DNA from: Candidatus Nomurabacteria bacterium
GTDB taxonomy: Bacteria > Patescibacteriota > Minisyncoccia > Phycocordibacterales > UBA9973
Reading direction: 5' to 3'
Length of the DNA stretch: 63,154 nucleotides
Assembly: GCA_943354905.1 (NCBI GenBank)
Contig: CALRDL010000003.1
Span: 1-63,154 of the forward strand
Shown: piece by piece, positions 1 through 63,154 of the stretch
Layout: every line of letters begins with the position of its first letter
How positions within the stretch are numbered: position 1 is the first letter of the stretch
Program-made: the position numbers and the translations under genes
Notes under the pieces: model-generated
Database searches by the model: none
Told to the model about the DNA's origin: nothing
The model's input: the letters and a program-made list of their open reading frames with translations, nothing else

Positions 1-62
1 AATTCATTCGATCATAGAGGATTTGAAAAGTATTACTGATGCGAAGATTTTGAATAAAATAA

Positions 63-783
63 CTAACCAAATACAATTTGAGAGAGTTCGCGACTATGCA
101 AAAGTGAAGGATTTAGAAGAAATGTTGCACTAATGGCAGAAGTCGGGACCGCATCGGCAATACTGCTTTGATTCTTGTTAGTTACAGAATATAATACTCC
201 ACCATAAGAAGCTGTAAGAGCGCCAGCTGCTGCCAAAGTACTGGCAGCGCTAATTGATATAGCACATGGTACCAATATTATTCCGCCACCAGCCAATGAT
301 GCTGCACAAATTCCCGTGCCAGTAACTGCAACCATAGCGCCAGCCGCTGCCGCACCCCCACCACCAGTAATGGCAAGAACTGACATATATTGTACAGTAC
401 TATTGCCAGTTTGTCTGCCTAGTTGAAAAGGTAAGGAATTTATTTTATTAATATCGCTACCCATTATCTTGGAAGCATTAGAAGCCACATTAAACAGTGC
501 GGAGTCAACGATTTGATAGCTAGTTCCAGCTACGAAAAGAGTGCCACCTTTAACAGTATTTAAAATGCCAGGAACAGCATCAACAACATTTTTTGCAACA
601 TTAACTACCACTGTTTTTACTACTGTGCCAACTGTTTTTGCAATACTTCCCACCACCTTCCCTATCCCTACCACCACATTCTTGATGGCGGGCACTACTG
701 TGTTCACTACAGAAGTTGGAGCCTTGGGAACAGAGACAGCTGGCTTCGCAGGAGCATTCGTATTCGCCACAGCTTGCTTGGTG
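63..783 (-). pseudogene. Displaced, start-less polymorphic-toxin C-terminal cassette 2 (RHS junction homology plus Gly/Ala-rich membrane tail)
   Basis: ORF 63-770 opens only at a GTG. Nt 651-783 match 125/133 positions of 4494-4626 in the full-length RHS gene (shared peptide TNAPAKPAVSVPKAPTSVVNTVVPAIKNVVVGIGKVV). The sequence then diverges into ITGGGGAAAAGAMVAVTGTGICAASLAGGGIIL... The upstream leader box carries ATA instead of ATG, followed by a stop. Confidence 0.6.
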
Positions 784-784
784 A

Positions 785-795
785 AGGCAAGACCT
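785..795 (-). repeat. Copy of the 11-mer core aggtcttgcct (plus strand reads aggcaagacct) at the upstream edge of cassette-2 homology
   Basis: Exact 11-mer also present at 23518-23528, 33719-33729, 36726-36736 and 39237-39247. This copy is in the opposite orientation and lacks an extended stem. Confidence 0.5.
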
Positions 796-938
796 CATAA
801 GATAGTTATGAAAAGAACATCTGGACTTACATCACATCGACCTGAATGCCGTGGGGTTATCGTGAATGGTGGCTGACCTTATTAAATAAGGCTCGTCGGT
901 GTTGGACACCCGAAGTTACCCGAAGTTATTGGAGATTT

Positions 939-1343
939 TTATTTTAATTTAAAGCTAGTAATATTTTCTCTAAAGTAACTACCAAATGCTACTAACTCAA
1001 TACAATCAATATACCCGTTTTCCCCCCAGAGTAGTGTATCGCCACCAAGCTCAATATCATCTGATTCTATCTTTGGGCCATATATAGGAAACCCTTTTTT
1101 TATATCATTTTTTTTAACACCGAAACTAGAAACAACGAATTCTCTATTTGTAAAAATAGAAAAATCAATCGGTTTAAGATTGCGAGGGACCTTCAAAGTT
1201 ATATAAAAACCTACTTTAGTCCACTCTCTTTTTACAAGTTTAGCGGATTTTATCTGAGTAGTAAGGTTAAGATCTTTATAGTTTTCTATAAACCATTCTA
1301 AGATGGCTTTTTCTAGTTTGTTAAATTTAGTATCATTGTCCAT
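939..1343 (-). CDS. Putative immunity protein for toxin cassette 1
   Basis: Small ORF. Started at the internal ATG (MDNDTKFNKLEK...), it begins 16 nt after the cassette-1 stop, which is the position and size expected of a cognate immunity gene. No family recognised. Confidence 0.5.
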   Translation of the reverse strand: MDNDTKFNKLEKAILEWFIENYKDLNLTTQIKSAKLVKREWTKVGFYITLKVPRNLKPIDFSIFTNREFVVSSFGVKKNDIKKGFPIYGPKIESDDIELGGDTLLWGENGYIDCIELVAFGSYFRENITSFKLK

Positions 1344-1359
1344 AAACTTTAGATAAATT

Positions 1360-1917
1360 CTATTTAATAAACATTGTACTAAGTCGAGGAATCCCATCAA
1401 TTATTATTACTCGGGCAGTAACTATATAATTTCCAATTTTAATCGGCACGTCAGATACAATACTTTCTGGAATTTTTGAAGTAATACTATTTAATCCTTT
1501 TATAACAGCCTGTATCACATTTTCTTTACTCCCTAACTCTTTTACTAGAAGATCTAATTTATGACTTGGGTTACCGAAAATATGTATCATTTTGGTTGGA
1601 TCCTTTGTTACATAGTTCACAGCTTTATTTAATGCATCTTGAGAAAATTTCAAAGTCTGCACCGTCGGACTCTTACCAAACTTAGTAAGTATATCACTCA
1701 TTTTATAGCTTGCCCAAGTGACAGGACCGGCAATCGTTGTTATTACCACAGCTACAAATCCCACAGGACATGCAAAGTAACAAGCGACCACGCCTCCAAT
1801 TATCACCACAGTTCCGGCGATATAGGGGTGTTTCTTTACTACATTTCCTACCACCTTCCCTATCCCTACTGCCACATCTGAATGCCATGGGTTCTCATAA
1901 ATGGTGGCTGACCCCAT
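1360..1917 (-). CDS. Free-standing polymorphic-toxin-like protein (cassette 1): TM hairpin homologous to the RHS C-terminus plus an unrelated tail
   Basis: ATG at 1915-1917 is preceded by AGGAGG (reverse complement of 1930-1935, 12-nt spacing). GIGKVVGNVVKKHPYIAGTVVIIGGVVACYFACPVGFVAVVITTIAGPVTWASYKMSDILTKFG is colinear with RHS aa 1398-1468. A different tail of about 105 aa follows (IHIFGNPSHKLDLLVKELG...). Confidence 0.65.
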   Translation of the reverse strand: MGSATIYENPWHSDVAVGIGKVVGNVVKKHPYIAGTVVIIGGVVACYFACPVGFVAVVITTIAGPVTWASYKMSDILTKFGKSPTVQTLKFSQDALNKAVNYVTKDPTKMIHIFGNPSHKLDLLVKELGSKENVIQAVIKGLNSITSKIPESIVSDVPIKIGNYIVTARVIIIDGIPRLSTMFIK

Positions 1918-1985
1918 TAACCCCTTTATCCTCCTTTATCCTCTCGATTATTTTTTTAATGAGTGTTGCAACGGGATTCATATAT

Positions 1986-2762
1986 TTAAAATTCTACAGA
2001 GCTAATATACTCTCTAAACATTTTCACCTTCTTGCTATCTTCAGAGTTGATAAGGAAAGGTTCGATATCTTGAGCAAGGTCATTAAAATCAAGATCAGCT
2101 GTTTGTTCGAGCAGGGCCTTCTTTAGTTCATCTGCATTCTTAACACCGAGCTTTGCCTCAAGGTATGCATAATTTGGCTTTGTCTGTGGAATAAGGAAGA
2201 CGATATCAAAAAAGTCACGACCCTTTGCTCGCTTACGGTTTAGTGCCGCATAAATCTTTTGCGATAGAAGGATGTCGATAGGGGCGGTAAATATCTGAGT
2301 AAAAACATCAAACTTGTTGAGAATCTTGGTATCTTTCTTGTAGTCAAAAACCTGAGGGACCGTATCGATCTGAATCAGAATCTTTTCTTCCTGCATGTCG
2401 GACATATCATTATCAAAGAGTACCTTTGGCATCCTGATGTATGAACGATATGCACCCTTGAAAACATTTTTCATCTCTACCTCATAACCCTGGAGCTCGA
2501 GACCTTTCTTCACTTCATTTGCCAGGTCGGCGAACTGTTCTTCGGTAAGCTTGAAATTGTCAAAATCGAGATCCTCGGAGAACCTACTGTTGTTGTATAC
2601 GATTCGAAGAGTCGTGCCACCAAGGAATATGAGGTCCTGTGCATACTTTGAGTTGAAAATGATTTCAAGAATCTTGTACTGCAAATACTCTCTCAAGATA
2701 TTTCGCTTGAAAGGCTTTTGATTGTCAGGATAGTACTGTTCTATATTCTTGAGACTAAGCAT
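1986..2762 (-). CDS. AbiEii/DUF1814-type nucleotidyltransferase toxin
   Basis: 258 aa. The motif LIFLGGTTLRIVYNNSRFSEDLDFD is typical of AbiEii. It sits 2 nt downstream of an AbiEi-like gene. Confidence 0.75.
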   Translation of the reverse strand: MLSLKNIEQYYPDNQKPFKRNILREYLQYKILEIIFNSKYAQDLIFLGGTTLRIVYNNSRFSEDLDFDNFKLTEEQFADLANEVKKGLELQGYEVEMKNVFKGAYRSYIRMPKVLFDNDMSDMQEEKILIQIDTVPQVFDYKKDTKILNKFDVFTQIFTAPIDILLSQKIYAALNRKRAKGRDFFDIVFLIPQTKPNYAYLEAKLGVKNADELKKALLEQTADLDFNDLAQDIEPFLINSEDSKKVKMFREYISSVEF

Positions 2763-2764
2763 GA

Positions 2765-3388
2765 TTAGTTAATGGCTGTATTAATAAATTGTAAAAACTT
2801 CTTAGCGCGCTTTTCGAGAGCCTTGCTATGGAAAGCCTCTAGATACTTGTTGAACTTTTCCATATTTAGCCTCTCCTTTAATTCAGAAGTATTGAATCTC
2901 ATCCCTTCAAACGATTCATAGTCATTAATCTTTGAGTTAAAATATAAATAATCCAAAACAGCTTTTTCTACCTCAGCAATCTGATAATGATGACCACCAT
3001 GTTCTCTCAGATCATATCCAAACATAAGATCCGGCTGTACATGTCTGTAAATAAAGTCACCGACAGGGGTCTTTATGTTCTTTGTATTTTGAGATGTGAC
3101 TGAAGTGACTCCATATACAGCTTCAGGAATTAATCCGTAAATTGATAGGGCCATTTCAAGAGAGACGTACGAAGGCTCATAGATGCGATTGGCTATAGTA
3201 AATAGAATCTTTTCATCTATCTGTAGATCAGAAAATATATAAAAGCCTTGGCGGATCTTCTTTACATAATCCTTCTTTTGCCATTCGCTCAATCTCTGCT
3301 TATGGAACGACGAATCAACCTTTTCAATATCCTTTATTGAAAAAACTAGAAAGTCTTTTAGTTGGCTCTTTAGGTCTAAATATTGCAT
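2765..3388 (-). CDS. AbiEi-type transcriptional antitoxin
   Basis: 207 aa, directly upstream of the AbiEii-like gene. Size and gene order fit type IV TA AbiE. Confidence 0.6.
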   Translation of the reverse strand: MQYLDLKSQLKDFLVFSIKDIEKVDSSFHKQRLSEWQKKDYVKKIRQGFYIFSDLQIDEKILFTIANRIYEPSYVSLEMALSIYGLIPEAVYGVTSVTSQNTKNIKTPVGDFIYRHVQPDLMFGYDLREHGGHHYQIAEVEKAVLDYLYFNSKINDYESFEGMRFNTSELKERLNMEKFNKYLEAFHSKALEKRAKKFLQFINTAIN

Positions 3389-3548
3389 ATTATCTTCAAG
3401 TCTTCCGTTTTTTAGGAATACTTAGCGATATTATAGCATAAGCCTATTTGGACGACAACTCACTTTTACGGAGCAAGATTGTGTACAAGGATAAAGAACT
3501 TACACTAATTAATTAAGAATGTGGAAAGAAGTTTTTTCATATCGCTAC

Positions 3549-3932
3549 CTATTTATAATTTTTAAGTCGAGATTTACCTGTAATTTCAAACCCAATCAAA
3601 ACCTTACCCATAAAATTATTCCTAGCAAAATTAAACAATTCTTTTGATTCATATAATCCTTCAAAAATCTCAACATAAAATAGATCAAGAGATTTTGGGT
3701 CACTATCTGAATCTTCAAATAATTCATTAGTGAATACTATAAATTTTTTTATTATTGGATCTTTTTCACCATTATTTTCCAAAATCTTTTTAATAAAATC
3801 AGTAAAATAGCCATAAACCACATGTGGTAACTCTAGATCACTTTCAGCTCTTTTAAATTCTTCGGAATCTTTGAATTCTGGAAATCTCTTAAGCGTAATC
3901 TTTATTATATCTTCATATTTATAAGTATTCAT
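3549..3932 (-). CDS. Putative immunity protein of the main RHS toxin
   Basis: 127-aa acidic ORF starting 7 nt after the RHS stop (intergenic gap of 6 nt). No signal peptide and no recognised family. Confidence 0.5.
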   Translation of the reverse strand: MNTYKYEDIIKITLKRFPEFKDSEEFKRAESDLELPHVVYGYFTDFIKKILENNGEKDPIIKKFIVFTNELFEDSDSDPKSLDLFYVEIFEGLYESKELFNFARNNFMGKVLIGFEITGKSRLKNYK

Positions 3933-3938
3933 AAATAG

Positions 3939-6900
3939 TTATTTAATTAAACTCACAGCATTTTTAAGTTGTTTTAATAATAAATTAGCTATTTCAATAT
4001 CACTTTGAGAAAGGCCTGGGCTCATAAGAATTTTTTCTAGGCTAGTAATTCGTTCCGTTGCAGTAATTATGTGAGTTGATCCCCCAACTAATTTTCCAGT
4101 TTCAGCATAAAACTTAACAGCTCCTGCTGTACCACCAGGCAACTCATCAGTTATTTTATATAAATAACTGAAACCATCTTTAAGTTTTTGATTCTGTATT
4201 ACATTAGCAATTATTTCTCTTTCAGGTGTTGTAAGTAATTTTGTAGATGCACCATTTAAAAGTCTAGTTGCGTTTGCAATTAAACTACTCCCCACATTCC
4301 CAAACTTCGCCACTATATCAGCTATTTTAGCACTCGCCCAAGTAACCCCTGTACCAACAGTCGTAACCACACCAGCAACAAATCCTGGAGGACACCAAGC
4401 GACACAAGACGCGACACCGGCAATGACCACCACAGTGCCAGCGACATAGGGGTGTTTCTTCACTGCATTTACTACCGTGCCAACCCCTCCCATCACCACC
4501 TTCCCTATCCCTACCACCACATTCTTGATGGCAGGCACTACTGTATTCACCACAGAAGTTGGAGCTTTAGGAACAGAGACAGCTGGTTTTGCAGGAGCAT
4601 TCGTAGTCGCCACAGCTTGCTTGGTGGTGGCTACGGCGAGAGTGGTGAGGGCGTTAGATACTTTATTTACAGCCAGAGATAATACTCTGGTGGCGGTTTT
4701 ACCTAGAGCGTCGGTTACTTTCAGGGTGAAGGATGATGAAGTGATACTTGTCGATTTACCAGATAGAGTACCACCGGTTGTCAAAGATACTCCTCTCGGC
4801 AGAGAACCGCTTTCCAGAGTGACCTTATATGGTGCTTTGCCTCCTTGGATGGCAACAGATTGCGAGTAAGTCGTATTTTGCTTAGCGAAAGGGAGAGAAA
4901 TGGTACTAATAGAGAGAATTGGCGCAATTGGGATTGGAGGCGCATTAACTATCGGATTGGGAATAGTAGGTTTTTTGGGAGTTGGTTGGATAACAGGCTT
5001 ACTTAATAGTGTTGGTTTAATTATTGGCGCTGGAACTGGCTTAACCTTGACCACAGGTGCTGGTATAGATTTGATAACAGGTGCTGGAACTGGTTTAACA
5101 ATAGGCGCTGGAGATGGTTTAGGAGCTGGCGCTCTAGGTGCTGGCGCTGGTTTAGGTGCTGGCGCTGGAGCACGTCTGGGCGCTGCATGTGCGGTTTTAA
5201 TGGTAAAGAAACCAAAAATATTTTTCAGTAATTTTGAACGCATTGAGGTCTTGTCTTTGGTCTGGACTTCATCTGTTTTCTGTGAATTGGGGATAGTGGA
5301 TGGCTCCGCCACAGGGATGTTAACCGAGGATTCGTAGGTATCAGTTTTAATTAATTCGCGGTCGTCTTGATTGAGTAATTGGTAAGCTGCGTCAGCTCCA
5401 GTGTGTATTTCTATCACAGCATTAAACTGATTTTGAAGTAAGTTGTTTTTATCATCTCTTGCTTGTCGACGCTCGGATACGTCAGCGGAAACTTGAGCTG
5501 GTTGTTCCACTCTTACAGTTGAATCTTCATTGGCATAGACATTTACCAACTTAAAACCAAACCAGCCAAAAATCTTATTTTTCAACCATGAAACCGGGTC
5601 CGTGGGGTCAGTGGTAGAAGTTGGCTTATCAATCAGCCGTTGATCTTCTTGCGTCCGCTCGGGAAGAGTTGTGGATTCTTCTCCTGGCGGGGATTGATTT
5701 AAGTTTGCCGGTAGTGCTTGATGCAGAGAAGATGAGGTCGAAGTTATTGCTTCTTGCGCTTTCGCGGTTGCGTTGGCAACCAGCAGTCTTTCCACCTGCT
5801 TTTGGTTGTAAGCAATCAAGTCGTCAATTAAACTATTAGTTCTGTCAATTGCGGCCACAGTTAAATCATAAGCCAATTCTAGACGCTGACGATCCTCGTT
5901 GGTAATAACATTGGCCAGGCGGTCAACAGCATTAGCGGCTAACTGTTGTAAATCGGCAATAGTTTCGGTCGCAGAAGCCAAGATTGCACGGATAGACATA
6001 CCTTGATTTGATTTCTCTGCGGCATGGCCAGTGGGATCACTGAAATTAATCGGATCATTCAGACCATAGATGTATTCATTTTGAGTGAGTGTATTTTCCA
6101 GTTCTCCCGGTAATGGATCCTTACTGTAAAATCTTCCAAGGGCGGGGTCATAGGCCCGAGGTCCGAGGAGATAAAGTTGTGCTTCCTGGTCATAGAAATA
6201 TCCAGCATAAAGAAAATCCGAATATATGGAATTATCAAGAGATGATTTCTGAGCGCCAAATTCATCATAGGAGAATTTGGCGACGATGTTTGAGTTATCA
6301 TCCACCAGAGCGACAATGGAGTTATGGCTATCGCGAGTTACGGTATAGACTTTTTTGTCTACCGCCATAGCGATTATTTTTCCTTTGGCGTCATAGAAAT
6401 ACTGGCGGATAATTTTTCCACTGCCATCTTTGACTGTGGTCATATTTTGGCCGTCATAAGTGAAGTTCAGAGTGTTGTTGCTCGTTTCTCTTTTTATCCT
6501 GCGATGCAGAGAATCTAGAGTGTATGAAATCACTTTGCCATCTGGTAGGATGATAGAATTTATATATCCAAATGCGTCATAGCCGTACCCTGTCTCGCTC
6601 TTGGTGTCGCCTTTGATATCTGTTTTCTTCACCAGTTGGCCAGCCTTGTCGTGTTCATAAATTGTCGCTGATCCGTCCGGATATACTGTCCTGGTTAGCT
6701 GATTGCCATCATATTCGTAAGTGATGCGGCCAGAAACACCTTCCTTCACCATTCGATTGCCCCGTTCATTATGGGTATAGCTGGTGATTACACCAGTGCT
6801 GTCAGTCACTTTACTCAATTGATTTGACTCATCATAAGTAAATTTGTTCTTTTGGCCAAAACTATCCGAGCGGGAAGAATATTGTTTACTGGATGTATAA

Positions 6901-8702
6901 GCGTAATTCACCGAGTAAATATCGACGCCAGCACGCGAAATAACTCGTAACCCCAGAGGACTATCGCTAGAATCATAGTCATAAAATGTTTCCTCGCCCT
7001 TTTGATTCACCGAAGAACGGAGTACTCCCAGAGAATCGTAAGTGTTTTTTACTTCAATCTTCTTTTGAACCTTTTTGACTTTGGTCTCCGGTTTGACTGG
7101 TGCCTCTAAAGTCTCTTTGGGTGGAGGAGGTAGTTCTAGTATGTTTATCTCGGGAGCGGGAATGAAAACTTCTGCAGATTCGGCGCTAGTTTCACCTTCG
7201 GCAAAAGCGTAGGATAGATTCCTCTCCCAGATTCCAATCAATTTATTTTGCAGCCAAGAGATTGGACCACTCACAGTTTCGGGCGCTTCTTTTATTTCTG
7301 TTTTTGCTTCCTCTACTATTACTTCTTTCACTTCTGTCTTTACTTCCGTCTTTACTTCTGTCGTCGTTTCCTCTACTTTTGTCTTTGTTCTTTCTTCCTT
7401 TACTTCTTCTGCTATCGTTTCCTTTACTTCTACCTTCACTTCCGTCTTTACTTCTGCTTTCACTTCTTCTACTGTCACTTCCTCTTCAAACGGCAAGGTA
7501 ATGGAAAGACCGCTCGGGTTATTATTTTTGTCATATGAAACTTTTGTCTCTTGGGTGACGGAAGAAGTATTAGCAAAGGCGATCAACTTGGCGCCTCGGT
7601 ACAGAGAGGCCACTTTTGACTTTATTTTTCTAAAAATGGAGTGAAAAAGAGAAACACTACCCATCTCCTTGGTGGAGTTGTCTCTTTCTATAACTTCTGA
7701 CTTTTTCTCTACCATAGCGCTTTTCTCTAAAATCTTCGTTCCAATCACACTGCCCAATTCATCATACTGATACTGAATCTCATTATCATCGTCATTGAAC
7801 TGCCCTACTAGGTTACCAGCCTCATCATATTGAAATCTTGTTTCGCTGTCATTTGTGGCGATGCGTTCTATCTCCCCGCCCTCGGAATAGGCAAGGTTTA
7901 CTTGTTTGGCACTTTCGTCGGCAAAAGCAAAGTTTAAGAGAGGATATATAGTACGTTCCAAAAAGGAAAGCTTGCTGGTGTCCACTGGCCTTTCCACATA
8001 CATACTGGTAAGTCGGCCCTTGGCATCATAGGCATAGTAAGTGATACTGCCATCGGGTTTGGTAATCTTGATGGGCTCGCCAGCCTCGTTGTATTCAGCC
8101 AGGGTGGCATTACCCCTCTCGTCTGCTACAATAATCGGCCGGTCCTCTTCATTGAGAGTGATTTTCTCTATTTCGCTTTTGGTATCCGTGATGATAAGAG
8201 TATTGTTCTGTTCGTTGTAAACCACCCCGTCGTATTTATCCGCTAGCTTCACACCTAGAGTGGCTGGGGCGGATGCTCCGCCTCCTTCACCCCAAGTGGA
8301 AGTTTGTGCTTGAGCTATTTCTTTGTTTTCCTGATTTTCTGTCTGGGCGACTTCCTCATTCTTTTCTGTAATTTTTTCCGCTATTTCTTCAAAATTTTCT
8401 TTGACTGCTTCTAAAAGACCGGCCGGGGTTTCAGTTTTTAGTTTAAGGGCCGCATTTTTTAATACTTTTTTAGACTTTTGAGCGATGGTACTTTCTGCAG
8501 TTCTATCTTTATCTTTATTTGCGTATTCTGAAAGATATCTCTGTTTGGCATTTTCTTTCTTAAAAACGGTTTCCCGGCCAGAGAAGTCTAGGAATTCAGG
8601 GATTAGCGGTTGGAGAGGAGCGAAGATCATTATGAAAATAACCAGCCCAGAGATAAAATTGGGTAGTAATTTACTCCATTTATATTTATTCTTTTTTTTC
8701 AT
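3939..8702 (-). CDS. Membrane-anchored RHS/YD-repeat polymorphic toxin with a long post-core C-terminal extension
   Basis: N-terminal TM (LVIFIMIFAPL). Many YD repeats (YDAKGRLTS, YQYDELGSV, FTYDESNQLSKVTD, YEYDGNQLTRTVYPDGS, YEHDKAGQLVKKTD). RHS core end YDPALGRFYSKDP...YIYGLNDPINFSDPTGH, with the DPTGH codons at nt 6024-6038. This is followed by about 695 aa: a helical region, a PAPAPKP linker, a He_PIG-like Ig domain, two TM helices and a tail. Confidence 0.85.
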   Translation of the reverse strand: MKKKNKYKWSKLLPNFISGLVIFIMIFAPLQPLIPEFLDFSGRETVFKKENAKQRYLSEYANKDKDRTAESTIAQKSKKVLKNAALKLKTETPAGLLEAVKENFEEIAEKITEKNEEVAQTENQENKEIAQAQTSTWGEGGGASAPATLGVKLADKYDGVVYNEQNNTLIITDTKSEIEKITLNEEDRPIIVADERGNATLAEYNEAGEPIKITKPDGSITYYAYDAKGRLTSMYVERPVDTSKLSFLERTIYPLLNFAFADESAKQVNLAYSEGGEIERIATNDSETRFQYDEAGNLVGQFNDDDNEIQYQYDELGSVIGTKILEKSAMVEKKSEVIERDNSTKEMGSVSLFHSIFRKIKSKVASLYRGAKLIAFANTSSVTQETKVSYDKNNNPSGLSITLPFEEEVTVEEVKAEVKTEVKVEVKETIAEEVKEERTKTKVEETTTEVKTEVKTEVKEVIVEEAKTEIKEAPETVSGPISWLQNKLIGIWERNLSYAFAEGETSAESAEVFIPAPEINILELPPPPKETLEAPVKPETKVKKVQKKIEVKNTYDSLGVLRSSVNQKGEETFYDYDSSDSPLGLRVISRAGVDIYSVNYAYTSSKQYSSRSDSFGQKNKFTYDESNQLSKVTDSTGVITSYTHNERGNRMVKEGVSGRITYEYDGNQLTRTVYPDGSATIYEHDKAGQLVKKTDIKGDTKSETGYGYDAFGYINSIILPDGKVISYTLDSLHRRIKRETSNNTLNFTYDGQNMTTVKDGSGKIIRQYFYDAKGKIIAMAVDKKVYTVTRDSHNSIVALVDDNSNIVAKFSYDEFGAQKSSLDNSIYSDFLYAGYFYDQEAQLYLLGPRAYDPALGRFYSKDPLPGELENTLTQNEYIYGLNDPINFSDPTGHAAEKSNQGMSIRAILASATETIADLQQLAANAVDRLANVITNEDRQRLELAYDLTVAAIDRTNSLIDDLIAYNQKQVERLLVANATAKAQEAITSTSSSLHQALPANLNQSPPGEESTTLPERTQEDQRLIDKPTSTTDPTDPVSWLKNKIFGWFGFKLVNVYANEDSTVRVEQPAQVSADVSERRQARDDKNNLLQNQFNAVIEIHTGADAAYQLLNQDDRELIKTDTYESSVNIPVAEPSTIPNSQKTDEVQTKDKTSMRSKLLKNIFGFFTIKTAHAAPRRAPAPAPKPAPAPRAPAPKPSPAPIVKPVPAPVIKSIPAPVVKVKPVPAPIIKPTLLSKPVIQPTPKKPTIPNPIVNAPPIPIAPILSISTISLPFAKQNTTYSQSVAIQGGKAPYKVTLESGSLPRGVSLTTGGTLSGKSTSITSSSFTLKVTDALGKTATRVLSLAVNKVSNALTTLAVATTKQAVATTNAPAKPAVSVPKAPTSVVNTVVPAIKNVVVGIGKVVMGGVGTVVNAVKKHPYVAGTVVVIAGVASCVAWCPPGFVAGVVTTVGTGVTWASAKIADIVAKFGNVGSSLIANATRLLNGASTKLLTTPEREIIANVIQNQKLKDGFSYLYKITDELPGGTAGAVKFYAETGKLVGGSTHIITATERITSLEKILMSPGLSQSDIEIANLLLKQLKNAVSLIK
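7293..7490 (-). repeat. In-frame tandem E/V/K/T-rich repeat inside the RHS gene
   Basis: The DNA shows reiterated cttctgtcttta/cttccgtcttta-type units. The protein reads EEVKAEVKTEVKVEVKE...TEVKTEVKTEVKE (aa 405-470). Confidence 0.8.
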
Positions 8703-8730
8703 TTATATACTGATGAGTAATAATACAAAA

Positions 8731-8758
8731 GCCACCCGGACTAGAGGTGGCTTTTTTT
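8731..8758. terminator. GC-rich hairpin with flanking A/T runs between tatD and the RHS gene
   Basis: gccacc-cggactaga-ggtggc, followed by T7 on the plus strand and preceded by A4. It could terminate the tatD transcript on the minus strand. Confidence 0.4.
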
Positions 8759-8974
8759 AATAAATACTAAAAGAGAAAAAATGATTGCAAAATAAACATT
8801 TTGGGGACTTTTTAGCCCCAAGAGTTTGCTAAGCGGGAGTTCAATTGGAATTGATTGAACCATATATCCCAACCCTAACAAATCAGAAATTAAATGTCAA
8901 TAGTTTTTTTATTTTTTTATCAAGGGGCAACCCATATTCACCTCCCCTGACAAGGGGAGACTGGAGGGGTTGAA

Positions 8975-9847
8975 TTATATTCCAAAGACTCGCTTGGCAT
9001 TGGCTACGATAGCTTCGGCTACTTCTTCTTCTCTCAAACCTTTTATTTCAGCAATCTTTTTGACTATCTCTTTTACATAAACAGGCTCATTTCGCTTGCC
9101 TCTATGGGGTACAGGCGACACATAAGGTGAATCAGTCTCCGACATTATCCTGTCTAAGGGCGTATTTCTAATAACTTCATCGTAATCATGAGTAAATGTG
9201 ATAACTCCAGTAAAAGACAATGTGAAACCAAAATCCAAAAATGCTTTAGCTTCTTCTAGCCCTCCCGCAAAAAAATGGACATCACCTCGAACTTTTGAAT
9301 ATTGTTTCAAAATTTCTAATGCATCAAAATATGCGTTTCGGATTGCTTGTGGTGAGCTTGCTTGCCCTAAACTTGTTGAAGGAGTCGAACCATTGCGTAT
9401 ATGCAACATAAGAGGTTTGTTAAATTCATTAGCAAGTTCTATCTGGCTTATAAAGTCTTCCTTTTGTTTTTTCATAGACGCTTCGTCGCATCTAAAATAA
9501 TCCAACCCACACTCTCCTACCCCCACTACTTTTGGATCTTTCAAAAGCTCTCGATATTTTTCTTTATCAAAATTTTCTCCACGAGAAGTAAATCCCACTC
9601 CACCAACGCCCAATTCTTTTTCATCATGAAAAGAAGCTCCAGTGTGGATCGGATGAAGTCCGATGATAGCGTAAACACCTTCTTCATATTTATTGGCAAG
9701 CTCTATCGCACTCCTCGAAGTGTCTATTTGTGTCCCAACATTGATAACCCAAGTATTATTATCCAAAGCACGTCGAATCACCTCGTCTCGATCCTCGTCG
9801 AAAGCTTTAAAATTCACATGGCTATGGATGTCGATGTATTTTGGCAT
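8975..9847 (-). CDS. tatD: TatD-family metal-dependent hydrolase/DNase
   Basis: The start MPKYIDIHSHVNF, GECGLDYF and the overall layout fit TatD. About 18 extra aa (STPSTSLGQASSPQ) map to a GC-rich patch. Confidence 0.85.
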   Translation of the reverse strand: MPKYIDIHSHVNFKAFDEDRDEVIRRALDNNTWVINVGTQIDTSRSAIELANKYEEGVYAIIGLHPIHTGASFHDEKELGVGGVGFTSRGENFDKEKYRELLKDPKVVGVGECGLDYFRCDEASMKKQKEDFISQIELANEFNKPLMLHIRNGSTPSTSLGQASSPQAIRNAYFDALEILKQYSKVRGDVHFFAGGLEEAKAFLDFGFTLSFTGVITFTHDYDEVIRNTPLDRIMSETDSPYVSPVPHRGKRNEPVYVKEIVKKIAEIKGLREEEVAEAIVANAKRVFGI

Positions 9848-9910
9848 GTTGTTTATTATAATAATACCACTTTTCTACTATCCAACATTATAAATTATAC
9901 CCCCACCTCG

Positions 9911-9932
9911 CCTCCCCCTACTTAGGGGGAGG
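9911..9932. repeat. GC-rich palindromic element, family A (cctcccccta-ct-tagggggagg)
   Basis: Perfect 10-bp arms. Near-identical copy at 37380-37401. Confidence 0.85.
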
Positions 9933-9976
9933 AAAAATCTCTACATAGCAATATGCCATGAATTTGTATTTCTTAG

Positions 9977-10000
9977 CCCTCACCCTATGTAGGGGGAGGG
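9977..10000. repeat. Family A palindrome variant (ccctcaccct-atgt-agggggaggg)
   Basis: One arm mismatch. Lies 13 nt downstream of the metG stop. Confidence 0.7.
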
Positions 10001-10013
10001 TTGGGTGGGGGTA

Positions 10014-11459
10014 TTATTCCTTCCTCATAAACAAAGGTTTCTCTGGTTTTTTATTTTCTTTAATTAATTTTTTTAATAAAATATTTGTCTCTGGCATTAT
10101 TGGATTAAGCATCCGAGTGATACGATACAAACGTACAACCATACTTGTTATGAATTCTTTTCCCTTTTTTTCGTCCACTTTAATAACTTTAAATGGTTCA
10201 GTTTCTTGAATAAATTTATCTAACTCGCCTATTTCGTGCCAAACAATATCCACCGCTTGTTTAATATCAAATTTTTCAAAAAAACTAAAATATTCTGTAA
10301 AATCATCGTCCTCTCTAATCTCTGGACACTTTTCTAAATATTTCTCTGAAAGAGTCAAAATTCGTGAAGCTAAATTCCCCAATCCATTCGCAAGTCCTGC
10401 ATTGTATGCTTCTTTAAATCTCTCCATAGTAAAAGGACTGTCCTCGAAATTAGAAATTTCTTTCGCTAAAAAAAATCGGAGTGCATCTGTGCCATATTCT
10501 TTCACCACTTCCACGGGATCTATAACATTTCCTAATGTTTTTGACATTTTTATTCCACCTTCGGCTGTGATAAATCCATCGATAATTATTTGATAGGAAT
10601 TTGGCAGACCGGCAGCCATAAGCATGGATTGCCACATCGCAGATTGAAAACGCAGATTGTCTTTACCGCAATATTGAGTCGGAGTTCCATTTTTCCAATA
10701 TTTATCAAAAGTTTCTACATCGTCCGGCCATCCTAAGGTCGAAATGTAACTTGTAAGTGCATCAAACCAGACATACATAACGTGATTCGGATCTCCAGGA
10801 ACTTCTATTCCCCAAGGCATTTTGGATTTCAAGCGCGAAATAGAAAAGTCCTGCAAACCCCTTTCAACAAAAGCTTTTATTTCATTAAATCGAAAATCAG
10901 GAACAACAAAACTTGGGTTTTCTGCATAAAATTTTAATAATTTTTCTCCGAATTCAGAATATTTAAAAAAATAATTTTCTTCTTCGATAATTTCAAGTTC
11001 ACGACTTGTGTGAATAGAACATTTCCCATCAACTAATTCAGAATCACTCTTACTCTCTTCGCAGCCAACGCAATACTTAGCTTGATAATTCTTCTTGTAA
11101 ATATACCCATTGTCGAAAACTCTTTTCCAAAATTCCAGAGCTGTTTTTACATGTTTTTCTTCTGTGGTACGAATAAAACGAAGATCTGGATCCATGCCGA
11201 AAATTTTTACAGATTCTTTGAAATGCAAAAAACTCTCATCAACAAATTCCTGCGGAGTTTTACTGAGAGATGTAGCTTTTTCGTGGATTTTCATACCATG
11301 CTCATCTGTGCCTGTGTTAAAGAACACGTCAAACCCTATAAGTTTTTTGTAACGTACAACAATATCTGCTCGAATAAATTCGAGAGCATGGCCCATATGA
11401 AGATCGGCGTTAACGTAAGGAAGTGTAGTTGTCAGGTAAAAACTTTTCTTGTCAGTCAT
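10014..11459 (-). CDS. metG: Methionyl-tRNA synthetase
   Basis: PYVNADLHMGHALE (HIGH) and KMSKTLGN (KMSKS) motifs; 481 aa. Confidence 0.9.
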   Translation of the reverse strand: MTDKKSFYLTTTLPYVNADLHMGHALEFIRADIVVRYKKLIGFDVFFNTGTDEHGMKIHEKATSLSKTPQEFVDESFLHFKESVKIFGMDPDLRFIRTTEEKHVKTALEFWKRVFDNGYIYKKNYQAKYCVGCEESKSDSELVDGKCSIHTSRELEIIEEENYFFKYSEFGEKLLKFYAENPSFVVPDFRFNEIKAFVERGLQDFSISRLKSKMPWGIEVPGDPNHVMYVWFDALTSYISTLGWPDDVETFDKYWKNGTPTQYCGKDNLRFQSAMWQSMLMAAGLPNSYQIIIDGFITAEGGIKMSKTLGNVIDPVEVVKEYGTDALRFFLAKEISNFEDSPFTMERFKEAYNAGLANGLGNLASRILTLSEKYLEKCPEIREDDDFTEYFSFFEKFDIKQAVDIVWHEIGELDKFIQETEPFKVIKVDEKKGKEFITSMVVRLYRITRMLNPIMPETNILLKKLIKENKKPEKPLFMRKE

Positions 11460-11471
11460 AACAGTTTAAAA

Positions 11472-12563
11472 TTATTTAATATTGGTTCTCGCCAAATTTT
11501 TATTCTTTTCAATATCACTCAAGAATTCCATCACGATGACAGCGACTGGGATAGAAAGAATTATGCCCCAAATACCACCGAGTTCAAAGCCAATCAAAGC
11601 CGACAAGATGATGACTATCGGAGAGAGACCAACTATTTTTTTAATAATAAGTGGAGAAAAGAGGAAAACTTCAAATTGATGCACTATGATATAAGCCCCA
11701 GTCGCCATCAAAGCGCTCTCGATTCCTCCAGAAAGGTAAGAAAAAGAAAAAGCAGGAATGAGTGCCACCAAAATACCATAAGGTACTAGCTCCATTATCC
11801 CAGCAATAATAGCGAGCAAAAGAGCGTATTTTATTCCTATCAGAGAAAGAATTAGGTATATTAAAACAGCCACGATCAGCCCGAGAAGCATTTGACCCTT
11901 GACCCAGAGAGCAATCTTTTTACTGGAACGATCCCATAAATCCACCACATAATCTTCGTACTGAATCGGAAAAACAATGCGCAGGAAATTTTCTATCCCC
12001 TTTTCTTGGATTGATAAATAAAACGAAACGAGGATGATGGTCACAAAGTTAAAAATACTTCCAAAGGCCACGGAAACTGTTTGGAAAAATCCTCCAGACA
12101 AATTGGAGACGAATGTTTTAGATACTTCGAGAAGAGCTGCTAATGAAAAATTATTTGAAAGAGTCCCGACAATATCCTTGGCTCCAGCAAAAGATTCACT
12201 TTGAAAATAATTCAAAAATGAAGAACTCGGAATATATGAAGAAAAGAAGGTTGAGAAATTATAAATTTCGGTAATGAGTAATGGGGCAAAAAGATAAAAC
12301 ATACCAACAAGTCCCAGTAACCAAAAAGTATATAAAATAACTATTCCAAAAACTCGACCGATCCCTATGCGTGCAAAAGTCGGGACAGAAGACTCTACAA
12401 AAGAAGCTATGACGATGGAAGTCAAAACAACTAAAAGTAAATCACGCAAAACCCACAATAGAAAAACACCCAGACAAACCAATACAGCCCGGATCATGGT
12501 GCTAGTAGATATAGAAAAAGGATTTGTTGTGTTAGCACTGAACATAAAAATATAATACCACAA
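11472..12563 (-). CDS. AI-2E/PerM (UPF0118) family membrane transporter
   Basis: 363 aa and polytopic, with the composition typical of the family. Confidence 0.65.
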   Translation of the reverse strand: MWYYIFMFSANTTNPFSISTSTMIRAVLVCLGVFLLWVLRDLLLVVLTSIVIASFVESSVPTFARIGIGRVFGIVILYTFWLLGLVGMFYLFAPLLITEIYNFSTFFSSYIPSSSFLNYFQSESFAGAKDIVGTLSNNFSLAALLEVSKTFVSNLSGGFFQTVSVAFGSIFNFVTIILVSFYLSIQEKGIENFLRIVFPIQYEDYVVDLWDRSSKKIALWVKGQMLLGLIVAVLIYLILSLIGIKYALLLAIIAGIMELVPYGILVALIPAFSFSYLSGGIESALMATGAYIIVHQFEVFLFSPLIIKKIVGLSPIVIILSALIGFELGGIWGIILSIPVAVIVMEFLSDIEKNKNLARTNIK

Positions 12564-12593
12564 AGAAGCCCGAAATACCTAGAGAGGTTTCGT

Positions 12594-13862
12594 TTATAAT
12601 TTTAATATTTTTAGAAATCTTGCTTTTTCTTTAAACGGACCAATTAAAGCCAGATTCAGCTTTTTATTTTGAAAAATTTCTTTGGCTAGAGTTTGGATTT
12701 GCAAAGCTGTAACTTTACGAATATCTTTTGCTTTTTCATCAGCACTTTTTATTTCTTTCTTGAGTAATTCTTGTCCACCATAAAAGTTTGCAATGTCGTC
12801 AGAAGACTCGAGAGTGAGTTTCATATTTCCGATCAGACATTCTTTAACTTTATTTAATTCTTCTTCAAGAACTATCTCATCTTTAAGTTTTTTGCATTCG
12901 AGAAGAACAGCACGCAAGACTTCGTCAATCCTTTTATTATCTACTCCCGCAGATATCTGGAAAAATCCGTGATCAGTATATGCATCGTTGTAAGCACGGA
13001 CATAATATCCGACTCCCATCTCTTCCCGCAATTTCACAAAAAGTCTAGAGCTCATTCCTCCTCCAAGAATTCCACCCAAAACAGAAAGGACTGCGTTATT
13101 TTTATAAAATAAATCATAACTACGCACACCGAGAACGAAATGCGTCTGATCTGTCTTTTTATAATTCACAAGAACCTCCGGTTTATTTTGTTTTTCCTCC
13201 ACTTTTATTTTATTTCCCTTCTTGCCACGAGATACGAAGCCAAAAATCTTTTTCACTTCATTCATGACTTCTTTTTCAGTCACAGATCCGGCCACCACTA
13301 GAGTCGTCGCTTCCGGAAGATAATGCTCGCTTTTATATTTCACAAAATCATCTCGCTTCATCGCTAAAATATTTTTCTTTTCTCCGGCAATGTTCCAACC
13401 AGCTGGTTGGTCGCCATATAACAATTTCATAAACAAATCTTGCACATGCCTAGAAGGCATATCTTCGTACATATTGATCTCCTCGATTATCACCCCTTTT
13501 TCCCGTTGCATTTCTATTTCAGGAAAAGTAGAATTTAAATAAATGTCTGAAACAATATCGAAAATTTGTCTGAAATGTCTAGCATCTGATTTTGCATAAT
13601 ACCCTGTATATTCTTGAGCGGTGAAAGCGTTATACTGGCTACCGAGGGCGTCTAATTCCTTTGAAATATCGACACCCTTTGGTCTTTTTAGAGTTCCTTT
13701 GAAACACATATGCTCCAAGAAGTGAGAAATACCGTTCACCTTTTTTTCTTCATATTTTGACCCAGCTTCGACAAGCACCAAGACCGTCACCGTCGGATTA
13801 TCTTTCATCGGCACAGTAATCACCCGCAAACCATTTTTTAAAATTTTTTTTATGTATTTCAT
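12594..13862 (-). CDS. M16 (pitrilysin/insulinase) family zinc peptidase
   Basis: HFLEHMCFKGT inverted zinc motif (HxxEH); 422 aa. Confidence 0.85.
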   Translation of the reverse strand: MKYIKKILKNGLRVITVPMKDNPTVTVLVLVEAGSKYEEKKVNGISHFLEHMCFKGTLKRPKGVDISKELDALGSQYNAFTAQEYTGYYAKSDARHFRQIFDIVSDIYLNSTFPEIEMQREKGVIIEEINMYEDMPSRHVQDLFMKLLYGDQPAGWNIAGEKKNILAMKRDDFVKYKSEHYLPEATTLVVAGSVTEKEVMNEVKKIFGFVSRGKKGNKIKVEEKQNKPEVLVNYKKTDQTHFVLGVRSYDLFYKNNAVLSVLGGILGGGMSSRLFVKLREEMGVGYYVRAYNDAYTDHGFFQISAGVDNKRIDEVLRAVLLECKKLKDEIVLEEELNKVKECLIGNMKLTLESSDDIANFYGGQELLKKEIKSADEKAKDIRKVTALQIQTLAKEIFQNKKLNLALIGPFKEKARFLKILKL

Positions 13863-13868
13863 ATTATT

Positions 13869-14204
13869 TTATAATTTAGTAAAAAAATTAATTAATTTAT
13901 TTTTTAGAACAATTTTATTATCTTTACTTAAAAAACCAATTTTTTTTAAAATTAAACTTTTATGTAAAATATTTATTTTCCAGATTTTAACGACAGAATC
14001 GACAGCCAAGTTATTGATATTATCCCTTCTAAGAATAAAATCGTGCCCGGATTCTTTATTTAATTGTGAACTTATAAATATCACTAACACATCTTGTTCG
14101 TGTTCTTTTAGTATCAAACAGGGTCTTCTTTTAAAAGAAGTTAGATCTGAAAATGGAAAAGAAACTAACACTATATCTCCAAAACTGAATTTAGTAGTTT
14201 TCAT
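13869..14204 (-). CDS. mazF: PemK/MazF-family type II toxin
   Basis: GDIVLVSFPFSDLTSFKRRPCLIL N-terminus. Overlaps the upstream antitoxin by 14 nt. Confidence 0.75.
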   Translation of the reverse strand: MKTTKFSFGDIVLVSFPFSDLTSFKRRPCLILKEHEQDVLVIFISSQLNKESGHDFILRRDNINNLAVDSVVKIWKINILHKSLILKKIGFLSKDNKIVLKNKLINFFTKL

Positions 14205-14532
14205 ATAGATCCGGCTCTTTTTTCAAAAAATCCAAAGACTTATTGGAAGATAAAAATCTAATATTTTCAACTAAACCCTCATAATTATTCCTCCAATAAC
14301 TGTCTTCACCTCCGAGGTCTTCCAATGAATGATCGGCGTCTTTGTTTTTTATTGACATTTTTAAAGATGCCTCAGATTTTACTTTTATAATTTTAACAGG
14401 CTTTAGTAAAAGATACCTGCCATATTTTTCAAATTCCAATCCAGCCCCATCTTCAATACGCAAATAATTTGATAACTGTTTTGGTATTCGTACAGCCAGA
14501 CTATTGCCCCATTTTGTTGCTTTTGTAATCAT
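14191..14532 (-). CDS. mazE: AbrB/MazE/SpoVT-family antitoxin
   Basis: TKWGNSLAVRIPKQL swapped-hairpin motif. Confidence 0.75.
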   Translation of the reverse strand: MITKATKWGNSLAVRIPKQLSNYLRIEDGAGLEFEKYGRYLLLKPVKIIKVKSEASLKMSIKNKDADHSLEDLGGEDSYWRNNYEGLVENIRFLSSNKSLDFLKKEPDLYENY

Positions 14533-14539
14533 GATTTAA

Positions 14540-14559
14540 GTATATACACATGTATATAC
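14540..14559. promoter_or_regulatory. Candidate MazE operator: two copies of the self-complementary octamer gtatatac
   Basis: gtatatac at 14540-14547 and 14552-14559, located 8-27 nt upstream of the mazE start. Confidence 0.45.
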
Positions 14560-14576
14560 ATTGTCAACATAATTAA

Positions 14577-15008
14577 TTATTTCAATTTATCTTTATATAA
14601 CTCTAAAAATTTAGGAAGTTGGGAATGAATAGGACTAGGCATATTTCCTAAAGTAAACCATCTTACATCATCTAATTTATGCGGTTCACCATTCTTTACT
14701 TTATCTTTATCGACAAGAACTTTAAAATCAAGAATTAACCAATGCGTCTTTTTTCCATTTTGTTCTCGAAAAACATCTCTGTATCCTAAAAATTCATAGT
14801 CCAATACATCTGTACAATATTCTTCTTTGATTTCTTTTCTTAAAGTATCAATTATAGTGTCTCCGAATTCAACACCCCCACCTCCAACATCCCAATTTCC
14901 GTGTTCATCTTTTGTATTTATTCCCCTTTTACCAAAAACAACATTCCCCTTACCATCGTGACAGAAAAAAATGACCGCACTTCCTATATAATCAATTCCT
15001 TTTTGCAT
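14577..15008 (-). CDS. NUDIX hydrolase
   Basis: GGGVEFGDTIIDTLRKEIKEEY Nudix box. Confidence 0.8.
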   Translation of the reverse strand: MQKGIDYIGSAVIFFCHDGKGNVVFGKRGINTKDEHGNWDVGGGGVEFGDTIIDTLRKEIKEEYCTDVLDYEFLGYRDVFREQNGKKTHWLILDFKVLVDKDKVKNGEPHKLDDVRWFTLGNMPSPIHSQLPKFLELYKDKLK

Positions 15009-15017
15009 AAATTTTAT

Positions 15018-15215
15018 TTAAATTTCAATATATTTTTTATTTTTATAGGTAAACTTAAACTTTTTGGTATCATTTTCAAGCCAAGATTTTTCCTGTCTAG
15101 ATTTAAAATCTTTTAAACTCACATAACAATGCCCAATGATTTTATTCTTTCCACTTTTGGTTTTTTCAAAATAAATTTCTGCTAATTTATTATTAATTTT
15201 TGCAAAACACCACAT
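15018..15215 (-). CDS. Small hypothetical protein
   Basis: 65-aa ORF packed between the NUDIX gene and glyQS on the same strand. Confidence 0.35.
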   Translation of the reverse strand: MWCFAKINNKLAEIYFEKTKSGKNKIIGHCYVSLKDFKSRQEKSWLENDTKKFKFTYKNKKYIEI

Positions 15216-15222
15216 AAATTTT

Positions 15223-16611
15223 TTAATTTATCTTATCTTTTATATATTTTTGTAGCTCCATTACTTTGACTCGGGTTTGTTCTCCACTATCTCGATCTCG
15301 GACAGTCACCGCGTCATCAGTAAGAGTATCAAAATCTATAACTATACAAAATGGTGTACCAATCTCGTCCTGTCTCCTATATCTTTTACCGATATTACCG
15401 TTGTCATCAAACTCACATTTAAACTCTTTTTTAAGAGAATCGTACACTTGTCTAGCTTTTTCTACTAATTCTGGCTTATTCCTCAACAATGGAAAAACTG
15501 CTACTTTTATGGGAGAAAGCTTGGGGGAAATTTTCAAAACAACACGAGTATCCTCTCCGATCTTATCTTCGCAGTAAGAGTCGGTCAGAAATGCAAGAAA
15601 CATACGTCCCATACCAACAGAAGTTTCTAAAATCCAAGGAATATATTTTTCTCCAGTATGTGGGTCTGTATACTGCAGATCAGTACCGGAAAATTTCATA
15701 TGCTGAGTAAGATCATAGTCGGAACGATCATGAATACCTTCTAATTCATCAAAACCGGTGGCAAATTTATACTCAATATCCCAAGCATCTTTTGCATAAA
15801 AAACTAGATTTTCGTGTTGAACAAATCTCAAATTTTCAGCCTTAATACCGAGGTTTACGTACCAATCAAATCTATTTTTCTTTACCCGTTCATATTCTTC
15901 TTTGTTTTCATTTGGTCGCACAAAATATTGCGTATCGGCTTGTTCCATCTCACGCGTACGAAAAAGAAAATTACGTGGAGAAATTTCATTACGAAAAGCT
16001 TTTCCTATCTGAGCTATGCCAAAAGGTATATGCATACGAGTCGAATCAACAACATTTTTAAAATTCAAATAAATTCCTTGACAAGCTTCTCCCGGGAGAT
16101 AAACTGGATTCTTGCCCTCACCAGTAAAATCTCCAAGATTAGACTTTACTAATAAATTAAAAGATCGTGCTGGAGAAAAATCATGTGCACCACATTTCGG
16201 ACAAGAAATATTTTGTTTATTCTTTTCAAAAAGTTCTTGCAATTGCTTTTCAGGCATTTTTTCGTCTGCAGATATACCTATATTCTTTAATTCTTTATCG
16301 ACTCTAATACGAGTATTACATTTTCGACATTCAGAAAGAGGATCAGAAAATCCACCTACATGGCCTGACGCTTCCCAAACTCGTGGATCTTTAAACATTG
16401 CTGAATCTATGCCTACATAATCATCCCTAAATTGTACATGGGCTTTCCACCATTCATTTTTTAAATTATTTAAAAATTCTACACCATACGGACCAAAATC
16501 ATACAATCCCGCCATTCCCCCATATATCTCCGAACCTTGAAAAACAAACCCTCGCCTTTTGCAGAGTGAAACTATTTTTTCCATTAGATCATTTTGATTT
16601 TCTTTTTTCAT
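15223..16611 (-). CDS. glyQS: Glycyl-tRNA synthetase (dimeric class II type)
   Basis: RRGFVFQGSEIYGGMAGLYDFGPYG N-terminus; 462 aa. Confidence 0.9.
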   Translation of the reverse strand: MKKENQNDLMEKIVSLCKRRGFVFQGSEIYGGMAGLYDFGPYGVEFLNNLKNEWWKAHVQFRDDYVGIDSAMFKDPRVWEASGHVGGFSDPLSECRKCNTRIRVDKELKNIGISADEKMPEKQLQELFEKNKQNISCPKCGAHDFSPARSFNLLVKSNLGDFTGEGKNPVYLPGEACQGIYLNFKNVVDSTRMHIPFGIAQIGKAFRNEISPRNFLFRTREMEQADTQYFVRPNENKEEYERVKKNRFDWYVNLGIKAENLRFVQHENLVFYAKDAWDIEYKFATGFDELEGIHDRSDYDLTQHMKFSGTDLQYTDPHTGEKYIPWILETSVGMGRMFLAFLTDSYCEDKIGEDTRVVLKISPKLSPIKVAVFPLLRNKPELVEKARQVYDSLKKEFKCEFDDNGNIGKRYRRQDEIGTPFCIVIDFDTLTDDAVTVRDRDSGEQTRVKVMELQKYIKDKIN

Positions 16612-16620
16612 ATTTTTAAA

Positions 16621-18561
16621 TTATTCTACTACTATGCCTCCGCCCGACGGAAACAATGGCTCATTGTTTAATGTGATATTAAGCAAGTCCTTCTTGACCT
16701 TTATATCCACCTTAGCAAAATCATCATACCCAGTCAAAGTCGCTTCTTTGATAAGAATCGGACTAGAACCAAGCTGGGAAATTGATGGAGAAAATCCAAC
16801 TTGAAAAGAAACACTACGATCAACTCCGGAAACACCAGCACCTCTAGGGATAGAACCTGCATTCCAAATAATTTCACGTGTAGAAGAATTATAAACCAGA
16901 TCTTCAGTGGCTGGAGAAATAGTTCCCATAAATTTAATCCAAGTAGGTAAACTCGACGTCACGACACTTTTTGAAATATTATTTGCAGTATTAGAAAGAG
17001 ACCAAGTGATGGTATAAGTCGTTTCTTTTTCAACTTTTGGTGGAACAACACCCTTATTGGTGAAAGGTCCAGAATAATATAACGCTTTATTTGTAAATCC
17101 AACATCAGAAATAATCCGGATTGTTGAAGAAGAAAGATTGTCTAAATCCTTCGATGCATAATTCTCGATCAATTGTTTACCAGAGATAGAGACGTCAATA
17201 TTGACCACGGGATTGGAAAGTATCCCACTTCCAGCAGAAAACAATGAGATTGTAGAAAGTGTAAAATTCACATAACCAGAACCTCCTGGGTTAACTTCTT
17301 TAAACGAAGAAATAGAATTTTTATCCCAAACAATAGTATCAGAAGAAGAATTATAAAAACCTTGTTCGACATCAATACTTTTTTCATTTACAGCATTACC
17401 CTTAATTTTAGCTCGGATTTCTAAATCATTCACATTTGTATCTAAATTATTTATCCATTCTATTTTACCATTAATAGAATTCTTGGCAGAACTCACATAT
17501 TCTCGCCCAGCTATACCATTTATGAAAAGTCTGGCTTCAATAAATGGTTTTTGTATAGAGACGATATGTGAAGAAGAATTATATATTATATCAAACATAG
17601 ATTTATCAGAGAAAGATTGCGTTCCGCTCGAGACCTGAAATGCTTTTTGTTCACCATCAAAGACATCTAGCATCTTACCCAAGAGAGCAATATCTTTTTC
17701 TCCACCTGGGGCAATATCTCCCAGACTCCAAATATTATTTCCGAGTGATGGTGCTGGATTAGCAGAAATAAAAACAAAACCCACAGGATAATCTATCTTA
17801 ATTAAAGTTCTAGTAGCTGGTTTGAGCGAATTCAAAACAACTTTTATATTCATATTGATATCCTGATTTGGACTAATACTAGATGGTGCATCTACGGAAA
17901 TATTAAGAGGTGTAGAACTAATAGTCACCTCATATGGTTTTTCTTTTACAAAAATAGCATTTGAGCCCTCTACTCTATATTCCAGAGAAATTTTTATAGA
18001 ACGTAAGCTTCCTTGCTCACCAAAGAGAATCAATTTTATATTTTCATTATGGATTTCTCCAGCGGAAATCCCCCCAATTGAAGTGCGACTTCTTTCAGTA
18101 GAATTTACACCTGAAATACTAGAACTTTTTGGATACTCAACAATAAGATCAACTAGATCGAGGGAAGAACTATTTCTATTTTTTATTTCAACAATAAAAG
18201 AAAAATCTTCTCCCCCCGCAACAAAATTACTTCCAATAACTGATATGTCTATATTTTCATTAGAAACAGTATTGCCTCCTTTGAAGAACATAAAAGAAGC
18301 GTAGCTAAGTGTTAGAACAAAAAATACTAGAGAAAAGTAAAAGAAATTTTTAAATACGGAAGTTTTCATAAAAAAGTTTTTAGAAGAATCCTGAGATGAA
18401 GCTGATGTATAGTTTTCGTCACCCCAACTATCTTTAATTTCTTTAACTCGAATCTCAGTAAACTTATCATGATGCTCTATTTTTTGTTCGTAATTTTTAC
18501 TGAAAAGTTTATTTTTTAATTCTTCTAATCTATTTAATTTATCTTTATCACCTACAGCCAT
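16621..18561 (-). CDS. Large membrane-anchored, beta-rich extracytoplasmic protein (hypothetical)
   Basis: 646 aa. A cytoplasmic N-terminus and one TM helix (FFYFSLVFFVLTLSYASFMFF) are followed by repetitive S/N/I-rich beta-like segments. Confidence 0.6.
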   Translation of the reverse strand: MAVGDKDKLNRLEELKNKLFSKNYEQKIEHHDKFTEIRVKEIKDSWGDENYTSASSQDSSKNFFMKTSVFKNFFYFSLVFFVLTLSYASFMFFKGGNTVSNENIDISVIGSNFVAGGEDFSFIVEIKNRNSSSLDLVDLIVEYPKSSSISGVNSTERSRTSIGGISAGEIHNENIKLILFGEQGSLRSIKISLEYRVEGSNAIFVKEKPYEVTISSTPLNISVDAPSSISPNQDINMNIKVVLNSLKPATRTLIKIDYPVGFVFISANPAPSLGNNIWSLGDIAPGGEKDIALLGKMLDVFDGEQKAFQVSSGTQSFSDKSMFDIIYNSSSHIVSIQKPFIEARLFINGIAGREYVSSAKNSINGKIEWINNLDTNVNDLEIRAKIKGNAVNEKSIDVEQGFYNSSSDTIVWDKNSISSFKEVNPGGSGYVNFTLSTISLFSAGSGILSNPVVNIDVSISGKQLIENYASKDLDNLSSSTIRIISDVGFTNKALYYSGPFTNKGVVPPKVEKETTYTITWSLSNTANNISKSVVTSSLPTWIKFMGTISPATEDLVYNSSTREIIWNAGSIPRGAGVSGVDRSVSFQVGFSPSISQLGSSPILIKEATLTGYDDFAKVDIKVKKDLLNITLNNEPLFPSGGGIVVE

Positions 18562-18580
18562 TTTGATATTATATCACAAA

Positions 18581-19162
18581 TTACAAATGTGTTTCTTTTA
18601 GGGCATTGTTGATCTCAACAAGAATTATTTTTCTATCTTTTCTAGCTTTAAATATTAAATCTTTTTCAAATGGCGATTTGATAAAATTCTCTAAGACATC
18701 ATGACTTCCTATGTATCCTAAGTTGTTTATAATCCGCAAAACTAGAATAGCTTCTATGTTTTGCAAATCCTCTTTTGTCTCCGTTTTCTCCAGCAACAGC
18801 AAGCCATCGAGTAGATCTATAAATAATTCTCTATTTGGCTCAACACCGGCGAGTAAACGCCGAAGCAAACGTGCAATACTAGCGAAAACTTTTAGATTGA
18901 CAGATTTTTTAGTTATCTCCTCTAAAATATTTGTCTTCTCAGCAGTCGTGATCCGCCAAAAATCTTTACCTTGAACTAAATCAATCTTTAGGTATGCAAA
19001 ATCTTGCAAAACAAAACGAAGCTTTGAGGAAATCTTGCGAACACCTTGAGCACTAGCATAGATCATCCCAAGATCGCGAGTAAAAATAAAATAATACTTC
19101 CCCGCCTCGCCAGAATTCTTACTTCCTAATATTATCCCCTCCGTGTGATGAATGTGGTGCAT
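18581..19162 (-). CDS. recO: DNA repair protein RecO
   Basis: TEGIILGSKNSGEAGKYYFIFTRDLGMIYASAQGVRK OB-fold N-terminus. Confidence 0.75.
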   Translation of the reverse strand: MHHIHHTEGIILGSKNSGEAGKYYFIFTRDLGMIYASAQGVRKISSKLRFVLQDFAYLKIDLVQGKDFWRITTAEKTNILEEITKKSVNLKVFASIARLLRRLLAGVEPNRELFIDLLDGLLLLEKTETKEDLQNIEAILVLRIINNLGYIGSHDVLENFIKSPFEKDLIFKARKDRKIILVEINNALKETHL

Positions 19163-19800
19163 TAAAATTCTTCTTCTTTGCCTATTTCTAAATTTTTGAA
19201 ACTAATACCCAATTCTTTCAAGAAATTTTCTGGATTTTTCCAGATGAATGATGCCCAACTATGAATAAAACCATCGTGCACAGGAAAAACTATTCTTGGA
19301 TTAATATTTTTTGCATAATTAATCGCCTCCCCTATTTTCATCCACGGACCAGCCGTAGGAAGAGCGAGAATATCCACATCATGATCTGGGTAGTTAAAAG
19401 CATCTCCGGCATAGCACAAATTATCTATCATATAACCTGTATTCTGAACCTGTTTCATTGTGATATAAGTTTCTGCATGCAAATTACCAAAACCCACAAT
19501 CTGTACATCTTTAAAATCGTACTTCTGTCCCTCCTCTACTTTTGTATATTTAATATTTATTTCATCAAGTATTTTTCCAACAGCAGTATTTGTTATTATT
19601 GTGGCAGTAGGGTTATTTTCTAAAACTATCTTCAATGAGTCTATGTGCAAGTGATCAGGATGTTCATGAGTAATCAAAACTAGATCAATGTTCTTTTCTT
19701 CATTTTGTAGAGTTGAAAAAGAACCAGGATCAGTCATAACCCTCACCCCTATTTTAGGCTCCACCACAAAACAACAATGCCCAAGCTTTTTAATCTTCAT
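19162..19800 (-). CDS. MBL-fold metallo-hydrolase
   Basis: ITHEHPDHLH motif. ATGA overlap with the ileS stop. Confidence 0.8.
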   Translation of the reverse strand: MKIKKLGHCCFVVEPKIGVRVMTDPGSFSTLQNEEKNIDLVLITHEHPDHLHIDSLKIVLENNPTATIITNTAVGKILDEINIKYTKVEEGQKYDFKDVQIVGFGNLHAETYITMKQVQNTGYMIDNLCYAGDAFNYPDHDVDILALPTAGPWMKIGEAINYAKNINPRIVFPVHDGFIHSWASFIWKNPENFLKELGISFKNLEIGKEEEF

Positions 19801-22800
19801 ATTTTTATTTTAGCAATTTCTACTTTGAATACCAAATTGTCTACTTTAACTTCCTGCCCGCCATTACCTTTGAATTCTATTTTAGAAACTAGAACAGTTT
19901 TTTTCATATCTGCTTCAAATTTTTGAATCAATTCTTTGCCTTTTCCATCGGTTTCAAAAGAAATAGACACTATTTCACTCGGAGTCAATCCGAAATTCTT
20001 TCGCATATCTTGCAAAGCTCGCACAAGCTCGCGATAATTTCCTTCTTGTTTTAATTCAAAAGTTATTTCATCATCAAGCAAGACTTTTGATTCAAGATTT
20101 TTATTTTCTTTAACTTCTTTTACATTTAATTCGTCTTTAATTAGTTCTATGTATTCTATGCCTAGTGAAAAATCTTTTATTTCTAATTTGGAAAGTGGTT
20201 GACGAACGGCTATTTTAGCTTTTTGTCTAGCTTCGAGACCTAGAGAAACGACATCTCTCACAATCTGCATATTTTTCAATATTGCGTCTTCTTTGTGGCC
20301 AAAAATATCAAAAATACTTTTTGATATTTTTGGCCACTCTGCCAAGTGCACACTCTGTGTGTCACTTTCATTTTTTAATTTCAACCAAATATCCTCAGCA
20401 GTAAATGGAGCAAATGGAGCAAATAATTTTGCAAGAGTTTTCAAAACAAAATACAAAGTTTGTTTTGCCTCTACGTCTCCTTCTTTGATTCTTTCACGAG
20501 AACGACGCAGATACCAAGTCGAAAGATCTCCAATAAAATCTCGTACCGCACGAACTGGTTCGAGAAGTTTATAACTATCCAAATTTTCGGTAGAAATTTT
20601 TATAAGTTCATTTAGTCTAGCCACAATCCAAGCATCTAAAATGTTTTCTGACTTTTTATATTCCAACTTTTCTAATTCTTGATCTCGATATAATTCATAA
20701 AACGCCAAGACGTTATAAAGCAAGCTAAAAACTTGCTGTTGAAGAAGAGAGACAGTTTTCTCATCAAAGTTTTTTGATTCACCGGGTTGATTCACAGAAT
20801 ACATCCAGAGACGTAAAGTGTCGACACCATATTTATTCATCATCTCCCAAGGATCAACAATATTTCCTATGGATTTAGACATTTTCTTGCCTTGAGCATC
20901 AAGCAAATGCCCAAGACAAATCACATTTTTATACGCCTTTCCTCGACCAACAAGCACTCCAATCGCATGCAAAGTGTAGAACCAGCCACGAGTTTGGTCT
21001 ATAGCTTCTGAGATAAAATCCGCGGGAAAACCCGACCCATCTACCCATTTTTTATTTTCAAAAGGATAATGATCCTGAGCAAAAGGCATACAACCAGAAT
21101 CAAACCAGACATCCATCACTTCTTTTGTGCGGGTCATATCGCCACCACAACTACACTCTAAATTAATTTCATCAATAAATGGTTTGTGTAAATCTAATTC
21201 GTATTCAACATTATGTGGAAGGGGAATAAATTCATGTTCTCGGTGAAGTTCTCCTGTTTTATTTTTTATTTTCGAATGGAAAATTTCTAAAGAGCGAGCT
21301 TTATCAGCACCTTCAATCACGGCTGGAATTAATTCCAACGACAAACCATGCGAAACAATCAAAATAGTTTCATTTTTATATTTTTGATCGATATCATACA
21401 AAAATTCTCCAAAACGTCTCTTACCATCTTGAAAACTCTCCCCTCCTGGAATTTTAGTATCGAAAGTCCAAGTCTTACCCTCCATAAAATCCCAATAGTC
21501 TTGCACCGGACGTTCTCCGAATTCTCCAAATTCAAGTTCGTGTAGACGTTCATCAATAATGATATTTTCTTTTGGAAATCCTATTTTTTCTGCCACTATA
21601 TCTGCCGTTTCACGAGTTCGTAAAAATGGGGAACAGAAAATTTGAGTTATTTTTTCCTGCCTGCGCAGGCAGGTATTTTTCAAATGTTCCACAGTCTCGT
21701 GCACTTGCGATTTACCTTTTTCTGTCAAGTGATTTTTATTCCGATCGGAAGAATAAATATTTTTAGCATTATTTTCAGCTTCCCCATGACGCATCACGAA
21801 ATATTTATTTTTAGATTTCTTTGATTTATTTTTTAAATCTTCCAAACTTCCTACTACATGTCTCTTCTCGCACTTGCCGCAAATCCAAACAGGTAGTGGA
21901 GTTCCCCAATATCTCTCACGCGATATAGCCCAATCTTTTATTTCACGTAGCCATTCGCCAAAACGCCCATCTCGGATGTATGCTGGCTCCCAATTGATCG
22001 TCTTATTTTCTTCGATCATTTCTTTTTTTATTTTCGGATCCGACATACGGATATACCAAGAATCACGCGCATAGTATATGAGCGCAGTTTTGCAACGCCA
22101 ACAATGCGGGTAGCTATGTTTATAATTTTCTTGTTTAAAAAATAAATTTCGCTTTTTTAGATCTTCGATGATGTCTAGAGCTAGGGTTGGCTTACCCGGC
22201 CCACCAACAATACCGCCATCAACTTCTTTAACAAATCTACCTTCTAAAAATCCAGTGCCCGATAAAAATTTTCCATCAAGGCCGACGAGATGGTGTTTTG
22301 GTAAACCAACCTCTGTGCCTAACACAAAATCGTCCTGTCCATACATAACAGCTGTATGCACGATTCCCGTACCATCGGTAGTATTCACAAAATTTGCAGT
22401 ATAGACTTTATAAGCCTTATCCATTTTTGTTTTTTCACTTTCAGAAATAGTCTCTGCGAGATACGGAAAAAGTGGTTCGTATTCTAGCCCGACTAGATCT
22501 TTACCCTTAAATTCTGAAATTAATTCATAATTTTCTAGTAGAGATAATTTAGATTTTGCAAGAATATACACACCTCCAGACGATCTATAAATTCCATGGT
22601 CTTGTGGGGCATTTAAAACGACCACTATCTTTTCTCTTACTTTTACATAATCTATATCTTCCCCCACAGCCAAAGCAACATTCCCCGGCAATGTCCATGG
22701 TGTCGTCGTCCACGCAAGAATGTAAGTATTATCTTGTCCTTTTAATTTGAATTTAACATAAACCGATAAATCTTTCACATCTTCATATCCCTGAGCGAGT

Positions 22801-23384
22801 TCATGACTAGACAAAGCCGTCCCACATCTCGGACACCAAGGCACAACTTTATAATCTTTATACAAAAGTTTTTGTTCGTCGATTTTTTTTACCACACTCC
22901 AAAGAGATTCAATATAGTCGTTATGATAAGTAACATAAGCATTTTCTTGATCAGCCCAATATCCCATTCTTTGAGTAAAATCTTTCCATAAATCTATAAA
23001 TTCCCAAACACTGTCTTTGCAAAGTTTATTAAAAGCGGCTATGCCATAATTCTCGATATCATTTTTTGACTTAAAGCCAAGTTTTTTTTCTATTTGTAAT
23101 TCCACCGGAAGTCCGTGTGTATCCCAACCACCCTTCCTGTGTGCATGGAAGCCTTGCATAGTTTTGTATCTAGGTATTACATCTTTAAAAGAAAACGGCA
23201 CCATGGTGTGAAGAACCGGTTTAGAATTTGCTGTAACCGGTCCATCGTAAAAAACAAATTCCTTACCGCCCTCACGATTTTTAACTGATTTCTTAAAAAT
23301 TTTATTCTCACGCCAAAATTCCAAAACACGCTCTTCTCGAAGAGCTACCTCACTTTTGTTATTTTTTACATTTTCGTCTTGCAT
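19797..23384 (-). CDS. ileS: Isoleucyl-tRNA synthetase (type 2-like) with an inserted histidine-phosphatase domain
   Basis: KMSKS (GKKMSKSIGN), WCPRCGTAL, WAISRERYWGTPLP and DVWFDSG motifs. The likely start is MQDENVK at 23384. Aa 541-735 form a PGAM-like insert (MRHGEAENN...CSPFLRTRETA...IVSHG). Confidence 0.9.
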   Translation of the reverse strand: MQDENVKNNKSEVALREERVLEFWRENKIFKKSVKNREGGKEFVFYDGPVTANSKPVLHTMVPFSFKDVIPRYKTMQGFHAHRKGGWDTHGLPVELQIEKKLGFKSKNDIENYGIAAFNKLCKDSVWEFIDLWKDFTQRMGYWADQENAYVTYHNDYIESLWSVVKKIDEQKLLYKDYKVVPWCPRCGTALSSHELAQGYEDVKDLSVYVKFKLKGQDNTYILAWTTTPWTLPGNVALAVGEDIDYVKVREKIVVVLNAPQDHGIYRSSGGVYILAKSKLSLLENYELISEFKGKDLVGLEYEPLFPYLAETISESEKTKMDKAYKVYTANFVNTTDGTGIVHTAVMYGQDDFVLGTEVGLPKHHLVGLDGKFLSGTGFLEGRFVKEVDGGIVGGPGKPTLALDIIEDLKKRNLFFKQENYKHSYPHCWRCKTALIYYARDSWYIRMSDPKIKKEMIEENKTINWEPAYIRDGRFGEWLREIKDWAISRERYWGTPLPVWICGKCEKRHVVGSLEDLKNKSKKSKNKYFVMRHGEAENNAKNIYSSDRNKNHLTEKGKSQVHETVEHLKNTCLRRQEKITQIFCSPFLRTRETADIVAEKIGFPKENIIIDERLHELEFGEFGERPVQDYWDFMEGKTWTFDTKIPGGESFQDGKRRFGEFLYDIDQKYKNETILIVSHGLSLELIPAVIEGADKARSLEIFHSKIKNKTGELHREHEFIPLPHNVEYELDLHKPFIDEINLECSCGGDMTRTKEVMDVWFDSGCMPFAQDHYPFENKKWVDGSGFPADFISEAIDQTRGWFYTLHAIGVLVGRGKAYKNVICLGHLLDAQGKKMSKSIGNIVDPWEMMNKYGVDTLRLWMYSVNQPGESKNFDEKTVSLLQQQVFSLLYNVLAFYELYRDQELEKLEYKKSENILDAWIVARLNELIKISTENLDSYKLLEPVRAVRDFIGDLSTWYLRRSRERIKEGDVEAKQTLYFVLKTLAKLFAPFAPFTAEDIWLKLKNESDTQSVHLAEWPKISKSIFDIFGHKEDAILKNMQIVRDVVSLGLEARQKAKIAVRQPLSKLEIKDFSLGIEYIELIKDELNVKEVKENKNLESKVLLDDEITFELKQEGNYRELVRALQDMRKNFGLTPSEIVSISFETDGKGKELIQKFEADMKKTVLVSKIEFKGNGGQEVKVDNLVFKVEIAKIKI
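21656..21677. repeat. GC-rich palindromic element, family B (cctgcctgcgcaggcagg+tatt) inside ileS
   Basis: Perfect 18-nt palindrome. The identical 22-mer recurs at 34393-34414. Confidence 0.9.
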
Positions 23385-23406
23385 GTTTTTATAAATTTTT
23401 ATAAAT

Positions 23407-23590
23407 AAAAAAAACCCGTCCACATACAACAATAATAAAATTGTTATACAAGGACGAGTTTTTGACCCGTGGTACCACCTTTGTTACTTCTCATTTAATG
23501 GGTTCTACTTTCGACTAGGTCTTGCCTAGCGATTTCTTCCCGAAGCATGCCCACCATATTGGAGGACTCAGGAGTGATAACTCCTTCAAC
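23407..23590 (-). promoter_or_regulatory. T-box leader (tRNA-sensing riboswitch) of ileS with an intrinsic terminator
   Basis: The minus strand reads AACAAAGGUGGUACCACGG (reverse complement of 23467-23482), close to the T-box consensus. A long terminator hairpin with U8 follows (23407-23458). An upstream hairpin AGGAGU-UAUC-ACUCCU (23570-23585) contains an Ile AUC codon. Confidence 0.6.
23512..23531. repeat. Family C hairpin (stem-agg tcttg cct-stem) inside the T-box leader
   Basis: cgactagg-tcttg-cctagcg. Confidence 0.6.
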
Positions 23591-23658
23591 GCTTATTTAT
23601 AAATATACCACAAAAAAACAAAAATGGACAATTTTTTAAAATATCTTATGATTACAAT

Positions 23659-23928
23659 ATGGAACAAGAACCAAAAAGAGAAGTTATAGAAAGGATAGAA
23701 AAGGCCGCTGTTAGAACTCCAGATGGTAAAATCTATGCTCGTCAGACACATGAAGACGTCTACGCTTGGAATCCACAAGCCAGCACTGAGGGTAGAGAAG
23801 AAGGATTTATCACAAACACTGGAAGGTTTATATCTAGAGAAAAAGCGGGAGAAATCGCTTTCAAAGCAGGACAAACAAAAGAAAGGAAAAACTCTTTAAC
23901 CAGTCCAGATATTTTTGATTTAAGATAA
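23659..23928 (+). CDS. Small hypothetical protein
   Basis: 89 aa with protein-like composition (VRTPDGKIYARQTHEDVY...GFITNTGRFISREKAGEIAFKAGQ). The overlapping minus-strand ORF is F/S/C-rich and less plausible. Confidence 0.5.
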   Translation: MEQEPKREVIERIEKAAVRTPDGKIYARQTHEDVYAWNPQASTEGREEGFITNTGRFISREKAGEIAFKAGQTKERKNSLTSPDIFDLR

Positions 23929-23930
23929 CT

Positions 23931-25325
23931 CTATTTTTTCTTTCCGGACACCTTTCCTCCAAAAGATGTTACAAAATCATCATGCATTTTTTTGAGTTCG
24001 GTTGTGGAAAGTTTACCGAACACGACCTGCGCCTCTTCTGAATTTTTTTTAAAATAAATATCTTTTTCTAAAATTTCGGGATGAACTTTGAATGCATGGT
24101 CATTAATACCGAGTAGATAAAGTCCAGAAAGTCTCCGTACCCGAGAAAGAGCTACATATCCCTGACCAAATTCAAAGACTTGTGAGAGATCCATCACGGC
24201 AGCATCTAGACTCATACCCTGACTCTTGTGGACGGTCATAGCCCAAGCCAAGCGAAGAGGAATCTGGGTGATCTGGGCTCGACTCTTTCCATTTTCTTCC
24301 ACACTCCAATCCATAGGTGCCACAGTAATGCTGTAACCATTTTTGGTTTTAATTACTGGGTGACCACTAAATTCATCAAACTCAGTCACAACACCAAGTG
24401 TACCATTCACAAATCTTTCTTTTTGATTATTTTTAGTACACATAACCACTGCTCCAATTTTTAATTCTAAATTTTCTGGTGACAGACATCCTTTTTTTAA
24501 AGTCTCAATCATTTTTTCATTACCATCTCCCGACATTTGAAAACATTTCACTTCATCTTCGAGTTTAGCAAGCTCGGTATTGTTCACTCGATCTACATCC
24601 AAATTATGCGAATATAGTTTGGTAATATTTTCCGGCATATCGCCCCAATCTATTTGTCTTTCTTTTATATGTTTAAAATGTTTTTCAGAAATATTATTAC
24701 TCCGAATAGCCGAAAGAACTGAGAGAAGATCCTTGTCATCTTGGCGATGCTGTTCAGACAAATAACACACCACAAACCTAGCCCTGTCCCAAGCTCCGCT
24801 ATTGTATGCAAAATTCCCCACAAGTCCGACTTGTGGGATAAGTGAATTTTGTTTTTCACTATATTCCTTCTCTCTAAAATCTTTTTTAACAATCGGTGGT
24901 AATTGAAAAAAATCTCCAACAAGAACAACTTGCATCCCGCCAAAGGCTTCGCTTTTTTGTTTTATTTCTCGACAAACTAGATCAACCATATCCAGCATGC
25001 CATGAGAAAGCATAGAAACTTCATCAATAATTAAAACTTTTGTGCGATTAACTCTCTTTACAATATATTCACTGCTAGCAATTTTATCTAGATCGTATTT
25101 ATCTAATTTATTTTTTATTCCAATACCACTCCACGAATGGATAGTCATACCCCCGATATGGGTAGCAGCAATACCAGTCGAAGCTGTTACAGCTAAATCT
25201 ATATCACGATCACGCAAATAATTCACCAAATTATTTATCGTGTGAGTTTTCCCAGCACCGGGTTCACCAGTCAAGAAAACATTCGCACCAGTTTTTAAAA
25301 TGTTCAAAGCTTGCTCTTGAGTCAT
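23931..25325 (-). CDS. PIF1/RecD-like superfamily 1 DNA helicase
   Basis: Walker A FLTGEPGAGKTH, LIIDEVSM and VHKSQG motifs. Confidence 0.8.
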   Translation of the reverse strand: MTQEQALNILKTGANVFLTGEPGAGKTHTINNLVNYLRDRDIDLAVTASTGIAATHIGGMTIHSWSGIGIKNKLDKYDLDKIASSEYIVKRVNRTKVLIIDEVSMLSHGMLDMVDLVCREIKQKSEAFGGMQVVLVGDFFQLPPIVKKDFREKEYSEKQNSLIPQVGLVGNFAYNSGAWDRARFVVCYLSEQHRQDDKDLLSVLSAIRSNNISEKHFKHIKERQIDWGDMPENITKLYSHNLDVDRVNNTELAKLEDEVKCFQMSGDGNEKMIETLKKGCLSPENLELKIGAVVMCTKNNQKERFVNGTLGVVTEFDEFSGHPVIKTKNGYSITVAPMDWSVEENGKSRAQITQIPLRLAWAMTVHKSQGMSLDAAVMDLSQVFEFGQGYVALSRVRRLSGLYLLGINDHAFKVHPEILEKDIYFKKNSEEAQVVFGKLSTTELKKMHDDFVTSFGGKVSGKKK

Positions 25326-25338
25326 GTAACATATATTA

Positions 25339-27015
25339 CTACATTTTCTCCGGTGACTCTATTCCAAGAAGATGTAGGCCTTTTTTCATTACAAAAGTAA
25401 AAGCAAATGTAAGAGCCACAAAGTAACCAGAATTTTTATCTTCTTTATTTACTATGACATTGTTGCCATAAAAGCTATTGAAAGATCTTGCAATTTCGAT
25501 CAAATAATTTGCTATATAGTGGGGTTCATATTCACGTACTCCTCGTTCTACAACCTCCGGGAATCTATATAAAAGTTTTTCTATTTCAAATATTTCAGTA
25601 GAATCAGAATGTGGATCTGGTAAAATATTTTCCTTAGTTGCTCTCTCCAAGACTGACCTCGCTCGAGCATAAGAGTATTGTAAGTATGGACCAGAGTCAC
25701 CTTCGAAAGAAATCGAAGTTTCAAAATCATAAGCAATATCTCCCACAGTAGATTGTTTTAAAATGGAATATTTAATAGCTGAAACTCCGACTTGCTGTGA
25801 AATTTTCTTCTTGAAATCTTCATCCCAATCACGATCTTTCACTTTTTCGGAAACCAGAGCGATAGTGTCATTGATAAGCAATTCACCAGTCACAATATTT
25901 CCTTTTCGGGAACCCATTTTTCCAGTTGCAAAACGCATCATACCATGGGTTATGTGTTTCATCTTATCTGTGTATTCTGGATAGATAAGATAAATAGCTT
26001 TAGTGACGACACGCATATAGTCGAGTTGTTCATTTGCTGTGACAACAACAGAAAGATTCATATCGGGTTTTATTTTAAATTTTTCTACTGTAAGTCCTAG
26101 TTCTTTGGTCTCATAAGTCGGCAAGTCTTGTGAAGTTATAAAAACCCGAGTATGAAGTTTCGGCTGATTTTCTTTGTTATATTCTTCAGCTTTGAAAACT
26201 ATCGCCCCTTCTGATTCTTGAAATATTTTTTTATTTTCTTTAACTATCTCTAAACCAAAATCGGCAACTTTACTTTCTAAAAAATAATAGTCAAACTTTG
26301 TCCCCAGCAATTTATAAAAATCCTCAAATGCCTCCATAGTCACTTTGAATCCCCAGTCGTAGATAGAATTTATTTTGTCATCACTTCGATGATATATTTT
26401 TTTATTTATTTCATCGATTTCTTTCTTGGCTTCAGGATTATCTTCGTAAGCTCCTGCACCAAAGACATAGGCATTGCCTATGTTGCTCGCCTGCACATCG
26501 TGAGATCCTACTTGCTCTTGTAAATTTTCATTTTTCAAAAGTCCGTATATAGCTCTAGCCACATGAAGCCCGACATCACCTTGATAATTTGCCCTGAAAA
26601 CTTCTGCGCCAGAAACCTCTAAAATTCTAGCGACTGATTCACCGATAGTATTCGTCATTAGATGTCCGATGTGAAATGGCTTGAAAGGATTTGGGTCAGT
26701 ATATTCCACCATTATTTTCTTTCCAAGATATAAATTATTCTTTCCAAAATTCTTATTATTTAAAATCTCTTCAACACTCCCATGAAAAAATTTGGGTGAT
26801 AAATAGAAATTTATAAATCTTCCTGCCACTTCTATTTTTCCGATTTGTTCTCGCAAATCGCCCTGAGCTTGTCGAAGGGTCTCAGCATCTTTCTCTGCGT
26901 TTTCTGGAGACACAACAAAAGCGTAGTCGCCATTTTTTATATCTTTTGGATGCATCAAAACAACATCCTTGATATCTAAAATTTCCTTTATCCAATTTTT
27001 AATTTTATTTTGCAT
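25339..27015 (-). CDS. argS: Arginyl-tRNA synthetase
   Basis: DPNPFKPFHIGHLM (HIGH), a C-terminal anticodon-binding region and a terminal M. The start is taken at MQNKIKNW. Confidence 0.9.
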   Translation of the reverse strand: MQNKIKNWIKEILDIKDVVLMHPKDIKNGDYAFVVSPENAEKDAETLRQAQGDLREQIGKIEVAGRFINFYLSPKFFHGSVEEILNNKNFGKNNLYLGKKIMVEYTDPNPFKPFHIGHLMTNTIGESVARILEVSGAEVFRANYQGDVGLHVARAIYGLLKNENLQEQVGSHDVQASNIGNAYVFGAGAYEDNPEAKKEIDEINKKIYHRSDDKINSIYDWGFKVTMEAFEDFYKLLGTKFDYYFLESKVADFGLEIVKENKKIFQESEGAIVFKAEEYNKENQPKLHTRVFITSQDLPTYETKELGLTVEKFKIKPDMNLSVVVTANEQLDYMRVVTKAIYLIYPEYTDKMKHITHGMMRFATGKMGSRKGNIVTGELLINDTIALVSEKVKDRDWDEDFKKKISQQVGVSAIKYSILKQSTVGDIAYDFETSISFEGDSGPYLQYSYARARSVLERATKENILPDPHSDSTEIFEIEKLLYRFPEVVERGVREYEPHYIANYLIEIARSFNSFYGNNVIVNKEDKNSGYFVALTFAFTFVMKKGLHLLGIESPEKM

Positions 27016-27445
27016 TTGATTTAGAGCCAGTCGAACCAAACCCCCCTCGGCTACTAGAATCCATAGTATCAGTTTCTATCCATTCTGCAATTTCTATTTT
27101 TATAAAAACACCTTGTCCAAGTCTTTCACCTTTTTCAACTTTTACATCTTCATTTGTTAAATTATAAACTTGTAATAATATCTCATCTGTTTCTCCGCAA
27201 TAATCATTGTCTATATATCCAGTACTAACCAAAAGTCCTTTCTTTTTCAAAGTACTTGATCTGTCCTTGATTTCAAGCATATAGCCCTTTGGCGTAGCAA
27301 TGATGACATTTGTCGGCAAACGCTCCAAGGTTTTCGGAGGAATACTGACATCCACCCGAGAATATAAATCAAAAGCCACAGCTCCACTGGTCTGGTATTC
27401 TGGTAAAGGCAATGTCTTATCTATGCGTTTAATTTTTATTTTCAT
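27005..27445 (-). CDS. dut: dUTP diphosphatase
   Basis: GAVAFDLYS, GYIDNDYCGE and the C-terminal RGGFGSTG motif. Confidence 0.85.
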   Translation of the reverse strand: MKIKIKRIDKTLPLPEYQTSGAVAFDLYSRVDVSIPPKTLERLPTNVIIATPKGYMLEIKDRSSTLKKKGLLVSTGYIDNDYCGETDEILLQVYNLTNEDVKVEKGERLGQGVFIKIEIAEWIETDTMDSSSRGGFGSTGSKSNAK

Positions 27446-27446
27446 A

Positions 27447-27929
27447 TTATTTGAATAAATCGTAATATTTTTTAAAACCCGATACAAACATCTCGGGTTG
27501 TTCTTTTAAAAGTTTTTCTAGTTCATTTTTTGTGAACCATTTAATACTTTCAACTTCTTCGTCTTGTTTCTTGAATGGATAGTCGTGATCAATGCTGGCA
27601 ATAAACCATTGACCGAAAAATTCATGACTTGCCGACGCCCTAATTTTAGGACCTGCAATAGGTTTTAGTCCAATCAATCCTATTTCTTCTTCGGCTTCTT
27701 TTATTATATTTGATTCATAAGTCTCTCCTTCCTCTACCGTTCCCGCCGCAGAAGGTCCCCACAAACCAGGACTTTTTTTCTTACGAAATGACCTTTGAGC
27801 AAGCAAGACATTACCTTCTCTATCTTTCAACCAAAGACCAGTAATCCGTGAAATATCTTTTGGATTTTTTCCCTCTCGCTCTTTATATCCTATTATCTCA
27901 TCCTGCTCATTTACAATTGGAATTTTCAT
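27447..27929 (-). CDS. NUDIX hydrolase
   Basis: GTVEEGETYESNIIKEAEEEIGL Nudix box. Confidence 0.8.
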   Translation of the reverse strand: MKIPIVNEQDEIIGYKEREGKNPKDISRITGLWLKDREGNVLLAQRSFRKKKSPGLWGPSAAGTVEEGETYESNIIKEAEEEIGLIGLKPIAGPKIRASASHEFFGQWFIASIDHDYPFKKQDEEVESIKWFTKNELEKLLKEQPEMFVSGFKKYYDLFK

Positions 27930-27930
27930 A

Positions 27931-28623
27931 TTATTTTTTTAGAATTACCTTCACCTCCTCATAAATCTTTTCGTGAATATTTTCTCTTGTATCTATTTTA
28001 CCATTTTTAGTACAATCTATTTTAACCCAACCCTTTTGGGTCTTAGCCAACCAAAGTGCGCTTTTTATAGAATTTTTCTTAAACTCCACATCCGTCTCGT
28101 GAACATCTTTTTTATTCCCAGCATATGCACGCACAGATTTTTTATTCCTTTCTTTTAATAAAACTTCTACAAATTTTAATGGCAAAGATAAATACAAAAT
28201 TATATCTGGACGAGGAATTTTAAAAACTCCATATTCCATCTCATCCAGCCATTCCAAAAAACTTGCTCGTTTTTTTAAATTCTTGATTTTTCCTCCTTGA
28301 TGAATTTGATTCGCACTGACGTATCTATCGAGCACCACTACATAATCTTGGTCTAAATATTTCTTTATTTCTGCTGAAGATTCAAAGCGATCTGCGGCAT
28401 AAAGCACAGAAACTATTTTTGGATGTACTTTAATAAAATTATAATATTGTTCCGTTAAACAATGCCCGATAAATCCGCCAAAGAAATTTTCGTAGTGCGG
28501 AAAGTGAATATTTTTAACCTTTAAACCCTCTTTTTTAAGTCTTTCCGTTAACAGATCCATCTGCGTACTTTTCCCTGATCCATCCATCCCGTCTATAACT
28601 ATGAGTTTACCTTTTTTTACCAT
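27931..28623 (-). CDS. tmk: Thymidylate (dTMP) kinase
   Basis: IVIDGMDGSGKSTQ P-loop. Confidence 0.85.
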   Translation of the reverse strand: MVKKGKLIVIDGMDGSGKSTQMDLLTERLKKEGLKVKNIHFPHYENFFGGFIGHCLTEQYYNFIKVHPKIVSVLYAADRFESSAEIKKYLDQDYVVVLDRYVSANQIHQGGKIKNLKKRASFLEWLDEMEYGVFKIPRPDIILYLSLPLKFVEVLLKERNKKSVRAYAGNKKDVHETDVEFKKNSIKSALWLAKTQKGWVKIDCTKNGKIDTRENIHEKIYEEVKVILKK

Positions 28624-28635
28624 ATGAGAAATATA

Positions 28636-29046
28636 TCACAAAATGTACTTTTCAAAAACTTCTTTCGCGTATTGATCTATTCCTTCGTGAGTTTTTACTT
28701 CTTCCTTAGTGAGCCACTTAAAAGAACTATGGTCTTCGTCTAAGATAGGTTCACCTTCGATTTGCCCGACATAAGTCAGCCGGACGACATGTTTATCTGG
28801 TCGTAAAATATCTTGAGCAGCTAGCAATTTTGGCTCATCAATTAAGGTTAATTTTGTCTCTTCAAAAACTTCTCTTTTTAAATTTTCCAAAAGTGGAATT
28901 CCGATATCTATGCGCCCACCAACAATATCCCAAGAATTATCTTTCTTGACCTCGGGATATTTTTCCAGATTTCTATGTAATAATAAAAATTTCCCTTCTT
29001 TGTTTTGTAATAAAATCTTCACCCCGACTTGTAATTGTAATTCCAT
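28636..29046 (-). CDS. NUDIX hydrolase
   Basis: GGRIDIGIPLLENLKREVFEETKL Nudix box. Confidence 0.8.
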   Translation of the reverse strand: MELQLQVGVKILLQNKEGKFLLLHRNLEKYPEVKKDNSWDIVGGRIDIGIPLLENLKREVFEETKLTLIDEPKLLAAQDILRPDKHVVRLTYVGQIEGEPILDEDHSSFKWLTKEEVKTHEGIDQYAKEVFEKYIL

Positions 29047-29054
29047 AAAATTAT

Positions 29055-29333
29055 TTAGATAATTCTTTTATAAATTAATTTATAAGCAATAGAACGATGT
29101 CCTATTAATACAACAAAAACTTCATTCTTAGATTCGATAGAAAAAATTATTCTATAATCTCCCACTCTTAAACTTCTCAGTGGATACAAACTCCCATTTA
29201 AATATTTCCCAAAACGAACTGGATCTATGGTAATTTTTTCTTTAAGAATTTTTTGTATTCTTAAAGAATCATCTTTGGATAACTTTGGTATATCGACATC
29301 TACGACTTTCTGATGATAAGTTATCTTGTACAT
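29055..29333 (-). CDS. RelE/ParE-family type II toxin
   Basis: LRSLRVGDYRIIFSI...VFVVLIGHR signature; 92 aa. Confidence 0.75.
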   Translation of the reverse strand: MYKITYHQKVVDVDIPKLSKDDSLRIQKILKEKITIDPVRFGKYLNGSLYPLRSLRVGDYRIIFSIESKNEVFVVLIGHRSIAYKLIYKRII

Positions 29334-29336
29334 ATA

Positions 29337-29561
29337 TTACAGACCCCAAGCCTTTTCATGACTGATATATTTTGATTTTTCTTTATATCTAGTATCAGCT
29401 AACCTCGCCCAAACACTGTCTTCTTCTACCAAAAGAGCACTCTGTAGAAGCTCGGCTGCCTTGGTCGCTTCTGGGACATTATCACGCTTGGCTATTTTAG
29501 ACAAAGCCCAATCTAAGTCCGGAGAGAGAGTAATATTTAATCTTCTTTTTGTTGTTGCCAT
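29337..29561 (-). CDS. Ribbon-helix-helix antitoxin
   Basis: KRRLNITLSPDLDWALSKIAKRDNVP RHH N-terminus. Sits 3 nt upstream of the toxin. Confidence 0.7.
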   Translation of the reverse strand: MATTKRRLNITLSPDLDWALSKIAKRDNVPEATKAAELLQSALLVEEDSVWARLADTRYKEKSKYISHEKAWGL

Positions 29562-29567
29562 ATTTTA

Positions 29568-29587
29568 AGTGTATCAAAAGTGTATCA
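29568..29587. promoter_or_regulatory. Candidate RHH-antitoxin operator (direct repeat agtgtatca x2)
   Basis: agtgtatca at 29568-29576 and 29579-29587, located 7-26 nt upstream of the antitoxin start. Confidence 0.45.
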
Positions 29588-29683
29588 CCCATGTCAAGGA
29601 AAATTTATTTCCCCAATTCTTTTAATGCTTCCTCGGCGTAAAAGCGTACATTTGGGACTAGATCCATTGTATCAAGTTCTTCT

Positions 29684-30106
29684 TTATTTACCCATCAATT
29701 TTAATCCTGTTTCTTCATCATACTTTCTAGTAATTTTCTCTCCCAACCAATCCACTACTACTTCCCCTGTCGCTGAAATTATAAGCTGGTTTATGTGCCC
29801 ACCGAAAGTTTCATATTTTTCATTTGAAAAAATCCCATGCATATGAGGCAAAATTTCTTCTTCTAGAAAAGCAATATTGCCAGTCACCGAAACTATTTCT
29901 ATATGTTTTTGGTCAAAAACCTTACTTTGGTATTTTTTATTTTTCAAATCGTAATATGAAAGATCAACCATAGAGCAAGCTCCAATAATAGAAAAAGTAA
30001 AAGATTTGTCCCGTTTTTTGGCAAAAGTTTGCAAAACTTCAAAACAATCTTCACCTTTGTCCAGCCTTACGATACTTTTTTCTTTTGAGTCAAAGATAAT
30101 TTGCAT
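29684..30106 (-). CDS. PPC/DUF296 domain protein
   Basis: Pattern VRLDKGEDCFEVLQTFAKK...IIGACSMVDLSYYD...HMHGIF. Confidence 0.65.
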   Translation of the reverse strand: MQIIFDSKEKSIVRLDKGEDCFEVLQTFAKKRDKSFTFSIIGACSMVDLSYYDLKNKKYQSKVFDQKHIEIVSVTGNIAFLEEEILPHMHGIFSNEKYETFGGHINQLIISATGEVVVDWLGEKITRKYDEETGLKLMGK

Positions 30107-30111
30107 AATTT

Positions 30112-31356
30112 TTACACAAACTTCTTAGGTATCGGAAACTTTTTGGCTAATTTTATTATTTCTTTATGCACTACATCTTTTACTTTTTTATTATCTTTAT
30201 TTTTTAAAACTTTAATCATCAATTCTGCGACCATTTTACAATCTTTCTCTTTAAATCCACGAGTAGTAATCGCTGGTGTGCCAAAACGAATTCCCGAAGG
30301 GTCCATAGGACGCCTTGTATCATCTGCAATAGAATTCATATTTAATGTAATACCAACTTCATCGAGTACAGTTTGAGCTTCTTTGCCTGTGACTCCGAGA
30401 GAGCCGAATACATCTGCTAAGATAAGATGATTATCAGTGCCGCCGCCAATCATACGAATTTTTTCTTTATGGAAAACTTTTTCCATCGCTTTGGCATTTT
30501 TTAAAATTTGTTTTGCATAAGTTTTAAATTTTGGTGTCATTGCTTCACCAAAAGCTACGGCTTTGGCCGCGATAGTGTCCATATGCGGTCCACCTTGAAT
30601 ACCCGGGAAAATAGCTTTATCAATTTTCTTGGCAATATCTTCATTTTCTCGAGTCAAAATAAGTCCACCTCTTGGACCTCGCAATGTCTTGTGGGTAGTA
30701 GAAGTGATAATATCAAAACCATCGTCAAATGGATTACGAAGGACGCCGGCGGCAATGAGTCCAGCAATATGTGCCATATCTGCCATAGTGACTGCTCCCA
30801 CCTCGCGAGCAATCTCTACGAACTTTTTATAATCAAGGGTTCTAGAATAAGCCGAGAATCCAGCTAAAATTATTTTGGGTTTATGTTCCAGCGCCACACG
30901 GCGAAGATCTTCGTAATCTATCTCGCCTGTTTCTGGATCTTTCATCTTATAAGTAACAAATTTATAAATCTTGGCCGGTAAAGTCATCGGATGTCCGTGA
31001 GTCAAATGCCCTCCATGTGACAAATCCATACCGAGAACTGTATCTCCGGGTTCTAAAAGAGCAGCGTACACAGCCAGGTTTGCTGGCGCGCCAGAGTGTG
31101 GTTGTACATTCGCAAATTTACATTTGAAAAGTTTACAAGCACGCCCTATGGCGAGTGTCTCAATCTGATCTGTAAACTCTTGCCCACCGTAATATCTTCT
31201 GCCCGGGTACCCTTCGGAATATTTATTTGTAAACACCGAACCATTAGCTTTTAATACATCCTCGGAAACATAATTCTCGGAAGGAATAAGCTCCAAACCC
31301 TCTCTCTGCCTCTTCTCCTCGCCTTTTATTAAAGCTTCTACTTTTTTATCATACAT
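30112..31356 (-). CDS. glyA: Serine hydroxymethyltransferase
   Basis: LELIPSENY, VQPHSGAPAN and TSTTHKTLRGPRGG (PLP lysine) motifs. Confidence 0.95.
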   Translation of the reverse strand: MYDKKVEALIKGEEKRQREGLELIPSENYVSEDVLKANGSVFTNKYSEGYPGRRYYGGQEFTDQIETLAIGRACKLFKCKFANVQPHSGAPANLAVYAALLEPGDTVLGMDLSHGGHLTHGHPMTLPAKIYKFVTYKMKDPETGEIDYEDLRRVALEHKPKIILAGFSAYSRTLDYKKFVEIAREVGAVTMADMAHIAGLIAAGVLRNPFDDGFDIITSTTHKTLRGPRGGLILTRENEDIAKKIDKAIFPGIQGGPHMDTIAAKAVAFGEAMTPKFKTYAKQILKNAKAMEKVFHKEKIRMIGGGTDNHLILADVFGSLGVTGKEAQTVLDEVGITLNMNSIADDTRRPMDPSGIRFGTPAITTRGFKEKDCKMVAELMIKVLKNKDNKKVKDVVHKEIIKLAKKFPIPKKFV

Positions 31357-31371
31357 GGTTTTAGTATATCA

Positions 31372-32019
31372 TTATTTTAATTTTTGATTATTTTGTCTTT
31401 TAAAATTTTTATTTGAAACTACTGAACGCTTAAGTTGTTTTTCTAAATTTTTCCTAGCAACTCCTGCTACATTGCCACCTCTTTTTGCATCTTGTTTAAG
31501 TTTAACTACACCTTTGGAATTTTCATTTTTATGAATTTCAGTCGTTGATCTCTCGCCGAGCATATTAAATATCAATTCAAAATCATCCATATGATCTCGT
31601 AAATTTTCTCTTTTTAAACCTTTTAATTTATATAAAATTCTAGTGCGTTTTGTTGCCAACTCCGGATTTTCAATCTCTTGCACTCGCTCATAGCCAACTT
31701 TAGCAAGCCATCTTTTAAAAGGTTCAGCTTTAGATGATGGAATCGATTGTATAATACGAAATATACCTTCAGTGTCTGCGCAGTCAGTTTCTCGCATCTT
31801 GCCATCAGGGGCCAGCAATTTCAACTGTCGACAAATTGTCGACAGTTGAAACTCGTCTTCGCCTTTAACACGAACCTTGAGACGATACCAATAATCATTA
31901 GCATCAGCGCTATCAGTAAGTACTTCAATAACATCGACAACCGAAAACCACCATTCATTATTGAATAATGTTTTCCTTATTTTTTTACCCTTAAATAAAG
32001 CAATTTGCACTGTTTCCAT
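31372..32019 (-). CDS. Bro-N/antirepressor-like DNA-binding domain protein
   Basis: NNEWWFSVVDVIEVLTDS...KAEPFKRWLAKVGYERVQE resembles the Bro-N/DinD family. Confidence 0.6.
   Translation of the reverse strand: METVQIALFKGKKIRKTLFNNEWWFSVVDVIEVLTDSADANDYWYRLKVRVKGEDEFQLSTICRQLKLLAPDGKMRETDCADTEGIFRIIQSIPSSKAEPFKRWLAKVGYERVQEIENPELATKRTRILYKLKGLKRENLRDHMDDFELIFNMLGERSTTEIHKNENSKGVVKLKQDAKRGGNVAGVARKNLEKQLKRSVVSNKNFKRQNNQKLK
31819..31851. repeat. Perfect 33-nt palindrome inside the Bro-N gene
   Basis: tttcaactgtcgacaa-a-ttgtcgacagttgaaa. It has 16-bp arms and two GTCGAC sites, and encodes FQLSTICRQLKL. Confidence 0.95.
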
Positions 32020-32092
32020 ATTTAAAATATATCACAAAAACCAAGAAAAAAGAAAACTGTAGACGTCGGACGTCTCCAAGTAAGAAAGATCT

Positions 32093-32104
32093 CCCCCCCC
32101 CCCC
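32093..32104. repeat. C12 homopolymer in a divergent intergenic region
   Basis: 12 consecutive C, counted across the line break 32093-32104. The tract lies between the Bro-N start (32019) and the plus-strand membrane gene (32235). Confidence 0.95.
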
Positions 32105-32234
32105 AACCCTATGCGTAAGATTCGCTTTTGGATTTTTGGCGGTCGGCTAAAATGTGATAAAATTGACAATATCTGATATACTGAATCTACAAAGTCGAGA
32201 TGATAATGTATTTTATCAAAAATAATCACACTTT

Positions 32235-32723
32235 ATGGAAACAGACAAAAGACCTTTTTATATTTGGATAATGGTGCTACTTATAAACATTGGCACAGTG
32301 CTTTCTATTGTGTTAATAAACATTCCTGATTCAGGTTGGGGTAATTTTGGATGGTACACCTTATTAGAAGATCTGTCAATTAATTTGATTATTCTAGGTA
32401 TTTCTCTTTTTGTGTCAATCGTTTCAATCCTTATTGCTAAATCAAATAGTAGATTGAAGAATTACTTTGGATACGGCATTCCAGTTTTACTATTACTACC
32501 ACTTCCATATTTTATTCAGGATTACTTCATATGTACTGGTAAATTCTGCCAACTTGGTGCAATCATTTTCGGCTTTGGCTTTGGATTATCAGCAGTTATT
32601 TTTGCTATTTTCTACACCATAGGTATATACGCTAGAAAATTGAATATAAAATTTATTTTGTCTGTAATATGGATTGAAATAATTTTGTTTATAGGTTCTG
32701 CTTTATACTTTGGTTTGAATTAA
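32235..32723 (+). CDS. Polytopic membrane protein (hypothetical)
   Basis: 162 aa with about 5 hydrophobic helices. Confidence 0.6.
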   Translation: METDKRPFYIWIMVLLINIGTVLSIVLINIPDSGWGNFGWYTLLEDLSINLIILGISLFVSIVSILIAKSNSRLKNYFGYGIPVLLLLPLPYFIQDYFICTGKFCQLGAIIFGFGFGLSAVIFAIFYTIGIYARKLNIKFILSVIWIEIILFIGSALYFGLN

Positions 32724-32729
32724 AAATTA

Positions 32730-33398
32730 TCATTGGATATGATACCCAATAATTTCAAAATCATCTGGATTATTTACAGTTGCCCAAAATAAATAATCAG
32801 GTGTAATTATTTTTGGCACATTTTCAGCACTAATAATTTTTTCATCAAGTAATTGTTTGAAAATAAGGTCAGCACAAGTTGCTCTTTTATACCCTTGCTT
32901 TGGAAGTCCAAATATATAATCTGGATCTTCTGCTATATTTCTTAAGTTGATTTTTATAATATCTAATTTTGAAGAATAATTTTTAGGTCTAATGATAACG
33001 AAACTGTCTATATCATTATTGAACCAATCACTTTTTGATAATGTTACAAGTTGAATATCATCCTCGGGATTTTTTTCTGTACCAACAGCTTCCACGATCT
33101 GATCACTGCCTAAATAAAAAGCAGAGTGTGTAAAGTAAGGATTAACTAATTTATCAACAAGCCCTGTGCGTGAAGTGATATATCTGCGGATTAAAATATC
33201 ACCGGGCAATAATTTACAATCACTTATTTTTTTACATTGAAGCTTGGTGTCGACCAAAGAGCTAGAAATTTCATCTGACGATAATCGAAAAATACCATTG
33301 TAAAATAGATAACCTATGTAAAGACTATGTATAATGAAAAATGAAATACTTCCAATTATAACTATTAGTAATAATTTTAAAATAAATTTTTTAGACAT
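32730..33398 (-). CDS. Membrane-anchored protein, possibly a YiiX/permuted-papain (NlpC/P60-like) hydrolase
   Basis: N-terminal TM helix. The pattern LLPGDILIRR...THSAFYLG...EAVG...ATCADLIF resembles the permuted C92 family. The call is weak. Confidence 0.35.
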   Translation of the reverse strand: MSKKFILKLLLIVIIGSISFFIIHSLYIGYLFYNGIFRLSSDEISSSLVDTKLQCKKISDCKLLPGDILIRRYITSRTGLVDKLVNPYFTHSAFYLGSDQIVEAVGTEKNPEDDIQLVTLSKSDWFNNDIDSFVIIRPKNYSSKLDIIKINLRNIAEDPDYIFGLPKQGYKRATCADLIFKQLLDEKIISAENVPKIITPDYLFWATVNNPDDFEIIGYHIQ

Positions 33399-33461
33399 TT
33401 TCTATATTATAAATGAATTTATATAATTTCCAAAGGTTATATGAAAACGGAAGAAATGAGT

Positions 33462-34349
33462 TTATTTCTGAAAAATAAAACTTTCTTTTTTGCCATCAGA
33501 TTTCATAATAATCGTCCCCAACAGATCTGTGCGTAAAACTTTTACACCAAATTTAGCTAAAGTGTTTAGAGTTTCTCTGTGCGGATGACCGTATTTGTTG
33601 TCCTTGCCATTTGAAACGATGGCATAAGTAGGTGCCACGGCCTTAACAAAAGAATCCGAGGTAGAAGTTCGCGATCCATGATGCCCGACTTTTAAAATAG
33701 TGCTTTTTATTCCTGCAAGGTCTTGCCTAGCAGTTTTTTTATGATTATCTAAAATTATTTTCTCTGTTTTACTAGTCGAATCACCAGTGAGCATTATAGA
33801 AGTCTGTCCGTATGACAATTTAGCCACAATCGATCCATCATTTGTATCCCACGTAGAAACGTCTTGATCCGGAAACAAAATATCTATCACCGCTCCACCA
33901 CCGATATCTATTCTCATTCCCTTTTTTACTAAAATGTTTTGAATTTTTTTATTTTTTATTTCTGCCTCTAGATTTTTAGATACTTTCGAATCATTTATTG
34001 TACCCGGCTCAAAAACCATATCCACATTATAAGTTTTTAAAATATCATTAAACCCTCCAATATGGTCAGCGTCTGGATTAGTGATGACGATCGCATCTAT
34101 ATGCCTATCAAACGGAGACATGACTCGTGCAAGTCCACTCAAAATTTTTCTTGGTGGGCCAACATCGAACAATATTTGTGTACCAGTCGGAGACTCTATG
34201 AATAATGCGTCGCCCTGTCCGACATCTAGTATTGCGAAAATTAGATCTTTTTTTGAACTTTTAAAATCTAGGTAAAAAAGATAGGTTGTACTTACTAAAA
34301 GTAAGCAAGTAAAAATGAATAGGCCATAACTTTGTTTCCTTGGAATCAT
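33462..34349 (-). CDS. ComEC-type MBL-fold domain protein (stand-alone, TM-anchored)
   Basis: ILDVGQGDALFIESPTGTQILFDVG and VGHHGS motifs, as in the ComEC C-terminal beta-lactamase domain. Confidence 0.75.
   Translation of the reverse strand: MIPRKQSYGLFIFTCLLLVSTTYLFYLDFKSSKKDLIFAILDVGQGDALFIESPTGTQILFDVGPPRKILSGLARVMSPFDRHIDAIVITNPDADHIGGFNDILKTYNVDMVFEPGTINDSKVSKNLEAEIKNKKIQNILVKKGMRIDIGGGAVIDILFPDQDVSTWDTNDGSIVAKLSYGQTSIMLTGDSTSKTEKIILDNHKKTARQDLAGIKSTILKVGHHGSRTSTSDSFVKAVAPTYAIVSNGKDNKYGHPHRETLNTLAKFGVKVLRTDLLGTIIMKSDGKKESFIFQK
33713..33733. repeat. Family C hairpin inside the comEC-MBL gene
   Basis: ctgcaagg-tcttg-cctagcag (one mismatch). Encodes ARQDLAG. Confidence 0.6.
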
Positions 34350-34363
34350 GCTATAATAGTACC

Positions 34364-34975
34364 ATGAAAAAATTTGAAGAATTAAAATTTAACCTGCCTG
34401 CGCAGGCAGGTATTGTCAGTCTAAAAGGTATCTCGGCAAAAAACATAGAGGAACACCTCAAGCTTTATGCAGGGTATGTCACTCATAGCAATCTTGTGTT
34501 AGAAAAAATAGAAGAATTGTCTACTGATCCAGAAAAAAATATGCCCATTTTGAGCGGACTACAAAAAAGATTTGGGTTCGAATATAATGGTATGCGAAAT
34601 CATGAAGTTTATTTCTCCTCTCTTTCTGGAGAACCAAAGAATCTTTCTATTGAAAGCGAACTTAAAAAAAACATTTCGGAAGAATGGATTTCATTTGAAA
34701 AATGGTTAACATTATTTAAGACTATTGCGACGACTCGTGGTGTAGGCTGGGCAATGCTCTACTACGACAGAAAAGAAAAAAGACTACTCAATGCTTGGGT
34801 AGATGAGCAACATTTAGGTCAACTTCAAGATTGTACACTCATTTTAGCCTTAGATATGTGGGAACATGCGTATGTTTATGATTACTCTACTTCTGAAAAG
34901 AAAAAATATATAGAAGCATTTTTCGAAAATCTAAATTGGGAAATAGTTGAAGAGAATTTCAAGAAGGCTATCTAG
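34364..34975 (+). CDS. Fe/Mn superoxide dismutase family protein
   Basis: DMWEHAYVYDY signature and NHEVYF. The start is taken at MKKFEELKF, with TATAAT at 34352-34357. Confidence 0.7.
   Translation: MKKFEELKFNLPAQAGIVSLKGISAKNIEEHLKLYAGYVTHSNLVLEKIEELSTDPEKNMPILSGLQKRFGFEYNGMRNHEVYFSSLSGEPKNLSIESELKKNISEEWISFEKWLTLFKTIATTRGVGWAMLYYDRKEKRLLNAWVDEQHLGQLQDCTLILALDMWEHAYVYDYSTSEKKKYIEAFFENLNWEIVEENFKKAI
34393..34414. repeat. Family B palindromic element inside the SOD-like gene
   Basis: The 22-mer cctgcctgcgcaggcaggtatt is identical to 21656-21677. Encodes LPAQAGI. Confidence 0.9.
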
Positions 34976-36435
34976 GAATTTTGAATACTTCTCCAAAAAA
35001 GTATATAAAAAAAATATACATAAATTAGTATTACAAAAATAAGCGGAAAGTCTGGAAAAACAATAGAAGCAAAAGAAAGCTTGGAGAAGAAATCTATAAC
35101 TCCAAGTTCATAATGCAAAAATAAATACGAGATAAATCCCAGTGGCACAGAAAATCCATACCAAAATAGCCCAGCAAATCCAGTCAAAAATCCGAGAAGC
35201 ATTGTGAAAGGTATAAATGGCAAAATTAAAAAATTTGCGGGCAAAGCAACTAAAGAAAGATTCCCCATCTTATAAAGTATAAACGGAGTTACAAATACAT
35301 AAGCCGAGAAAGTAACCGAAGCTATCTCGCGAAGAGCAAAATTTTTAGGAACCCATAAGAAATATTTTTCAATTCTTGGAGTTAAAAATATCACCGCAAT
35401 AGTCGCTAGAAATGAAAGTTGGAAAGAAACATCAAAGACTAAGACGAAAGGATTTATTAAAATCATAAAAACCCCAGCGAGGACAAGAGCTCGTGCGACA
35501 TCATAATTTCGCCCTGTCGCGCGAGCGAAGAGTGTAAGAGTGGCCATGATTCCAGCACGTATCGCAGTCGAACCAAAACCAGTCATTAAAATAAAAAGCC
35601 AAACTAGAAAAATTCCAGCCCCAATACTAGCACTCAAAGAGAAAATTTTAGAGAAACTTAAAAATTTCATAAACCATTCAGCTACTATGGTAACGTTATA
35701 ACCCGAGAGAGCGACGATATGGATAGTCCCAGTATTTATAAAATTATTTCGAAGCTCAGAACTAAAAGCAGCCTTCTCTCCTAGGATGAGTCCACCCATG
35801 AGTAAATTTTCTGGATTCGCAATATTCAAATCAATATTTCGCAAAAATTTCTTTTTAAAAGAAAATAAAATACTTTTTACAAAATTCCCATTATCACGAG
35901 AAACAATTTCTGCAGTTACGTAATTCATGACGTAATATATTCCATCTTTGCGCAAATAGTTTATATAATCAAATTCTTTCCCTTGATCAGTTATGAAATT
36001 TTCTGGCTTTTGCAGAATACCCTTAAAATTTATTTCGTCACCGTATTTAAATTCTTCACCAAAAGGAACAGTGACTAAAATTTTCGTGGTGGAAGGAGCC
36101 ACCAACACTGTTAATTTCTGATTATTCTCCGTGATATCTGGCTGGTCCACAATCTCTCCAGATAAAGTTACTTTCCCTCCCACTTGTGATTCGAAAAATT
36201 CCGGATTTGGTTTATCAACCATATCAAATCTCAAAATACCAAGCGAAAAAAATAAAATAAGACATGAGATGATTAATCCCATTCCAAAATTCTTTACTAT
36301 ACAGAAAAACAAAATAACCAATAGAGCTACAACTCCAAACCAGATAACTAAATATAAATTTACAAAAACAAAAGACCGCAACAACACTCCAAAAATAAAT
36401 CCAAAACAAGATGAGTAAAATATTTTATCTTGCAT
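34972..36435 (-). CDS. comEC: ComEC/Rec2 competence channel (DUF4131 + Competence domains, without MBL)
   Basis: 487 aa and polytopic, with an OB-like segment (KVTLSGEIVDQP...LTVL) followed by multiple TM helices. Confidence 0.75.
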   Translation of the reverse strand: MQDKIFYSSCFGFIFGVLLRSFVFVNLYLVIWFGVVALLVILFFCIVKNFGMGLIISCLILFFSLGILRFDMVDKPNPEFFESQVGGKVTLSGEIVDQPDITENNQKLTVLVAPSTTKILVTVPFGEEFKYGDEINFKGILQKPENFITDQGKEFDYINYLRKDGIYYVMNYVTAEIVSRDNGNFVKSILFSFKKKFLRNIDLNIANPENLLMGGLILGEKAAFSSELRNNFINTGTIHIVALSGYNVTIVAEWFMKFLSFSKIFSLSASIGAGIFLVWLFILMTGFGSTAIRAGIMATLTLFARATGRNYDVARALVLAGVFMILINPFVLVFDVSFQLSFLATIAVIFLTPRIEKYFLWVPKNFALREIASVTFSAYVFVTPFILYKMGNLSLVALPANFLILPFIPFTMLLGFLTGFAGLFWYGFSVPLGFISYLFLHYELGVIDFFSKLSFASIVFPDFPLIFVILIYVYFFYILFWRSIQNS

Positions 36436-36454
36436 TTTTAATCAAAATTAAATT

Positions 36455-36967
36455 TTATTTCTTTAACTCCACTGGTTCGCCTTCTGCAAAACTTGTAGCG
36501 ATCACGTCGGCTCGTTCGTTCCACTCATGACCATTGTGTCCTTTGACATAAGTCCATTTTGGTTTTAATTCTTCTGTAAGTTTATACAATTCTTCCCAAA
36601 GTTCACGATTTACTACTGGCTTTTTGGCTGCATTTCGCCAATTATTTTTCTGCCAATTAAAAATCCATTCGGTGATTCCCAAAATCACATATTTGGAATC
36701 AGAGACTACTTCGATATCTTGCGTTAGGTCTTGCCTAACGCAATATTTCAAAGCTTCTATGGGTGCAGTTAGTTCCATCTGATTGTTAGTAGCATGCTCT
36801 TTACTACCACCTATTTCTATCACTTTCAACTTTTCACTTTCAACTTTCAACTTGTCATTATGGAACATAATAATCGCGCCCCAGCCAGCTTTCCCCGGGT
36901 TCCCCTTCGCCGCTCCGTCTGTATAAATTGTAATTTTTTCTTTAGTCATTTGATTTAGCGAAATCAT
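36455..36967 (-). CDS. rnhA: Ribonuclease HI
   Basis: IYTDGAAKGNPG, NNQMEL, SDSKYV and VKGHNGHEWNERAD motifs. Confidence 0.9.
   Translation of the reverse strand: MISLNQMTKEKITIYTDGAAKGNPGKAGWGAIIMFHNDKLKVESEKLKVIEIGGSKEHATNNQMELTAPIEALKYCVRQDLTQDIEVVSDSKYVILGITEWIFNWQKNNWRNAAKKPVVNRELWEELYKLTEELKPKWTYVKGHNGHEWNERADVIATSFAEGEPVELKK
36719..36743. repeat. Family C hairpin inside rnhA
   Basis: ttgcgttagg-tcttg-cctaacgcaa with a perfect 10-bp stem. Encodes CVRQDLTQ. Confidence 0.8.
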
Positions 36968-36997
36968 GCAGAGAAATCGTCAATTAAAGTATTGCTA

Positions 36998-38707
36998 TTA
37001 ATAAATATCCTCTATCCTCAATCTTAACTCTTCTTTCCCCCGAAACCTAGACAAGTCGAAAGTGGCTAGTAAATTTACGTTAATCCCTTCTTCTAGAACT
37101 TTACTAAAAGAATCCAGCCCAGAAAAAAAGGAAATCGCCACGACTTTTGTATTTGTATTTTCATCTCCCTCTTGATTTTTATTGGAAAAAATAATTTCCA
37201 AATGTTCGCCTGAACCATTCTTGCCGAACTTTTTTAATTTTTCTATTTTTACATTTTCAAAAAGAAATATCGGCTTGGGATTAGCAAGACCAAATGGTGT
37301 CATCTTTTCTATTTCTCGCCAATTTTTCATATTCACAGCGTTCAGAGTAAATTTTATATCAAAATTTACTCCCATCGTTCCTCCCCCTACATAGGGGGAG
37401 GTGCCGAAGGCGGAGGGGGTAAGTTTCTTAAATGAAAGTGATAAAGCCTCTTCCAAGAAATGCACTTTCTCAGTATGCACAGTGAAACCTCCGGCCAGCT
37501 CGTGCCCACCAAAATCCAAAAAGAATTCTTTCGTTTCTGTCATGAGTTCGACTATAGAGACAGATCCAGGCGAACGACAAGAACCCTTGATGCAATCATT
37601 TTCATCTTTTCCCCAAACAAAAACAGGCTTGTTGTATTCATCCATGATTTTTCCAGCTACAAGTCCGAGCACCCCAACTCTCCAATTCGGATTCCCGACG
37701 ACGATCACTTCATTCATTTCTCTCAAAGGACTATTGCTGAAAGTTTTTCCTACATCACGCATTATCCCCTTCACGATGTTTTTTCTTTCATCGTTTATTT
37801 TTGATAAATGGATAGCCAAATTATCACCCTCGACTTCATCAATGGTGGAAAGAAGTTCGAATGCTCGCATAGGGTCGTCCATTCGAGAAGCAGCGTTTAT
37901 GCGGGGTGTTAACATGAATCCAACATCATCTTCAGATAAATATTTTTGATCAATATTCATTTTAGCTAAAAGTTTTTGTAACCCCGGACGTGGAGATTTG
38001 CGTAAAACTTTCATCCCAAAATAGGCAATGGCTCTATTTTCCCCCGTAAGGGGGACCATATCTGAAAGAGTGGCCAATCCAGCCATATCGAGACTCCATT
38101 TTTCCCAACCATTAGTAATCTTAAAAAATTCACCATATTTTTTTACAAAACCTTGCACGAATTTGAACATGACTCCCGAACCACAAAGCATCTTCTCGGG
38201 ATAATCATCAACTTTAGGATTCAAAATAGCAAAAGCTCTCGGCAATGTCTCATGTGGTAAGTGATGATCTGTGATTATCACGTCTATGCCAGCAATTGAG
38301 GCTTCCGCTACTTCTTCTACTGCTGTGATACCCAGATCTATCGTAATAATAAGCTGGACTCCACTTTTTATAAATTTCCCAATTGCAATTAAGTTTAATC
38401 CATAACCTTCAGAGTTTCTTTGTGGGATATAAACTTCATAGTTTTTATAATTTATTTTTTTTAGTAAATCACTCAAGATCACTGCCCCTGGAATCCCGTC
38501 ACAATCATAGTCTGCATAAATAATTATCTTTTCATTATTGTCGATCGCTTGATAAAGTCGTACACAAGCACGTTCCATATCACGCATCAAAAAAGGATCG
38601 TGAAGATCCCGATCATAGTCTGGATTTAAAAAAGCGTTTATTTCTTGATCATTTTTAAGCCCGCATTTTAAAAGTAATTCTTTCAATAATTCTCCACTTT
38701 GGTGCAT
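36998..38707 (-). CDS. recJ: Single-stranded-DNA-specific exonuclease RecJ
   Basis: DHH motifs (IYADYDCDG, ITDHH), DHHA1 and GGHELAGG. The start is taken at MHQSGELL. Confidence 0.85.
   Translation of the reverse strand: MHQSGELLKELLLKCGLKNDQEINAFLNPDYDRDLHDPFLMRDMERACVRLYQAIDNNEKIIIYADYDCDGIPGAVILSDLLKKINYKNYEVYIPQRNSEGYGLNLIAIGKFIKSGVQLIITIDLGITAVEEVAEASIAGIDVIITDHHLPHETLPRAFAILNPKVDDYPEKMLCGSGVMFKFVQGFVKKYGEFFKITNGWEKWSLDMAGLATLSDMVPLTGENRAIAYFGMKVLRKSPRPGLQKLLAKMNIDQKYLSEDDVGFMLTPRINAASRMDDPMRAFELLSTIDEVEGDNLAIHLSKINDERKNIVKGIMRDVGKTFSNSPLREMNEVIVVGNPNWRVGVLGLVAGKIMDEYNKPVFVWGKDENDCIKGSCRSPGSVSIVELMTETKEFFLDFGGHELAGGFTVHTEKVHFLEEALSLSFKKLTPSAFGTSPYVGGGTMGVNFDIKFTLNAVNMKNWREIEKMTPFGLANPKPIFLFENVKIEKLKKFGKNGSGEHLEIIFSNKNQEGDENTNTKVVAISFFSGLDSFSKVLEEGINVNLLATFDLSRFRGKEELRLRIEDIY
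37380..37401. repeat. Family A palindrome inside recJ
   Basis: cctcccccta-ca-tagggggagg, followed by gccgaaggcgg/ggagggggt. Encodes SAFGTSPYVGGG. Confidence 0.85.
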
Positions 38708-38745
38708 AGCAACAATTTTAACATAATGTACTATAATATACTCAT

Positions 38746-39204
38746 ATGGAAGATTGCATTTTTTGCAAAATAGTAAAAGGAGAAGCTCCTTCTTATAAAA
38801 TTTGGGAAGATAAAGAACATTTAGCTTTTCTAACACCCTTCCCAAATACTGAAGGATTTAGTGTTGTAATAACAAAACAACATTATCCTAGCTATGCTTT
38901 TCATTTACCAGATAATATTTTGAAGAAATTAATTATTGCTTCTAAAAAAGTGGGGAAGCTCTTAGATTCCAAACTTGAAGATGTTGGAAGAACCGGAATG
39001 ATTTTCGAAGGTTTCGGCGTAGATCATGTACACGCAAAACTTTTCCCTATGCATGGAACCAAAAATAAAAAATGGAGACCCAGAAATTCTAATGTGAAAA
39101 AATATTTTAAAAAGTATGAAGGTTATATTTCATCTCACGATTATAAAAAAGAAAGTGATGAAAAACTAAAAAAGACGGCAAGAAAAATTGCCTCAAGGCT
39201 TTAA
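38746..39204 (+). CDS. HIT-family nucleotide hydrolase/transferase
   Basis: CIFCKIVKGE N-terminus and VDHVHAKLFP (the third His of HxHxH is replaced by K). Confidence 0.7.
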   Translation: MEDCIFCKIVKGEAPSYKIWEDKEHLAFLTPFPNTEGFSVVITKQHYPSYAFHLPDNILKKLIIASKKVGKLLDSKLEDVGRTGMIFEGFGVDHVHAKLFPMHGTKNKKWRPRNSNVKKYFKKYEGYISSHDYKKESDEKLKKTARKIASRL

Positions 39205-39225
39205 AGTGTTGTAAAAGTCGCCATT

Positions 39226-39258
39226 AGAAAACGACTAGGTCTTGCCTAGTCGTTTTCT
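39226..39258. terminator. Bidirectional hairpin between convergent hit and pgk (family C core)
   Basis: agaaaacgactagg-tcttg-cctagtcgttttct with a perfect 14-bp stem. It overlaps the last codons of pgk. Confidence 0.7.
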
Positions 39259-40472
39259 AAAAGTGGTATAAGTGCAGGCAAAGTTTTTCCTGCCAAAAAT
39301 TCTAGTGTCGCTCCTCCAGCTAGACTAATGTATGAATAATCTTCTAGATTTGTATATTTACGTGCAACATTTATAGTATCTCCACCAGCTAATATGGTTT
39401 TTCCCGTATGATTTTTAGTAATATCCATCATTGCTTCCAAAATAAACTTAGAACCTTCCCTAAATTTTTCATTTTCAAACTTACCCATTGGGCCACTCAA
39501 AAAAACTGTTTTTGAACTTCTAATAATTTCTGAAAAAGTTTCTCTAGTCTTCGGGCCAATATCAAAAGCACCCCAGTCATTTGGTATACTTTCTGTATTA
39601 ATGTCTAAAATTCTACTCGAAATCCCATCTGAAATCACAACATCAGACGGATATACAATTTTTTCTTTATATTTTTCTAAAATTTCCTTAGCATAAACTA
39701 TCCAATCCTTTTTTTCACGCCTTTTTTCATCTACAAAAACATCTTCCATAAAAGAAATACCGAGTTCTACTCCTTCGGCCTTTAAAAATACATTAGCTAC
39801 AGCTCCACCGACTAAAACTTTGTCAGCTATTTTTAACAAATTATTTACAGAATCCACCTTATCAGAAATCTTCGCCCCTCCGATTAAAACAGTAAAGGGT
39901 CGTGCTGGATTTTCTAAAAGATTTGTCAGCATCTCTACTTCTTGCCTTAAATAAAGACCTGCAACCGAAGGTAGGTGCCTCTCGATTCCAGTTGTTGAGG
40001 AATGGACTCTGTGTGCCTGAGGAAAACCGTCAAAAACTAAAATATCTTTTCCTAAACAAAGTTTTTTTGCAAATTCATCATCGTCTATCATCTCTTCTTT
40101 GTAAAATCTAACGTTTTCGAGCATTAAAATATCACCGTTTTTCATTTCAGAGATTTTTTCTTCCACTAGTGGACCAATACAATCATCTATTTTTGAAACT
40201 GGATGCCCTAAAAGTTCAGCTAGTCTTTCGGCGTGCGGATTTGTGCGAAGTTTTTCTATCACCACCCCATCTGGTCGACCCACATATGTGAGAATTACAA
40301 TTTTGCAATTTTCTTTTAGTAAATATTCCAAAGTCGCTAAAGTCATTTTGATTCTCATGTCATCTGACAGCTCTAGTATGCCATCAATATCCCTTACTTC
40401 AATATCATACGGTGCTCGATAAAGAATAGTTTTTTCTTTTAGATTAATATCTTCAAGTTTTTTTAGTTTCAT
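39246..40472 (-). CDS. pgk: Phosphoglycerate kinase
   Basis: 408 aa with LENVRFYKEE, GGAKISDK and GGGATLEF motifs. Confidence 0.9.
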   Translation of the reverse strand: MKLKKLEDINLKEKTILYRAPYDIEVRDIDGILELSDDMRIKMTLATLEYLLKENCKIVILTYVGRPDGVVIEKLRTNPHAERLAELLGHPVSKIDDCIGPLVEEKISEMKNGDILMLENVRFYKEEMIDDDEFAKKLCLGKDILVFDGFPQAHRVHSSTTGIERHLPSVAGLYLRQEVEMLTNLLENPARPFTVLIGGAKISDKVDSVNNLLKIADKVLVGGAVANVFLKAEGVELGISFMEDVFVDEKRREKKDWIVYAKEILEKYKEKIVYPSDVVISDGISSRILDINTESIPNDWGAFDIGPKTRETFSEIIRSSKTVFLSGPMGKFENEKFREGSKFILEAMMDITKNHTGKTILAGGDTINVARKYTNLEDYSYISLAGGATLEFLAGKTLPALIPLLEND

Positions 40473-41251
40473 AAATTCTCTGCTATTTTTACTATCCCCC
40501 CAAATTTTTTAGCATCCAAACTCACCTGACCAGGAAGCAAACCGTCCACTCCACCATTTGTTAAAAATTCTCCGGCGTTTCGCTCTGTTACCGACCCACC
40601 ATAGATAATCCTCGGTAGTTCTGTCTTAACTCCAAATTTATCAGAAAGTATTTTTTTTATAAAGATAGCCATCTCGAGACAGTCCGCAGGAGTCGCATCT
40701 TTTCTATTCACAGTCGAAGACAGAGCCCAGACAGGTTCATAGGCAATAATTATTTTTGAAATTAAATTTTTAGAAATCCCATCCAAGCAAATTTCGATTT
40801 GTTCTTTGACCACATTAAAATACGAATGATTTCCATCTCTCTCATTTTCTCCGACACAAAAAACTGGTACAAGACCTGAGGCAAGGGCGGATTTTATTTT
40901 TTTATTTATACTGTTATTATTTTCCCCAAGAGTTCGCCTTTCAGAATGACCCAAAATCACATATTTAACCCCAATATTAGCGAGCATTTCTGGAGAAATT
41001 TCTCCCGTAAAAGGACCGACGTCGCCAACGAAAGCATCTTGAGCGCCAAGAGATACTTTCTGATTAGATCTAGATAATTTTTTTATATTTTCTAAATATA
41101 TAAATGGAGGACAAACTATAATTTCTGTTTTTTTATTCCCTAAAAGTTCCTTCATTATATTTCTGAAGAGCTTCTCCGCGTCTTTTAAAGTTATTGGATT
41201 CATTTTCCAGTTCCCGATAATTATTTTTTTTACTCTATTCCTTGTTTGCAT
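40469..41251 (-). CDS. tpiA: Triose-phosphate isomerase
   Basis: GNWKMN, ILGHSERR, AYEPVWA and GGS motifs. Confidence 0.9.
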   Translation of the reverse strand: MQTRNRVKKIIIGNWKMNPITLKDAEKLFRNIMKELLGNKKTEIIVCPPFIYLENIKKLSRSNQKVSLGAQDAFVGDVGPFTGEISPEMLANIGVKYVILGHSERRTLGENNNSINKKIKSALASGLVPVFCVGENERDGNHSYFNVVKEQIEICLDGISKNLISKIIIAYEPVWALSSTVNRKDATPADCLEMAIFIKKILSDKFGVKTELPRIIYGGSVTERNAGEFLTNGGVDGLLPGQVSLDAKKFGGIVKIAENL

Positions 41252-41288
41252 ATAGCAAATTATATCATAATACGTTAAAATATCGATA

Positions 41289-42608
41289 ATGACTTCTCGC
41301 GGGTTTACTTTAGTGGAAACAGTAGTTGGTAGCGCAATATTTTTGCTAGTGGCTTTATCTTCTTACAAAGCTTTTAGTACACTGATGAGCGCTGTTTTAT
41401 CATCTCAAGCAAAAATAGCGGCAACATCTATTGCTAATGAAAAATTTGAAATCATGCGCAATCTCACCTACACTGACGTAGGAATAATAGGAGGATTACC
41501 ATCAGGTAAAATAGCAAAAAATCAAACTGTAACGCGTGGAACTTATACTTTTAACATAACAAATACAGTGAGAAGTATAGATGATCCGTTTGATGGAACT
41601 ATTGAAGGAAGTCCAAATGATACTTCGCCAGCGGATTACAAATTGGTCGACCTCGACATAACTTGCATTAATTGCAAATTACTTTCTCCGTTAAAATTCA
41701 CTACTTTGTTTGCCCCTCGAGCACTTGAGACTGATCTTGCCAATGGCGCATTATACATTCAAGCTTTAAATGCTAATGGCATAGGGGTGTCTGGAGTTTC
41801 TGTGCACATAGTAAACACAGAAGCCAACCCAGACATTGTCGTAGATGATGTTACAGATAATGCTGGCTGGCTTCGAATAGTCGACGCTGTACCTGGAACA
41901 AATGCATACAACATCACAGTCACAAAATCTGGATACTCACAAGATCAAACTTACACAGACGGTGGTGTAGCTGGGCTAAACCCAATAAAGAGAGATTCGA
42001 CTGTGGTCGTTCAACAAGTAACTCAAGCGAGTTTTTCCATAGACATGTTGAGTTCTCTAACTATAAATACAGTTGATGCTTTATGTGTAGCTACACCAAA
42101 TCTTGGTTTTTCCCTAACAGGTACAAAGTTGATCGGAACGCCTTTAGTCTTGAAATATCCTGTCAAAAATTTTACAACAAATACACTAGGAACATACACG
42201 ATCCAAAACCTAGAATGGGATACATATAACGCTCTACTCACATCCACATCGTATGATTTAGCTGGAACTACTCCATTGCCTTCTTTTTCAATAAACCCAA
42301 ACGAAACTAAAACCTTACAGATGCTAACAGTCCCCCATTTAAATTACGCACTCTTAGTTTCAGTAAAAGATTCAAATAACTTCCCCATAGATGGAGCAAT
42401 AGTGACTCTCCAAAAAACTCCTTTTAATGAAAATAAAACTACTGGTGGTGAAGTAGCTTGTCCTACTCCCGGACAAGTATTTTGGAATGGACTTGCGAAT
42501 GGTAAATATATTCTGACTGTTTCAAAAGCAGGTTATCAACCATACATTAATGCCAATCTCGACATTACTAGCAACTGGCAAAATCAAACTATTACTTTGA
42601 TACCTTAA
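41289..42608 (+). CDS. Large prepilin-type (pseudopilin/minor pilin) protein
   Basis: SRGFTLVETVVGSAIFLLV class III signal. Long beta-rich body with carboxypeptidase-regulatory-like segments. Confidence 0.7.
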   Translation: MTSRGFTLVETVVGSAIFLLVALSSYKAFSTLMSAVLSSQAKIAATSIANEKFEIMRNLTYTDVGIIGGLPSGKIAKNQTVTRGTYTFNITNTVRSIDDPFDGTIEGSPNDTSPADYKLVDLDITCINCKLLSPLKFTTLFAPRALETDLANGALYIQALNANGIGVSGVSVHIVNTEANPDIVVDDVTDNAGWLRIVDAVPGTNAYNITVTKSGYSQDQTYTDGGVAGLNPIKRDSTVVVQQVTQASFSIDMLSSLTINTVDALCVATPNLGFSLTGTKLIGTPLVLKYPVKNFTTNTLGTYTIQNLEWDTYNALLTSTSYDLAGTTPLPSFSINPNETKTLQMLTVPHLNYALLVSVKDSNNFPIDGAIVTLQKTPFNENKTTGGEVACPTPGQVFWNGLANGKYILTVSKAGYQPYINANLDITSNWQNQTITLIP

Positions 42609-42618
42609 ATTTATATTT

Positions 42619-43242
42619 ATGCAAAAAGATAAGATGAATAAATTAAAAAATAAAAGAAATGGGTTTACTTTAGTCGAAACACTTTTTGGAATTTCTATTT
42701 TTATTTTGATATGTCTAGTTCTCACCCTACTAGCTAGGAATATTTGGAAATATAACTCTTTTATTTCTTTAGGACTCACAAATTCAGACAATATAAGACC
42801 AGTCTTGAAGACAATGACTGCTGAGATACGCACAGCGTCTTCGGCCAATACTGGTGCTTACACCATAAGTGAGGCAAATTCTACTTCTTTCATATTTTAT
42901 TCCGATATAGATGACAATGAATTAAAAGAAAGGGTGCGTTATTTTTTAAATGGAAATCTTTTACAAAGAGGAATAACAGTTCCAACAGGAAGTCCTCTAA
43001 TTTACAACCTAGCCACAGAAAAAATAAATACTTTACTCACAGATGTGACGAGTTCATTAATTTTTGATTACTATAATAGTAGTTATGATGGAACTACCGC
43101 TCCACTTCCCTCGCCTATAGATATTGCTGCTATTCGTTTAATAAAAATTACCGTAGTGGTCGATAAAGATCTAAACAACCCTCCTGCCGCAGTTACATTT
43201 TCAACTCAAATCTCCATCAGAAATTTGAAAGACAATTTGTAA
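42619..43242 (+). CDS. Prepilin-type minor pilin (PulJ/PilW-like)
   Basis: KRNGFTLVETLFGISIFIL class III signal. Confidence 0.7.
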   Translation: MQKDKMNKLKNKRNGFTLVETLFGISIFILICLVLTLLARNIWKYNSFISLGLTNSDNIRPVLKTMTAEIRTASSANTGAYTISEANSTSFIFYSDIDDNELKERVRYFLNGNLLQRGITVPTGSPLIYNLATEKINTLLTDVTSSLIFDYYNSSYDGTTAPLPSPIDIAAIRLIKITVVVDKDLNNPPAAVTFSTQISIRNLKDNL

Positions 43243-43252
43243 TAAATAAAAT

Positions 43253-44752
43253 ATGAAAATTTTTAAAAATAAAAAAGAAAATGGGATGATAATAATACAG
43301 ACGATAGTGTTTAGTTCCGTTGCTGTGATAATAATCGGAGCCCTCTCAAGCTGGGCAGGTAATACTATAAAATCTGGAAGAGTAGCCTTTAATCGAGAAC
43401 AGGCGCTCCAGTCAGCTGAAGCCGGAATAGAATATTATCGTTGGCATCTAGCTCATGCTCCATCGGATTATCAAGACGGAACAGGAGGAGCAGGACCTTA
43501 TATCCACTCTCTTAAAGATAAAATGGGAAACACTGTTGGGCAATTTTCTTTAACTATAACTCCTCCATCTTCTGGTTCCACATTAGTAAAAATTAAATCT
43601 AGTGGAACATCTTCTCTAGATTCATCTTTTTCAAGAAAAATATTGAGCCAAGTAGCCAAGCCTTCTATCGCTGAAAATGCTTTTGTGGGCAATGATGCAA
43701 TGCGTTTTGGAGAGGGTACAGAAATTTTTGGAAGCATTCACTCAAATGGTGGAATTCGTTTTGATGGCTATACCCACAATGTAGTCTCGAGTGGATTTAG
43801 GATCTATGATGATGCCGATCACTTTGGTTTAGCTGAAATCGGCGTACATACTCACGTGCGAGTTCCACCAGCAACTGGAGTAAATGATGGCGTCACCAGT
43901 GAAACAAACGCTAACTCTATACCAAACAGAACAGATGTTTTCGCAGCCGGACGCAGAATCGAACAACCGACTATAGATTTTTCAGGATTTACCGGAGACA
44001 TAGCCAATCTAAAAACTGCATCCCAATCATCTGGTGGATTTTATCGAGACATATCTGATAGTGGTTTCGATACTAGTTTCGTCGGGTATCACATAGTTTT
44101 AAAAACCGATGACACTTTTGATCTATATAAAATAAATAGCTGGGTCAGCATGAGTGATAATGGATGTATTACTTTGTCACCAAATAATTCCAGCTGGAGC
44201 ATAGACACCCAAACCTTGCAAGGCAATTATGCATTTCCAGCAAATGGAATAATATTTTTAGAAGATCACGTAGTGGTAGATGGTCAGATAGATAACGCTA
44301 GGCTTACTATTGTCGCTGCTTCATTACCAGAACCTTCGGATGCCTCTCAATATAAAAATATTATTATCAACAACGATCTTTTATATACAAATTATAATGG
44401 TACAGACTCTCTGGGGCTTGTGGGGCAGGGTGGAGTGATGGTGGGTATGATTAGCGAAGATAATTTAAAAATAGACGGAGCGTTGATGGCTCAGCGCAAC
44501 AAAGTAGGGAGATTTTATTATGGTAATGGTTTTGGTAATAAAAAGAATTGTGTGTATAAGAATCGAAATATAGTAACTCTCTATGGAATGATCGCTTCTT
44601 ATGCCAGATATGGATTTACTTTTACAAACGGTACTGGCTATACGACCAGAAATATAAATTATGATGGAAATCTTCTTTACGCTCCGCCACCATTATTTCC
44701 CCTCACTTCCGATCAATATAAAATTCTCTCTTGGCAAGAAGTAAGAAATTAA
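43253..44752 (+). CDS. PilX-like large pilus-associated protein
   Basis: N-terminal hydrophobic helix GMIIIQTIVFSSVAVIIIGAL. 499 aa, third gene of the pilin cluster. Confidence 0.55.
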   Translation: MKIFKNKKENGMIIIQTIVFSSVAVIIIGALSSWAGNTIKSGRVAFNREQALQSAEAGIEYYRWHLAHAPSDYQDGTGGAGPYIHSLKDKMGNTVGQFSLTITPPSSGSTLVKIKSSGTSSLDSSFSRKILSQVAKPSIAENAFVGNDAMRFGEGTEIFGSIHSNGGIRFDGYTHNVVSSGFRIYDDADHFGLAEIGVHTHVRVPPATGVNDGVTSETNANSIPNRTDVFAAGRRIEQPTIDFSGFTGDIANLKTASQSSGGFYRDISDSGFDTSFVGYHIVLKTDDTFDLYKINSWVSMSDNGCITLSPNNSSWSIDTQTLQGNYAFPANGIIFLEDHVVVDGQIDNARLTIVAASLPEPSDASQYKNIIINNDLLYTNYNGTDSLGLVGQGGVMVGMISEDNLKIDGALMAQRNKVGRFYYGNGFGNKKNCVYKNRNIVTLYGMIASYARYGFTFTNGTGYTTRNINYDGNLLYAPPPLFPLTSDQYKILSWQEVRN

Positions 44753-45012
44753 AAAAATCTATAAATGTCTTTATGGTGGCCTATAAAAAGAAAGGTTACC
44801 TGTTCACCTTCAAAATGAAAGACTACTCTGTAAGTTTGATCCACACGAAAACTCCAAAGACTATTTTTCTTCGGCATCAATTTTTCTGTATTAAGAGAAG
44901 GATAAAAAAGATTTTCCTTAAAGATTTTTTCCTGTCTTTCTGCTTTGATTTTTATAATGTTAGGAAGCTTTTTATACAGAGAAACAAATTTCCGTGTATA
45001 AAATATTTTCAT
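44749..45012 (-). CDS. RelE/ParE-superfamily toxin
   Basis: WSFRVDQTYRVVFHFEGEQVTFLFIGHHKDIY signature. Confidence 0.65.
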   Translation of the reverse strand: MKIFYTRKFVSLYKKLPNIIKIKAERQEKIFKENLFYPSLNTEKLMPKKNSLWSFRVDQTYRVVFHFEGEQVTFLFIGHHKDIYRFF

Positions 45013-45019
45013 AGAAAAA

Positions 45020-45217
45020 TTATCTAAAATCTTTTAAGCTACTTGCTTTTACAATCTTTCTGGATTTCATATCGCGTAGAGATTCATCAATATCTTGTAG
45101 AAATTTTGGCTGAAAAAGACCAAGTGAATTAGCAATGCGTTCAAGAGCTGATAAATCTACATTTACAGAGTATTTTCTAGTATTAGGATTTTTAGTTGTT
45201 ATCGTCATTAAATTCAT
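45020..45217 (-). CDS. Putative cognate antitoxin
   Basis: 65-aa ORF 7 nt upstream of the toxin. Confidence 0.5.
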   Translation of the reverse strand: MNLMTITTKNPNTRKYSVNVDLSALERIANSLGLFQPKFLQDIDESLRDMKSRKIVKASSLKDFR

Positions 45218-45270
45218 AACTACATGATATCAAATTTTACAAAAAATGCAATGCTAAATCCATAAAGACT

Positions 45271-45364
45271 ATTGAATACTATCTAACACAGAATAGAGTG
45301 GCGAGATCATAGAGATGGCGAAGAATCCGACCCCAGCACCGATGATGATCATTAAAACTGGTTC
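45271..45364 (-). pseudogene. Duplicated 3' end of pilC (31 codons plus stop); direct repeat copy A
   Basis: 93/94 nt identical to 46724-46817. Translates to [31 protein letters not shown]. Confidence 0.9.
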
Positions 45365-45376
45365 CTTTTTTAAATA

Positions 45377-46561
45377 TTAATTAATTGTTGATGGAGGAGT
45401 TGAATTTGGAACAATATTAGCAATCGTTGCTTTCTTTTTATTTTTAATCACGATAAAGAAAGCTATGAGTACCCCAACAGTAACGACAAGGGCGATAATA
45501 AGTGCGATAAGACTATGTAAGAGCATTGAGATGAAAATAGTAACAATACTCAACACAAACGCAACTAAGAACGTTATTCCCCCAATCAACGAACGACTTA
45601 TTGTGCCAAAAATTGGTAAGATGTCTGCTAGAACACTGATTGGTCTAAACAAAATCGACAAACCAAGCCACATCAACAAAAATCCAAGCAATCGCAAAAT
45701 CCAAAGCAATGTCGTGTATTCTGTGTGGAGCGTGGCGATTCCTTGATCACGTGTACCAATGAATACGCGATAAAGATTATTTCCGTCTTGGTCAGAATAC
45801 GGATCAATTTTACTTTCGCTCAATTTTCCAAAAATTGTACCGTCAAACCCCGGACGTAAAACGTGATAACTTATACGTAAATCTCCAACTTGCGGACTAT
45901 CGAAAGTACCACTTTCGCTTTCTTTAATAAAGAGATAACTATCATCTGCTAAAGTCGCACCGCCACTCAAAGCTGTGTTTTGAGAATTAAGCGTAAGTTG
46001 AGAAAAACTTGGAAGCGTGACACTTTGCGGGTCAAAATTGTAAGCTCCGATTGTTGCGATAGTAACTTTATTGGTATAATTGTCCAAACTTTTCTGGGGA
46101 TTTTCGTGTTCTTCGGGGTATTTGAAATCACTTGTGGACTCTGGATTTTCTTCCCAACCTTTTGAGTAAGTGTAGGTTGTTTCAGTTGTCTCTGAACCGC
46201 CAGTACTTGTTTTACTACGAGATTCTGATTTTTCTATCCATGAGTACATTTCCACCTCACGCTCTACAGCGATAAATTTATCTGGATTCAAAAATAAATT
46301 ATCCCCAATAATTTGATCAGAGTTTACAACACCAGTTGTAGAAATAAGTTTTCCATCTAGTGATGAGTCGGTACCAACAACAGCAGAACTTATCTCGGTA
46401 GCAGTTTTTGCAATATTTGATAAATCAACTCGCCCCTCATTAGAATAGAGCAAACCAAAAGAAACAACAAAAAAAATTAGTCCGGCGACAACACCTTTTA
46501 TCGAGTCAATAATTCGGCTACCGTATCCTGTTGTCGTTGTTTCTGAAAATGAATCAGGCAT
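45377..46561 (-). CDS. TMEM43/DUF1625-family membrane protein
   Basis: An N-terminal TM helix is followed by LLYSNEGRV (the family pattern is LxWNEGR), a large beta-rich domain and about 3 C-terminal TM helices. Confidence 0.6.
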   Translation of the reverse strand: MPDSFSETTTTGYGSRIIDSIKGVVAGLIFFVVSFGLLYSNEGRVDLSNIAKTATEISSAVVGTDSSLDGKLISTTGVVNSDQIIGDNLFLNPDKFIAVEREVEMYSWIEKSESRSKTSTGGSETTETTYTYSKGWEENPESTSDFKYPEEHENPQKSLDNYTNKVTIATIGAYNFDPQSVTLPSFSQLTLNSQNTALSGGATLADDSYLFIKESESGTFDSPQVGDLRISYHVLRPGFDGTIFGKLSESKIDPYSDQDGNNLYRVFIGTRDQGIATLHTEYTTLLWILRLLGFLLMWLGLSILFRPISVLADILPIFGTISRSLIGGITFLVAFVLSIVTIFISMLLHSLIALIIALVVTVGVLIAFFIVIKNKKKATIANIVPNSTPPSTIN

Positions 46562-46721
46562 ATATTTTTATTTTTATTTTTAAAAGTTAATTAATTAATT
46601 TTCGACGTGCTTATAGTTTACTCCCCCGTCCAAATTTTTACAATAGCTAATTCTAAATACTCCAAATAAACTTGTTTATATTACAACACAAATATATTCT
46701 CTGCCTAAGCCAGCTTGGAGA

Positions 46722-47939
46722 TTATTGAATACTATCTAACACAGAATAAAGTGGCGAGATCATAGAGATGGCGAAGAATCCGACCCCAGCACCGATGATG
46801 ATCATTAAAACTGGTTCGATGATAGTAGAAAGATTTTTAGTTTTATTTTCAATTTCTTCTTCGTAAAATAAAGCAATCTGGAGCAACATATCCGAAAGTT
46901 TCCCTGTCTCTTCTCCGACCTGAATCATCTCTGACATCATAACTGGATAAAGATCGGAATGAGCTTTAAAAACTTCAGAAAATGGAGAGCCATGTTCGAT
47001 AGAAGTTTTGGCTTCATTTAAAACTTTTTTGAAATAAATATTTTGCACCACATCTTCAGTTATTTCAACGGCTCGGATAATAGAAACACCAGAAAGTAAA
47101 AGGGATGCAAGGGTTCGCGCAGTACGAGCAGTATTTAATTCTTTGACAATCGTCCCAATAATCGGAAGTTTCAAAATAGTATAATGGATATATTTCGCCA
47201 TAAATTTTGCCCGAAAAATAGAATAAAAAGCTCCAGCCAAGCCAATAAGTAAAACAAAAGTAAGAATCAAGTTATTTGAAAAAAAATTTCCAAAATAAAT
47301 AATAATCCGAGTAGATATGGGCAGCATAACGCCCAATTCTTTAAATGTACTGGCTAAAGTCGGTACAACAAAAGCAAACATAAGCACACCGATCACCACC
47401 ATAGCTCCGAGGATAACTCCGGGATAAATGAGAGCACTTTTGACTTTCTTAGTTAGAGAGTTTGTTTTTTCCAAATTGCCACTAATATCAGAAAGCGCTC
47501 CAGCTAAATTCCCCGATTCCTCGCCGGCCTTGGTCATGGATACGAAAAGTTTGGAAAATACATCTGGAAATTTTGAGAGACTGGAAGAAAAAGTCTCGCC
47601 AGAATTTATATCACTAGACAATGATTTTAAAATTTTATTTAAAGTAACATTTTTTGTTTGTTTTTCGAGCACAGATAAAGCTCTCGAAAGAGAAAGCCCG
47701 GCCTTGAGCATTCCGCTCAAATTTTTAGTAAAAATTATTTGCTCATTAATACTTATTTTAAAAAAAATATTTCTAATCTTTGCTATATTTTCAGAAAAAT
47801 TATTTTTTTTTTCTGAAATCGATATAGGTGTATATCCCCGAGAACGTAGCTCGTGAGCTATAGAGAATCGATCGATAGATTCTAGTGCGCCTTCGAGAAT
47901 CTCACCTGTTTTTGTTTTAGCTTTGTAAAAAAATAGCAT
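46722..47939 (-). CDS. pilC: Type IV pilus platform protein PilC (GspF family)
   Basis: Two GspF repeats and the C-terminus [25 protein letters not shown]. Confidence 0.9.
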   Translation of the reverse strand: MLFFYKAKTKTGEILEGALESIDRFSIAHELRSRGYTPISISEKKNNFSENIAKIRNIFFKISINEQIIFTKNLSGMLKAGLSLSRALSVLEKQTKNVTLNKILKSLSSDINSGETFSSSLSKFPDVFSKLFVSMTKAGEESGNLAGALSDISGNLEKTNSLTKKVKSALIYPGVILGAMVVIGVLMFAFVVPTLASTFKELGVMLPISTRIIIYFGNFFSNNLILTFVLLIGLAGAFYSIFRAKFMAKYIHYTILKLPIIGTIVKELNTARTARTLASLLLSGVSIIRAVEITEDVVQNIYFKKVLNEAKTSIEHGSPFSEVFKAHSDLYPVMMSEMIQVGEETGKLSDMLLQIALFYEEEIENKTKNLSTIIEPVLMIIIGAGVGFFAISMISPLYSVLDSIQ

Positions 47940-47949
47940 CTTATTTAAT

Positions 47950-49701
47950 TTATTCGGAAACCACACGAAATACTTCTTCTAAAGAAGTCACCCCGAGCAC
48001 TGCCTGAAAAACTCCATCTTCAAGCATAGTCATCATTCCTTCTTTCTTGGCTTGCACTTCTACTTCATCTTGAGAACTTCCTTTGATGATCATATCTCGT
48101 ATAGTAGAAGTTACTTTTAAAACTTCGTGCATACCGATACGATTTGAATATCCATCTGGGAACTCAGTAGTTTTCACTGGTTTGTAAAAAGGAATTTTAT
48201 CCCAAGTATCATGCTCGCCGACGATTTTTTCTATTTTTAGTAAAGTAAGCATACGATCGATGTCGACAATCTTGGCTAAATTCTTTTTTTCAGCTTCGGA
48301 TAAAAAGTATTTTTCTTTAGCTGGCGTAAGTCTTCGTATCAATCTCTGAGCGATAATAGTCTTGACTGTAGCTGTAATCAAAAAAGGTTCGACTCCCATG
48401 TCTATCATTCTAGGTACGGCCCCAGAAGCTGAGTTCGTGTGGATAGTAGACAAAACCAAGTGACCAGTGAGTGAAGCGTTGACGGCTAATCCTGCTGTCT
48501 CGCTATCACGCACCTCTCCGACCATGATGATATCTGGATCTTGTCGGAGGAGTGAACGAAGTCCGTTAGCAAAAGTAAGTCCTATCTCCGGTTTGACTTG
48601 AGTCTGATTCACTCTCGGCATTTGATATTCAATAGGATCTTCAACAGTAGAAATATTTACTTCTGGTTTGTTTAAAATCTCGAGCATAGTATAAAGCGTC
48701 GTCGTCTTACCCGAACCAGTCGGTCCAGTCGCTAGGATCATCCCAGTTCTTTGTTTTAAAGAATCATGAATTCGCTCGAGAGCTTCACCGTGAAACCCTA
48801 GAGTTTCCAAAGTATAACCATGAGAATTTTCTTTGAGTAATCGAATAACAGTTTTTTCTCCAAAAAAAGTTGGCAAAATAGAAACACGAAAAGAAATCTT
48901 TTCTCCATTATCTTCTTTTTTAAATCTTCCATCTTGTGGCAATCTTTTTTCGTCAAGTTTCAAATTTGCGAGAACTTTAATACGAGCGGTGATACCGGAG
49001 GCCGCGCTTTTGTCGAGCACCATCGCGTCATGCAATATGCCATCTATACGATAACGAATAGTCAGATCTTTTTCTCCTGGCTCAATATGAATATCTGAAG
49101 CATTTTGTAAAATAGCGTGAAAAACAAGTGAATCAACTATCTTTATAACTGGCAAATCTTCCGCCATTTCTTTTAATTCAGTCGCTGACTTTTCTTTATC
49201 CTCCACTTTATTTGATTCTTTAATATTATTTGATTCTTTTTGAATAATATTATCAAATTCTACTTGTAAACTTTTCCTGTACTGAACAAGCACTGCCTTG
49301 ATAGAAACAGTGTCTGTAAGACGAGATAAAATTTTAAAACCAGAACGTTTTTTTATAAAATCAATAACTGGAAGATCATCTACATCAAGCATGGCTACTT
49401 CGAGAGTGTCCCCATTTTTATTATAAGCTACAATATTATAATTTCTGGCTATGGGTTCTGGGATGAGAGAGAGTATGGTGAAATCTATCTTTTGACCTAC
49501 TAAACTTACAAAAGGAATACCTAAAACAAAAGCCTCCATGCGTTTTAGATCAGTTTCGGATATTTTACCTTCTGACAAAAGCACGTTGCCAAATTTTTGT
49601 TTCTTCTCTTGTGCTTTTTTAGCCACATCATCAAAATCAGAACGTTTTACAAGTCCTGAATCTAGGATAAATTTCTTTAACTGTTCTTCGTCTATTTGCA
49701 T
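47950..49701 (-). CDS. pilB: Type IV pilus assembly ATPase PilB (GspE family)
   Basis: Walker A GPTGSGKTTT, Asp/His boxes and an N-terminal GSPII_E_N-like domain. Confidence 0.9.
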   Translation of the reverse strand: MQIDEEQLKKFILDSGLVKRSDFDDVAKKAQEKKQKFGNVLLSEGKISETDLKRMEAFVLGIPFVSLVGQKIDFTILSLIPEPIARNYNIVAYNKNGDTLEVAMLDVDDLPVIDFIKKRSGFKILSRLTDTVSIKAVLVQYRKSLQVEFDNIIQKESNNIKESNKVEDKEKSATELKEMAEDLPVIKIVDSLVFHAILQNASDIHIEPGEKDLTIRYRIDGILHDAMVLDKSAASGITARIKVLANLKLDEKRLPQDGRFKKEDNGEKISFRVSILPTFFGEKTVIRLLKENSHGYTLETLGFHGEALERIHDSLKQRTGMILATGPTGSGKTTTLYTMLEILNKPEVNISTVEDPIEYQMPRVNQTQVKPEIGLTFANGLRSLLRQDPDIIMVGEVRDSETAGLAVNASLTGHLVLSTIHTNSASGAVPRMIDMGVEPFLITATVKTIIAQRLIRRLTPAKEKYFLSEAEKKNLAKIVDIDRMLTLLKIEKIVGEHDTWDKIPFYKPVKTTEFPDGYSNRIGMHEVLKVTSTIRDMIIKGSSQDEVEVQAKKEGMMTMLEDGVFQAVLGVTSLEEVFRVVSE

Positions 49702-50040
49702 TTAATATATTATAACAAAAAAAACTAATTAAAAGTATGGTTTTCATTGCTAGATAAATAATTTCTAATATTATTCCGCATCTCATTAAGTAGAATGACC
49801 TACTAGGACAATGCGAGAGTATTCTATACCAAGTATTTTCTTTTTTTAAAGAGTTCCATAAATCCTCCGCAATAAGCCTTAACCGATCACGTTCTCAATT
49901 TATGTCTGCCAGCATGGTATCGGGAAATCATAACCGCCCGAAGAAACCAAACTTAAGTAAGTACACCAGAAAAATAAAAACCCAAATGATCAAAGGATCC
50001 AAAAATCAAAAAAGATTTAAAGATACAAAAATTTAAAGCA

Positions 50041-52119
50041 TCAACTTGCTAGACGGAAGACAAACTCAGTCTCGGGATCCAACTTGTCCCTAGGATCCGC
50101 CCAATCGTCGTTCAGCCACAGACCGCCACCACGGCGCCCGAGGTTGAAGACGCCCAAGTAGCCACCCCGACCAGCTATTTGTTTCATAGCTATTCGGTAC
50201 CATTCATTAAATGGCTGATCTTTATCTTTCAATCTTTGATAAAGTCCGACTTCGGGTGGACATAATTCCAAGCCCAATTCTCTGGCTTTATCATAAATTT
50301 GATCTGTATTGGCACTTTCAGTAAACCCCAGATCTTTGATTTTCAACCTCACTAATTTTATATTTTCTTTATTTTCTAATGTAATAAAATCAGGACTATC
50401 GATCATATATTCAACCTCAGGACTAGTTTTTATTCCATTTTCTCTCAATTCTTTTTTAAGCTCTTCTTTAGTCTTACCACCGATTTCTAAGCTACTACGC
50501 CTAATCCCAACTTCTGGAAGTGAGATACAAATATGCTCAACATGGTCTGGTAATTTTACAAACATGCTTGGTTCAAGTTTCCCAAGATACATCTTGGTAT
50601 TTATATTTATCTGGGCAAGATTTCTTGCAATTTGTTCCGGAAGAATTTTTAATCCTGAGGTAGCCTGTATAACTTTTACAGCATCTAGGTTCGACACCTT
50701 GTCCACATCTTCTATCGTTCCTATTTTTAGAACAAAATCGTCCGGATTGAATTCCGAAATGGCAACTTCTCCCCGTTCGGTCAACACATGATAATCTTTC
50801 ACTAAAATATTTTCAAGTTCACTCGGAGCAATTTTTTTGAAATCACGAAGTTCTCCTGTATCAGTTTTAGTCCCGCGCAACTTACTGAGTGCATCCACCA
50901 CATCACTAAAAAACGGATCATTCGTACTTATATATTCATTATTAGATTTTTTAATCTGTTCTATGACTTTAGTTTTTAGATTGTATTCAATTGTGATAAT
51001 CGGTATATCTTGTTCAAGTTTTTGAGTTTTAGGATTAATTTTAGGAACCTGACGAAAAGATAAAATTTCAACTTCGCCTCGCTTTATCCTGTTTATGTAC
51101 GAATCGCTGGTTCCGATACAATGTTTCATATATTCTGACTCTTCTTCTAAGTGTGGCATATTTAGTAATCGAGCCACATAATATTTCCCAGATTTTGTTT
51201 CAAAAAGATTTTCGTACGGATTTAGAGATTCTTTGCCAGTAATGAGAGCTCTTTGTTTCCTAATTTCTGCGATTTTTTGCAACGTTTTCTCTTCATGAAC
51301 TTCAAATAATCTATAGAAAGAACCCTTGTCTGTGTCTAAAAATTTAGGACTTTCTATAACTGCATCAAAAAGAGTGTTGCTATCGCAAGTTTCGTTATTT
51401 TGTAAATGTCGTGCCAATTTTAATTTTAGTATTATTTTCTGCCTGTCGCTAAATTTGAAATCAGTTTGACTTTGCAAGCGCATGCTTAAATTTTGAAAAT
51501 ATTCAGTAATTAATCTTTCTTTTAAAGGACGAACTTCTCCGCCAAAAGTTAATAGAGTTTTTTGATATTCTTCAGTTACTCTTTTTATATACTTTATCTC
51601 GAAAGCATTTGCTCTTTCTTTTTCGATTTCCTCTGAAGATTTTTGTTCTACCAATACTTTTTCGTAAAAATCAACTGAAAAGCCTCCCATACTGTCAGTT
51701 TTAATCCGCTTAAATCCATACCTCTCTAAAACATGATTCAAGCGGTCATTCCAACCATGAAAATTTAATTTAGTATATCCTTGATTCTTTGCATACTCCA
51801 AAAATGCTGGTATTTCAGTAAATAAATTACGCCCAGCTTGCTTGTTTGTACCAAGATATTTTATATATGCTTCATGGGGAACGAAATCTTCACAAGCTAT
51901 GTATCCTATCATCTCTCCTTTTGTATCAGTAATAATCCGATTTAATGGGTGCCCATTTTCAAGAGTTTGAACCACATCCTCTTGGGCCATAGAACGGATA
52001 TTTTCATCGACCTCTTCAATCCCGAGAGTTATGTTGCGAACAGAATTTTTTTGTTCAGAAGTTAGAGAAATTGGTTCTTTTTTCTTTTCTGGAGTATATA
52101 TTGTTTCGGTATTTGCCAT
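50041..52119 (-). CDS. Multidomain hypothetical protein (GNAT-like N-terminus, PcfJ-like core, unknown GC-rich C-terminus)
   Basis: GYIACEDF...AGRNLFTEIPAFLEYAKNQGYTKLNFHGWN...ERYGF (GNAT-like). EESEYMKHCIGTSDSYINRIKRGEVEILSFR (PcfJ-like). Confidence 0.5.
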   Translation of the reverse strand: MANTETIYTPEKKKEPISLTSEQKNSVRNITLGIEEVDENIRSMAQEDVVQTLENGHPLNRIITDTKGEMIGYIACEDFVPHEAYIKYLGTNKQAGRNLFTEIPAFLEYAKNQGYTKLNFHGWNDRLNHVLERYGFKRIKTDSMGGFSVDFYEKVLVEQKSSEEIEKERANAFEIKYIKRVTEEYQKTLLTFGGEVRPLKERLITEYFQNLSMRLQSQTDFKFSDRQKIILKLKLARHLQNNETCDSNTLFDAVIESPKFLDTDKGSFYRLFEVHEEKTLQKIAEIRKQRALITGKESLNPYENLFETKSGKYYVARLLNMPHLEEESEYMKHCIGTSDSYINRIKRGEVEILSFRQVPKINPKTQKLEQDIPIITIEYNLKTKVIEQIKKSNNEYISTNDPFFSDVVDALSKLRGTKTDTGELRDFKKIAPSELENILVKDYHVLTERGEVAISEFNPDDFVLKIGTIEDVDKVSNLDAVKVIQATSGLKILPEQIARNLAQININTKMYLGKLEPSMFVKLPDHVEHICISLPEVGIRRSSLEIGGKTKEELKKELRENGIKTSPEVEYMIDSPDFITLENKENIKLVRLKIKDLGFTESANTDQIYDKARELGLELCPPEVGLYQRLKDKDQPFNEWYRIAMKQIAGRGGYLGVFNLGRRGGGLWLNDDWADPRDKLDPETEFVFRLAS

Positions 52120-52189
52120 GTTGTTATGATAACACAACTAACAAAAATTGCATTAAAACGTAATATATGATACTATTGTTAGTGTATAA

Positions 52190-52216
52190 GTCCTGTCGCA
52201 ACAGGGCTTTTTATTT
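52190..52216 (+). terminator. Terminator-like hairpin in the nusA leader (possible attenuator)
   Basis: gtcctgt-cgca-acagggc followed by tttttatttt, ending 17 nt before the nusA ATG. Candidate promoter TTGCAT-17-TACTAT at 52148-52176. Confidence 0.4.
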
Positions 52217-52232
52217 TAAAAAACTAAATCAT

Positions 52233-53429
52233 ATGTTAGATCTAAAAACATTCAAATCAGCATTGGAGCAATTAGAAGAAGAGAAAAAGATTCCAAAAGA
52301 AAAAATATTGGACGCCATCGAACAAGCTATGGCGGCAGCTTATAAAAAAGATTACGGTAAAAAGGGTCAGATAATTCGGGCTAAATTTGACCTTGAAACT
52401 GGTAAAACAGACTTTTTTCAAATTAAAATCGTAGTTGATGATACTATCGCTATCATCGACCAAGAAATGGAGAACAAAGAATATTCTGTAAATAAAAACA
52501 ATGCCTTGATGGATATTGTACTACATGATTCTGCAGAATCAGACGAGCGTGTGCATTTTAATAGTGAACACCATATCATGCTCGAAGATGCGCAGAAAAT
52601 AAAAAAAGGTATAGAGCTAAATGATGAAATAATATTTCCACTAGAAGCCAAAGATGACTATGGGCGTATAGCTGCTCAAACAGCAAAACAAGTCATTATA
52701 CAAAAGATCCGTGAAGCAGAACGCACTTCTATCATAGATGAATATGGCACAAAAGAAGGAGAAATAATCTCTGGAGTAGTACAGAAAGTAGAACGAGGCA
52801 ATGTCTATGTTGATTTTAATCGTGCTACAGGCATCCTACCAGTCGAAGAACAAATCCCAGGTGAATATTTTGTTCGTGGACAGAGAATTCGTGCTTATCT
52901 CTTTTCAGTTGAAGATTCTCCACGAGGTATAAACCTTCGCCTTTCTCGGACACATCCTAAATTCATAGAGAAACTTTTCCGAGTTGAAGCCCCAGAAATA
53001 GAAAATGGTATTGTGGAAATAAAATCTATAGCCAGAGAAGCTGGTGCTCGTTCAAAAATAGCCGTCCATTCAAATGATGAACATATTGATGCAGTTGGTT
53101 CATGTGTCGGACAAAAAGGAACTCGCGTAAACACTGTCACAAATGAACTCGGAGGAGAAAAGATAGATATTATCCCTTGGTCAGTAGATCCGAAAATATT
53201 TGTAACCAATTCTCTCTCTCCAGCAAAAGTATTATCTATAGAAATAGAAGAGCAAGACCATAAAGCAATAGTAGAAGTAGCTGATGATCAACTTTCTCTA
53301 GCCATAGGAAAAGGTGGTCAAAATGTACGCTTAGCCGCTAAACTCACAGGTTGGAGAATAGACATAAAAGGCGATGGCACAATCACTGAAGAAAAAGAAG
53401 CTCCCATGGTTGAAAAAAAGGAAGAATAG
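52233..53429 (+). CDS. nusA: Transcription termination/antitermination factor NusA
   Basis: N-terminal domain, S1 (GEIISGVVQKVERGNVYVDF) and two KH domains (GxxG: GQKGTRV, GKGGQNV). Confidence 0.9.
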   Translation: MLDLKTFKSALEQLEEEKKIPKEKILDAIEQAMAAAYKKDYGKKGQIIRAKFDLETGKTDFFQIKIVVDDTIAIIDQEMENKEYSVNKNNALMDIVLHDSAESDERVHFNSEHHIMLEDAQKIKKGIELNDEIIFPLEAKDDYGRIAAQTAKQVIIQKIREAERTSIIDEYGTKEGEIISGVVQKVERGNVYVDFNRATGILPVEEQIPGEYFVRGQRIRAYLFSVEDSPRGINLRLSRTHPKFIEKLFRVEAPEIENGIVEIKSIAREAGARSKIAVHSNDEHIDAVGSCVGQKGTRVNTVTNELGGEKIDIIPWSVDPKIFVTNSLSPAKVLSIEIEEQDHKAIVEVADDQLSLAIGKGGQNVRLAAKLTGWRIDIKGDGTITEEKEAPMVEKKEE

Positions 53430-53444
53430 ACTTATACTATACTT

Positions 53445-54041
53445 ATGGCAAATATAAATCATAAACCTTCAAAATACATGCTAAATTTATTGCATGTTCT
53501 TCCCGCTTTTATAAATGAAGATAACAGTGAGAAAAATGACGTAATAAACTCTATAATAGAGATCAACAAAGGTTCAATAAATAAATACGAAACCATCACA
53601 GAATCAGGTCAACTCAAACTCGACCGAGTTGGATATTCTTCACTCGCCTACCCTTTTGCTTATGGTGCTATTCCCAAGACTTGGGATTATGATGGTGATC
53701 CACTCGATGTCGAGATCGTAAATGTCATGGAGCCACTAATCCCCGGCTGTCTTGTTGAAGCTCGAGTTATTGGAGTAATGAAATTCGTTGATGGCGGAGA
53801 AGTAGATGACAAAATCATCGCTGTTTTGGCTGATGATAAAAGAAGTGAACATATTCAGTCCATCGAAGACCTCGGTGAACAATTTAAAAAAGAAACTACT
53901 TATTTCTGGGAACATATAAAATATCTAAAAAAACCAGGAACAGGTATAACTAAAGGATTTTTTGACAAAGACGAAGCTATTAAAGTCATCAAAGAATGCG
54001 AAGAAAGATACAAAGAAATCTACTTGAAGAATTTTGAATAG
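53445..54041 (+). CDS. ppa: Inorganic pyrophosphatase (family I)
   Basis: IEINKGSINKYE...YGAIPKTWDYDGDPLDV motif. Confidence 0.85.
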   Translation: MANINHKPSKYMLNLLHVLPAFINEDNSEKNDVINSIIEINKGSINKYETITESGQLKLDRVGYSSLAYPFAYGAIPKTWDYDGDPLDVEIVNVMEPLIPGCLVEARVIGVMKFVDGGEVDDKIIAVLADDKRSEHIQSIEDLGEQFKKETTYFWEHIKYLKKPGTGITKGFFDKDEAIKVIKECEERYKEIYLKNFE

Positions 54042-54128
54042 TCTCTAAATAATCTTGTTGTACAAATAGACTTCATAGGGTGTATAATAAACCCAGGTCA
54101 GCATTATAATAATTAATATATAAAAATT

Positions 54129-54854
54129 ATGAAAAAATATTTAGGTTTTTTGATTATTGTGGGTTTATTGAGTTTTGTGGGTTTAGTTCAAGCTGAGAAA
54201 GAATTGGATAATTCTGATACAATTTGTACCCAAGATGCTAAACAATGCCCCGATGGATCTTATGTTAGTAGAACAGGTCCAAGATGTGAATATACAGCAT
54301 GCCCCGGAGAAGCTCCAAGAAATTCTAAAGAACGTGAAAGAAAAGAAGAAATGATGAAAAAAACAAGAAAAGAAGTCTTTCTCACGGATATAAAAAAAGA
54401 TAGAGAAAGCTTTTTGACTGAATTAAAAACTAAAAAAGAAGAATGGAAAACTGCTGATACTGAAAAGAAAAAAGACTTTTGTGAAAAAGCAAAAGAGATG
54501 GTTACTAAAAAATTCGAGGTTGCTACAACCGAACTCGAAAAGTCTCAGACTAGAATTGGAATAGTGATCGAAAAATTAAAAAAAGAAGGTAAGAATACTA
54601 CTCTTGCACAGGAATCTTTAGACTTATCAAAACAAAAATTAGCCGAAGCAAAAACCAAATTGACTGAAGTGAGAGCTTTAATACCGACTGATTGTATAAC
54701 GATAACACCAGAAATCTTTGAAAAAATAAAACTTGGCGCTAGAGTTGCCAAAGACCTATTAAAAGAATCTAAGGACAGTCTGCATCAAGCTATAAAAGAA
54801 ATAAAGAACTTGCGTGGTGAAAATGTAAAAAAAGAGGAAAAAGAAGTAGAATAA
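54129..54854 (+). CDS. Secreted coiled-coil protein with an N-terminal Cys-rich motif
   Basis: Signal peptide, then CTQDAKQCPDGSYVSRTGPRCEYTACPGE, then a K/E-rich helical region. Confidence 0.6.
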   Translation: MKKYLGFLIIVGLLSFVGLVQAEKELDNSDTICTQDAKQCPDGSYVSRTGPRCEYTACPGEAPRNSKERERKEEMMKKTRKEVFLTDIKKDRESFLTELKTKKEEWKTADTEKKKDFCEKAKEMVTKKFEVATTELEKSQTRIGIVIEKLKKEGKNTTLAQESLDLSKQKLAEAKTKLTEVRALIPTDCITITPEIFEKIKLGARVAKDLLKESKDSLHQAIKEIKNLRGENVKKEEKEVE

Positions 54855-54880
54855 AACATTATTAAACTAATAATAAAAAT

Positions 54881-55099
54881 ATGGAACCAGAACAAAAATC
54901 AAATGGAGCCTTAGTAGGATTAATTGTTATCATCACAATCCTGATCCTAGGTGGAGTATATCTTTGGAATCAAAACCAAAAGAATAACTCCGAGTTAGAA
55001 AAAAAAATAAGCGAGACTTCGACTAGTGATGAAAACACTACAGAAATGCAGGCAAATTTAAATAGTGTGGATCTCGAAAATTTAGACAGTGCAATATAA
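54881..55099 (+). CDS. Small single-pass membrane protein
   Basis: 72 aa with TM helix GALVGLIVIITILILGGVYLW. Confidence 0.45.
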   Translation: MEPEQKSNGALVGLIVIITILILGGVYLWNQNQKNNSELEKKISETSTSDENTTEMQANLNSVDLENLDSAI

Positions 55100-55125
55100 A
55101 AAGCAATAAGAAACTACCAAAAAAA

Positions 55126-55152
55126 GCCCCGAGATATATCGGGGCTTTTTTT
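55126..55152 (+). terminator. Rho-independent terminator
   Basis: gcccc-gagatatatc-ggggc followed by T7. Confidence 0.8.
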
Positions 55153-55186
55153 GACAAAACCACTTTAACAATATAAACTGGAAAAC

Positions 55187-56347
55187 ATGAAAATAACTAT
55201 AAAAAAATTACCGAAAAGCATCATAGAGATCGAAGGAGAAATCGATGTTGATATTTTCGAAACTTATTTCAACACAGCTTTAAAGAAAATCGGAGAAAAT
55301 GTAAAATTAGATGGATTCAGGAAAGGCAAAATTCCAGAAAATGTACTTCTTTCTAATGTTCCAGAAATAACCATATTAGAAGAGATGGCTCAAATGGCTT
55401 TGAATGATCATTATCCGAAAATTATTGCAGGAGAAATGGGCAATGAGAAAATTGATGCTATCAGTCGACCAGAAATTTCAATCACAAAGTTGGCTCGCAA
55501 AAACCCACTCGGATTCAAAATCCAAACTGCAGTCTTACCCGAGATCACTCTCCCCGACTATAAAAATATTGCCAAAATTATAATTTCAAAAATCACCGAC
55601 GCAGAAAAAAATACAGATGTTACTGAGGAAGATTTAGAAAATACTATTCTCGATATCAGGAAATCTCGAGCTCCAAAAGTAAAGATGGCGGACGCAACCC
55701 CTCCCAACCTGTCTGAGCAGGCAGACATCCCATTATCAGGAGAGGAAAATGGACTTCCCCCTGACAAGGAGGAAAATAAGGAGGCTGAGCCAGAACCCGC
55801 CCGAACGACTGAAGACGTTCAGTCGGGCGGGTTGCCCATTTTTGACGATGCTTTTGTTCAGGCTCTTGGGCCCTTTACAGATATCGCCGACTTTAAAACC
55901 AAACTCCGAGAAAATATAAAGATAGAAAAAGAAAATCTAGCCAAAGAAAAGACTCGTTTACAGATTATTGAAAAAATAATCGAAGACAGTACACTTGAAG
56001 TTCCAGAAATTCTGATTGAAATAGAATTAAATAAAATATTACAGAGAATGGAGTCTGATATCACTCAGATGGGGCTCAAGTTTGACGATTACTTGAAACA
56101 TTTGAATAAAACTATTGATGATTTAAAGAAAGATTTTCGAACTGATGGCGAGAAAAAAGCAAAATTAGCTCTAATTTTAAACGAGATAGCTAAAGTCGAA
56201 AAAATTCTCGCCGATGAAGAACAAGTTGCTAAAGAAGTCGCCCATATACTCGAACACTACAAAGATGCCGACCCCGAGCGCGCGCGGATGCATGCAGAGA
56301 ACGTCCTCACGAACGAAAAGATTTTTCAATTCTTAGAAAATCTTTAA
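55187..56347 (+). CDS. tig: Trigger factor lacking the FKBP/PPIase domain
   Basis: The N-terminal ribosome-binding motif GFRKGKIP and the C-terminal arm domains are present. The middle section is a GC-rich repeat-derived segment instead of a PPIase domain. Confidence 0.8.
   Translation: MKITIKKLPKSIIEIEGEIDVDIFETYFNTALKKIGENVKLDGFRKGKIPENVLLSNVPEITILEEMAQMALNDHYPKIIAGEMGNEKIDAISRPEISITKLARKNPLGFKIQTAVLPEITLPDYKNIAKIIISKITDAEKNTDVTEEDLENTILDIRKSRAPKVKMADATPPNLSEQADIPLSGEENGLPPDKEENKEAEPEPARTTEDVQSGGLPIFDDAFVQALGPFTDIADFKTKLRENIKIEKENLAKEKTRLQIIEKIIEDSTLEVPEILIEIELNKILQRMESDITQMGLKFDDYLKHLNKTIDDLKKDFRTDGEKKAKLALILNEIAKVEKILADEEQVAKEVAHILEHYKDADPERARMHAENVLTNEKIFQFLENL
55793..55832. repeat. 40-nt GC-rich hairpin inside tig
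   Basis: aacccgcccga pairs with tcgggcgggtt (11-bp outer stem), with an inner ctgaa/ttcag stem. Confidence 0.85.
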
Positions 56348-56380
56348 GGACTTGAAAAAAACTTAAATAAGATATATTAT

Positions 56381-56983
56381 ATGGTTATGTTAATACCAAC
56401 TGTCATAGAAAAGTCTCAATTTGGTGAACGAGCTTACGATATTTATTCACGTCTGCTTCGTGAGCGCATAGTGTTCTTAGCTGGACCGATAGATGACCAG
56501 ACTGCCAACATTATCATTGCTCAACTTCTATTCTTAGAATCCGAAGATTCCAAAAAAGATATCTATTTGTATATAAACTCTCCAGGTGGGTCAGTCACTT
56601 CCACCTTGGCCATAGTCGATACTATGAACCATATCCGTCCGGATGTCTCCACTTTCTGTGTTGGAATAGCTGCTTCCGGTGCGGCGATGGTTTTGTCGTC
56701 TGGGAAAAAAGGAAAAAGATTTATTCTCCCAAATGCCGAAGTAATGATCCATCAACCTTTAGGTGGAGTCGAAGGCCAAGCGACAGACATAGCCATCAGT
56801 GCTAAACACATATTGAAAACAAGAGATAATCTAAATAAATTACTTGCAAAAAATACTGGCAAGTCTTTACCTCAAATAGAAAAAGATGTAGAACGAGACT
56901 TCTTTATGGACGCCCCGGAAGCAAAAACTTATGGAATAATAGATGAAATAGTCACAAAGTCCAAAGCTCCAGAGAAAAAATAA
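56381..56983 (+). CDS. clpP: ATP-dependent Clp protease proteolytic subunit
   Basis: [21 protein letters not shown] (catalytic Ser) and MIHQP motifs. Confidence 0.95.
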
Positions 56984-56987
56984 ACTT

Positions 56988-57290
56988 ATGGACAAAAAAT
57001 TTTTTAATATATACAATTATGAAACAAAAACTCGAGCCAAAGAAGCTCTGCGTAGTGCTAATGCCGAAAGAGAGAGAATTAAAAAAATATATTTAGAAGC
57101 AATTAAAAAATTTTATGAAGAGAGTAGATCAAGTGATCCTAATTTCAAACTCTCTCTCAAAAATTTAGATACATATATTAAGAACAATAAAGAAATTTTC
57201 TTAGGTTTAAATTCGGCAGGCAGTGTTTTACAATACTTTAACTGCATGATAAGTTCTTTAGAGATTGCACTAGGTATTAAAAGTGTGTAA
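56988..57290 (+). CDS. Hypothetical helical protein
   Basis: 100-aa ORF 4 nt after clpP, in the slot where clpX usually follows. Confidence 0.45.
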   Translation: MDKKFFNIYNYETKTRAKEALRSANAERERIKKIYLEAIKKFYEESRSSDPNFKLSLKNLDTYIKNNKEIFLGLNSAGSVLQYFNCMISSLEIALGIKSV

Positions 57291-57333
57291 TTAATTAGCA
57301 AGATTCCAATTTGGATATAGAATTTCCCAATAC

Positions 57334-57639
57334 CTAAGCCAACTCAACTTCTTTGTTAAATACTTTGGCAATTCTATTTAAAGTGCCAAGAGAAAAACCA
57401 TGTGTACCGCTTTCAATTCGAGCAATTACGGATTGTGGCATTTGAGCTTTTCCTGCAACATCCTTTTGTGTAAGATGTTTTTCCAAACGAATTTTTTTGA
57501 TTTTGCTAGAAAGTCTTAACCGTACAATTTCCTCATTATAAGCATCTTGAAAAACCCTAGACTTTGAAGCTTTTTTAAAAACTTCTTTAGGTGTATAAAG
57601 TTTTAATATTTCATTTTTACCAACTTTTATTATTTTCAT
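57334..57639 (-). CDS. XRE-family HTH antitoxin (HigA-like)
   Basis: LTQKDVAGKAQMPQSVIARIESG HTH motif. Confidence 0.7.
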   Translation of the reverse strand: MKIIKVGKNEILKLYTPKEVFKKASKSRVFQDAYNEEIVRLRLSSKIKKIRLEKHLTQKDVAGKAQMPQSVIARIESGTHGFSLGTLNRIAKVFNKEVELA

Positions 57640-57643
57640 TTTT

Positions 57644-57967
57644 TTATTGATTATTTATAATTTTCAGTATCTTTTTATATAGTTTTTCAGCATTTTTTAT
57701 TTCTATTTTTGGGGTTTTGGCAGTTTTTTTAATAAAAGCTCTCATAAAGTAAAATGTGTTTTTATGAATAAAGAAAACAAATCTATATTTTTTTATTATT
57801 AATTCTTTGATCGATGTTTTAAGAGTTTTAATATAAAGAGATTTAAATTCTCCAGATTCTATTGCTGTGACAATACCATTTATTTTACCTTGATCTTCAT
57901 TTGGCAAGGTCGCAATAAAATTTTTTACATTATCAAAAAATAAAACAGAATATTGACTTTCCATCAC
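57644..57967 (-). CDS. RelE/HigB (Gp49-like) toxin, encoded upstream of its antitoxin
   Basis: IKELIIKKYRFVFFIHKNTFYFMRAFIKKTAKTP pattern with HigBA gene order. Confidence 0.6.
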   Translation of the reverse strand: MMESQYSVLFFDNVKNFIATLPNEDQGKINGIVTAIESGEFKSLYIKTLKTSIKELIIKKYRFVFFIHKNTFYFMRAFIKKTAKTPKIEIKNAEKLYKKILKIINNQ

Positions 57968-57998
57968 TTAATTATAATACGACTACCCCACAAAACCA

Positions 57999-58020
57999 AG
58001 TATAGCAAAATTGCTATACT
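57999..58020. promoter_or_regulatory. Candidate operator palindrome upstream of the higBA-like pair
   Basis: agtatagcaa-aa-ttgctatact with perfect 10-bp arms. Lies next to TTGACA (reverse complement of 58023-58028). Confidence 0.45.
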
Positions 58021-58077
58021 ATTGTCAATAGTAAAACATCGAATTCTCATAGACACTAGAATCTTATCCAAAATTGC

Positions 58078-59967
58078 CTAAACTATTTTAATACTACCAC
58101 CACTATTTCCTGCCATTATATACTCCGCCACTTTATTTTCGACTATTTCTTCCATTGCTCGTTTGACCGGACGAGCACCAAAGTCAGGATCAAACCCAGC
58201 CAAGGCAACCTTATCAATGAGTGCCTCGGTAATTTCTAAATTTATTTTTTTATCAGCAAAAAGTCTTTCTTTAAATTCATTTAACATGATCATTGTAACC
58301 TTTCGAACTTCAGCAACCTTAAGAGGCTTAAAAAGAATAACACTATTGAATCTGTTTAAAAATTCTGGAGCAAAAATATTTTGACTTATCAATTGATTTA
58401 TCAAATTCTTTTTTTCTATATCTGGATTGAGAATGATATCTTTACTACCTGCGTTTGAGGTTGCGATTATGATAGCATTTTTAAAACTCGCTTCTCTACC
58501 AGAATTGCGGGTGATTCTCCCCTCGTCTAAAACTTGTAAAAGTAAATTGCGAATAAGTACGTTGGATTTTTCAAGTTCATCAAAAAATACAAGTGAAAGT
58601 GGGGCCTCTTCGATGGAGACAGCTAGTCTTTCGGTAAAATGCGTCACTGATTCTGGCAATGAAAATTCACTCATATCAAAACGAATCATGGCATTTTTTC
58701 TACCGAAATAACTCTCAGCTAATATTTTAGCAGTATAAGTTTTCCCAACACCAGTCGGCCCTAAAAATAAAAAGCTTCCTGCTGGTTTGCTATGATCGGA
58801 GATACCAGTACGCAAACGAATCAAGGCTTCAGATACATCATTTACTGCTTCATCTTGTCCAATAATCTTTTTTCTCATAGACACCTCGAGACCTCTTAAG
58901 ACCTCTCTCTCATCAGCGTTTATTTCTCCTATGGGTATATTTGTTTTATCAGAAATGATCTGTTGCACGTCGAACACAGTCACAGTTCTTCCCAAAGTCT
59001 GCAATTCTTCCAAGATTAAAAGCGATTTCAAAGGTTCGGATTGATTGTGGATCAGACGATCAGCCAGACGAACTATCTCCAATATTGCCTCATCTTCAAT
59101 GGATATCGAAAGTGCATAAGCTTCGTTTTGAATTATAGAAATTGTATCTTCTTGGTTTGTTCCTTCTATATCGATTTTTTCAAATTTAGAAAGAAATTCG
59201 GGATGATTTTTAAGAACCTTGTCATGGTTTAAAGAATCAGTCGTGACTATTATTCCTAAAGTTGAAGTCTCTAGATATGGCATCAATTTTTCATACGAAG
59301 ATTCATAGTTATGAATGTTTTCGATGACAATAATTACGTTACCGGCATTTACTCCTTCTGTTAGGCATCGTTCGAAATCCTCCAAGCTGATTCCTTCGAC
59401 AGACAATTCTACAACTCGATGATTACGAATACCAGAAAAAGAAAGTCCGGATTGTCCGAGACGTCCTAAATGAGAAATCAAGGTGGATTTACCACTTCCA
59501 GTATCTCCAACGAGTAAAATATTACGATTGGATTGTTTTGAAAGTCCGCGTTCAATCATTCGCAAAGCTTTTTCTTTTCCATAAATTTTCTGCCGAGAAG
59601 ATCCGACAATATTTCGTCCATGAATATTTAGACTCCAAGTGTCTCCATGAGAAAGTGAACTACCAAAACTTCCAAGATTTTGCAAATATTCCTGATTTAT
59701 TTTTATCGGTATGAAAAAAAAGACAGGAAAAGTTAGAATAACTAAAAAAGTAAATATAAGTCCTAGGATAATGAGAATCATGCGTACCACTAATCCTAAA
59801 ACTCGAGAGAAAATAGCGAAAACAAATTTTTCCAAAAGTCCTGCGTTTTCTCCGGCGTCCCGATCATTCTTCCAAGGAGAAAAAAGAGTATTTAAAAGAA
59901 GTGGGATCGAAAAAGCATTGAAAGCGTAAATCACAAGATTCTTCCATAATTGTAACCCAGAGTACAT
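58078..59967 (-). CDS. Membrane-anchored double AAA+ ATPase (ClpA/B/C-like)
   Basis: Two N-terminal TM segments. D1 Walker A is GDTGSGKS. D2 has IIGQDEAV...LFLGPTGVGKT, Walker B VFFDELEK and a C-terminal D2-small domain. Confidence 0.75.
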   Translation of the reverse strand: MYSGLQLWKNLVIYAFNAFSIPLLLNTLFSPWKNDRDAGENAGLLEKFVFAIFSRVLGLVVRMILIILGLIFTFLVILTFPVFFFIPIKINQEYLQNLGSFGSSLSHGDTWSLNIHGRNIVGSSRQKIYGKEKALRMIERGLSKQSNRNILLVGDTGSGKSTLISHLGRLGQSGLSFSGIRNHRVVELSVEGISLEDFERCLTEGVNAGNVIIVIENIHNYESSYEKLMPYLETSTLGIIVTTDSLNHDKVLKNHPEFLSKFEKIDIEGTNQEDTISIIQNEAYALSISIEDEAILEIVRLADRLIHNQSEPLKSLLILEELQTLGRTVTVFDVQQIISDKTNIPIGEINADEREVLRGLEVSMRKKIIGQDEAVNDVSEALIRLRTGISDHSKPAGSFLFLGPTGVGKTYTAKILAESYFGRKNAMIRFDMSEFSLPESVTHFTERLAVSIEEAPLSLVFFDELEKSNVLIRNLLLQVLDEGRITRNSGREASFKNAIIIATSNAGSKDIILNPDIEKKNLINQLISQNIFAPEFLNRFNSVILFKPLKVAEVRKVTMIMLNEFKERLFADKKINLEITEALIDKVALAGFDPDFGARPVKRAMEEIVENKVAEYIMAGNSGGSIKIV

Positions 59968-60192
59968 AAGAACATTCTAGCACAAAATGGACAAAAAGTG
60001 AGCAATTTGGTATACTAAAAATGTTGAATTTTAAAAATTAGAATTGAGTTTAGAGGAATATCCCATATATTATGAAGTTTACAAGAGAAAAAATAAGTGA
60101 AAAATTAAAATCCTTCCTACAAAGTATTTTCTTGGAAATAAAGCAACACCGAAAGTAATATACGGCACGTTCTTATAAGCTCACACAAGCTT

Positions 60193-61725
60193 ATGAACAT
60201 AACATTGGTAACAATACTTATGAGCGCAGGCGCGCTTGTTTTGGGTATTGTAATAGGATACTTCCTTCGCGTATTGATAGCGCTTGGAAAAAGAAGGTCC
60301 ATCGAGATAGATATCAAACAAATGATGGTAGGGGCAAAAGAAGAAGCTCAGAGGATAACTGATGAAGCCAAAAAGCTCTCAGAAACCAAGTTCCTAGAGT
60401 TAAAAGAAGAGGAAAAGAAGAAAGAACAAGAGTTTAAGGAAAAGGACGTAAGACTTATTAAAAAAGATGAATTCTTAGATGCGCGTCAAGTAGAAATAGA
60501 CAAAGAAGTAGACAGTATAAAATTAAAAGTAGAAGAAATAAAAAAAATCCAAGAAAAAGTCTTGAAGATAGAAGATGAAAAGAGAACTGAACTCGAAAGA
60601 GTTTCAAAGTTGTCCGAAAATGAAGCCAAAGAAGAATTGTTAAAAGATATTGAGAAGAAATACGAAGAAGATATCTTAGTTAGAATTCAAAAACTTGAAA
60701 ATACTAATGAGGAAAAACTAGATCGTCGAGCAAAAGACATCTTGGCGACAAGTATCCAACGTCTAGCTTCCAGTACAGCATCCGAACTCATGACTACTGT
60801 CGTTGCTATACCAAACAACGAAATCAAAGGCAAAATCATTGGGAAAGAAGGACGAAATATTCGCGCTTTTGAAAGAGCCTCTGGAGTTGAGCTCATTGTC
60901 GATGATACTCCGGGGTCTATTGTTATCTCTTCTTTCGATCCGATTCGCCGACAAGTCGCTCGCCTAGCCCTCGAGAATCTAATCCTAGATGGCAGAATTC
61001 AGCCAGCCAAAATAGAAGAATTAGTCGATAAAGCCAAAGAAGAAATAAATAAAATAATCAAAGAAAAAGGTGAGCAAGCTGTTTATGAATGTGGGATTTT
61101 CAACTTCGATCCACGCATAGTCGCCATAATCGGACGTCTATATTTTCGTACAAGTTACGGTCAAAATGTCCTCCAGCACTCCATCGAGATGACTCACATA
61201 GCTGGAATGCTCGCTGAAGAACTCGGTGCGGATGTAGCTATAGCCAAAGCTGGTGCATTGGTCCACGACATAGGTAAAGCTCTCGACCACGAAGTCCAAG
61301 GCACTCACATAGAGATAGGTATGAGAATTTTGCAGAAATTTGGGGCAGACGAACGCATAATCACGGCTATGAAGTCCCACCACGAAGATTATCCTTATGA
61401 AACAATAGAGTCAATCATTGTCCAGACAGCTGATGCTATATCTGGAGGCCGTCCTGGAGCTCGCCGAGATTCAGTAGAAAATTATTTAAAAAGATTACAA
61501 GAACTTGAAGCATTGGTAAACGCCTTCCCTGCTGTCGAAAAATCATACGCTCTTCAAGCTGGACGTGAAATAAGAATTTTTGTTACACCTGATAAAATTT
61601 CTGACGCTGAAGCTAAACTCATGGCTCGTGATATCGCTCTCAAAATAGAACAAGAATTAAAATACCCAGGTGAAATCAAAGTCACCATGATCCGCGAAAC
61701 TAGGATTATCGAATACGCGAGATAA
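60193..61725 (+). CDS. rny: Ribonuclease Y
   Basis: N-terminal TM helix, coiled coil, KH (GKIIGKEGRNIR) and HD domain (HDIGK). Confidence 0.9.
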   Translation: MNITLVTILMSAGALVLGIVIGYFLRVLIALGKRRSIEIDIKQMMVGAKEEAQRITDEAKKLSETKFLELKEEEKKKEQEFKEKDVRLIKKDEFLDARQVEIDKEVDSIKLKVEEIKKIQEKVLKIEDEKRTELERVSKLSENEAKEELLKDIEKKYEEDILVRIQKLENTNEEKLDRRAKDILATSIQRLASSTASELMTTVVAIPNNEIKGKIIGKEGRNIRAFERASGVELIVDDTPGSIVISSFDPIRRQVARLALENLILDGRIQPAKIEELVDKAKEEINKIIKEKGEQAVYECGIFNFDPRIVAIIGRLYFRTSYGQNVLQHSIEMTHIAGMLAEELGADVAIAKAGALVHDIGKALDHEVQGTHIEIGMRILQKFGADERIITAMKSHHEDYPYETIESIIVQTADAISGGRPGARRDSVENYLKRLQELEALVNAFPAVEKSYALQAGREIRIFVTPDKISDAEAKLMARDIALKIEQELKYPGEIKVTMIRETRIIEYAR

Positions 61726-61728
61726 ACC

Positions 61729-61749
61729 CATCAAGGTTAAACCTTGATG
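61729..61749. repeat. Hairpin repeat catcaaggt-taa-accttgatg (copy 1); also the rny terminator position
   Basis: 9-bp arms. Related copies at 62266-62282 and 62298-62316. Confidence 0.8.
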
Positions 61750-61797
61750 TTAAACGAAAGAAGCCCCGTGGCGACTTCCGTCTGCCACAGGGCCAGA

Positions 61798-62181
61798 TTA
61801 CTTTTCGATGCGAATCAAAAAAACGGTCTTCACCGTCCTCTGATTCGCGAGAAAAACGATTTCTCCTTTTTTTATGGGGAGGGAGAAACCCCCCAGAAGT
61901 TGTTTGCGCTCCACAACGCAAGCAACTTTAACTTCCCGCCAAACGGGAATGTTAACTCCAGTCCGGAGAGGAAAAATTCCCCCGAAGAAATCGATTCTCT
62001 TTACGATCACGCCCCCCTCAAACGAGAGGCGCAGTTTGCTGTTTACCCACTCGGCAGTGGGTTCGAGAAAGAATTCCTTCTTCTCGAGACGCACCCCCAT
62101 GCCGGACTCAGCATGGAAAGGATGAGTCTCCTGCCCGGACAAAATCCCGGGCAACAAAACCAAAATAAAAAGTCTCATCAT
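61798..62181 (-). CDS. Small secreted protein in a GC-rich islet
   Basis: ATG preceded by AAAGGAGG. Signal-peptide-like MMRLFILVLLPGILSG. Local GC is clearly above that of its neighbours. Confidence 0.6.
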   Translation of the reverse strand: MMRLFILVLLPGILSGQETHPFHAESGMGVRLEKKEFFLEPTAEWVNSKLRLSFEGGVIVKRIDFFGGIFPLRTGVNIPVWREVKVACVVERKQLLGGFSLPIKKGEIVFLANQRTVKTVFLIRIEK

Positions 62182-62265
62182 GCCACCTCCTTTCTTTTTA
62201 AATTTTTTGTACTACTCAAAAAGAGCATACACCAAACCACCTATAAATATCAAGTCTTTTCACCC

Positions 62266-62282
62266 TCAAGGTGAAACCTTGA
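62266..62282. repeat. Hairpin repeat tcaaggt-gaa-accttga (copy 2)
   Basis: Same arms as copies 1 and 3. Confidence 0.8.
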
Positions 62283-62297
62283 TCTTTTTTTCTTGTC

Positions 62298-62316
62298 ATC
62301 AAGGTGAAACCTTGAT
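62298..62316. repeat. Hairpin repeat atcaaggt-gaa-accttgat (copy 3), 6 nt upstream of the RAYT-like gene
   Basis: 8-bp arms. Confidence 0.8.
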
Positions 62317-62321
62317 ATGCT

Positions 62322-62993
62322 GTGGATATGCAAAGAAAAGTGAAATTTGAAACAGGAGAGATATATCACGTCTACAATCGTGGCGTTGAAAAAAGAATCC
62401 TCTTCCAAAACCATTATGAATACAGGAGATTTATGGCTTTGCTATATGTTTCGAACAGCACCAAGCAAATACATCTGAGTAACACAGCTCACAACGACAA
62501 CATCGAAAAAATATTTGAAAAAGAAAGAGGTGAGCCAATAGTCGCCATAGGAGCCTATTGCCTAATGCCAAACCATTTCCACCTTCTGCTCACTCCACTC
62601 GTCGAAGGCGGAATATCAAAGTTTATGCAAAAAGTCCAGACTGGGTATTCTATGTACTTCAATAAAAAACATTCTAGAGTTGGTTCTCTATTCCAAGGTA
62701 CATTCAAATCAAAACATATAAATAAAAATGAGTATTTGATGTATGTCTATTCCTATATTCACCTGAATCCTGCAAAATTAAAGAATAAAGAGTGGAAAAT
62801 ACAACCAAATTCTTTTATAAGTGATTTAAAAGATTTTATCAACGAATACCCCTACTCTAGTTTGCAAGAATATCTATTAAAAAAATATACACTCATTAAT
62901 TCAAAACCTTTTCCTATAACTCGAGATCAGATTTGTGACTATACTTCAATGCTAGATGACTATAATGAAGCTTTTTTACCTAAAAATAAATAA
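62322..62993 (+). mobile_element. REP-associated tyrosine transposase (RAYT)/IS200-like Y1 HUH transposase
   Basis: YHVYNRGVEKRILF, HUH motif CLMPNHFHLLL, and catalytic Tyr region YSYIHLNPAK. Confidence 0.8.
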
Positions 62994-63154
62994 CGAGGTG
63001 CGGGCCGTATGGCCTCATCTAATAATGTTACCAAGAATTAATCTGGGCGGATTAAGTTTTTAATACAAAAAGTATATCATAAATGCCATTTGGAAAGCTT
63101 TTGGATTTTGTGTACAAGCTCATCAATTTCTTTCCTGAGAGCAAATGGATCGAG

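Follow-up and report, generated by a model that had tools for sequence, protein, structure and literature searches.

An 18-bp palindrome inserted in frame into unrelated genes of an ultra-small CPR bacterium, and its relation to cassettes encoding GIY-YIG nucleases

The window analysed here, a stretch of 63,154 nucleotides from Candidatus Nomurabacteria bacterium, contains the same 22-mer, CCTGCCTGCGCAGGCAGGTATT, in two unrelated protein genes, at 21656-21677 in the isoleucyl-tRNA synthetase gene (ileS) and at 34393-34414 near the 5' end of a superoxide-dismutase-like gene (SOD). How can one GC-rich sequence come to be translated as part of two unrelated proteins? The initial annotation regarded it, together with a relative in the trigger factor gene (tig), as a miniature element, either mobile or a repeat, for which insertion in frame into coding sequence is tolerated or even selected. 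Copies throughout the genome and empty sites in orthologues, described below, support this view.

The repeated unit and its copies

The identity of the two 22-mers is exact, and 100 dinucleotide shuffles contained no match. The palindrome recognised within them is real, but the unit that is repeated measures 18 nt and not 22: it is the perfect, GC-rich palindrome CCTGCCTGCGCAGGCAGG, here called PAL, composed of two 9-nt inverted halves, CCTGCCTGC and GCAGGCAGG. Because the flanks of 15 exact genomic copies are mutually unrelated, the 3' TATT shared by the ileS and SOD copies is AT-rich flank lying outside PAL. A longer element hidden in the flanks was considered as well, and is ruled out by the same 15 copies. 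A composite with another hairpin is common to three copies only, those in tig, at C15:2931 and at C1:44599.

The genome (G000; 750,840 bp, 35.7% GC) is that of a Paceibacterota-like, ultra-small CPR bacterium. A genome-wide census, which the annotation had proposed, revealed further copies, 15 of them exact, 21 with at most one mismatch and 28 with at most two, most of them located in housekeeping genes. Chance expectation for the 18-mer is about 3e-7 (our own arithmetic from base composition) and the reversed pattern had no match in the same genome, in agreement with the earlier opinion that coincidence can be dismissed. PAL occurs at a density of 1 per 27-50 kb. It is stop-free in all frames and its length equals six codons, and it is therefore tolerated inside essential genes. 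As DNA it forms a hairpin of -7.4 to -8.5 kcal/mol. Copies nested within another PAL and copies within tRNA-fragment DNA were both found. Individual copies have decayed through point mutations that are not compensated; examples are those in tig, at a topA-like site of the same genome (LPVQIG) and in the SOD gene of a relative (G021). Other GC-rich hairpin families are likewise present inside long ORFs of this genome, one of them in the window (Table 1); insertion relative to orthologues was tested for PAL only.

Table 1. Palindrome copies, their host genes and other features of the window
Feature	Position	Strand	Description
PAL copy 1	21656..21673	.	exact 18-nt palindrome; six-codon insertion in ileS
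ileS, isoleucyl-tRNA synthetase	19797..23432	-	tRNA-synt_1, His_Phos_1 (residues 529-698), Anticodon_1
PAL copy 2	34393..34410	.	exact 18-nt palindrome; six-codon insertion, 5' end of SOD-like gene
Fe/Mn superoxide-dismutase-like protein gene	34361..34975	+	Sod_Fe_N profile match; PAL N-terminal of the matched part
Decayed PAL, CCTGTCTGAGCAGGCAGA	55708..55725	.	3 mismatches; trigger factor linker
tig, trigger factor without PPIase domain	55187..56347	+	Trigger_N (1-154), Trigger_C (233-365)
Other-family hairpin	24817-24837		in helicase-like ORF
Y1_Tnp / REP-associated-tyrosine-transposase-like ORF	62316-62990		one of nine in the genome

Insertion sites, reading frame and distribution

In ileS, PAL is read on the minus strand as (T)CLRRQ(E), in the context ..KN-TCLRRQE-KI.., and its empty site can be reconstructed as aaa aat a^aa aaa. 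It falls within an internal histidine-phosphatase domain (His_Phos_1), an insert of the synthetase conserved throughout the genus, and its six residues are missing in 29 of 29 genus orthologues. In the SOD gene it is read as (N)LPAQAG, in the context ..FN-LPAQAG-IV.., and interrupts an AAT codon (aa[PAL]t att). Both frames agree with those first proposed, TCLRRQE and LPAQAGI. The SOD site is empty in 27 of 30 sequences, which read 'aaa ttt aat att' (at codon level, the empty site lies between aat and att). The filled alleles, in G000, G021 and G002, belong to three separately supported clades and carry different members of the family, namely the 18-mer, a decayed 18-mer and a 21-mer, CCTGCCTaccggaCAGGCAGG; one site has thus been hit repeatedly.

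The tig sequence, proposed as a relative from the beginning, is a true decayed copy of PAL: its homology to the copies at C15:2931 and C1:44599 extends over about 46-57 nt, and it forms a six-residue insertion (TPPNL[SEQADI]PLSGE) where orthologues have TPPNL-PLSGE. It adjoins an older GC-rich hairpin-derived segment, which encodes TPPNL..PLSGE, and is placed in the linker between Trigger_N and Trigger_C. Its hairpin is weakened to -3.9 kcal/mol, versus -7.4/-8.5 kcal/mol for PAL.

The SOD copy recurs unchanged in Logan contigs from four lake-water metagenome runs of two studies (2020-2022), and a contig of run X3 covers the ileS copy with 0 differences. Besides filled PAL sites, Logan contigs also contain an empty SOD allele, which belongs to a different species; in these assembled contigs no polymorphism within a population was seen.

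Orthologue alignments, another of the proposed checks, thus lack the six residues at all three loci of the window in most or all relatives, and orthologues carrying the same residues without the palindrome were not found. The relation holds in the reverse direction too, as palindromes of relatives coincide with exact 6-aa gaps in proteins of G000 (L003, L005, L006, L015). Filled and empty sites differ by exactly 18 nt, with no target-site duplication. Of 54 copies, 43 have R immediately before PAL and 39 have Y immediately after it; the opposite arrangement, Y before and R after, accounts for 3% of copies. The R^Y preference is retained outside long ORFs, and it is the only one that the flanks show, a conserved 5' tetranucleotide being absent. 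What enters the DNA is an exact 18-bp unit; no target duplication arises, and R^Y is the preferred site. Once inserted, it persists mostly in the LPAQAG frame, within loops and linkers: among intragenic copies in ORFs of at least 150 aa, frames are used in the ratio 72:18:9 in favour of LPAQAG, and the other two frames hold 27 of 99 copies, including that in ileS.

PAL is present in 19 of 61 genomes of the order. Within the genus it occurs in 14 genomes, 22 of 36 congeners have 0 copies, and its positions are not conserved. Its distribution over the phylum is patchy: in a sample, 9 of 400 other genomes (about 2%) carry it, a few of them with 15, 7, 6 or 4 copies, which gives a picture of bursts. 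The same 18-mer was found in more than 119 stretches of other GTDB genomes, mostly CPR, and its sequence is the same in many CPR classes and in some other phyla; orthologous sharing of PAL between species was seen as well. Twenty-five viral contigs also contain the 18-mer, and as most of them are GC-rich (0.5-0.67) and use the frames almost evenly, they are uninformative on PAL. A literature search on the 18-mer, on LPAQAG, on RAYT in combination with CPR, and on the in-frame insertion of palindromes in Patescibacteria gave no match.

Cassettes and free-standing genes of GIY-YIG nucleases

The 9-nt halves of PAL are also the termini of larger elements, cassettes of 282-300 bp that encode solely a UPF0213-type GIY-YIG nuclease. 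In metagenomes, 128 split pairs of the form CCTGCCTGC-N258-288-GCAGGCAGG were detected, 17 of which enclose a GIY-YIG ORF. All 17 cassettes have a length divisible by 3 (282 bp in ten of them), and all 17 are read through in frame within host ORFs of 225-1263 aa. The nuclease ORF has neither start nor stop of its own and forms part of the host protein (..D-LPAPRP..nuclease..GRARQAG-G..). It matches PF01541 (GIY-YIG) with 53-57 bits, has no other domain in its 94-100 codons and is nearest to the UPF0213 structures 1zg2 and 1ywl; an NCBIfam search gave no informative name.

Cassettes and PAL have their flanks (GA before, Y after) and their preferred frame in common. Such an arrangement could have arisen when a GIY-YIG gene landed inside PAL, which is made less likely by the terminal inverted repeats (TIRs) of the cassettes, since these reach inward past the 9-mers (CCTGCCTGCGCCGCG and CGCGGCAGGCAGG). 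Elements of intermediate size (39, 36, 21 and 20 nt) exist, and in one locus (L090) a cassette, a 39-nt form consisting of TIRs only and a solo PAL are found within a single hsdR gene. The site PD^AWI of HsdM holds a cassette in three contigs. When read in the CLRRQ frame, that of the ileS copy, 16 of the 17 cassettes contain stops, and PAL must therefore move as a short unit.

Cassettes and abundant PAL were not found in the same genome. No PAL-ended cassette is present in G000 (halves with at most one mismatch, gaps up to 2 kb), and no contig of this genome terminates in a PAL half; the PAL-rich genomes G103, G128 and G297 have no such cassette either. The pairs that a search for split halves yielded in 401 genomes of the phylum all belong to a sibling 20-mer palindrome, CCTGCCTGCCGGCAGGCAGG, and none is a cassette. 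GIY-YIG matches in larger open frames of congeners (L209-L218) are in no case bounded by PAL halves, and some are accompanied by other GC-rich repeats.

Free-standing GIY-YIG genes present a further connection. In six genomes (L017, L047, L058, L130, L374, L384) an intact PAL lies shortly upstream of such a gene, at a distance of about 20-130 bp, where fewer than one adjacency would be expected by chance (rough estimate). In one genome (G128), which is 100% complete, there are six PAL copies and no Y1 transposase, and the only small GIY-YIG gene has a PAL 20 bp upstream of it. Small GIY-YIG genes occur in all 14 PAL-bearing genomes of the genus, and the five genomes without such a gene are all without PAL. 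Around 124 PAL copies, examined in 8-kb windows, the enrichment of GIY-YIG genes relative to their density in G000 is only about 2-fold. Copy number of PAL across the genus is uncorrelated with the number of small GIY-YIG genes (G030 has seven genes and 0 PAL), and the three small GIY-YIG genes of G000 have neither PAL halves nor GC-rich inverted repeats around them.

Origin of the palindrome and its relation to known elements

We consider it somewhat probable that PAL is the minimal nonautonomous member of an undescribed family of GIY-YIG-associated, hairpin-ended elements, the enzyme and the chemistry being inferred. PAL itself would be a selfish non-coding mini-element with nothing but two 9-nt inverted termini, related to the cassettes as a MITE may be to its full-length element. 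Recognition of the GC-rich hairpin or cruciform at the termini would fall to a GIY-YIG nuclease, encoded either in a cassette or by a free-standing gene, and the same nuclease would mobilise PAL in trans. The palindrome would move as a hairpin or single strand and be pasted into nicked or structured DNA, the targets being the loops and bases of hairpins, the D-loop DNA of tRNA genes or another PAL. It would spread horizontally between lineages and multiply in occasional bursts, such as that presumed in G000. To our knowledge, GIY-YIG enzymes act as nucleases and not as strand-transferases, so an integration step performed by them lacks precedent.

A broader proposal, which we advance only tentatively, is that PAL and its relatives make up an unrecognised class of prokaryotic mobile elements, hairpin-ended and duplication-free, with an autonomous cassette of about 282 bp, with the 18-bp PAL as the smallest mobile DNA known, with seamless cut-and-paste driven by a nuclease and with spread across phyla. 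Inside a host protein, the UPF0213/Slx1-like GIY-YIG nuclease of the autonomous cassette would be expressed as an internal domain. This nuclease would read the terminal hairpin by both structure and sequence. By seamless cutting and pasting it would transfer the hairpin to DNA that is structured or single-stranded, and would do so at the same sites again and again. Movement across phyla might proceed via uptake of foreign DNA or via phage.

The most serious competitor, which we nevertheless hold to be unlikely, makes PAL a REP-like hairpin that one of the RAYT-like HUH (Y1) tyrosine transposases moves in trans, acting on single-stranded DNA at the replication fork, the GIY-YIG link being secondary, as both would target hairpins. 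G000 does encode nine Y1_Tnp / REP-associated-tyrosine-transposase-like ORFs, one of them in the window. Cognate GC-rich hairpins flank two of these genes (C7:10959 and C12:1246) and interrupt them in frame, and two others (C6:16659 and C19:2027) have internal cognate copies, which is the classical REP-RAYT arrangement; hairpin families of this kind enter long ORFs too, as in the helicase-like ORF of Table 1. Insertion without target-site duplication is typical of HUH/Y1 elements (IS200/IS605, RAYT), and PAL inserts in this way. A RAYT-like gene moreover adjoins the PAL-laden hsdR gene of L090, and in L051 and L049 the distance between such a gene and PAL is 150-184 bp. In G000, however, PAL neither flanks nor interrupts any RAYT-like gene, and no PAL lies within 500 bp of the nine. 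RAYT-like genes are near PAL at 4 of 119 loci, below the density of G000 itself. PAL also occurs without Y1 genes, in G128 (six copies, no Y1_Tnp match), G013, G029 and G032, while G003, G008 and G014 have 8-11 RAYT-like genes and no PAL. Copy number of PAL does not correlate with Y1 genes in the genus, and the conserved 5' tetranucleotide that a RAYT would lead one to expect is missing.

PAL might instead be immobile, an in-situ scar left by interior deletion of a full in-frame cassette. It does correspond to the outermost 9+9 (or 11+7) nt of a cassette, and its junction has GC microhomology; the common preferred frame (LPA..QAG) and flanks agree with such an origin, as do the 36- and 39-nt intermediates. 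We judge it improbable nonetheless, because 27 of 99 intragenic copies are in other frames and, at ileS, a cassette would have put stops in an essential gene. Among about 30 relatives none has a cassette at the SOD site or at the ileS site, 15 identical copies exist in a genome devoid of cassettes, and nesting in PAL and in tRNA-fragment DNA is equally at odds with a scar. Still less credible is a selected host sequence, kept or created where useful, such as a binding site of a dimeric protein (resembling parS, operators, matS or uptake sequences) or a regulatory RNA hairpin. A perfect 18-bp palindrome, identical in very distant lineages and forming a hairpin as stable as that given above, would suit such a role; PAL copies, however, are insertions rather than recruited codons, most congeners lack them, their positions are not conserved and they decay by point mutation without compensation. 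The density of uptake sequences is far above 1 per 27-50 kb, and PAL is thus much too sparse for one. Sites of the parS, matS or operator type are positionally conserved and present in all close relatives, whereas those of PAL are lineage-specific insertions. An assembly, adapter or chimera artefact we regard as practically out of the question: palindromes can break assemblies and contigs of run X3 do end beside the ileS copy, yet the same insertions appear in contigs of four runs from two studies, PAL is found in MAGs of many laboratories, and an artefact would show neither frame bias, nor decayed versions, nor orthologous sharing between species.

Among the known repeats that PAL resembles are the Rickettsia palindromic elements (RPEs), reportedly described by Ogata et al. 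in 2000 as selfish palindromic repeats lying in frame in unrelated, often essential genes. They are said to add a peptide at surface regions of proteins, to vary in presence between close relatives, to be about 100-150 bp long and imperfect, and to be confined to Rickettsia; we know of no transposase identified for them. PAL shares with RPEs its in-frame position in unrelated protein genes and its absence from orthologues. It differs in being 18 bp long and perfect, in consisting of termini only with unrelated flanks, in its CPR and other hosts, and in having termini in common with a nuclease-encoding cassette. With REP/REPIN-RAYT systems it has in common short, GC-rich dispersed hairpins and a proposed single-strand chemistry without target-site duplication. 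REPs, however, are imperfect, have a conserved 5' tetranucleotide, and are extragenic and clustered round the RAYT, whereas PAL is perfect, mostly intragenic, never beside a RAYT-like gene in G000, and present in a complete Y1-free genome (G128). IS200/IS605 (Y1 HUH) elements also lack duplications, but insert 3' of a fixed tetra- or pentanucleotide and possess subterminal hairpins and tnpA; PAL exhibits R^Y only and has no adjacent Y1 gene.

Like MITEs, PAL keeps only the TIRs of a larger coding element, in a size series of 282-300, 39, 36, 21, 20 and 18 bp. MITEs measure 50-500 bp, duplicate their target site and rely on transposases of the DDE or another known type, in contrast to PAL, which makes no duplication and whose larger partner encodes a GIY-YIG nuclease and no known transposase class. 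The cassettes are similar to GIY-YIG homing endonucleases and inteins as selfish nuclease genes with a GIY-YIG domain inside conserved host genes, and in filling the same site in homologous genes of unrelated organisms (HsdM PD^AWI). Unlike these, they have no intron or Hint/splicing domain, are not free-standing between genes, are bounded by inverted repeats and possess cargo-less derivatives at many unrelated sites, which goes beyond homing alone; the GIY-YIG domain belongs to the cassette, PAL itself encoding nothing. Mitochondrial GC clusters (yeast var1) and the double-hairpin elements of Allomyces are GC-rich palindromes spreading in AT-rich genomes, and they too can be placed in frame in coding sequence. 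They differ from PAL in being organellar, 30-60 bp or longer and genome-specific in sequence, with no same-ended nuclease cassette.

If our interpretation is true, an 18-bp non-coding sequence acts as a transposable element and repeatedly alters essential proteins by six residues, which would push the lower size limit of mobile DNA further down and would place GIY-YIG/UPF0213 proteins among the enzymes behind transposition-like spread in bacteria. For CPR genomics, PAL is a source of false 'indel' characters in marker genes (aminoacyl-tRNA synthetases, FtsA, GyrA, ATP synthase gamma subunit) and of broken assemblies, as well as a flag of horizontal contact among unculturable lineages. An activity that inserts 18 bp sequence-specifically, seamlessly and without duplication would also have potential as a tool for in-frame tagging.

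PAL insertions and their flanks

A genome-wide census extended the two palindromes of the initial annotation to 15 exact copies of PAL, the 18-nt perfect palindrome CCTGCCTGCGCAGGCAGG, in the genome under study (G000; 750,840 bp, 35.7% GC, 31 contigs, the window being C3). It counted 21 copies when one mismatch was allowed and 28 when two were, at a chance expectation of ~3e-7 from base composition, and a reversed-sequence control gave no match in G000. The identical 22-mer reported in ileS (21656-21677) and in the Fe/Mn-SOD-like gene (34393-34414) was confirmed exactly, with no match in 100 dinucleotide-preserving shuffles, as were its reading frames, KN-TCLRRQE-KI in ileS and FN-LPAQAG-IV near the start of the SOD-like gene. 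Since the flanks of the G000 copies are unrelated to one another, the repeated element is the 18-mer itself; the palindrome thus stands as the unit, but not the proposed 22-mer, the TATT common to both window copies being flank.

PAL contains no stop codon in any frame, and the majority of G000 copies lie inside long ORFs. Ten host genes were confirmed by Pfam (ScpA, FtsA, a Mur ligase, GatA-type amidase, D-Ala-D-Ala ligase, ATP synthase gamma, DHFR, tRNA-guanine transglycosylase, MurB and Dus); CysRS, GyrA, GAPDH, HolB-like and RseP-like proteins are putative further hosts by reading of the sequences. The ileS copy lies in a complete histidine-phosphatase domain (His_Phos_1, RHGE motif, residues ~529-698), which is inserted in the catalytic body of the synthetase; of 41 genomes of the genus that were searched, most have this domain at full length. 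Of the two ORFs flanking the SOD-like gene, one resembles the metallo-beta-lactamase portion of ComEC and the other the membrane competence portion, so that ComEC appears split around the oppositely oriented SOD-like gene.

Orthologue alignments demonstrate presence or absence of a six-residue insert in ileS, SOD and tig (trigger factor). In ileS the six residues are absent from 29/29 orthologues of the genus (..LK------KKKITQ.., against ..LKNTCLRRQEKITQ.. in G000), and without the 18 nt the site reads aaa aat aaa aaa. The empty SOD site, 'aaa ttt aat att gg.', is found in 27 of 30 sequences of the genus, G000's own included; in G000 it reads aa[PAL]t att, PAL interrupting the AAT codon after the second base, and no base is duplicated or lost. 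The relative of the palindrome in tig proved to be a diverged PAL copy: orthologues read TPPNL-PLSGE and G000 TPPNL-SEQADI-PLSGE, so this copy likewise adds six residues. The nearest proteins to this trigger factor come under the names Paceibacterota, Nomurabacteria or Patescibacteria in their sources, and one tig orthologue (P0011) has PAL (DLPAQTG) at another place in the protein. Conversely, palindromes of congeners (L003, L005, L006, L015) align with exact six-residue gaps in G000, that of L005 at another ileS site than the window copy; at a topA-like site (CPDCGLPAQAGEKK in a congener) the G000 counterpart is a decayed copy, LPVQIG. In four lake-water metagenome runs, which come from two studies and three years, Logan contigs show the SOD copy unchanged, and a contig of one run has the ileS copy.

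The base preceding PAL is a purine in 78% of cases (symmetrised; 153 exact copies). Junctions are R|Y in 60%, R|R or Y|Y in 37% and Y|R in just 3% (124 copies, GTDB genomes). Because the bias persists outside long ORFs (-1 = R in 43/54, +1 = Y in 39/54), it stems from the element or its mechanism and not from codons. Within ORFs of 150 aa or more, the frames LPAQAG, PACAGR and CLRRQ are used 72:18:9 (chi-square ~70 against equal use, our own calculation), and the residue ahead of L is mostly G or D.

The same sites are occupied repeatedly. The identical SOD position is filled in three alleles (G000, G021 and G002). A maximum-likelihood tree built from the part of the protein that follows the site places them in three separately supported clades, G000 grouping with the empty G026, G007 and G008 at 97-99% support. 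The alleles differ: an intact 18-mer, a decayed 18-mer CCTTCCTGCGCAAACAGG and a 21-mer CCTGCCTaccggaCAGGCAGG, in which the PAL stems are kept and the centre is different. It is difficult to explain them by one ancestral insertion with many precise losses thereafter. Another recurrent target, in five genomes, is the D-loop position of a tRNA-Gln or tRNA-Leu 5' fragment. Three G000 copies, tig among them, share one position beside another hairpin element, and at C13:15196 (contig:position) one PAL is nested at the exact centre of another. This recurrence suggests a preference for DNA able to form hairpins.

Features of the window and of other sequences
Feature	Position	Strand	Remark
PAL copy in ileS	21656-21673		
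PAL copy in SOD-like gene	34393-34410		read on the plus strand
Decayed PAL copy in tig	55708-55725		
ileS ORF	19797-23432	-	
ORFs flanking SOD-like gene	33462-34349; 34972-36435	-	ComEC-like by resemblance
RAYT-like / IS200-like Y1 transposase ORF	62316-62990	+	one of nine in G000; Pfam Y1_Tnp 37.9 bits; 47.8 bits vs NCBIfam REP-associated tyrosine transposase, under that model's cut-off
Hairpin CCCACAAGTCCGACTTGTGGG	24817-24837		in frame (PQVGLVG) in helicase-like ORF 23931..25325; member of family flanking RAYT-like gene C7:10959
GC-rich hairpins CCTCCCCCTACnTAGGGGGAGG and relatives	9911-9932; 37380-37401; 8942-8959		~13 copies in G000, several in long ORFs, reading ..TSPY.GGG.. or ..LPL.RGR..
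Near-copy CCTGCCTACCGGCAGGCAGG of sibling 20-mer	G000 C1:10988-11007		only one in G000
Small GIY-YIG genes	L017 1485-1925; L047 1700-2110; L374 about 1390-1790		stretches of other genomes

GIY-YIG genes, cassettes and RAYT-like transposases

PAL corresponds to the outer 9+9 nt of a cassette, an in-frame GIY-YIG nuclease ORF with PAL halves as termini. In a WOR-3 MAG, CCTGCCTGC and GCAGGCAGG, separated by 273 nt, enclose a GIY-YIG domain in frame in a 1170-aa HsdR-like ORF, which also contains a 39-nt hairpin of terminal inverted repeats only and a solo PAL. A metagenome scan for two PAL halves 258-288 nt apart gave 128 half-pairs, 17 of them enclosing a GIY-YIG ORF. All 17 total lengths are divisible by three (282 ten times, 285 twice, 294, 297 three times, 300), and half-pairs without GIY-YIG are spread evenly over all lengths. 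In each of the 17 the reading frame runs on into the host ORF (225-1263 aa) at both ends, and the other two sense frames carry stops, with one exception among 34 frames checked. The left end is CCTGCCTGCGCCGCG (..D-LPAPRP..) and the right end CGCGGCAGGCAGG (..GRARQAG-G..), with flanks GA|..|Y, as for PAL. Profile matches are to GIY-YIG only, and the nearest solved structures are the UPF0213 proteins 1zg2 and 1ywl. The HsdM site PD^AWI is cassette-filled in three contigs of different GC content, and the site GRYVG..EDD^G in three further contigs. Folded on itself, the right terminus gives a sibling 20-nt palindrome, CCTGCCTGCCGGCAGGCAGG; this 20-mer has a CCGG centre, not GCGC, and is dispersed in other genomes of the phylum (L200-L208).

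It is conceivable that the cassette arose by insertion of a nuclease gene into a PAL. We found no PAL-ended cassette in G000, where the 36-mers at C11:8509 and C22:2293 start with a cassette-like left end, and the relatives compared have none at their ileS and SOD sites. The ileS copy is in the CLRRQ frame, in which a cassette would truncate the essential synthetase. That frame, the empty relatives and the lack of a cassette in G000 mean that PAL has to be capable of entry as a short, MITE-like unit and is more than a scar of decayed cassettes.

Intact PAL also lies ~20-130 bp from a free-standing small GIY-YIG gene in six genomes (G015, of the same genus as G000, L047, L058, L130, G128 and G103); by chance fewer than one such adjacency is estimated among ~175 PAL copies, at one such gene per ~100-250 kb. 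In five of the six, the sequence around PAL is a duplicated tRNA 5' fragment or tRNA copy, and an intact tRNA-Gln or tRNA-Leu is close by. In most, the PAL-bearing fragment comes first, then the GIY-YIG gene and last the tRNA; L058 has its PAL-bearing second tRNA copy downstream of both gene and tRNA. The 100%-complete G128 has six PAL copies and a sole small GIY-YIG gene with PAL 20 bp upstream. Each of the 14 genomes of the genus that carry PAL has a small GIY-YIG gene, and all five genomes without such a gene lack PAL.

Small GIY-YIG genes in L017, L047, L374, L058 and L130 adjoin tRNA-Gln/tRNA-Leu, beside a duplicated 5' tRNA fragment (a second tRNA copy in L058) with PAL in the D-loop; the arrangement looks like the outcome of nuclease-gene integration into a tRNA gene that was restored in the process. 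In L215 (G030:C2) and L217 (G061:C21) other small GIY-YIG genes of the genus are bracketed by GC-rich repeats or palindromes of their own, e.g. CCCCGTCGTTCGCGAACGACGGGG on both sides, which hints at several nuclease-plus-hairpin families.

Mobilisation of PAL by RAYT-like (Y1) transposases, the main rival reading, would draw on nine Y1_Tnp, or REP-associated-tyrosine-transposase-like, ORFs in G000. Several bear hairpin families of their own (CCACAAGTCGGACTTGTGG, CCACATGTCTGACATGTGG, CCCCGAAGAAAGTCTTCGGGG, AGATAGGGGCTAAGCCCCTATCT): cognate hairpins flank and interrupt in frame the genes at C7:10959 and C12:1246, and those at C6:16659 and C19:2027 have internal copies only. As these families also occur inside other long ORFs, hairpins inside long ORFs are a general feature of G000. 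However, no RAYT-like gene adjoins PAL in G000, none are enriched near PAL in other genomes, RAYT-rich genomes lack PAL, and G128 encodes no Y1 transposase, which makes such mobilisation unlikely. Some G000 hairpin families do look REP/RAYT-like; the orthologue comparison covered PAL alone. No GIY-YIG enzyme is known to join DNA. Because such joining is unprecedented, PAL-rich genomes are without the cassette and PAL copy number does not correlate with GIY-YIG gene count, a GIY-YIG mechanism for PAL is what we infer from anatomy and association.

Distribution and relation to known systems

A full-text literature search gave no hits for the 18-mer, the LPAQAG peptide, RAYT in CPR or palindromic in-frame insertions in Patescibacteria. 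The closest described systems are Rickettsia palindromic elements, REP/RAYT, MITEs, GIY-YIG homing endonuclease genes and mitochondrial GC clusters, from each of which PAL differs in at least one defining feature.

Within the order, with at most one mismatch counted, PAL occurs in 19 of 61 genomes at 1-4 copies, against 21 in G000. Exact PAL was present in nine genomes besides G000 (15, 7, 6, 4, 3, 2, 1, 1 and 1 copies) in an even sample of 400 from the phylum, and in at least 119 stretches in a scan of one genome per GTDB species. Among the matches listed, most are CPR (WWE3, Microgenomates, Woese-, Gottesman-, Kaiser-, Nomura-, Saccharibacteria and others), with some Bacteroidota, Gammaproteobacteria and Terriglobia MAGs. 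The early suspicion of a mobile or repeat element is borne out by the further copies and the orthologues without insert, and identity of this non-coding 18-mer across such distant lineages, with its patchiness and bursts, is the pattern that a horizontally moving element, rather than an inherited site, would leave.

Follow-up and report, generated by a model that had tools for sequence, protein, structure and literature searches.

Hairpins with a fixed 11-nucleotide apex in a genus of Patescibacteria: probable REP-type repeats tied to a RAYT-like transposase subfamily

The window analyzed here is a stretch of 63,154 nucleotides from a Candidatus Nomurabacteria genome, in which it is contig C3 (genome G000; 750,840 bp, 36% G+C, 31 contigs). 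An 11-nucleotide motif, AGGTCTTGCCT, occurs five times in the window against 0.02 copies expected, and none of 100 dinucleotide-preserving shuffles reaches five. All five sites listed in the initial annotation were found, at 785-795 on the minus strand and at 23517-23527, 33718-33728, 36726-36736 and 39237-39247 on the plus strand; its positions 785, 36726 and 39237 were exact, and two others were off by one (23518 for 23517, and 33719 for 33718). The motif is a mini-hairpin, AGG-TCTTG-CCT, which forms the apex of a larger hairpin whose stem is usually extended by complementary arms. We refer to the motif as the core and to the hairpins as family C.

The copy at 39224-39260 (+, core 39237-39247) belongs to the CGACT stem type and lies between two convergent genes, a HIT gene (38746-39204, +) and pgk (39246-40472, -). 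Its stem, described earlier as perfect over 14 bp, is indeed perfect, but those 14 bp are the inner part of 16. One hairpin arm supplies the last codons of pgk, E-N-D, and its TAG stop. This hairpin was absent from the pgk 3' end in all 24 relatives examined.

The second copy, of the GCGTT stem type, lies at 36716-36746 (+, core 36726-36736) inside rnhA (36455-36967, -), and its annotated perfect 10-bp stem was confirmed at 36719-36743. It is antisense and in frame, is translated as C-V-R-Q-D-L-T-Q, and brings zero net length change relative to the rnhA genes of relatives. The same protein loop, near residues 76-86, carries differing hairpins or palindromes in at least eight species of the genus including this one, some of those in other species having AGG-loop-CCT apices; in one (G011) it holds an 18-nt palindrome of another family, A. 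The occurrence of different palindromes in one loop in several species marks the loop as an insertion hot spot.

A third copy, with an imperfect stem of 3 bp, an A/A mismatch and 4 bp, is located at 33713-33733 (+, core 33718-33728), antisense and in frame within a gene for a metallo-beta-lactamase-fold protein (33462-34349, -). It reads T-A-R-Q-D-L-A-G, of which six codons, A-R-Q-D-L-A, are added relative to 16 orthologues of the genus that lack them. The RQDL-like peptides that had been ascribed to all three copies overlapping open reading frames are thus encoded at 33718 and 36726, but not at 39237, where the core itself is untranslated.

The fourth copy, at 23511-23532 (+, core 23517-23527), is a decayed hairpin of the CGACT type that has lost one T, with a stem of 5 bp, a one-base bulge and 3 bp. 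It is found inside a T-box-like leader (23447-23598, -) of ileS (19797-23432, -). The assignment of this leader as a T-box, made in the initial annotation, agrees with a full-length match to RF00230 that is weak (35.9 bits against a gathering score of 93, E 1e-6), and in the RF00230 alignment the hairpin appears as an insertion. At gathering thresholds Rfam gave no match within the window, the hairpin included, and ARAGORN predicted no tRNA within the window. The IleRS encoded downstream carries an inserted histidine-phosphatase domain. Finally, the site at 785-795 (-) is a lone 11-mer located 15 nt upstream of the GTG of an open reading frame at 63-770 (-); its flanks are not complementary, there is no stem past AGG/CCT, and it is either a decayed copy or a chance match.

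The window stretch was present in four lake-water metagenome runs from two studies, with no RNA run among them. Metagenome contigs covering window positions 22000-41000 had no indel at any hairpin, a result that does not address mobility since such contigs drop rare variants.

In the whole genome, the core occurs 33 times exactly and 50 times with at most one mismatch, while the reversed control pattern is absent, and the genome-wide enrichment of the motif is therefore real. The counts include a few false positives, since Walker-A codons (ACA GGC AAG ACC TTG, T-G-K-T-L) yield the 11-mer by coincidence at C2:25335 and C19:10183. Two further copies, that at 785 among them, have no stem. With these four set aside, about 29 of the 33 cores stand in a hairpin or in a doublet, the latter formed by two inverted cores that make up the stem, with a 10-12-nt spacer between them. 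GCGTT..AACGC arms are present in 14 copies and CGACT..AGTCG arms in about five. In two places, both near contig ends (C1:1-330 and C23:8350-8480), a tRNA gene is followed by a family C hairpin, and the left half of the one on C1 is tandemly duplicated over 17 nt.

The stems were examined over all 148 distinct 35-nt contexts of the core or its C-variant, taken from this genome and about 45 relatives without selection for pairing and scored over a 13-bp helix. Pairs are formed in 73.4% of the cells, compared with 55.6% in shuffled sets (0 of 500 reached the observed value) and 34-49% when the partner was slid. Changes on both sides were seen in 485 cells against 235, and the covariation score was 0.458 against 0.165; the five pairs adjoining the core each use five or six pair types. 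Conservation in the alignment is limited to the 11 apex positions and the outer columns vary, with 37 different 6-nt arms among the 86 copies that have at least three complementary bp beyond AGG/CCT. The proposal that a fixed apex is carried on compensating stems is therefore borne out across these contexts. In the window, stems are complementary at four of the five sites (two of them imperfectly) but missing at 785, and what had been taken for independent compensation at each site is mostly the presence of two sub-families, GCGTT and CGACT, true compensation being found between species.

Outside this genome, the exact core is present in 22 of 24 other genomes of the genus, at 0-21 copies per genome, so that the range within the genus is 0-33. 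Sixteen other families of the order have 0-2 copies, and controls gave values close to zero. The arms change between species around a constant core: CTACAG and CCCCAT in G017, ATTGCT in G007, TGTGCT and ACTTGG in G003, and several types in G005. Duplications of half a hairpin, which give a "one and a half" structure, are common. They point to no single nick site, as their breakpoints fall at varying points inside the core, of which a prefix (3, 4, 5 or 8 nt) or a suffix (3, 5 or 6 nt) is retained.

About half of the copies in G000 lie inside genes. In housekeeping genes, 11 single copies and two doublets are in frame; besides the genes described above, the hosts encode RuvB, RuvA, KsgA, a DsbD-like protein, LeuRS, RsmI, LigA, MnmA, TsaD, Tgt and an RlmI-like methyltransferase. 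In ruvB, five codons are present that 24 of 29 relatives do not have. By comparison of orthologous sequences, the copies in ruvB, in the metallo-beta-lactamase-fold gene and at the end of pgk appear as lineage-specific insertions. Relative to the core as written, each of the 11 single in-gene copies is antisense, with the reading V/A-R-Q-D/G-L-T/A. Five in-gene copies were checked in G003, G005 and G007 and all had this orientation too; four read R-Q-D-L and one, in G003, used another frame. GCGTT or CT..AG arms bring TAG or TAA into four of the six frames, and an open sense frame, R-S-C-L, is never used; the antisense bias of genic copies thus exceeds what stop avoidance accounts for.

Two genes of this class have further features. 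The LeuRS gene (C12:19612-22614) encodes a NUDIX domain inserted between the editing and catalytic parts of the enzyme. On C4, outside the window at about 25100-25150, a third genic doublet of family C, an imperfect one, lies in frame in a gene for an M1 aminopeptidase (pepN-like); it brings an in-frame TAG, and the reading frame is unchanged downstream. This gene is split, dead or dependent on read-through. Translational bypass of the TAG was considered and rejected, because the sole matching landing codon leads into a closed frame.

The initial annotation had suggested a search for a protein partner such as an HUH transposase, and genes of this kind were found next to family C hairpins in related genomes. 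In G003 and G007, three RAYT-like genes have family C hairpins on both flanks. In 101 genomes of the genus, one of which is unpublished (G076) and carries no specific claim made here, we surveyed the loci of the 30 closest homologues of the G007 protein. These come from about 28 species and are 58-100% identical to it, and all 30 RAYT-like Y1/HUH genes have one or two such hairpins. The ATG is preceded by an AGG-N5-CCT hairpin in 30 of 30 loci, at a distance of 28-30 nt in most and within 19-42 nt throughout; between the two lies a TATAAT-like box, about 10-14 nt before the ATG. The 5' hairpin occupies the -35 position of this box. This arrangement suggests a very short leader and possible autoregulation through binding of the enzyme to its own hairpin. 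Of the 30 loci, 28 also have a 3' hairpin, at or over the stop codon, its loop inverted relative to the 5' one in 24 and in the same sense in four.

The two ends of a locus match each other. The core variant is identical at both, being AGGTCTTGCCT (T-type) at 18 loci, AGGCCTTGCCT (C-type) at 11 and AGGTCCGACCT at one. The arms likewise agree at each locus and vary from one species to the next. Dispersed solo copies have the stem seen in the hairpins that flank the transposase gene of their genome, and both stem types of G000 recur at intact loci of relatives, the GCGTT arms in G108 and the CGACT arms in G044 and G073. Genomes with a T-type cognate gene have 5-21 exact cores. In sister loci the loop may be flipped at one position; because TCTTG and CAAGA differ at all five bases, these flips must be inversions or re-insertions and not point mutations. 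Core type clusters on the protein tree (0 of 500 shuffles), and the T- and C-types switch several times; together with one RAYT-like gene of G003 that comes from another clade and has the same flanking core, these switches indicate that the specificity of enzyme for core is loose.

In G000 the cognate gene is a truncated fragment (C15:13039-13344), 80% identical to residues 116-217 of the G108 protein. The fragment is missing the HUH region, and an intact GCGTT hairpin marks its end. Its locus and divergent neighboring gene are those of the intact unit in G007 and three other species; the same neighboring gene in at least five genomes suggests vertical descent at one locus. Just beyond the fragment, at C15:13350-13876, two GCGTT hairpins of the same orientation enclose an open reading frame for a predicted membrane protein of 91 aa; this is the locus of the intact unit in G007, and the truncated gene lies just outside it, reading towards the hairpin. 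No intact cognate gene was found in the assemblies of G000 (33 copies) or G017 (19 copies, 99% complete), so a high copy number does not require a transposase at present.

These findings bear on the view, taken in the initial annotation, that selection acts on an RNA hairpin with a fixed UCUUG/CAAGA loop. In a broader form, the hairpins would be RNA elements, i.e., terminators, stabilizing 3' hairpins or processing sites under host selection, and the link to transposases would be secondary. Several intergenic copies do lie 15-50 nt past a stop codon or between convergent genes, doublets occur between genes of the atp operon, and in G017 all 13 copies in two accessory-gene clusters are oriented with the flanking genes; genic copies all have the opposite sense, as if the sense form were harmful in a message. 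E. coli REPs, moreover, are known to affect mRNA stability and termination. However, most copies have no U-run behind them. T-runs do occur at 39237 and at C5:16245, as part of the stem, and the sequence behind most GCGTT copies is A-rich or mixed. The orthologous gene ends of relatives lack the hairpin and copy number varies from 0 to 33 within one genus, the loop flips at a fixed position between sister loci, and stems are common within a genome and match those of the transposase-flanking copies. Copies in frame within coding sequence, a copy within a T-box leader and the lack of an Rfam match also speak against this reading. Some copies, e.g., the sense-oriented intergenic ones, may have an RNA side-effect, but an RNA role leaves the transposase link, the insertion polymorphism and the flips unexplained. 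Selection on RNA structure as the origin of the family is not supported by these data, and the RNA reading as a whole appears quite improbable.

The insertion pattern, the range of copy number, the loop flips and the stems shared with transposase-flanking copies are instead the behavior of REP-type DNA repeats. We conclude that family C hairpins are most probably short palindromic DNA repeats of the REP type, tied to one RAYT-like subfamily of the genus. They are best read as an unusual variant of REP-RAYT systems, a DNA repeat rather than a new regulatory RNA.

The proteins of this subfamily belong to a larger set. A Pfam Y1_Tnp search of G000 identified nine open reading frames, about 225-240 aa long, of which six exceed the cut-off. 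They are 31-54% identical to the query, include no near-identical pair, and in none of the nine cases are they flanked by family C hairpins. Four or more have a different hairpin family on both sides or upstream; the gene on C7, for instance, has CCACAAGTC(C/G)GACTTGTGG on either side with the loop inverted. The hairpin families flanking the paralogues first showed as over-represented k-mers. One paralogue, a protein of 223 aa encoded at 62322-62993 (+), is located in the window; it is not the family C cognate, but it shows that the window, too, encodes a system of this kind. It matches Y1_Tnp with 38.8 bits, over the cut-off, and NCBIfam REP_Tyr_transpos with 47.7 bits, below the cut-off. Directly upstream, at 62258-62316 (+), are two hairpins with the apex GTGAAAC and the stem ATCAAG..CTTGAT, a family with about eight copies in the genome.

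Within an alignment of 36 sequences, H81 and H83 of the HUH motif and Y141 are invariant. REP_Tyr_transpos (NF047646) was the sole meaningful NCBIfam match, at 29-48 bits, which does not reach the 80-bit threshold. A PDB sequence search with a RAYT-like protein gave no match, and a fold search with its AlphaFold model (pLDDT 87.8) ranked 4ER8, the structure of E. coli RAYT in complex with a REP hairpin, first (E 1.5e-6) and the TnpA structures of IS608 and ISDra2 next. The proteins are distant relatives of curated RAYTs. RAYT-like open reading frames, mostly of about 220-260 aa, are present in 78 of 101 genomes of the genus, with up to 13 per genome, and Y1_Tnp matches occur in 120 of 201 genomes sampled across the class.

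A Y1 transposase fold with its motifs, between two hairpins, could also be a true insertion sequence of the IS200/IS605 type that moves as a whole, the solo hairpins being PATE- or MITE-like derivatives or leftovers of deletion. IS200/IS605 elements and their miniature PATE derivatives share with our system the transposase fold, the HUH and Tyr motifs, hairpins at both gene ends and small non-autonomous hairpins. The same orientation of the two hairpins in 4 of 28 units, as at IS200/IS605 ends, would fit such an element, as would the different gene neighborhoods of the unit in different species, the up to 13 paralogues per genome and the truncated copy in G000, which resembles a decaying insertion sequence. 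Yet identity to the query is only 31-54% among the paralogues of one genome, each of which has its own hairpin, so that multiple identical gene units are lacking; the hairpins are inverted in 24 of 28 units, as in a REPtron; and at least five genomes share the neighboring gene. No conserved target tetranucleotide was found, the proteins (about 220 aa) carry a C-terminal extension and exceed those of IS200/IS605 elements by about 70 aa, and 4ER8 ranks ahead of the IS608 and ISDra2 TnpA structures. We regard an insertion sequence moving whole as unlikely.

The resemblance to REP-RAYT systems is more detailed. In published systems, every RAYT is paired with a separate REP family, and REPs lie on the flanks of RAYT genes (PMC3116915; PMC6006769; 10.1101/2021.07.10.451892). 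As in the REP/REPIN-RAYT system or REPtron, which includes E. coli TnpA-REP (RayT/YafM, 4ER8) with its REP/BIME repeats and the Pseudomonas REPINs, a Y1/HUH gene is bracketed by its own palindromes, mostly inverted; the bracketing palindrome is also dispersed genome-wide, and every paralogue has a palindrome family of its own; inheritance of the genes is for the most part at one fixed locus; and REPIN-like doublets occur alongside singlets. There are also differences. Family C conserves an 11-nt apex and, in the 148-copy alignment, lacks the 5' GTAG/CGTC foot; its units are very short (21-37 nt); up to 13 paralogues are present in genomes of 0.5-0.9 Mb; and the proteins remain under the NCBIfam RAYT cut-off. 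Whereas REPINs are almost exclusively extragenic (10.1101/2021.07.10.451892), about half of the family C copies are genic, in frame and in one orientation. Patescibacteria are not mentioned in the papers on RAYT classification and REPINs (PMC6006769; PMC3116915; 10.1101/2021.07.10.451892), and a literature search found no relevant paper on in-frame palindromic repeats or RAYT/REPIN in Patescibacteria/CPR.

The adjacency of gene and hairpin and the homology to E. coli TnpA-REP lead us to infer that the protein may bind, cut or move the hairpin. Under the REP-type reading, the enzyme would recognize a single-stranded DNA hairpin by its invariant apex, and the stem would need only to pair, which would account for stems that covary freely around a constant apex. 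This protein might nick in or near the apex and copy or re-join hairpins elsewhere, and in-gene copies would survive only in an orientation and frame that avoid the TAG or TAA of the stem and encode a hydrophilic loop, V-R-Q-D-L-T. Since the cognate gene in G000 is a truncated remnant, the about 29 copies in this genome have probably ceased to move, unless they are served by a paralogue or by a gene missing from the assembly.

Several observations count against the REP-type reading. The rnhA copy, which causes no net length change, is not explained by simple insertion, and genic copies are strictly antisense beyond the avoidance of stop codons; in addition, half-hairpin breakpoints are variable, T- and C-cores switch, and high copy numbers are reached without an intact cognate gene. 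Zero length change in rnhA, the loop flips and the half-hairpin duplications would fit template switching during replication. The repeats could thus have been spread by an enzyme-free process of this kind, or by a different enzyme, for example a homing-type nuclease (GIY-YIG or DUF559), with RAYT genes serving as landing sites. Such an origin seems very improbable to us, as the 5' hairpin has a nearly fixed position, 28-30 nt before the ATG in most of 30 loci, core and stem agree at both ends in all 28 loci that have both, and no other nuclease gene was found beside family C copies in the loci read.

We give a low probability to a more far-reaching version of the REP-type reading. RAYT-like enzymes might read the apex rather than a 5' foot and "write" only the hairpin, nicking the loop and copying, overwriting or inverting palindromes in place, with up to 13 enzyme-hairpin pairs per genome. 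Writing in place would explain insertions of zero length change, loop flips at sister loci and half-hairpin duplications. If this were true, Patescibacteria would have a standing system that remodels gene ends and the surface loops of essential proteins, and it might also be kept since sense-oriented hairpins serve as transcript-end signals.

REP-RAYT systems as described consist of single-copy domesticated transposases and extragenic repeats, mainly in Proteobacteria. Here, a RAYT-like enzyme has radiated into many paralogues with their own tiny hairpins, in genomes of 0.5-0.9 Mb with about 90% coding density, and hairpins are tolerated in frame in essential genes (RuvA, RuvB, LigA, LeuRS, RnhA, Tgt, TsaD and others). 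The RAYT-like subfamily provides a concrete and testable partner for the hairpins with conserved loop and variable stem in Patescibacteria, and the fixed apex, if it is recognized as proposed, is an unusually clean recognition element for studies of DNA choice by Y1 HUH enzymes. A practical caution is that these hairpins imitate covarying RNA structures and that they inflate or split the gene calls of candidate-phyla genomes.

In-frame palindromes are known from Rickettsia palindromic elements (RPEs), which lie in housekeeping genes of a small-genome bacterium and are translated as extra surface loops. Unlike family C units, which measure 21-37 nt and are linked to a RAYT-like gene, RPEs span about 100-150 bp and have no known associated transposase. 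In yeast mitochondria, mobile GC clusters are likewise short G+C-rich hairpins, sometimes genic, in a compact A+T-rich genome; this is a resemblance only, the genetic system being unrelated and having no HUH enzyme.

Three other explanations were considered and rejected. A DNA-uptake signal was suggested by the adjoining comEC and by inverted pairs as in Neisseria, but the density is only about one per 23 kb and the motif is tied to RAYT. Integron attC sites were sought as R'' (RYYYAAC) and R' (GTTRRRY) boxes at the hairpin base; GCGTT copies hold GTTAGGT and GCCTAAC in the wrong order, and the stems of other species are unrelated. Replication-strand bias does not account for the orientation of both kinds of copy, as genic copies are antisense and the G017 intergenic clusters sense, with opposite signs. 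No integrase was seen within the stretches read of these G017 clusters. At C1:391-396 kb and C2:126-130 kb of that genome, sense family C hairpins separate small accessory genes, which gives the look of a cassette array; the genes encode a NUDIX protein, a serine hydrolase, TspO, a HAD protein and a protein with a T9SS tail.

Follow-up and report, generated by a model that had tools for sequence, protein, structure and literature searches.

The gene for the type IV pilus platform protein PilC in this ultra-small lake bacterium of a Nomurabacteria-like lineage of the Patescibacteria is followed by an inserted one-gene unit and then by a second copy of its own 3' end, an arrangement best explained (with a probability of roughly 0.55) as a homology-anchored insertion of the class known as insertion with long target duplication, probably accomplished without a dedicated recombinase rather than at an integrase att site. 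A self-contained expression unit of approximately 1.35 kb, comprising a promoter-like leader and one TMEM43-family gene, was evidently acquired horizontally and would have been placed precisely after the stop codon of pilC; the terminal 96-99 nt of the gene would have served as the recombination segment, one copy of which would now complete pilC while the other remains as a dead stub after the cargo. All coordinates refer to the forward strand of the window, i.e., the whole stretch of 63,154 nt of contig CALRDL010000003.1 (GCA_943354905.1) that was analysed; pilC, the cargo and the repeats are on the minus strand.

A repeat search and whole-genome BLAST recovered one direct repeat pair (45266-45364 and 46719-46817), 99 nt long and 97/99 identical, whose copies start 1453 nt apart; the 750,840-bp genome contains no others (E 1e-46 and 5e-44 for these two). 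The 94-nt repeats, 93/94 identical, that had been reported in the first-pass annotation lie within this pair as its core. The right copy (A', 46719..46817, minus strand) is the true pilC 3' end, comprising 31 codons with the stop TAA and another 3 nt, and is continuous with the intact pilC open reading frame. The left copy (A, 45266..45364, minus strand) is an orphan: it specifies the same 31 residues, has TAG as its stop, and is preceded upstream by the tail of the TMEM43 gene instead of pilC. The part of pilC that is duplicated is its last 96 bases (31 codons and the stop), and the two mismatches are a leucine codon (CTT/CTC) and the stop codon (TAA/TAG), the orphan having CTC and TAG. The insert of 1354 nt between the copies contains one gene, is shorter than 20 kb, and is flanked by repeats longer than 30 bp. 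The first-pass annotation had already distinguished the true gene end from the orphan with its TAG, and had described 160 nt and a single 394-aa TMEM43/DUF1625-like gene between them; the sequence bears out all of this.

The pilC gene (46722..47966, minus strand; GspF/T2SSF family, PF00482, E 1e-58) has its probable true start at 47939, giving a product of 405 aa, as in its database homologues; membership of the PilC/GspF family is indicated by two matching T2SSF stretches (PF00482) and by the location of pilB, encoding the type IV pilus assembly ATPase (47950..49701, minus strand; PF00437, E 1e-118), directly upstream in the same operon. From the pilC stop to the TMEM43 start codon ATG there are 160 nt, of which 157 nt lie outside the repeat and constitute the leader of the inserted unit (46562..46718, minus strand), which has a promoter-like box of TTGTAA, a G-run and then TAAACTATAAG. 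An 18-mer of the leader (GGGAGTAAACTATAAGCA, 46608-46625) recurs unchanged upstream of the TMEM43 modules that other Patescibacteria carry, as do related leaders with runs of 3-11 G. The leader had no Rfam matches and a fold z-score of +1, and consensus promoter and terminator scans of it stayed at background level. The cargo gene (45377..46561, minus strand) encodes a 394-aa membrane protein that matches its family over the full length (PF07787, E 3.8e-53; it scores 180.8 bits where the curated cut-off is 23.3, and covers positions 1-248 of the 250 in the profile), and has no defence annotation in PADLOC or NCBIfam. It is separated from the orphan repeat by a tail of 12 nt (45365..45376, minus strand), and this inner junction has neither microhomology to the pilC sequence preceding A' nor an inverted repeat. 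Many TMEM43 homologues are 434 aa in length versus 394 aa here, and the orphan pilC end is in frame with the TMEM43 gene; the possibility that the orphan is a lost C-terminal tail of TMEM43 was rejected, the 40-aa extension of the homologues being unrelated to PilC. No compositional anomaly of the insert was found.

Beyond the orphan lie a putative antitoxin gene (65 aa, 45020..45217, minus strand; no family matches in Pfam, PADLOC and NCBIfam searches), paired with the adjacent gene for a RelE/ParE/HigB-like toxin (87 aa, 44749..45012, minus strand; PF05015, E 3e-6, and PF24732, with TIGR02116 and TIGR02385 matching weakly). The end of the toxin gene overlaps by 4 nt the end of the p499 gene (43253..44752, plus strand), which encodes a 499-aa pilus-associated protein and is convergent with pilC. 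A ComEC gene (34987-35790) is also located within the window.

The pilC-end repeat is real and not an artefact of assembly. In the Logan contigs of lake metagenome run X1 the insert is at depth 22.8 between flanks of 21 and 22, and a 68-nt stretch identical in both copies forms a separate unitig of depth 40.2, approximately twice that of the flanks; in the X3 Logan contigs the depth of the insert equals that of the flanks. The contig ends in the source assembly overlap by exactly 149 nt, and therefore the assembler's k (approximately 150) exceeded the length of the repeat. A separate ENA MEGAHIT k141 contig, 6.6 kb long, matches with 100% identity through both repeat copies, which needs reads that span the whole repeat plus both flanks. 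The joint of an empty site, running from the antitoxin-side flank through one repeat to the pilC body, would read ...CTGGTTC/GATGATAG, and that of a circle or tandem form would run from the cargo tail TATTTAAAAAAG through the 99-nt repeat to the leader CCAAGCTGG...; neither was seen among the assembled contigs of four lake metagenome runs.

Comparison with related genomes indicates that the cargo is foreign. TMEM43 was found in none of 53 sampled genomes of the same genus (0/24 and a further 0/29), in none of 16 genomes of the same order, and in 4/400 genomes of the class. Copies in three other families share 80, 69 and 68% identity with the cargo, whereas for PilB the corresponding values are 40, 51 and 60%. 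Because occurrence is patchy and the cargo's identity to other families is above that of PilB, the gene was evidently acquired horizontally. Orthologues of pilC were found in 24 genomes of the genus, with protein identity of 63-77% within the genus. In four relatives (G021, G003, G005 and G024) the distance between the end of the p499 orthologue and the pilC stop is 3-25 nt, and one coiled-coil gene intervenes in G011; by this conserved layout, the pilC 3' end evidently had p499 as its direct neighbour ancestrally. In the comparison with related genomes that the first-pass annotation had proposed, the pilC end is single-copy at the genus level. The putative antitoxin is lineage-specific and missing from the pilC/p499 junction of the relatives, and an orphan pilC end was found at none of 19 relatives' loci. 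An apparent second orphan in G011 (C38:5398-5505) was discarded as strain heterogeneity, two contigs overlapping there by 336 nt with 95% identity. The closest other pilC in public data is 87% identical, with pilins downstream; exact-protein look-ups for closer strains gave only the same pilC-TMEM43 arrangement, with no conspecific empty site.

TMEM43 modules in other genomes are found in unrelated contexts, with differing boundaries and never beside pilC; whether such genes recur as cargo at this site was a check that the first-pass annotation had proposed. In G158, the module adjoins the 3' end of a tRNA, with a large serine recombinase 1.6 kb away, and is bracketed by a perfect repeat (52/52); the insert boundaries differ between G158 and the window, and a search for an empty site of this module found none, relatives matching infC only. 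A 111-nt inverted repeat around PLDc_N-TMEM43 modules on groundwater contigs was also considered and set aside: its arms are two paralogous small genes, and evidence of inversion is absent.

No integrase, resolvase or transposase was found on the pilC contig (PF00589, PF00239 and Pfam searches), in agreement with the first-pass annotation, which had noted the lack of an integrase and the single cargo gene. Its proposal to look for the recombinase elsewhere led only to enzymes encoded on other contigs, a single tyrosine recombinase and three large serine recombinases; the former looks like a housekeeping Xer enzyme. The insert ends have no terminal inverted repeats, and no conserved element ends were found for the TMEM43 unit. 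The locus does not resemble a DNA transposon or insertion sequence, having no inverted ends, no transposase, and a duplication of 99 nt versus less than about 15 bp. The genome possesses genes of DNA uptake (type IV pilus and ComEC). RecA is present in 24/26 genomes of the genus and was not found in the source assembly, which is 96% complete.

Two sister loci in the same genome have a similar structure. At C16, an NgoPII-type endonuclease gene and a C5 methylase gene lie between 119-nt copies of the end of a histidine-phosphatase gene. An extension of this orphan to 55 residues, suggested by tblastn, proved spurious, as nucleotide homology stops at 119 nt beside a GC-rich hairpin. At C1, three genes lie between 57-nt copies of the end of the glucose-6-phosphate dehydrogenase (G6PD) gene, and the orphan ends differently, though still intact and in frame with a stop of its own. 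Also on C1, a VirB6-like gene is preceded by gene-start stubs, with four repeat copies present. As at the pilC locus, the cargo units there have no recombinase, and each is accompanied by a dead duplicate of part of the adjacent gene (60-150 nt); unlike at the pilC locus, it is the 5' gene end that is duplicated, serially, and the copies are more diverged (approximately 87%, with amino acid changes). No comparable brackets were found in 387 kb of the relative G007, where the scan returned paralogue ends and arrays only; therefore the process is not pervasive. That repeats of 57, 99 and 119 nt occur at different genes of one genome argues against one site-specific system and for a generic process based on homology or breakage.

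The nature of the differences between repeat copies is informative. Both differences between the pilC copies are synonymous (2/2, including the stop-to-stop change; null p approximately 0.05-0.11), and so are all seven nucleotide differences, in six codons, between the C16 copies (7/7; null p approximately 3e-5 to 5e-4), where derived states are found on both copies. These synonymous-only differences suggest two functional alleles at each locus, not duplication in place followed by decay. At pilC alone the signal consists of two differences, and the pilC of the closest relative, L059, agrees with the gene-attached copy A' at both variable sites; the orphan could therefore simply have acquired both changes following duplication in place. 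For the pilC repeat itself we infer a two-allele origin.

Several alternatives were weighed against homology-anchored insertion. An artefact of assembly or population structure, in which a single pilC end would be followed by the toxin-antitoxin pair and a 1.45-kb circle or a segment of another strain would have been threaded into the contig, might be read from the ambiguity of the k=31 graph and from the X2 Logan contigs, in which the insert contig is approximately 1.5 times as deep as its flanks; it is highly improbable given the equal depths in X1 and X3, the doubled depth of the shared 68-mer, and the assemblies at longer k. The assembler-made duplication with anomalous coverage that the first-pass annotation had envisaged is excluded by the X1 depths, the assembly k and the k141 contig. 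Its other caveat, an old tandem duplication or vertically inherited arrangement common to relatives and now decaying, can be practically dismissed: beyond the presence of a repeat nothing speaks for it, neither TMEM43 nor the orphan end was found in any sampled relative, and the repeats are 98% identical versus 63-77% protein identity among pilC orthologues of the genus. Site-specific integration, the mechanism favoured by the first-pass annotation, would make the repeats attL and attR of a small integrative element resembling the remnant of a cis-mobilizable element (CIME), with an integrase acting in trans or since lost and an attP carrying a replacement pilC end. Direct repeats that duplicate the 3' end of a target gene and leave it intact are typical of att elements, synonymous-only differences would fit a functional replacement end borne by the element, recombinases are encoded on other contigs, and the G158 module adjoins a tRNA gene near a large serine recombinase. 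On the other side, no integrase is in or beside the insert, the only tyrosine recombinase is Xer-like, and long identical repeats are not known to be a product of large serine recombinases. In no other genome was this element, with these ends, found at the same target; unit boundaries vary, and three targets with repeats of three lengths would require several specificities. Site-specific integration is thus unlikely: what stands of the original proposal is an insertion at the very end of pilC that kept the gene intact and left a displaced 3' end, while the integrase and att sites do not; its notion of incoming DNA with a gene end of its own draws some support from the synonymous differences at pilC and C16, although not as an att-site element.

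Long target duplication in place deserves somewhat more credit than site-specific integration, although it too is improbable. According to this model (that of Nobusato and Furuta taken literally), a double-strand break at the pilC end, staggered or processed, would have taken up the unit, repair synthesis would have copied the 99 nt to both sides, and the mismatches would have arisen later. The architecture fits the published class, the near-identity of the repeats is as it should be, the L059 comparison allows both changes to be assigned to the orphan, and the perfect bracket of G158 is what would be expected just after duplication. A decaying orphan, however, should gather mostly non-synonymous or frame-breaking changes, which is not the pattern at either pilC or C16; moreover, derived states occur on both C16 copies, and the C1 orphan ending differs yet stays in frame.

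Homology-anchored insertion, the preferred reading, would have joined the unit by host homologous recombination acting on imported DNA, DNA uptake being the presumed path of entry. Either a circular molecule containing the pilC end and the cargo may have integrated by a Campbell-type single crossover, or a double crossover may have taken place with pilC as the left arm and the stub as a short right arm. Either route would admit the unit into any related genome irrespective of the sequence downstream of pilC, and because of either route the stub and the gene end would resemble two functional alleles. Several observations weigh against this reading: RecA was not found in the source assembly; an arm of 99 nt is short for homologous recombination; the first junction, of the cargo tail to an internal point of pilC, has no microhomology that would account for the joining; and no donor genome, strain-level empty site, or circular or tandem form was found among assembled Logan contigs.

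CPR/Patescibacteria have tiny genomes, few classical mobile elements and patchy accessory genes, and the pilC locus offers a concrete way for a tiny genome to gain a gene without breaking an essential neighbour. More speculatively, and with less confidence than is placed in the insertion itself, Patescibacteria might move small promoter-bearing units without a recombinase by means of a neighbour-gene stub that acts as a portable homology handle. With a unit between two copies of a gene end or start, the gene and the stub would serve as two arms, the arms or an excised circle would enter related genomes by natural transformation and RecA, and each entry would make the recipient's own gene end the new stub. 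If true, this would explain the synonymous-only differences, the presence in one 751-kb genome of several such loci, at pilC, at the histidine-phosphatase gene with its restriction-modification pair, at G6PD and at the VirB6-like gene starts, and the near-identical TMEM43 modules across families. The two functional-looking alleles at the repeats are a testable clue to mechanism, and orphan gene-end stubs can mark recent gene gain in metagenome-assembled genomes.

Among known systems, integrase islands and CIMEs in gene 3' ends share with the pilC locus the attL/attR-like repeats, the reconstituted gene and the orphan end left behind, but the pilC locus differs from them in having no integrase, no conserved ends, no recurrence at pilC, and only 1.35 kb with one gene, as well as in the several targets and repeat lengths within one genome. 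Campbell-type integration and homology-facilitated transformation are similar in their order of homology, cargo and homology, with copies from donor and recipient and host recombination only; unlike Campbell-type integration as described, the homology here is only 99 nt, and neither circle nor donor was observed. In homology-facilitated illegitimate recombination, the recipient usually loses DNA and does not duplicate it. Insertion with long target duplication, known already as a type of insertion and reportedly treated by Nobusato et al. 2000, Gene 259:99, is the closest parallel. The inserts of this class lie between direct repeats of over 30 bp, often spanning a start or stop codon, and have no mobility genes, with most cases coming from naturally competent species (PMC2853133); restriction-modification cargo was a criterion of the screen (Furuta, Abe & Kobayashi 2010, NAR 38:2428, PMC2853133). 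The pilC locus likewise has a short insert with no integrase, transposase or phage gene inside or adjoining it, direct repeats of more than 30 bp that span the stop codon, an intact target, and a host lineage with DNA-uptake genes, and C16 in the same genome is a textbook restriction-modification example of the class. The pilC locus would extend the class to a non-defence membrane-protein cargo and to a new phylum: its cargo is a TMEM43 gene with its own promoter-like leader rather than a restriction-modification system, its host belongs to the CPR/Patescibacteria, and its repeat copies differ at synonymous sites only, pointing to two alleles.

The pilC gene (46722-47966, minus strand; PF00482, E 1e-58; real product 405 aa from a start at 47939, according to database homologues) follows pilB (47950-49701, minus strand; PF00437, E 1e-118), and its 3' end is present twice. 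The sole pair of direct repeats found in the window by a repeat search (45266-45364 and 46719-46817; 99 nt, 97/99 identical, start-to-start distance 1453 nt) contains and confirms the 94-nt repeat with 93/94 identity of the first-pass annotation, and a whole-genome search detected only these two copies in the 750,840-bp genome (E 1e-46 and 5e-44). The gene-attached copy consists of the last 31 codons of pilC, its TAA stop and 3 nt, and the orphan copy (45266-45364, minus strand) specifies an identical 31-residue peptide and has TAG as its stop; a leucine codon (CTT/CTC) and the stop (TAA/TAG) are the differences. Between pilC and the orphan are a non-coding stretch of 160 nt, an open reading frame of 394 aa that belongs to the TMEM43 family (45377-46561, minus strand; PF07787, E 3.8e-53) and 12 nt. 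The orphan is separated by 48 nt from a 65-aa gene that forms an apparent toxin-antitoxin pair with an 87-aa RelE/ParE-like gene (44749-45217, minus strand), beyond which lies a convergent, pilus-associated 499-aa gene, p499 (43253-44752). TMEM43 and the orphan pilC end share a reading frame (45266-45379: TAA, four codons, then the 31 codons), and the orphan has an AAGGA box 10 nt ahead of an internal ATG, from which a 27-aa hydrophobic peptide would result; both features are probably due to chance, which is one in three for the frame.

The possibility that the structure is an artefact or a separate circle is very improbable. In the assembled contigs of one lake metagenome run that holds this genome (X1), depths are 21 and 22 in the flanks and 22.8 in the insert, and the 68-nt stretch common to both copies is a unitig of its own at depth 40.2, as expected when a repeat present twice flanks an insert present once; the coverage anomaly by which the first-pass annotation would have recognized an assembly duplication is thus not seen. 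The contig ends of the assembly overlap by exactly 149 nt, which implies a final k of about 150, exceeding the repeat length, and a separate 6.6-kb MEGAHIT (k141) contig from ENA is 100% identical over pilB, pilC, TMEM43, the toxin-antitoxin pair and p499. In a second run (X2), the insert contig (45335-46770) has a depth of 7.95 versus about 5 in both flanks, an excess of about 1.5-fold that may be noise or may come from a second carrier, from a tandem array or from an excised circle; X1 and the third run (X3) are flat.

Relatives within the genus have two layouts from pilC to the triose-phosphate isomerase gene tpi (loci L029-L048): in the majority, pilC is followed by four co-directional pilin-like genes, and in a minority (G021, G003, G005 and G024) by the convergent p499, with 3-25 nt between its end and the stop of pilC. 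A further genome, G011, has the minority layout with one coiled-coil gene between p499 and pilC. The two alternatives between pilC and tpi are minor-pilin cassettes; the convergent one, which is also that of the window, consists of three genes, of 439, 207 and 499 aa. The window has the minority layout plus approximately 1.97 kb comprising the toxin-antitoxin pair, the orphan, TMEM43 and its leader. A second pilC end is absent from all 19 of the relatives' loci, and no relative shares the arrangement, so that an old tandem duplication, which the first-pass annotation had named as an objection, is practically negligible as an explanation. An apparent second pilC end in G011 proved to be a contig-end overlap. 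The toxin-antitoxin pair, between the orphan and p499, is lineage-specific and lacks a flanking repeat. Different extra genes are found downstream of pilC in G014, G007, G046 and G011, for which reason the site behind pilC resembles a local hotspot of insertion.

No match to TMEM43 was found in 24 genomes of the same genus and 16 of the same order, or in 29 further genomes of the genus in a second sample, in which 4 of 400 genomes of the class, from four different families, had one. The identity of these four to the TMEM43 protein of the window is 80, 69, 68 and 36%, and the PilB proteins of the first three genomes are 40, 51 and 60% identical to its PilB (75-86% within the genus). The cargo is far more alike across families than are core genes, which indicates, on sequence grounds, acquisition by lateral transfer. 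Copies in a large protein database are up to 87% identical and lie in unrelated contexts, never adjoining pilC; the composition of the insert is not unusual. With a foreign cargo, and with p499 adjoining pilC in a minority of relatives and no second pilC end in the relatives' loci, the earlier inference of an insertion is borne out. In groundwater contigs (L049-L054), an identical 434-aa TMEM43 and its PLDc_N partner recur with at least four different contexts upstream; bordering them are inverted copies of 111 nt, 86% identical, that belong to paralogous 65-aa and 69-aa genes.

The 157-nt leader between the gene-attached repeat and the TMEM43 start codon contains an 18-mer, GGGAGTAAACTATAAGCA (46608-46625, minus strand), that is found identically upstream of the TMEM43 module of a genome from another family (G158). 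Leaders of other modules are of like design (a TTGnnA box, a run of 3-11 G, and TA(G/A)A-TATAAG), so that the unit carries its own promoter-like region. The G-run of 3 to 11 G between two boxes (46562-46650 of the window, minus strand; also L049, L050, L062, L063 and L084) is unusual for AT-rich genomes, and its variable length could constitute a slipped-strand phase-variation switch. In most other genomes the leader is followed by a small PLDc_N membrane protein gene and then TMEM43; the window lacks the PLDc_N gene. The unit has no inverted termini and gave no Rfam match or fold signal, and its boundaries are not conserved: the left edge is 93 nt ahead of the motif in the window versus 33 nt in G158, and the right edge 12 nt past the stop versus 3 nt. 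The inner junction (AAAAAG|GAACC) has no microhomology with the pilC sequence preceding the true copy.

Self-comparison of the genome identified sister cases. On contig C16 (10330-12684), the genes for a restriction endonuclease of NgoPII type (PF09521, E 5e-112) and for a C5 cytosine methylase (PF00145, E 4e-96) are enclosed by 119-nt repeats with 95% identity, which comprise the final 39 codons and the stop of a histidine-phosphatase gene, with the orphan 62 nt from secG; relatives possess the phosphatase and secG, and lack the restriction-modification genes. The inner edge of this orphan has a GC-rich perfect hairpin (GTAGATAGGGGC..GCCCCTATCTAC). On contig C1 (4977-8788), three genes, one of them a glucose/sorbosone dehydrogenase, are enclosed by two 57-nt versions of the end of the gene for glucose-6-phosphate dehydrogenase (G6PD), and the orphan retains its own in-frame stop (...KAEDI* versus ...KAEEIK*). 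The adjacent 423-aa cargo gene ends in KAEDIK*, like the KAEEIK* end of G6PD. C1 also has gene-start stubs, four copies of the 5' end of one gene at 0.8-kb spacing. In G158 (L084, 5676-7418), a PLDc_N-TMEM43 module (80% identical) lies between perfect 52-nt direct repeats.

The first-pass annotation had read the repeats as att sites, a reading that the analysis does not support; an integrase acting in trans or since lost is an unlikely explanation of them. The recombinases of the genome (one tyrosine recombinase of Xer type and three of the large serine type) are encoded on contigs other than that of the window, and the G158 repeat starts (left copy) at the CCA end of a tRNA, with a large serine recombinase gene 1.6 kb away. 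No tyrosine or serine recombinase was matched on the contig of the window, and a single site-specific system is difficult to reconcile with the variety of targets and of repeat lengths (52, 57, 99 and 119 nt). Duplication of the target in place, at a break, is a tentative possibility. Both differences between the pilC copies are synonymous or stop-to-stop, and the C16 copies differ by 7 nt in 6 codons, all synonymous, with the orphan peptide equal to the real C-terminus and derived states on both copies. Under free decay of the orphan, the chance of such a pattern is approximately 0.05-0.11 for pilC and 3e-5 to 5e-4 for C16, and jointly about 1e-3 even with a fifth of changes in the constrained copy. 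The pilC copies alone say little, because both variable states of the gene-attached copy also occur in the closest relative; overall, the stubs look, from their codons, like ends of functional alleles rather than insertion-time copies left to drift.

Most likely, the cargo entered by homology-anchored insertion at the pilC end. Incoming DNA would have carried the cargo linked to the pilC end of a close relative, and host recombination within the last 96-99 nt would have yielded gene end, cargo and stub, either by a single crossover of a circular molecule of end plus cargo or by a double crossover in which pilC and the stub provided the left and right arms, respectively. The data themselves show the structure, the foreign source of the cargo, the ancestral adjacency of p499 and pilC, the lack of a recombinase, the recurrence of the architecture and the exclusively synonymous differences; we infer the recombination route, the path of entry and the way in which the cargo tail was first joined to pilC. 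Means of uptake and recombination in the lineage include a type IV pilus, ComEC (encoded in the window) and RecA, present in 24 of 26 genomes of the genus. The 96%-complete assembly of this genome gave no match to the RecA family profile, and the gene has probably been missed through a gap in the assembly.

The locus resembles integrase-made attL/attR islands in outline only, as their integrase, conserved ends and recurrent target were each looked for and not found. It has the structure of, and belongs to, a known class whose mechanism is unsolved, "insertion with long target duplication", found for restriction-modification genes of Helicobacter pylori (Nobusato 2000) and generalized by Furuta et al. 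2010 to direct repeats of >30 bp without mobility genes (PMC2853133). Repeats of this class often span a start or stop codon, leaving the target gene intact; most cases come from species with natural competence, and the hypothesis put forward is a virus-like cycle that proceeds through the repeats (PMC2853133). The locus differs from the described cases in its TMEM43 membrane protein cargo, its CPR host and its apparent two-allele signature.

Follow-up and report, generated by a model that had tools for sequence, protein, structure and literature searches.

Introduction

REP/RAYT systems have so far been characterised almost wholly in Proteobacteria, with surveys extending to Cyanobacteria and Bacteroidetes. 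The closest described system is that of E. coli, in which TnpA_REP (RAYT, YafM) belongs to the REPtron (PDB 4ER8; Nunvar 2010, PMC2817692; Messing 2012, PMC3479197). Roles have been assigned to the active-site residues of the 4ER8 protein, including the metal ligands and a catalytic tyrosine located on helix αD (PMC3479197). A second point of reference is TnpA_Y1 subclass 2.4 (Quentin et al. 2018, PMC6006769), which is the same as RAYT group 4 (Bertels et al. 2017, PMC5581495). The flanking repeats of group 4 are of low copy number, about 14 per replicon (PMC5581495). REP insertions in coding genes and the Rickettsia palindromic elements (RPEs) have been described as well (Di Nocera 2013, PMC3733652). 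Patescibacteria are not named in the subclass survey (PMC6006769), and our literature search found no published description of REP/RAYT in the candidate phyla radiation (CPR).

Here we analyse a RAYT-like gene located near the right end of a 63,154-nt stretch of Patescibacteria DNA. That whole stretch is referred to as the window.

A RAYT-like Y1 HUH Protein

The ORF at 62322-62993 of the plus strand opens at GTG 62322 and encodes 223 residues. It carries the motifs YHVYNRG, MPNHFHLLL and YSYIHLNPAK, just as the original prediction had read them. The likelier start is ATG 62328, which is shared with the database protein and the orthologues and gives a product of 221 residues. The product matches Pfam Y1_Tnp (PF01797) at 37.8 bits (E 2.4e-9), above the curated threshold of 23. 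It scores 47.7 bits against the NCBIfam equivalog NF047646 (REP_Tyr_transpos), under the cut-off of 80; that is, the RAYT-like gene is a relative of the NF047646 curated set and not an equivalog.

The AF2 model used here was built from a deeper alignment and has a pLDDT of 91; an earlier model from a shallow alignment (pLDDT 53) was discarded. The best PDB fold match found by Foldseek is 4ER8_A (E 2.7e-6, TM 0.68 on the target), the structure of E. coli TnpA_REP in complex with a REP hairpin. The transposases of ISDra2, IS608 and IS200 are the next-best matches, at E 1.2e-3 or worse. Judged by the predicted model, the fold is nearer to TnpA_REP than to the IS200/IS605 transposases.

A profile alignment to 4ER8 pairs H83-F-H85 with H59-M60-H61, Y143 with Y115, and N147 with N119; counterparts of 4ER8 H123 and E161 were not identified in the RAYT-like protein. 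Across 117 relatives, the HUH, Tyr and Asn positions are fixed or almost fixed. A single-sequence search of the PDB gave no match, and a match to PDS5 from a 25-sequence profile was rejected as spurious. With a profile of 117 sequences, weak or marginal matches to the ISDra2 transposase and 4ER8 appeared (E 0.05-0.12). The original assignment to the RAYT/Y1 HUH proteins, for which a PF01797 search had been proposed, is borne out by that search and by the 4ER8 match: as modelled, the 62328-62993 product is a Y1/HUH protein of RAYT (TnpA_REP) type.

Table 1. Features of the RAYT-like locus and its surroundings (window coordinates).
Feature	Position	Strand	Description and basis
Third hairpin copy	61729-61749	.	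CATCAAGGTTAAACCTTGATG = CATCAAGGT-T-AAACCTTGATG; 10-bp stem; -7.9 kcal/mol, z -5.4
G+C-rich 127-aa ORF	61798..62181	-	Signal-peptide-like N-terminus; sole ORF of the G+C-rich stretch
Distal upstream hairpin with T-run	62266-62291 (hairpin 62266-62282)	+	TCAAGGTGAAACCTTGA = TCAAGGT-GAA-ACCTTGA; 7-bp stem
Sigma-70-like promoter	62293..62321	+	TTGTCA-N17-TATGCT, TG-extended -10; sequence reading, orthologue layout
Proximal hairpin, family reference	62298-62316	.	ATCAAGGTGAAACCTTGAT = ATCAAGGT-GAA-ACCTTGAT; 8-bp stem; -6.2 kcal/mol, z -5.2
RAYT-like Y1 HUH gene	62328..62993	+	PF01797, fold match, active-site alignment, conservation, dN/dS
Active-site codons	H83-F84-H85 62574-62582; Y143 62754-62756; N147 62766-62768	+
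End of multi-copy insertion sequence	63006..63154	-	Terminus and last 25 codons of an rve/DDE transposase; weak rve match

The Cognate Hairpin and the Predicted Promoter

Three hairpins of one family lie upstream of the gene, all of them at the places given in the original prediction (Table 1). Folded as single-stranded DNA, they reach -5.2 to -7.9 kcal/mol (z -2.7 to -5.4). The 17-nt pattern with ≤2 mismatches finds three sites, namely these hairpins, versus 0.02 expected from shuffles, and the family is absent from the window beyond this local cluster. The hairpins lie about 6, 40 and 573 nt upstream of GTG 62322. Two copies had been placed 6-56 nt before the gene; the placement stands, with the refinement that the proximal copy ends 5 nt before the GTG and 11 nt before the likelier ATG. 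The 61729 copy lies where rny (+) and the small ORF (-) converge, 3 nt past the stop codon of rny, and is terminator-like on the minus strand. This copy of the gene carries no cognate hairpin between its HUH and Tyr motifs. Nor is there an inverted hairpin downstream, which the original prediction had proposed to look for beyond 63154. Twelve nt separate the stop codon from the end of an insertion sequence (IS), and the contig ends at 63154 inside that element.

The 17-nt spacer of the predicted promoter is the core of the proximal hairpin. Between the -10 hexamer and ATG 62328 lie 6 nt, a spacing that predicts a leaderless mRNA. The same arrangement of -35, 17-nt hairpin, -10, 6 nt and start is found at five related loci in other genomes (L009, L010, L013, L123 and L029), and in all nine paralogues an extended -10 comes after a hairpin. 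The distal hairpin and its T-run, kept in L009, L010 and L013, look like an intrinsic terminator, which would keep transcription from upstream out of the RAYT promoter. A hairpin in the promoter spacer, together with an insulating distal hairpin, suggests that RAYT expression is probably kept low and is possibly self-regulated.

Orthologues and Selection

The gene order rny-ORF-RAYT is kept in L009 and L010, though rny dS is about 1-2, and the position downstream of rny is a fixed place of the RAYT gene in at least three lineages. For the RAYT gene, a dN/dS of 0.03-0.09 indicates purifying selection. In orthologues that are 62-87% identical, the hairpin has kept its place in the promoter. Four of its eight stem pairs have changed on both sides and none on one side only, a count obtained with hairpins that had been found by requiring pairing. 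The hairpin tip in the gene's clade has the conserved form AGG-N5-CCT. The original prediction had regarded different REPs in relatives as evidence against it. The relatives have the same hairpin with compensatory pair changes, which is the co-evolution expected of a RAYT and its REP and thus no refutation. A double-stranded site bound by a dimeric protein would account for the covariation just as well.

The syntenic relatives L009 and L010 have no hairpin at the site orthologous to 61729; most simply, therefore, this copy was gained in the present lineage. A downstream inverted hairpin is found in L010 (+14), L013 (+21) and L029. Other Patescibacteria species supplied 79 loci for comparison; an upstream hairpin is present at 66, and in 51 of those 66 the same core occurs again at the stop codon. 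L013, a 68% orthologue, and others sit in unrelated gene neighbourhoods. The gene number among same-genus genomes runs from 0 to 12, which is patchier than for the classic single-copy, vertically inherited RAYTs.

The Neighbouring ORF and the IS End

The segment 61750-62260 has a G+C content of 0.47-0.52 versus about 0.36 for the genome. Its 127-aa ORF has no family match, is single copy, and has a GC3 of 0.58 versus 0.33 in its neighbours. A homologue search found one relative alone. In L009, an ORF of 68% identity occupies the same place (dN/dS 0.21). As far as sequence goes, the ORF is a lineage-specific orphan; it is a neighbour of the hairpin system and at most a candidate part of it. Two other interpretations of this segment were rejected. 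An Rfam scan of 61000-63154 for structured RNA returned only a chance snoRNA match far under threshold; the segment is single copy and has the look of a small, conserved ORF. A hairpin-bounded cassette is discounted since L009 has the ORF at the same place without the 61729 hairpin. The one-gene islet of the original prediction is indeed G+C-rich and holds one ORF, but the proposed bracketing by hairpins is absent in L009 and L010.

The IS end has an identical copy at C6:1-149 and another at the end of contig C9; a full copy, 79% identical, lies at C5:17080-18360. The Logan contigs fork within 63006-63035, and depth rises from 22 to 37. The contig breaks at 63154 because this IS end is multi-copy. 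No cognate hairpin was found beside the other IS ends in the assembly. The IS may have displaced a downstream hairpin, though L009 has neither hairpin nor IS there.

Hairpin Families and Paralogues in the Genome

The gene's own family has 10 genomic sites (≤2 mismatches), 7 of them away from the gene, whereas a reversed-pattern control finds 0. Three of the 10 sites are <600 nt from the gene (P about 3e-6), one of the three being there by construction. The 19-mer occurs in frame in uvrC, tsaD and other ORFs. The genome census proposed in the original prediction thus turned up further copies, several in frame in housekeeping genes, and the seven elsewhere in the genome answer its concern that there might be none. 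A degenerate hairpin doublet is found in a heavy-metal-ATPase-like ORF, and an inverted REPIN-like doublet at C1:79728/79752. Around the 10 copies, the palindrome (C)AT...AT(G) is all that the flanks have in common; no GTAG/GTGG foot or conserved asymmetric flank motif was found among them. In TsaD, the hairpin sits in a loop that is variable in length and sequence among congeners. No clean empty TsaD site was seen among the congeners compared, a set from which 4 of 9 loci were left out (wrong ORF picked). The DNA contigs of four lake metagenome runs show no excision or empty-site joints, and branch at the IS end only. The locus was found in none of the RNA runs.

The 0.75-Mb genome contains nine full-length paralogues (27-74% identical) and one fragment, each bracketed by its own distinct hairpin family. 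There are 0 near-identical gene copies. The highest identity between any two paralogues is 74%, and none exceeds 50% to the gene at 62328 (best 49-50%, protein). Over all families, 30 of 87 hairpin sites are ≤700 nt from the cognate gene and 1 is near a non-cognate gene. There are ten enzyme-hairpin pairs in this genome, about one per 75 kb. Two sister families carry CCAC...GTGG. In the paralogues on C12 (1270-1959), C7 and C6, the hairpin is in frame directly after HUH.

As to the other palindromes in the window, one family brackets the C7 paralogue, another brackets the truncated C15 paralogue, and two are without a gene in the assembly. The gene had been put forward as a driver of the window's palindrome families. 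Those families match other hairpins with other paralogues, and by these pairings such a role is unlikely.

Proposed Function and Alternatives

With a probability of about 0.8, we propose that the locus encodes a RAYT/TnpA_REP-type Y1 HUH enzyme whose cognate REP-like hairpin is the palindrome (C)ATCAAGGT-GAA-ACCTTGAT(G), 19-21 nt long. On the sequence comparisons and the modelled fold, the enzyme would spread or maintain the hairpins, and the gene would be resident. The enzyme is envisaged to bind the hairpin in single-stranded DNA, e.g., in the lagging-strand template. Tyr143 would cut near the hairpin, with the metal held by His83, His85 and Asn147. The strands would then be rejoined, so as to spread or maintain solo hairpins and inverted doublets genome-wide, including in tolerant protein loops. 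The gene itself is apparently non-transposing because it is single copy for its hairpin family, fixed downstream of rny, and under purifying selection. The proximal hairpin would act as the gene's own promoter spacer, and the distal hairpin and T-run as an insulator. Counted against the proposal are the NF047646 score under cut-off, the lack of a foot or asymmetric flank motif, the low number of sites (10), the missing downstream hairpin, the marginal PDB sequence searches, a covariation that suits a dimer's double-stranded site as well, the patchy gene number among congeners, and the absence of excision joints.

A more far-reaching form of the proposal is tentative, and we hold it doubtful: Patescibacteria would have a distinct, undescribed TnpA_REP-like branch, in which a guide-less symmetric hairpin is both substrate and operator and hairpins are actively written into the loops of essential proteins. 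If so, the enzyme's target would be its own operator (the 17-nt spacer of a leaderless promoter), a built-in governor of hairpin spread. There would also be up to a dozen co-evolving pairs per 0.5-0.8-Mb genome, with hairpins going into the variable loops of UvrC and TsaD.

It is unlikely that the locus is a minimal IS200-like IS, i.e., that a hairpin-promoter-gene-hairpin unit of about 0.75 kb transposes whole and the dispersed hairpins are scars or MITE-like derivatives. An active IS would leave near-identical copies, and the identities among the paralogues are far from that. The position downstream of rny has been kept under purifying selection at the dS given above, the same hairpin is found at both ends in place of distinct left and right ends, and the modelled fold is nearer TnpA_REP than the IS200 type. 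This copy is minus one of the supposed ends, yet it is intact and conserved. Such an IS would explain why orthologues and paralogues are tightly bracketed by inverted hairpin copies (in the promoter and on or near the stop codon); the variable gene number among congeners, the unrelated neighbourhoods of L013 and others, and the second rank of the IS200/IS605 transposases in fold also agree with it.

Least likely is that the palindromes are ordinary regulatory DNA (operator, terminators, mRNA stabilisers), read by another factor or by the Y1 protein as repressor only, with the enzyme domesticated for an unrelated host task and the dispersed copies not mobilised by it: the promoter-spacer and terminator-like positions of the local hairpins, the covariation, the low copy numbers and the lack of a cleavage-guide motif beside the hairpin are in keeping with it, but an operator or terminator role is senseless within UvrC, TsaD and other ORFs, a mere repressor needs no conserved catalytic residues, ten hairpin families are each paired with one Y1 paralogue, and the 61729 copy is most simply a gain of this lineage.

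Significance

The proposed RAYT-type enzyme and its hairpin are one of ten such pairs in the genome. They carry the known REP/RAYT system over into a further phylum, to a CPR bacterium of ultra-small size, and do not constitute a novel type of element. Ten pairs, and hairpins tolerated in essential genes, stand out in genomes that are regarded as streamlined. A single cell offers ten natural variants in the specificity of one enzyme, which could show how Y1 nucleases read hairpins, and a hairpin serving as promoter spacer suggests a simple self-regulation circuit. For annotation, the system shows that thousands of Patescibacteria proteins labelled "transposase" mostly come from resident RAYT-like genes, not from active ISs.

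Comparison with Known Systems

The E. coli system is matched in the Y1 HUH fold, where TnpA_REP is the best structural match, and in the aligned HUH, Tyr and Asn ligands. It is matched also in organisation: one gene per hairpin family, cognate hairpins flanking the gene, and dispersed copies, some of them inverted doublets. The two proteins share 14% sequence identity, and the present one has about 55 extra C-terminal residues. Whereas the E. coli enzyme requires a 5′ GT[AG]G foot for binding and cleavage, the present hairpins have none, and their stems are short and perfectly paired, without the bulge of the E. coli REP. A family here numbers about 10 copies, against hundreds in E. coli. Further differences are a promoter spacer that is itself one of the hairpins and the ten pairs in a genome of 0.75 Mb.

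The IS200/IS605 transposases (IS608, ISDra2, IS200) have their catalytic fold and motifs in common with the present protein and, as is proposed for it, recognise subterminal hairpins in single-strand DNA. In length, the gene is close to a minimal IS200. In contrast to those elements, the present system has no identical copies and no tnpB, has the same hairpin at both ends, occupies a fixed chromosomal position under purifying selection, and encodes a protein whose modelled fold is nearer to TnpA_REP.

By its features, the system resembles TnpA_Y1 subclass 2.4 but is without the GT[AG]G foot. Low-copy flanking repeats, distant within-genome copies and a scattered taxonomic distribution are common to both. 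The REP in frame in tnpA_REP between HUH and Tyr, another trait of that subclass, has its counterpart in the C12, C7 and C6 paralogues and not in this copy. In subclass 2.4, the REP stem is G-C-rich at the bottom or ends in a GT[AG]G/C[TC]AC "double foot". Neither trait occurs in the family of this gene, in contrast to the two sister families with CCAC...GTGG.

RPEs are about 100-150 nt in length. Like them, the hairpins described here are short palindromes that keep the reading frame of housekeeping genes and, once translated, add or replace residues in protein loops. The present hairpins are far shorter, 19-21 nt, and each family has an identifiable cognate Y1 gene.

Genome and Locus Layout

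The genome (750,840 bp, 31 contigs, 96% complete) has a G+C content of ~0.36, and the window makes up all of its contig C3. Its closest matches among database proteins belong to metagenome bins of Nomurabacteria and Paceibacteria, so the host is taken, on sequence grounds, to be an ultra-small Patescibacteria (CPR) bacterium. The original prediction placed three hairpins and a RAYT-like ORF at the right-hand end of the window, and these were found as described (Table). Translation probably starts at ATG 62328; the 221-aa product then begins as the database protein and the orthologues do. A 17-nt hairpin pattern, allowing ≤2 mismatches, matched three sites versus 0.02 expected from shuffles. 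As single-stranded DNA, the hairpins have folding energies of -5.2 to -7.9 kcal/mol, far under those of shuffled controls.

Positions 63006 to 63154 are one end of an rve/DDE insertion sequence (IS) present in several copies. Three contigs break in this IS, and Logan contigs branch at its boundary, where depth about doubles. The IS end lies just short of the position at which orthologues carry an inverted hairpin. That hairpin is missing downstream of the RAYT stop in the window, the contig ending within the IS. It is also missing from the orthologous locus L009, though no IS is present there; thus, the hairpin may have been lost before the IS inserted.

Table. Locus features, insertion sequence copies, paralogues, and hairpin copies (C-numbers are other contigs of the genome)
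Feature	Location	Strand	Remark
rny (RNase Y)	60193-61725	+	first of the locus features
Hairpin copy	61729		between rny and minus-strand ORF
G+C-rich ORF	61798-62181	-	127 aa
Two hairpins			between 127-aa ORF and Y1 ORF
Y1 (RAYT) ORF	62322-62993	+	
IS end	12 nt past Y1 stop to contig end		
IS copy	C6:1-149		identical
IS copy	end of C9		
IS, full copy	C5:17080-18360		79% identical; 378-aa transposase
Paralogue	C12:1270-1959		in-frame hairpin after HUH
Paralogue	C7:10968-11654		in-frame hairpin after HUH
Paralogue	C6:16728-17444		in-frame hairpin after HUH
ATCAAGGTGAAACCTTGAT	UvrC gene		in frame
ATCAAGGTGAAACCTTGAT	tsaD, C9:19152-19180		in frame
ATCAAGGTGAAACCTTGAT	C25:4335-4353		in frame, 205-aa ORF
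ATCAAGGTGAAACCTTGAT, inverted	C1:79728/79752		REPIN-like doublet
ATCAAGGTGAAACCTTGAT, two copies			intergenic
C7 paralogue's family	window 24818		in PIF1-like helicase
Truncated C15 gene's family	window 36721		in RNase H
CTGCCTGCGCAGGCAG	window 21657		in 1211-aa ORF 19797-23432
CTGCCTGCGCAGGCAG	window 34394		in superoxide dismutase
CTGCCTGCGCAGGCAG	window 55709		in trigger factor
TCCCCCTACATAGGGGGA	window 37382		in RecJ

The Protein Resembles TnpA_REP

The proposed Y1 transposase scores 37.8 bits against Pfam Y1_Tnp (cut-off 23), bearing out that assignment. With the NCBIfam REP_Tyr_transpos equivalog it scores 47.7 bits, under the cut-off of 80, and direct sequence searches of the PDB gave no match or marginal ones. 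Structure prediction on an alignment of 117 sequences gave a confident model (pLDDT 91, pTM 0.89). Its top fold match is E. coli TnpA_REP with a bound REP hairpin (4ER8_A, E 2.7e-6), followed by the ISDra2, IS608, and IS200 transposases at ~1e-3. In the profile alignment with 4ER8, H83-F-H85 pairs with H59-M-H61, Y143 with Y115 (the catalytic tyrosine), and N147 with N119 (a metal ligand), the residue roles being those given in PMC3479197. H83/H85, Y143, and N147 are invariant or nearly so in the 117 relatives.

Each Gene Has Its Own Hairpins

A tblastn search of the genome found nine full-length paralogues, 27-74% identical pairwise, and one 3′ fragment. In a blind census of perfect hairpins, each paralogue is ringed by its own family: 30 of 87 sites lie ≤700 nt from the cognate gene, a count that includes one site per family by construction, and only 1 lies near a non-cognate gene. 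Three hairpin styles track three protein clades. Members of the C12/C7/C6 clade, all under the Pfam Y1_Tnp cut-off, also carry their own hairpin in frame right after the HUH motif; these internal hairpins occupy the same place and differ from one another (SHMSDMW, SHKSDLW, SPEESLRG). In other Patescibacteria species, 66 of 79 loci have an upstream hairpin, with the same core at the stop codon in 51 of these and internally in 11. Among relatives of the same genus, genomes carry 0 to 12 RAYT-like genes, all intact; one (G007) has two equal-scoring matches 2.3 kb apart (C3:96847 and C3:99109 in its own contig numbering), possibly a tandem duplicate.

The family ATCAAGGTGAAACCTTGAT belongs to the window's RAYT gene. 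At ≤2 mismatches it has 10 sites in the genome (reversed control, 0), of which 3 adjoin the gene and 7 lie elsewhere. A degenerate doublet of the family is also in frame in one further ORF, which looks like a heavy-metal P-type ATPase. The C25 copy is 541 nt upstream of another paralogue (C25:4894-5586) with a separate hairpin family. Among congeners (L111-L116), the hairpin-bearing TsaD loop (KTHQGETLMCS here) differs in both length and sequence, and some variants also look palindrome-derived.

The gene had further been proposed as a candidate driver of one or more of the palindrome families scattered through the window. This is not supported: the other palindromes fall in the C7 and C15 families and in two families, CTGCCTGCGCAGGCAG and TCCCCCTACATAGGGGGA, for which the assembly has no Y1 gene. 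The candidacy of the RAYT gene as a driver is therefore limited to its own family. CTGCCTGCGCAGGCAG has 29 sites genome-wide (≤2 mismatches), 25 of them within long ORFs.

The C15 paralogue (C15:13036-13362) is 5′-truncated, retaining only the last 108 aa, and still ends in the hairpin GCGTTAGGCAAGACCTAACGC. Since GCGTTAGGCAAGACCTAACGC is among the largest families (15 sites), this suggests a hairpin population outliving its enzyme gene.

Residence and Covariation

Orthologues at L009, L010, L013, and L029 are 87%, 76%, 68%, and 62% identical to the window protein. In L009 and L010, rny is again followed by the small ORF, two hairpins, and RAYT, and RNase Y is 97-98% identical to the window's while synonymous sites are near saturation (dS ~1-2). 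Given this, and a RAYT dN/dS of 0.03-0.09, the gene is a constrained resident of this locus, passed on vertically. An autonomous mini-IS, with the gene and its hairpins as the mobile unit, seems improbable beside such residence; the inverted hairpin that L010, L013, and L029 carry 14-21 nt past or overlapping the stop codon is what such an element might show. The 61729 hairpin is absent from both syntenic relatives, L009 and L010. Most simply, it is a gain in the window lineage, and it provides this locus's sole direct hint of recent hairpin spread.

The G+C-rich ORF had been read as an islet bracketed by hairpins; as the 61729 copy is absent from the syntenic relatives, it is not a hairpin-bounded cassette. 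It is a fast-evolving neighbour: single-copy, secreted-looking, with GC3 of 0.58 versus 0.33 in its neighbours (genome ~0.33), no family match, and a sole homologue at the same position in the metagenome relative L009. At that spot L010 has a 220-aa G+C-rich ORF (L010:864-1526) dense in G+C-rich hairpins.

The hairpin tip AGG(T/G)-GAA-(A/C)CCT is retained across orthologues, and the lower stem varies by compensatory pairs only. That is, 4 of 8 stem pairs changed on both sides and 0 on one side, a covariation score matched by 0 of 500 shuffles, where pairing was itself required in finding the hairpins and a palindrome fits a single-strand hairpin and a symmetric duplex site alike.

Hairpins as Promoter Spacers

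In TTGTCA-N17-TATGCT, the 17-nt spacer coincides exactly with the proximal hairpin core (62299-62315); 6 nt separate the -10 hexamer from the ATG. The same arrangement is read directly in L009, L010, L013, L123, and L029. In 9 of 9 paralogues, a TG-extended -10 comes after a hairpin and leaves a very short leader. A T-run lies behind the distal hairpin in the window and in relatives, so that this pair resembles an insulating terminator. We infer that the RAYT transcript would be leaderless and self-limited. These placements fit palindromes that are purely regulatory, a reading we hold still less probable than the mini-IS when the copies in frame in genes such as uvrC and tsaD are considered.

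Comparison with Known Systems

The locus is a real REP/RAYT-type system, an added case of a known class; the main reading, a RAYT-type enzyme with its own cognate hairpin, has a probability of roughly 0.8. In TnpA_Y1 subclass 2.4, cognate REPs flank the gene, intragenomic copies are distantly related, and REPs also occur in frame within tnpA_REP, in the HUH-Tyr interval (PMC6006769). It corresponds to RAYT group 4, in which the flanking repeats have a low copy number, ~14 per replicon (PMC5581495). Our literature search for RAYTs in Patescibacteria found no paper. The present system differs from those described in its phylum, in a hairpin family that lacks the GT[AG]G foot, in the placement of the hairpin as a promoter spacer, and in the density of enzyme-hairpin pairs in one genome.
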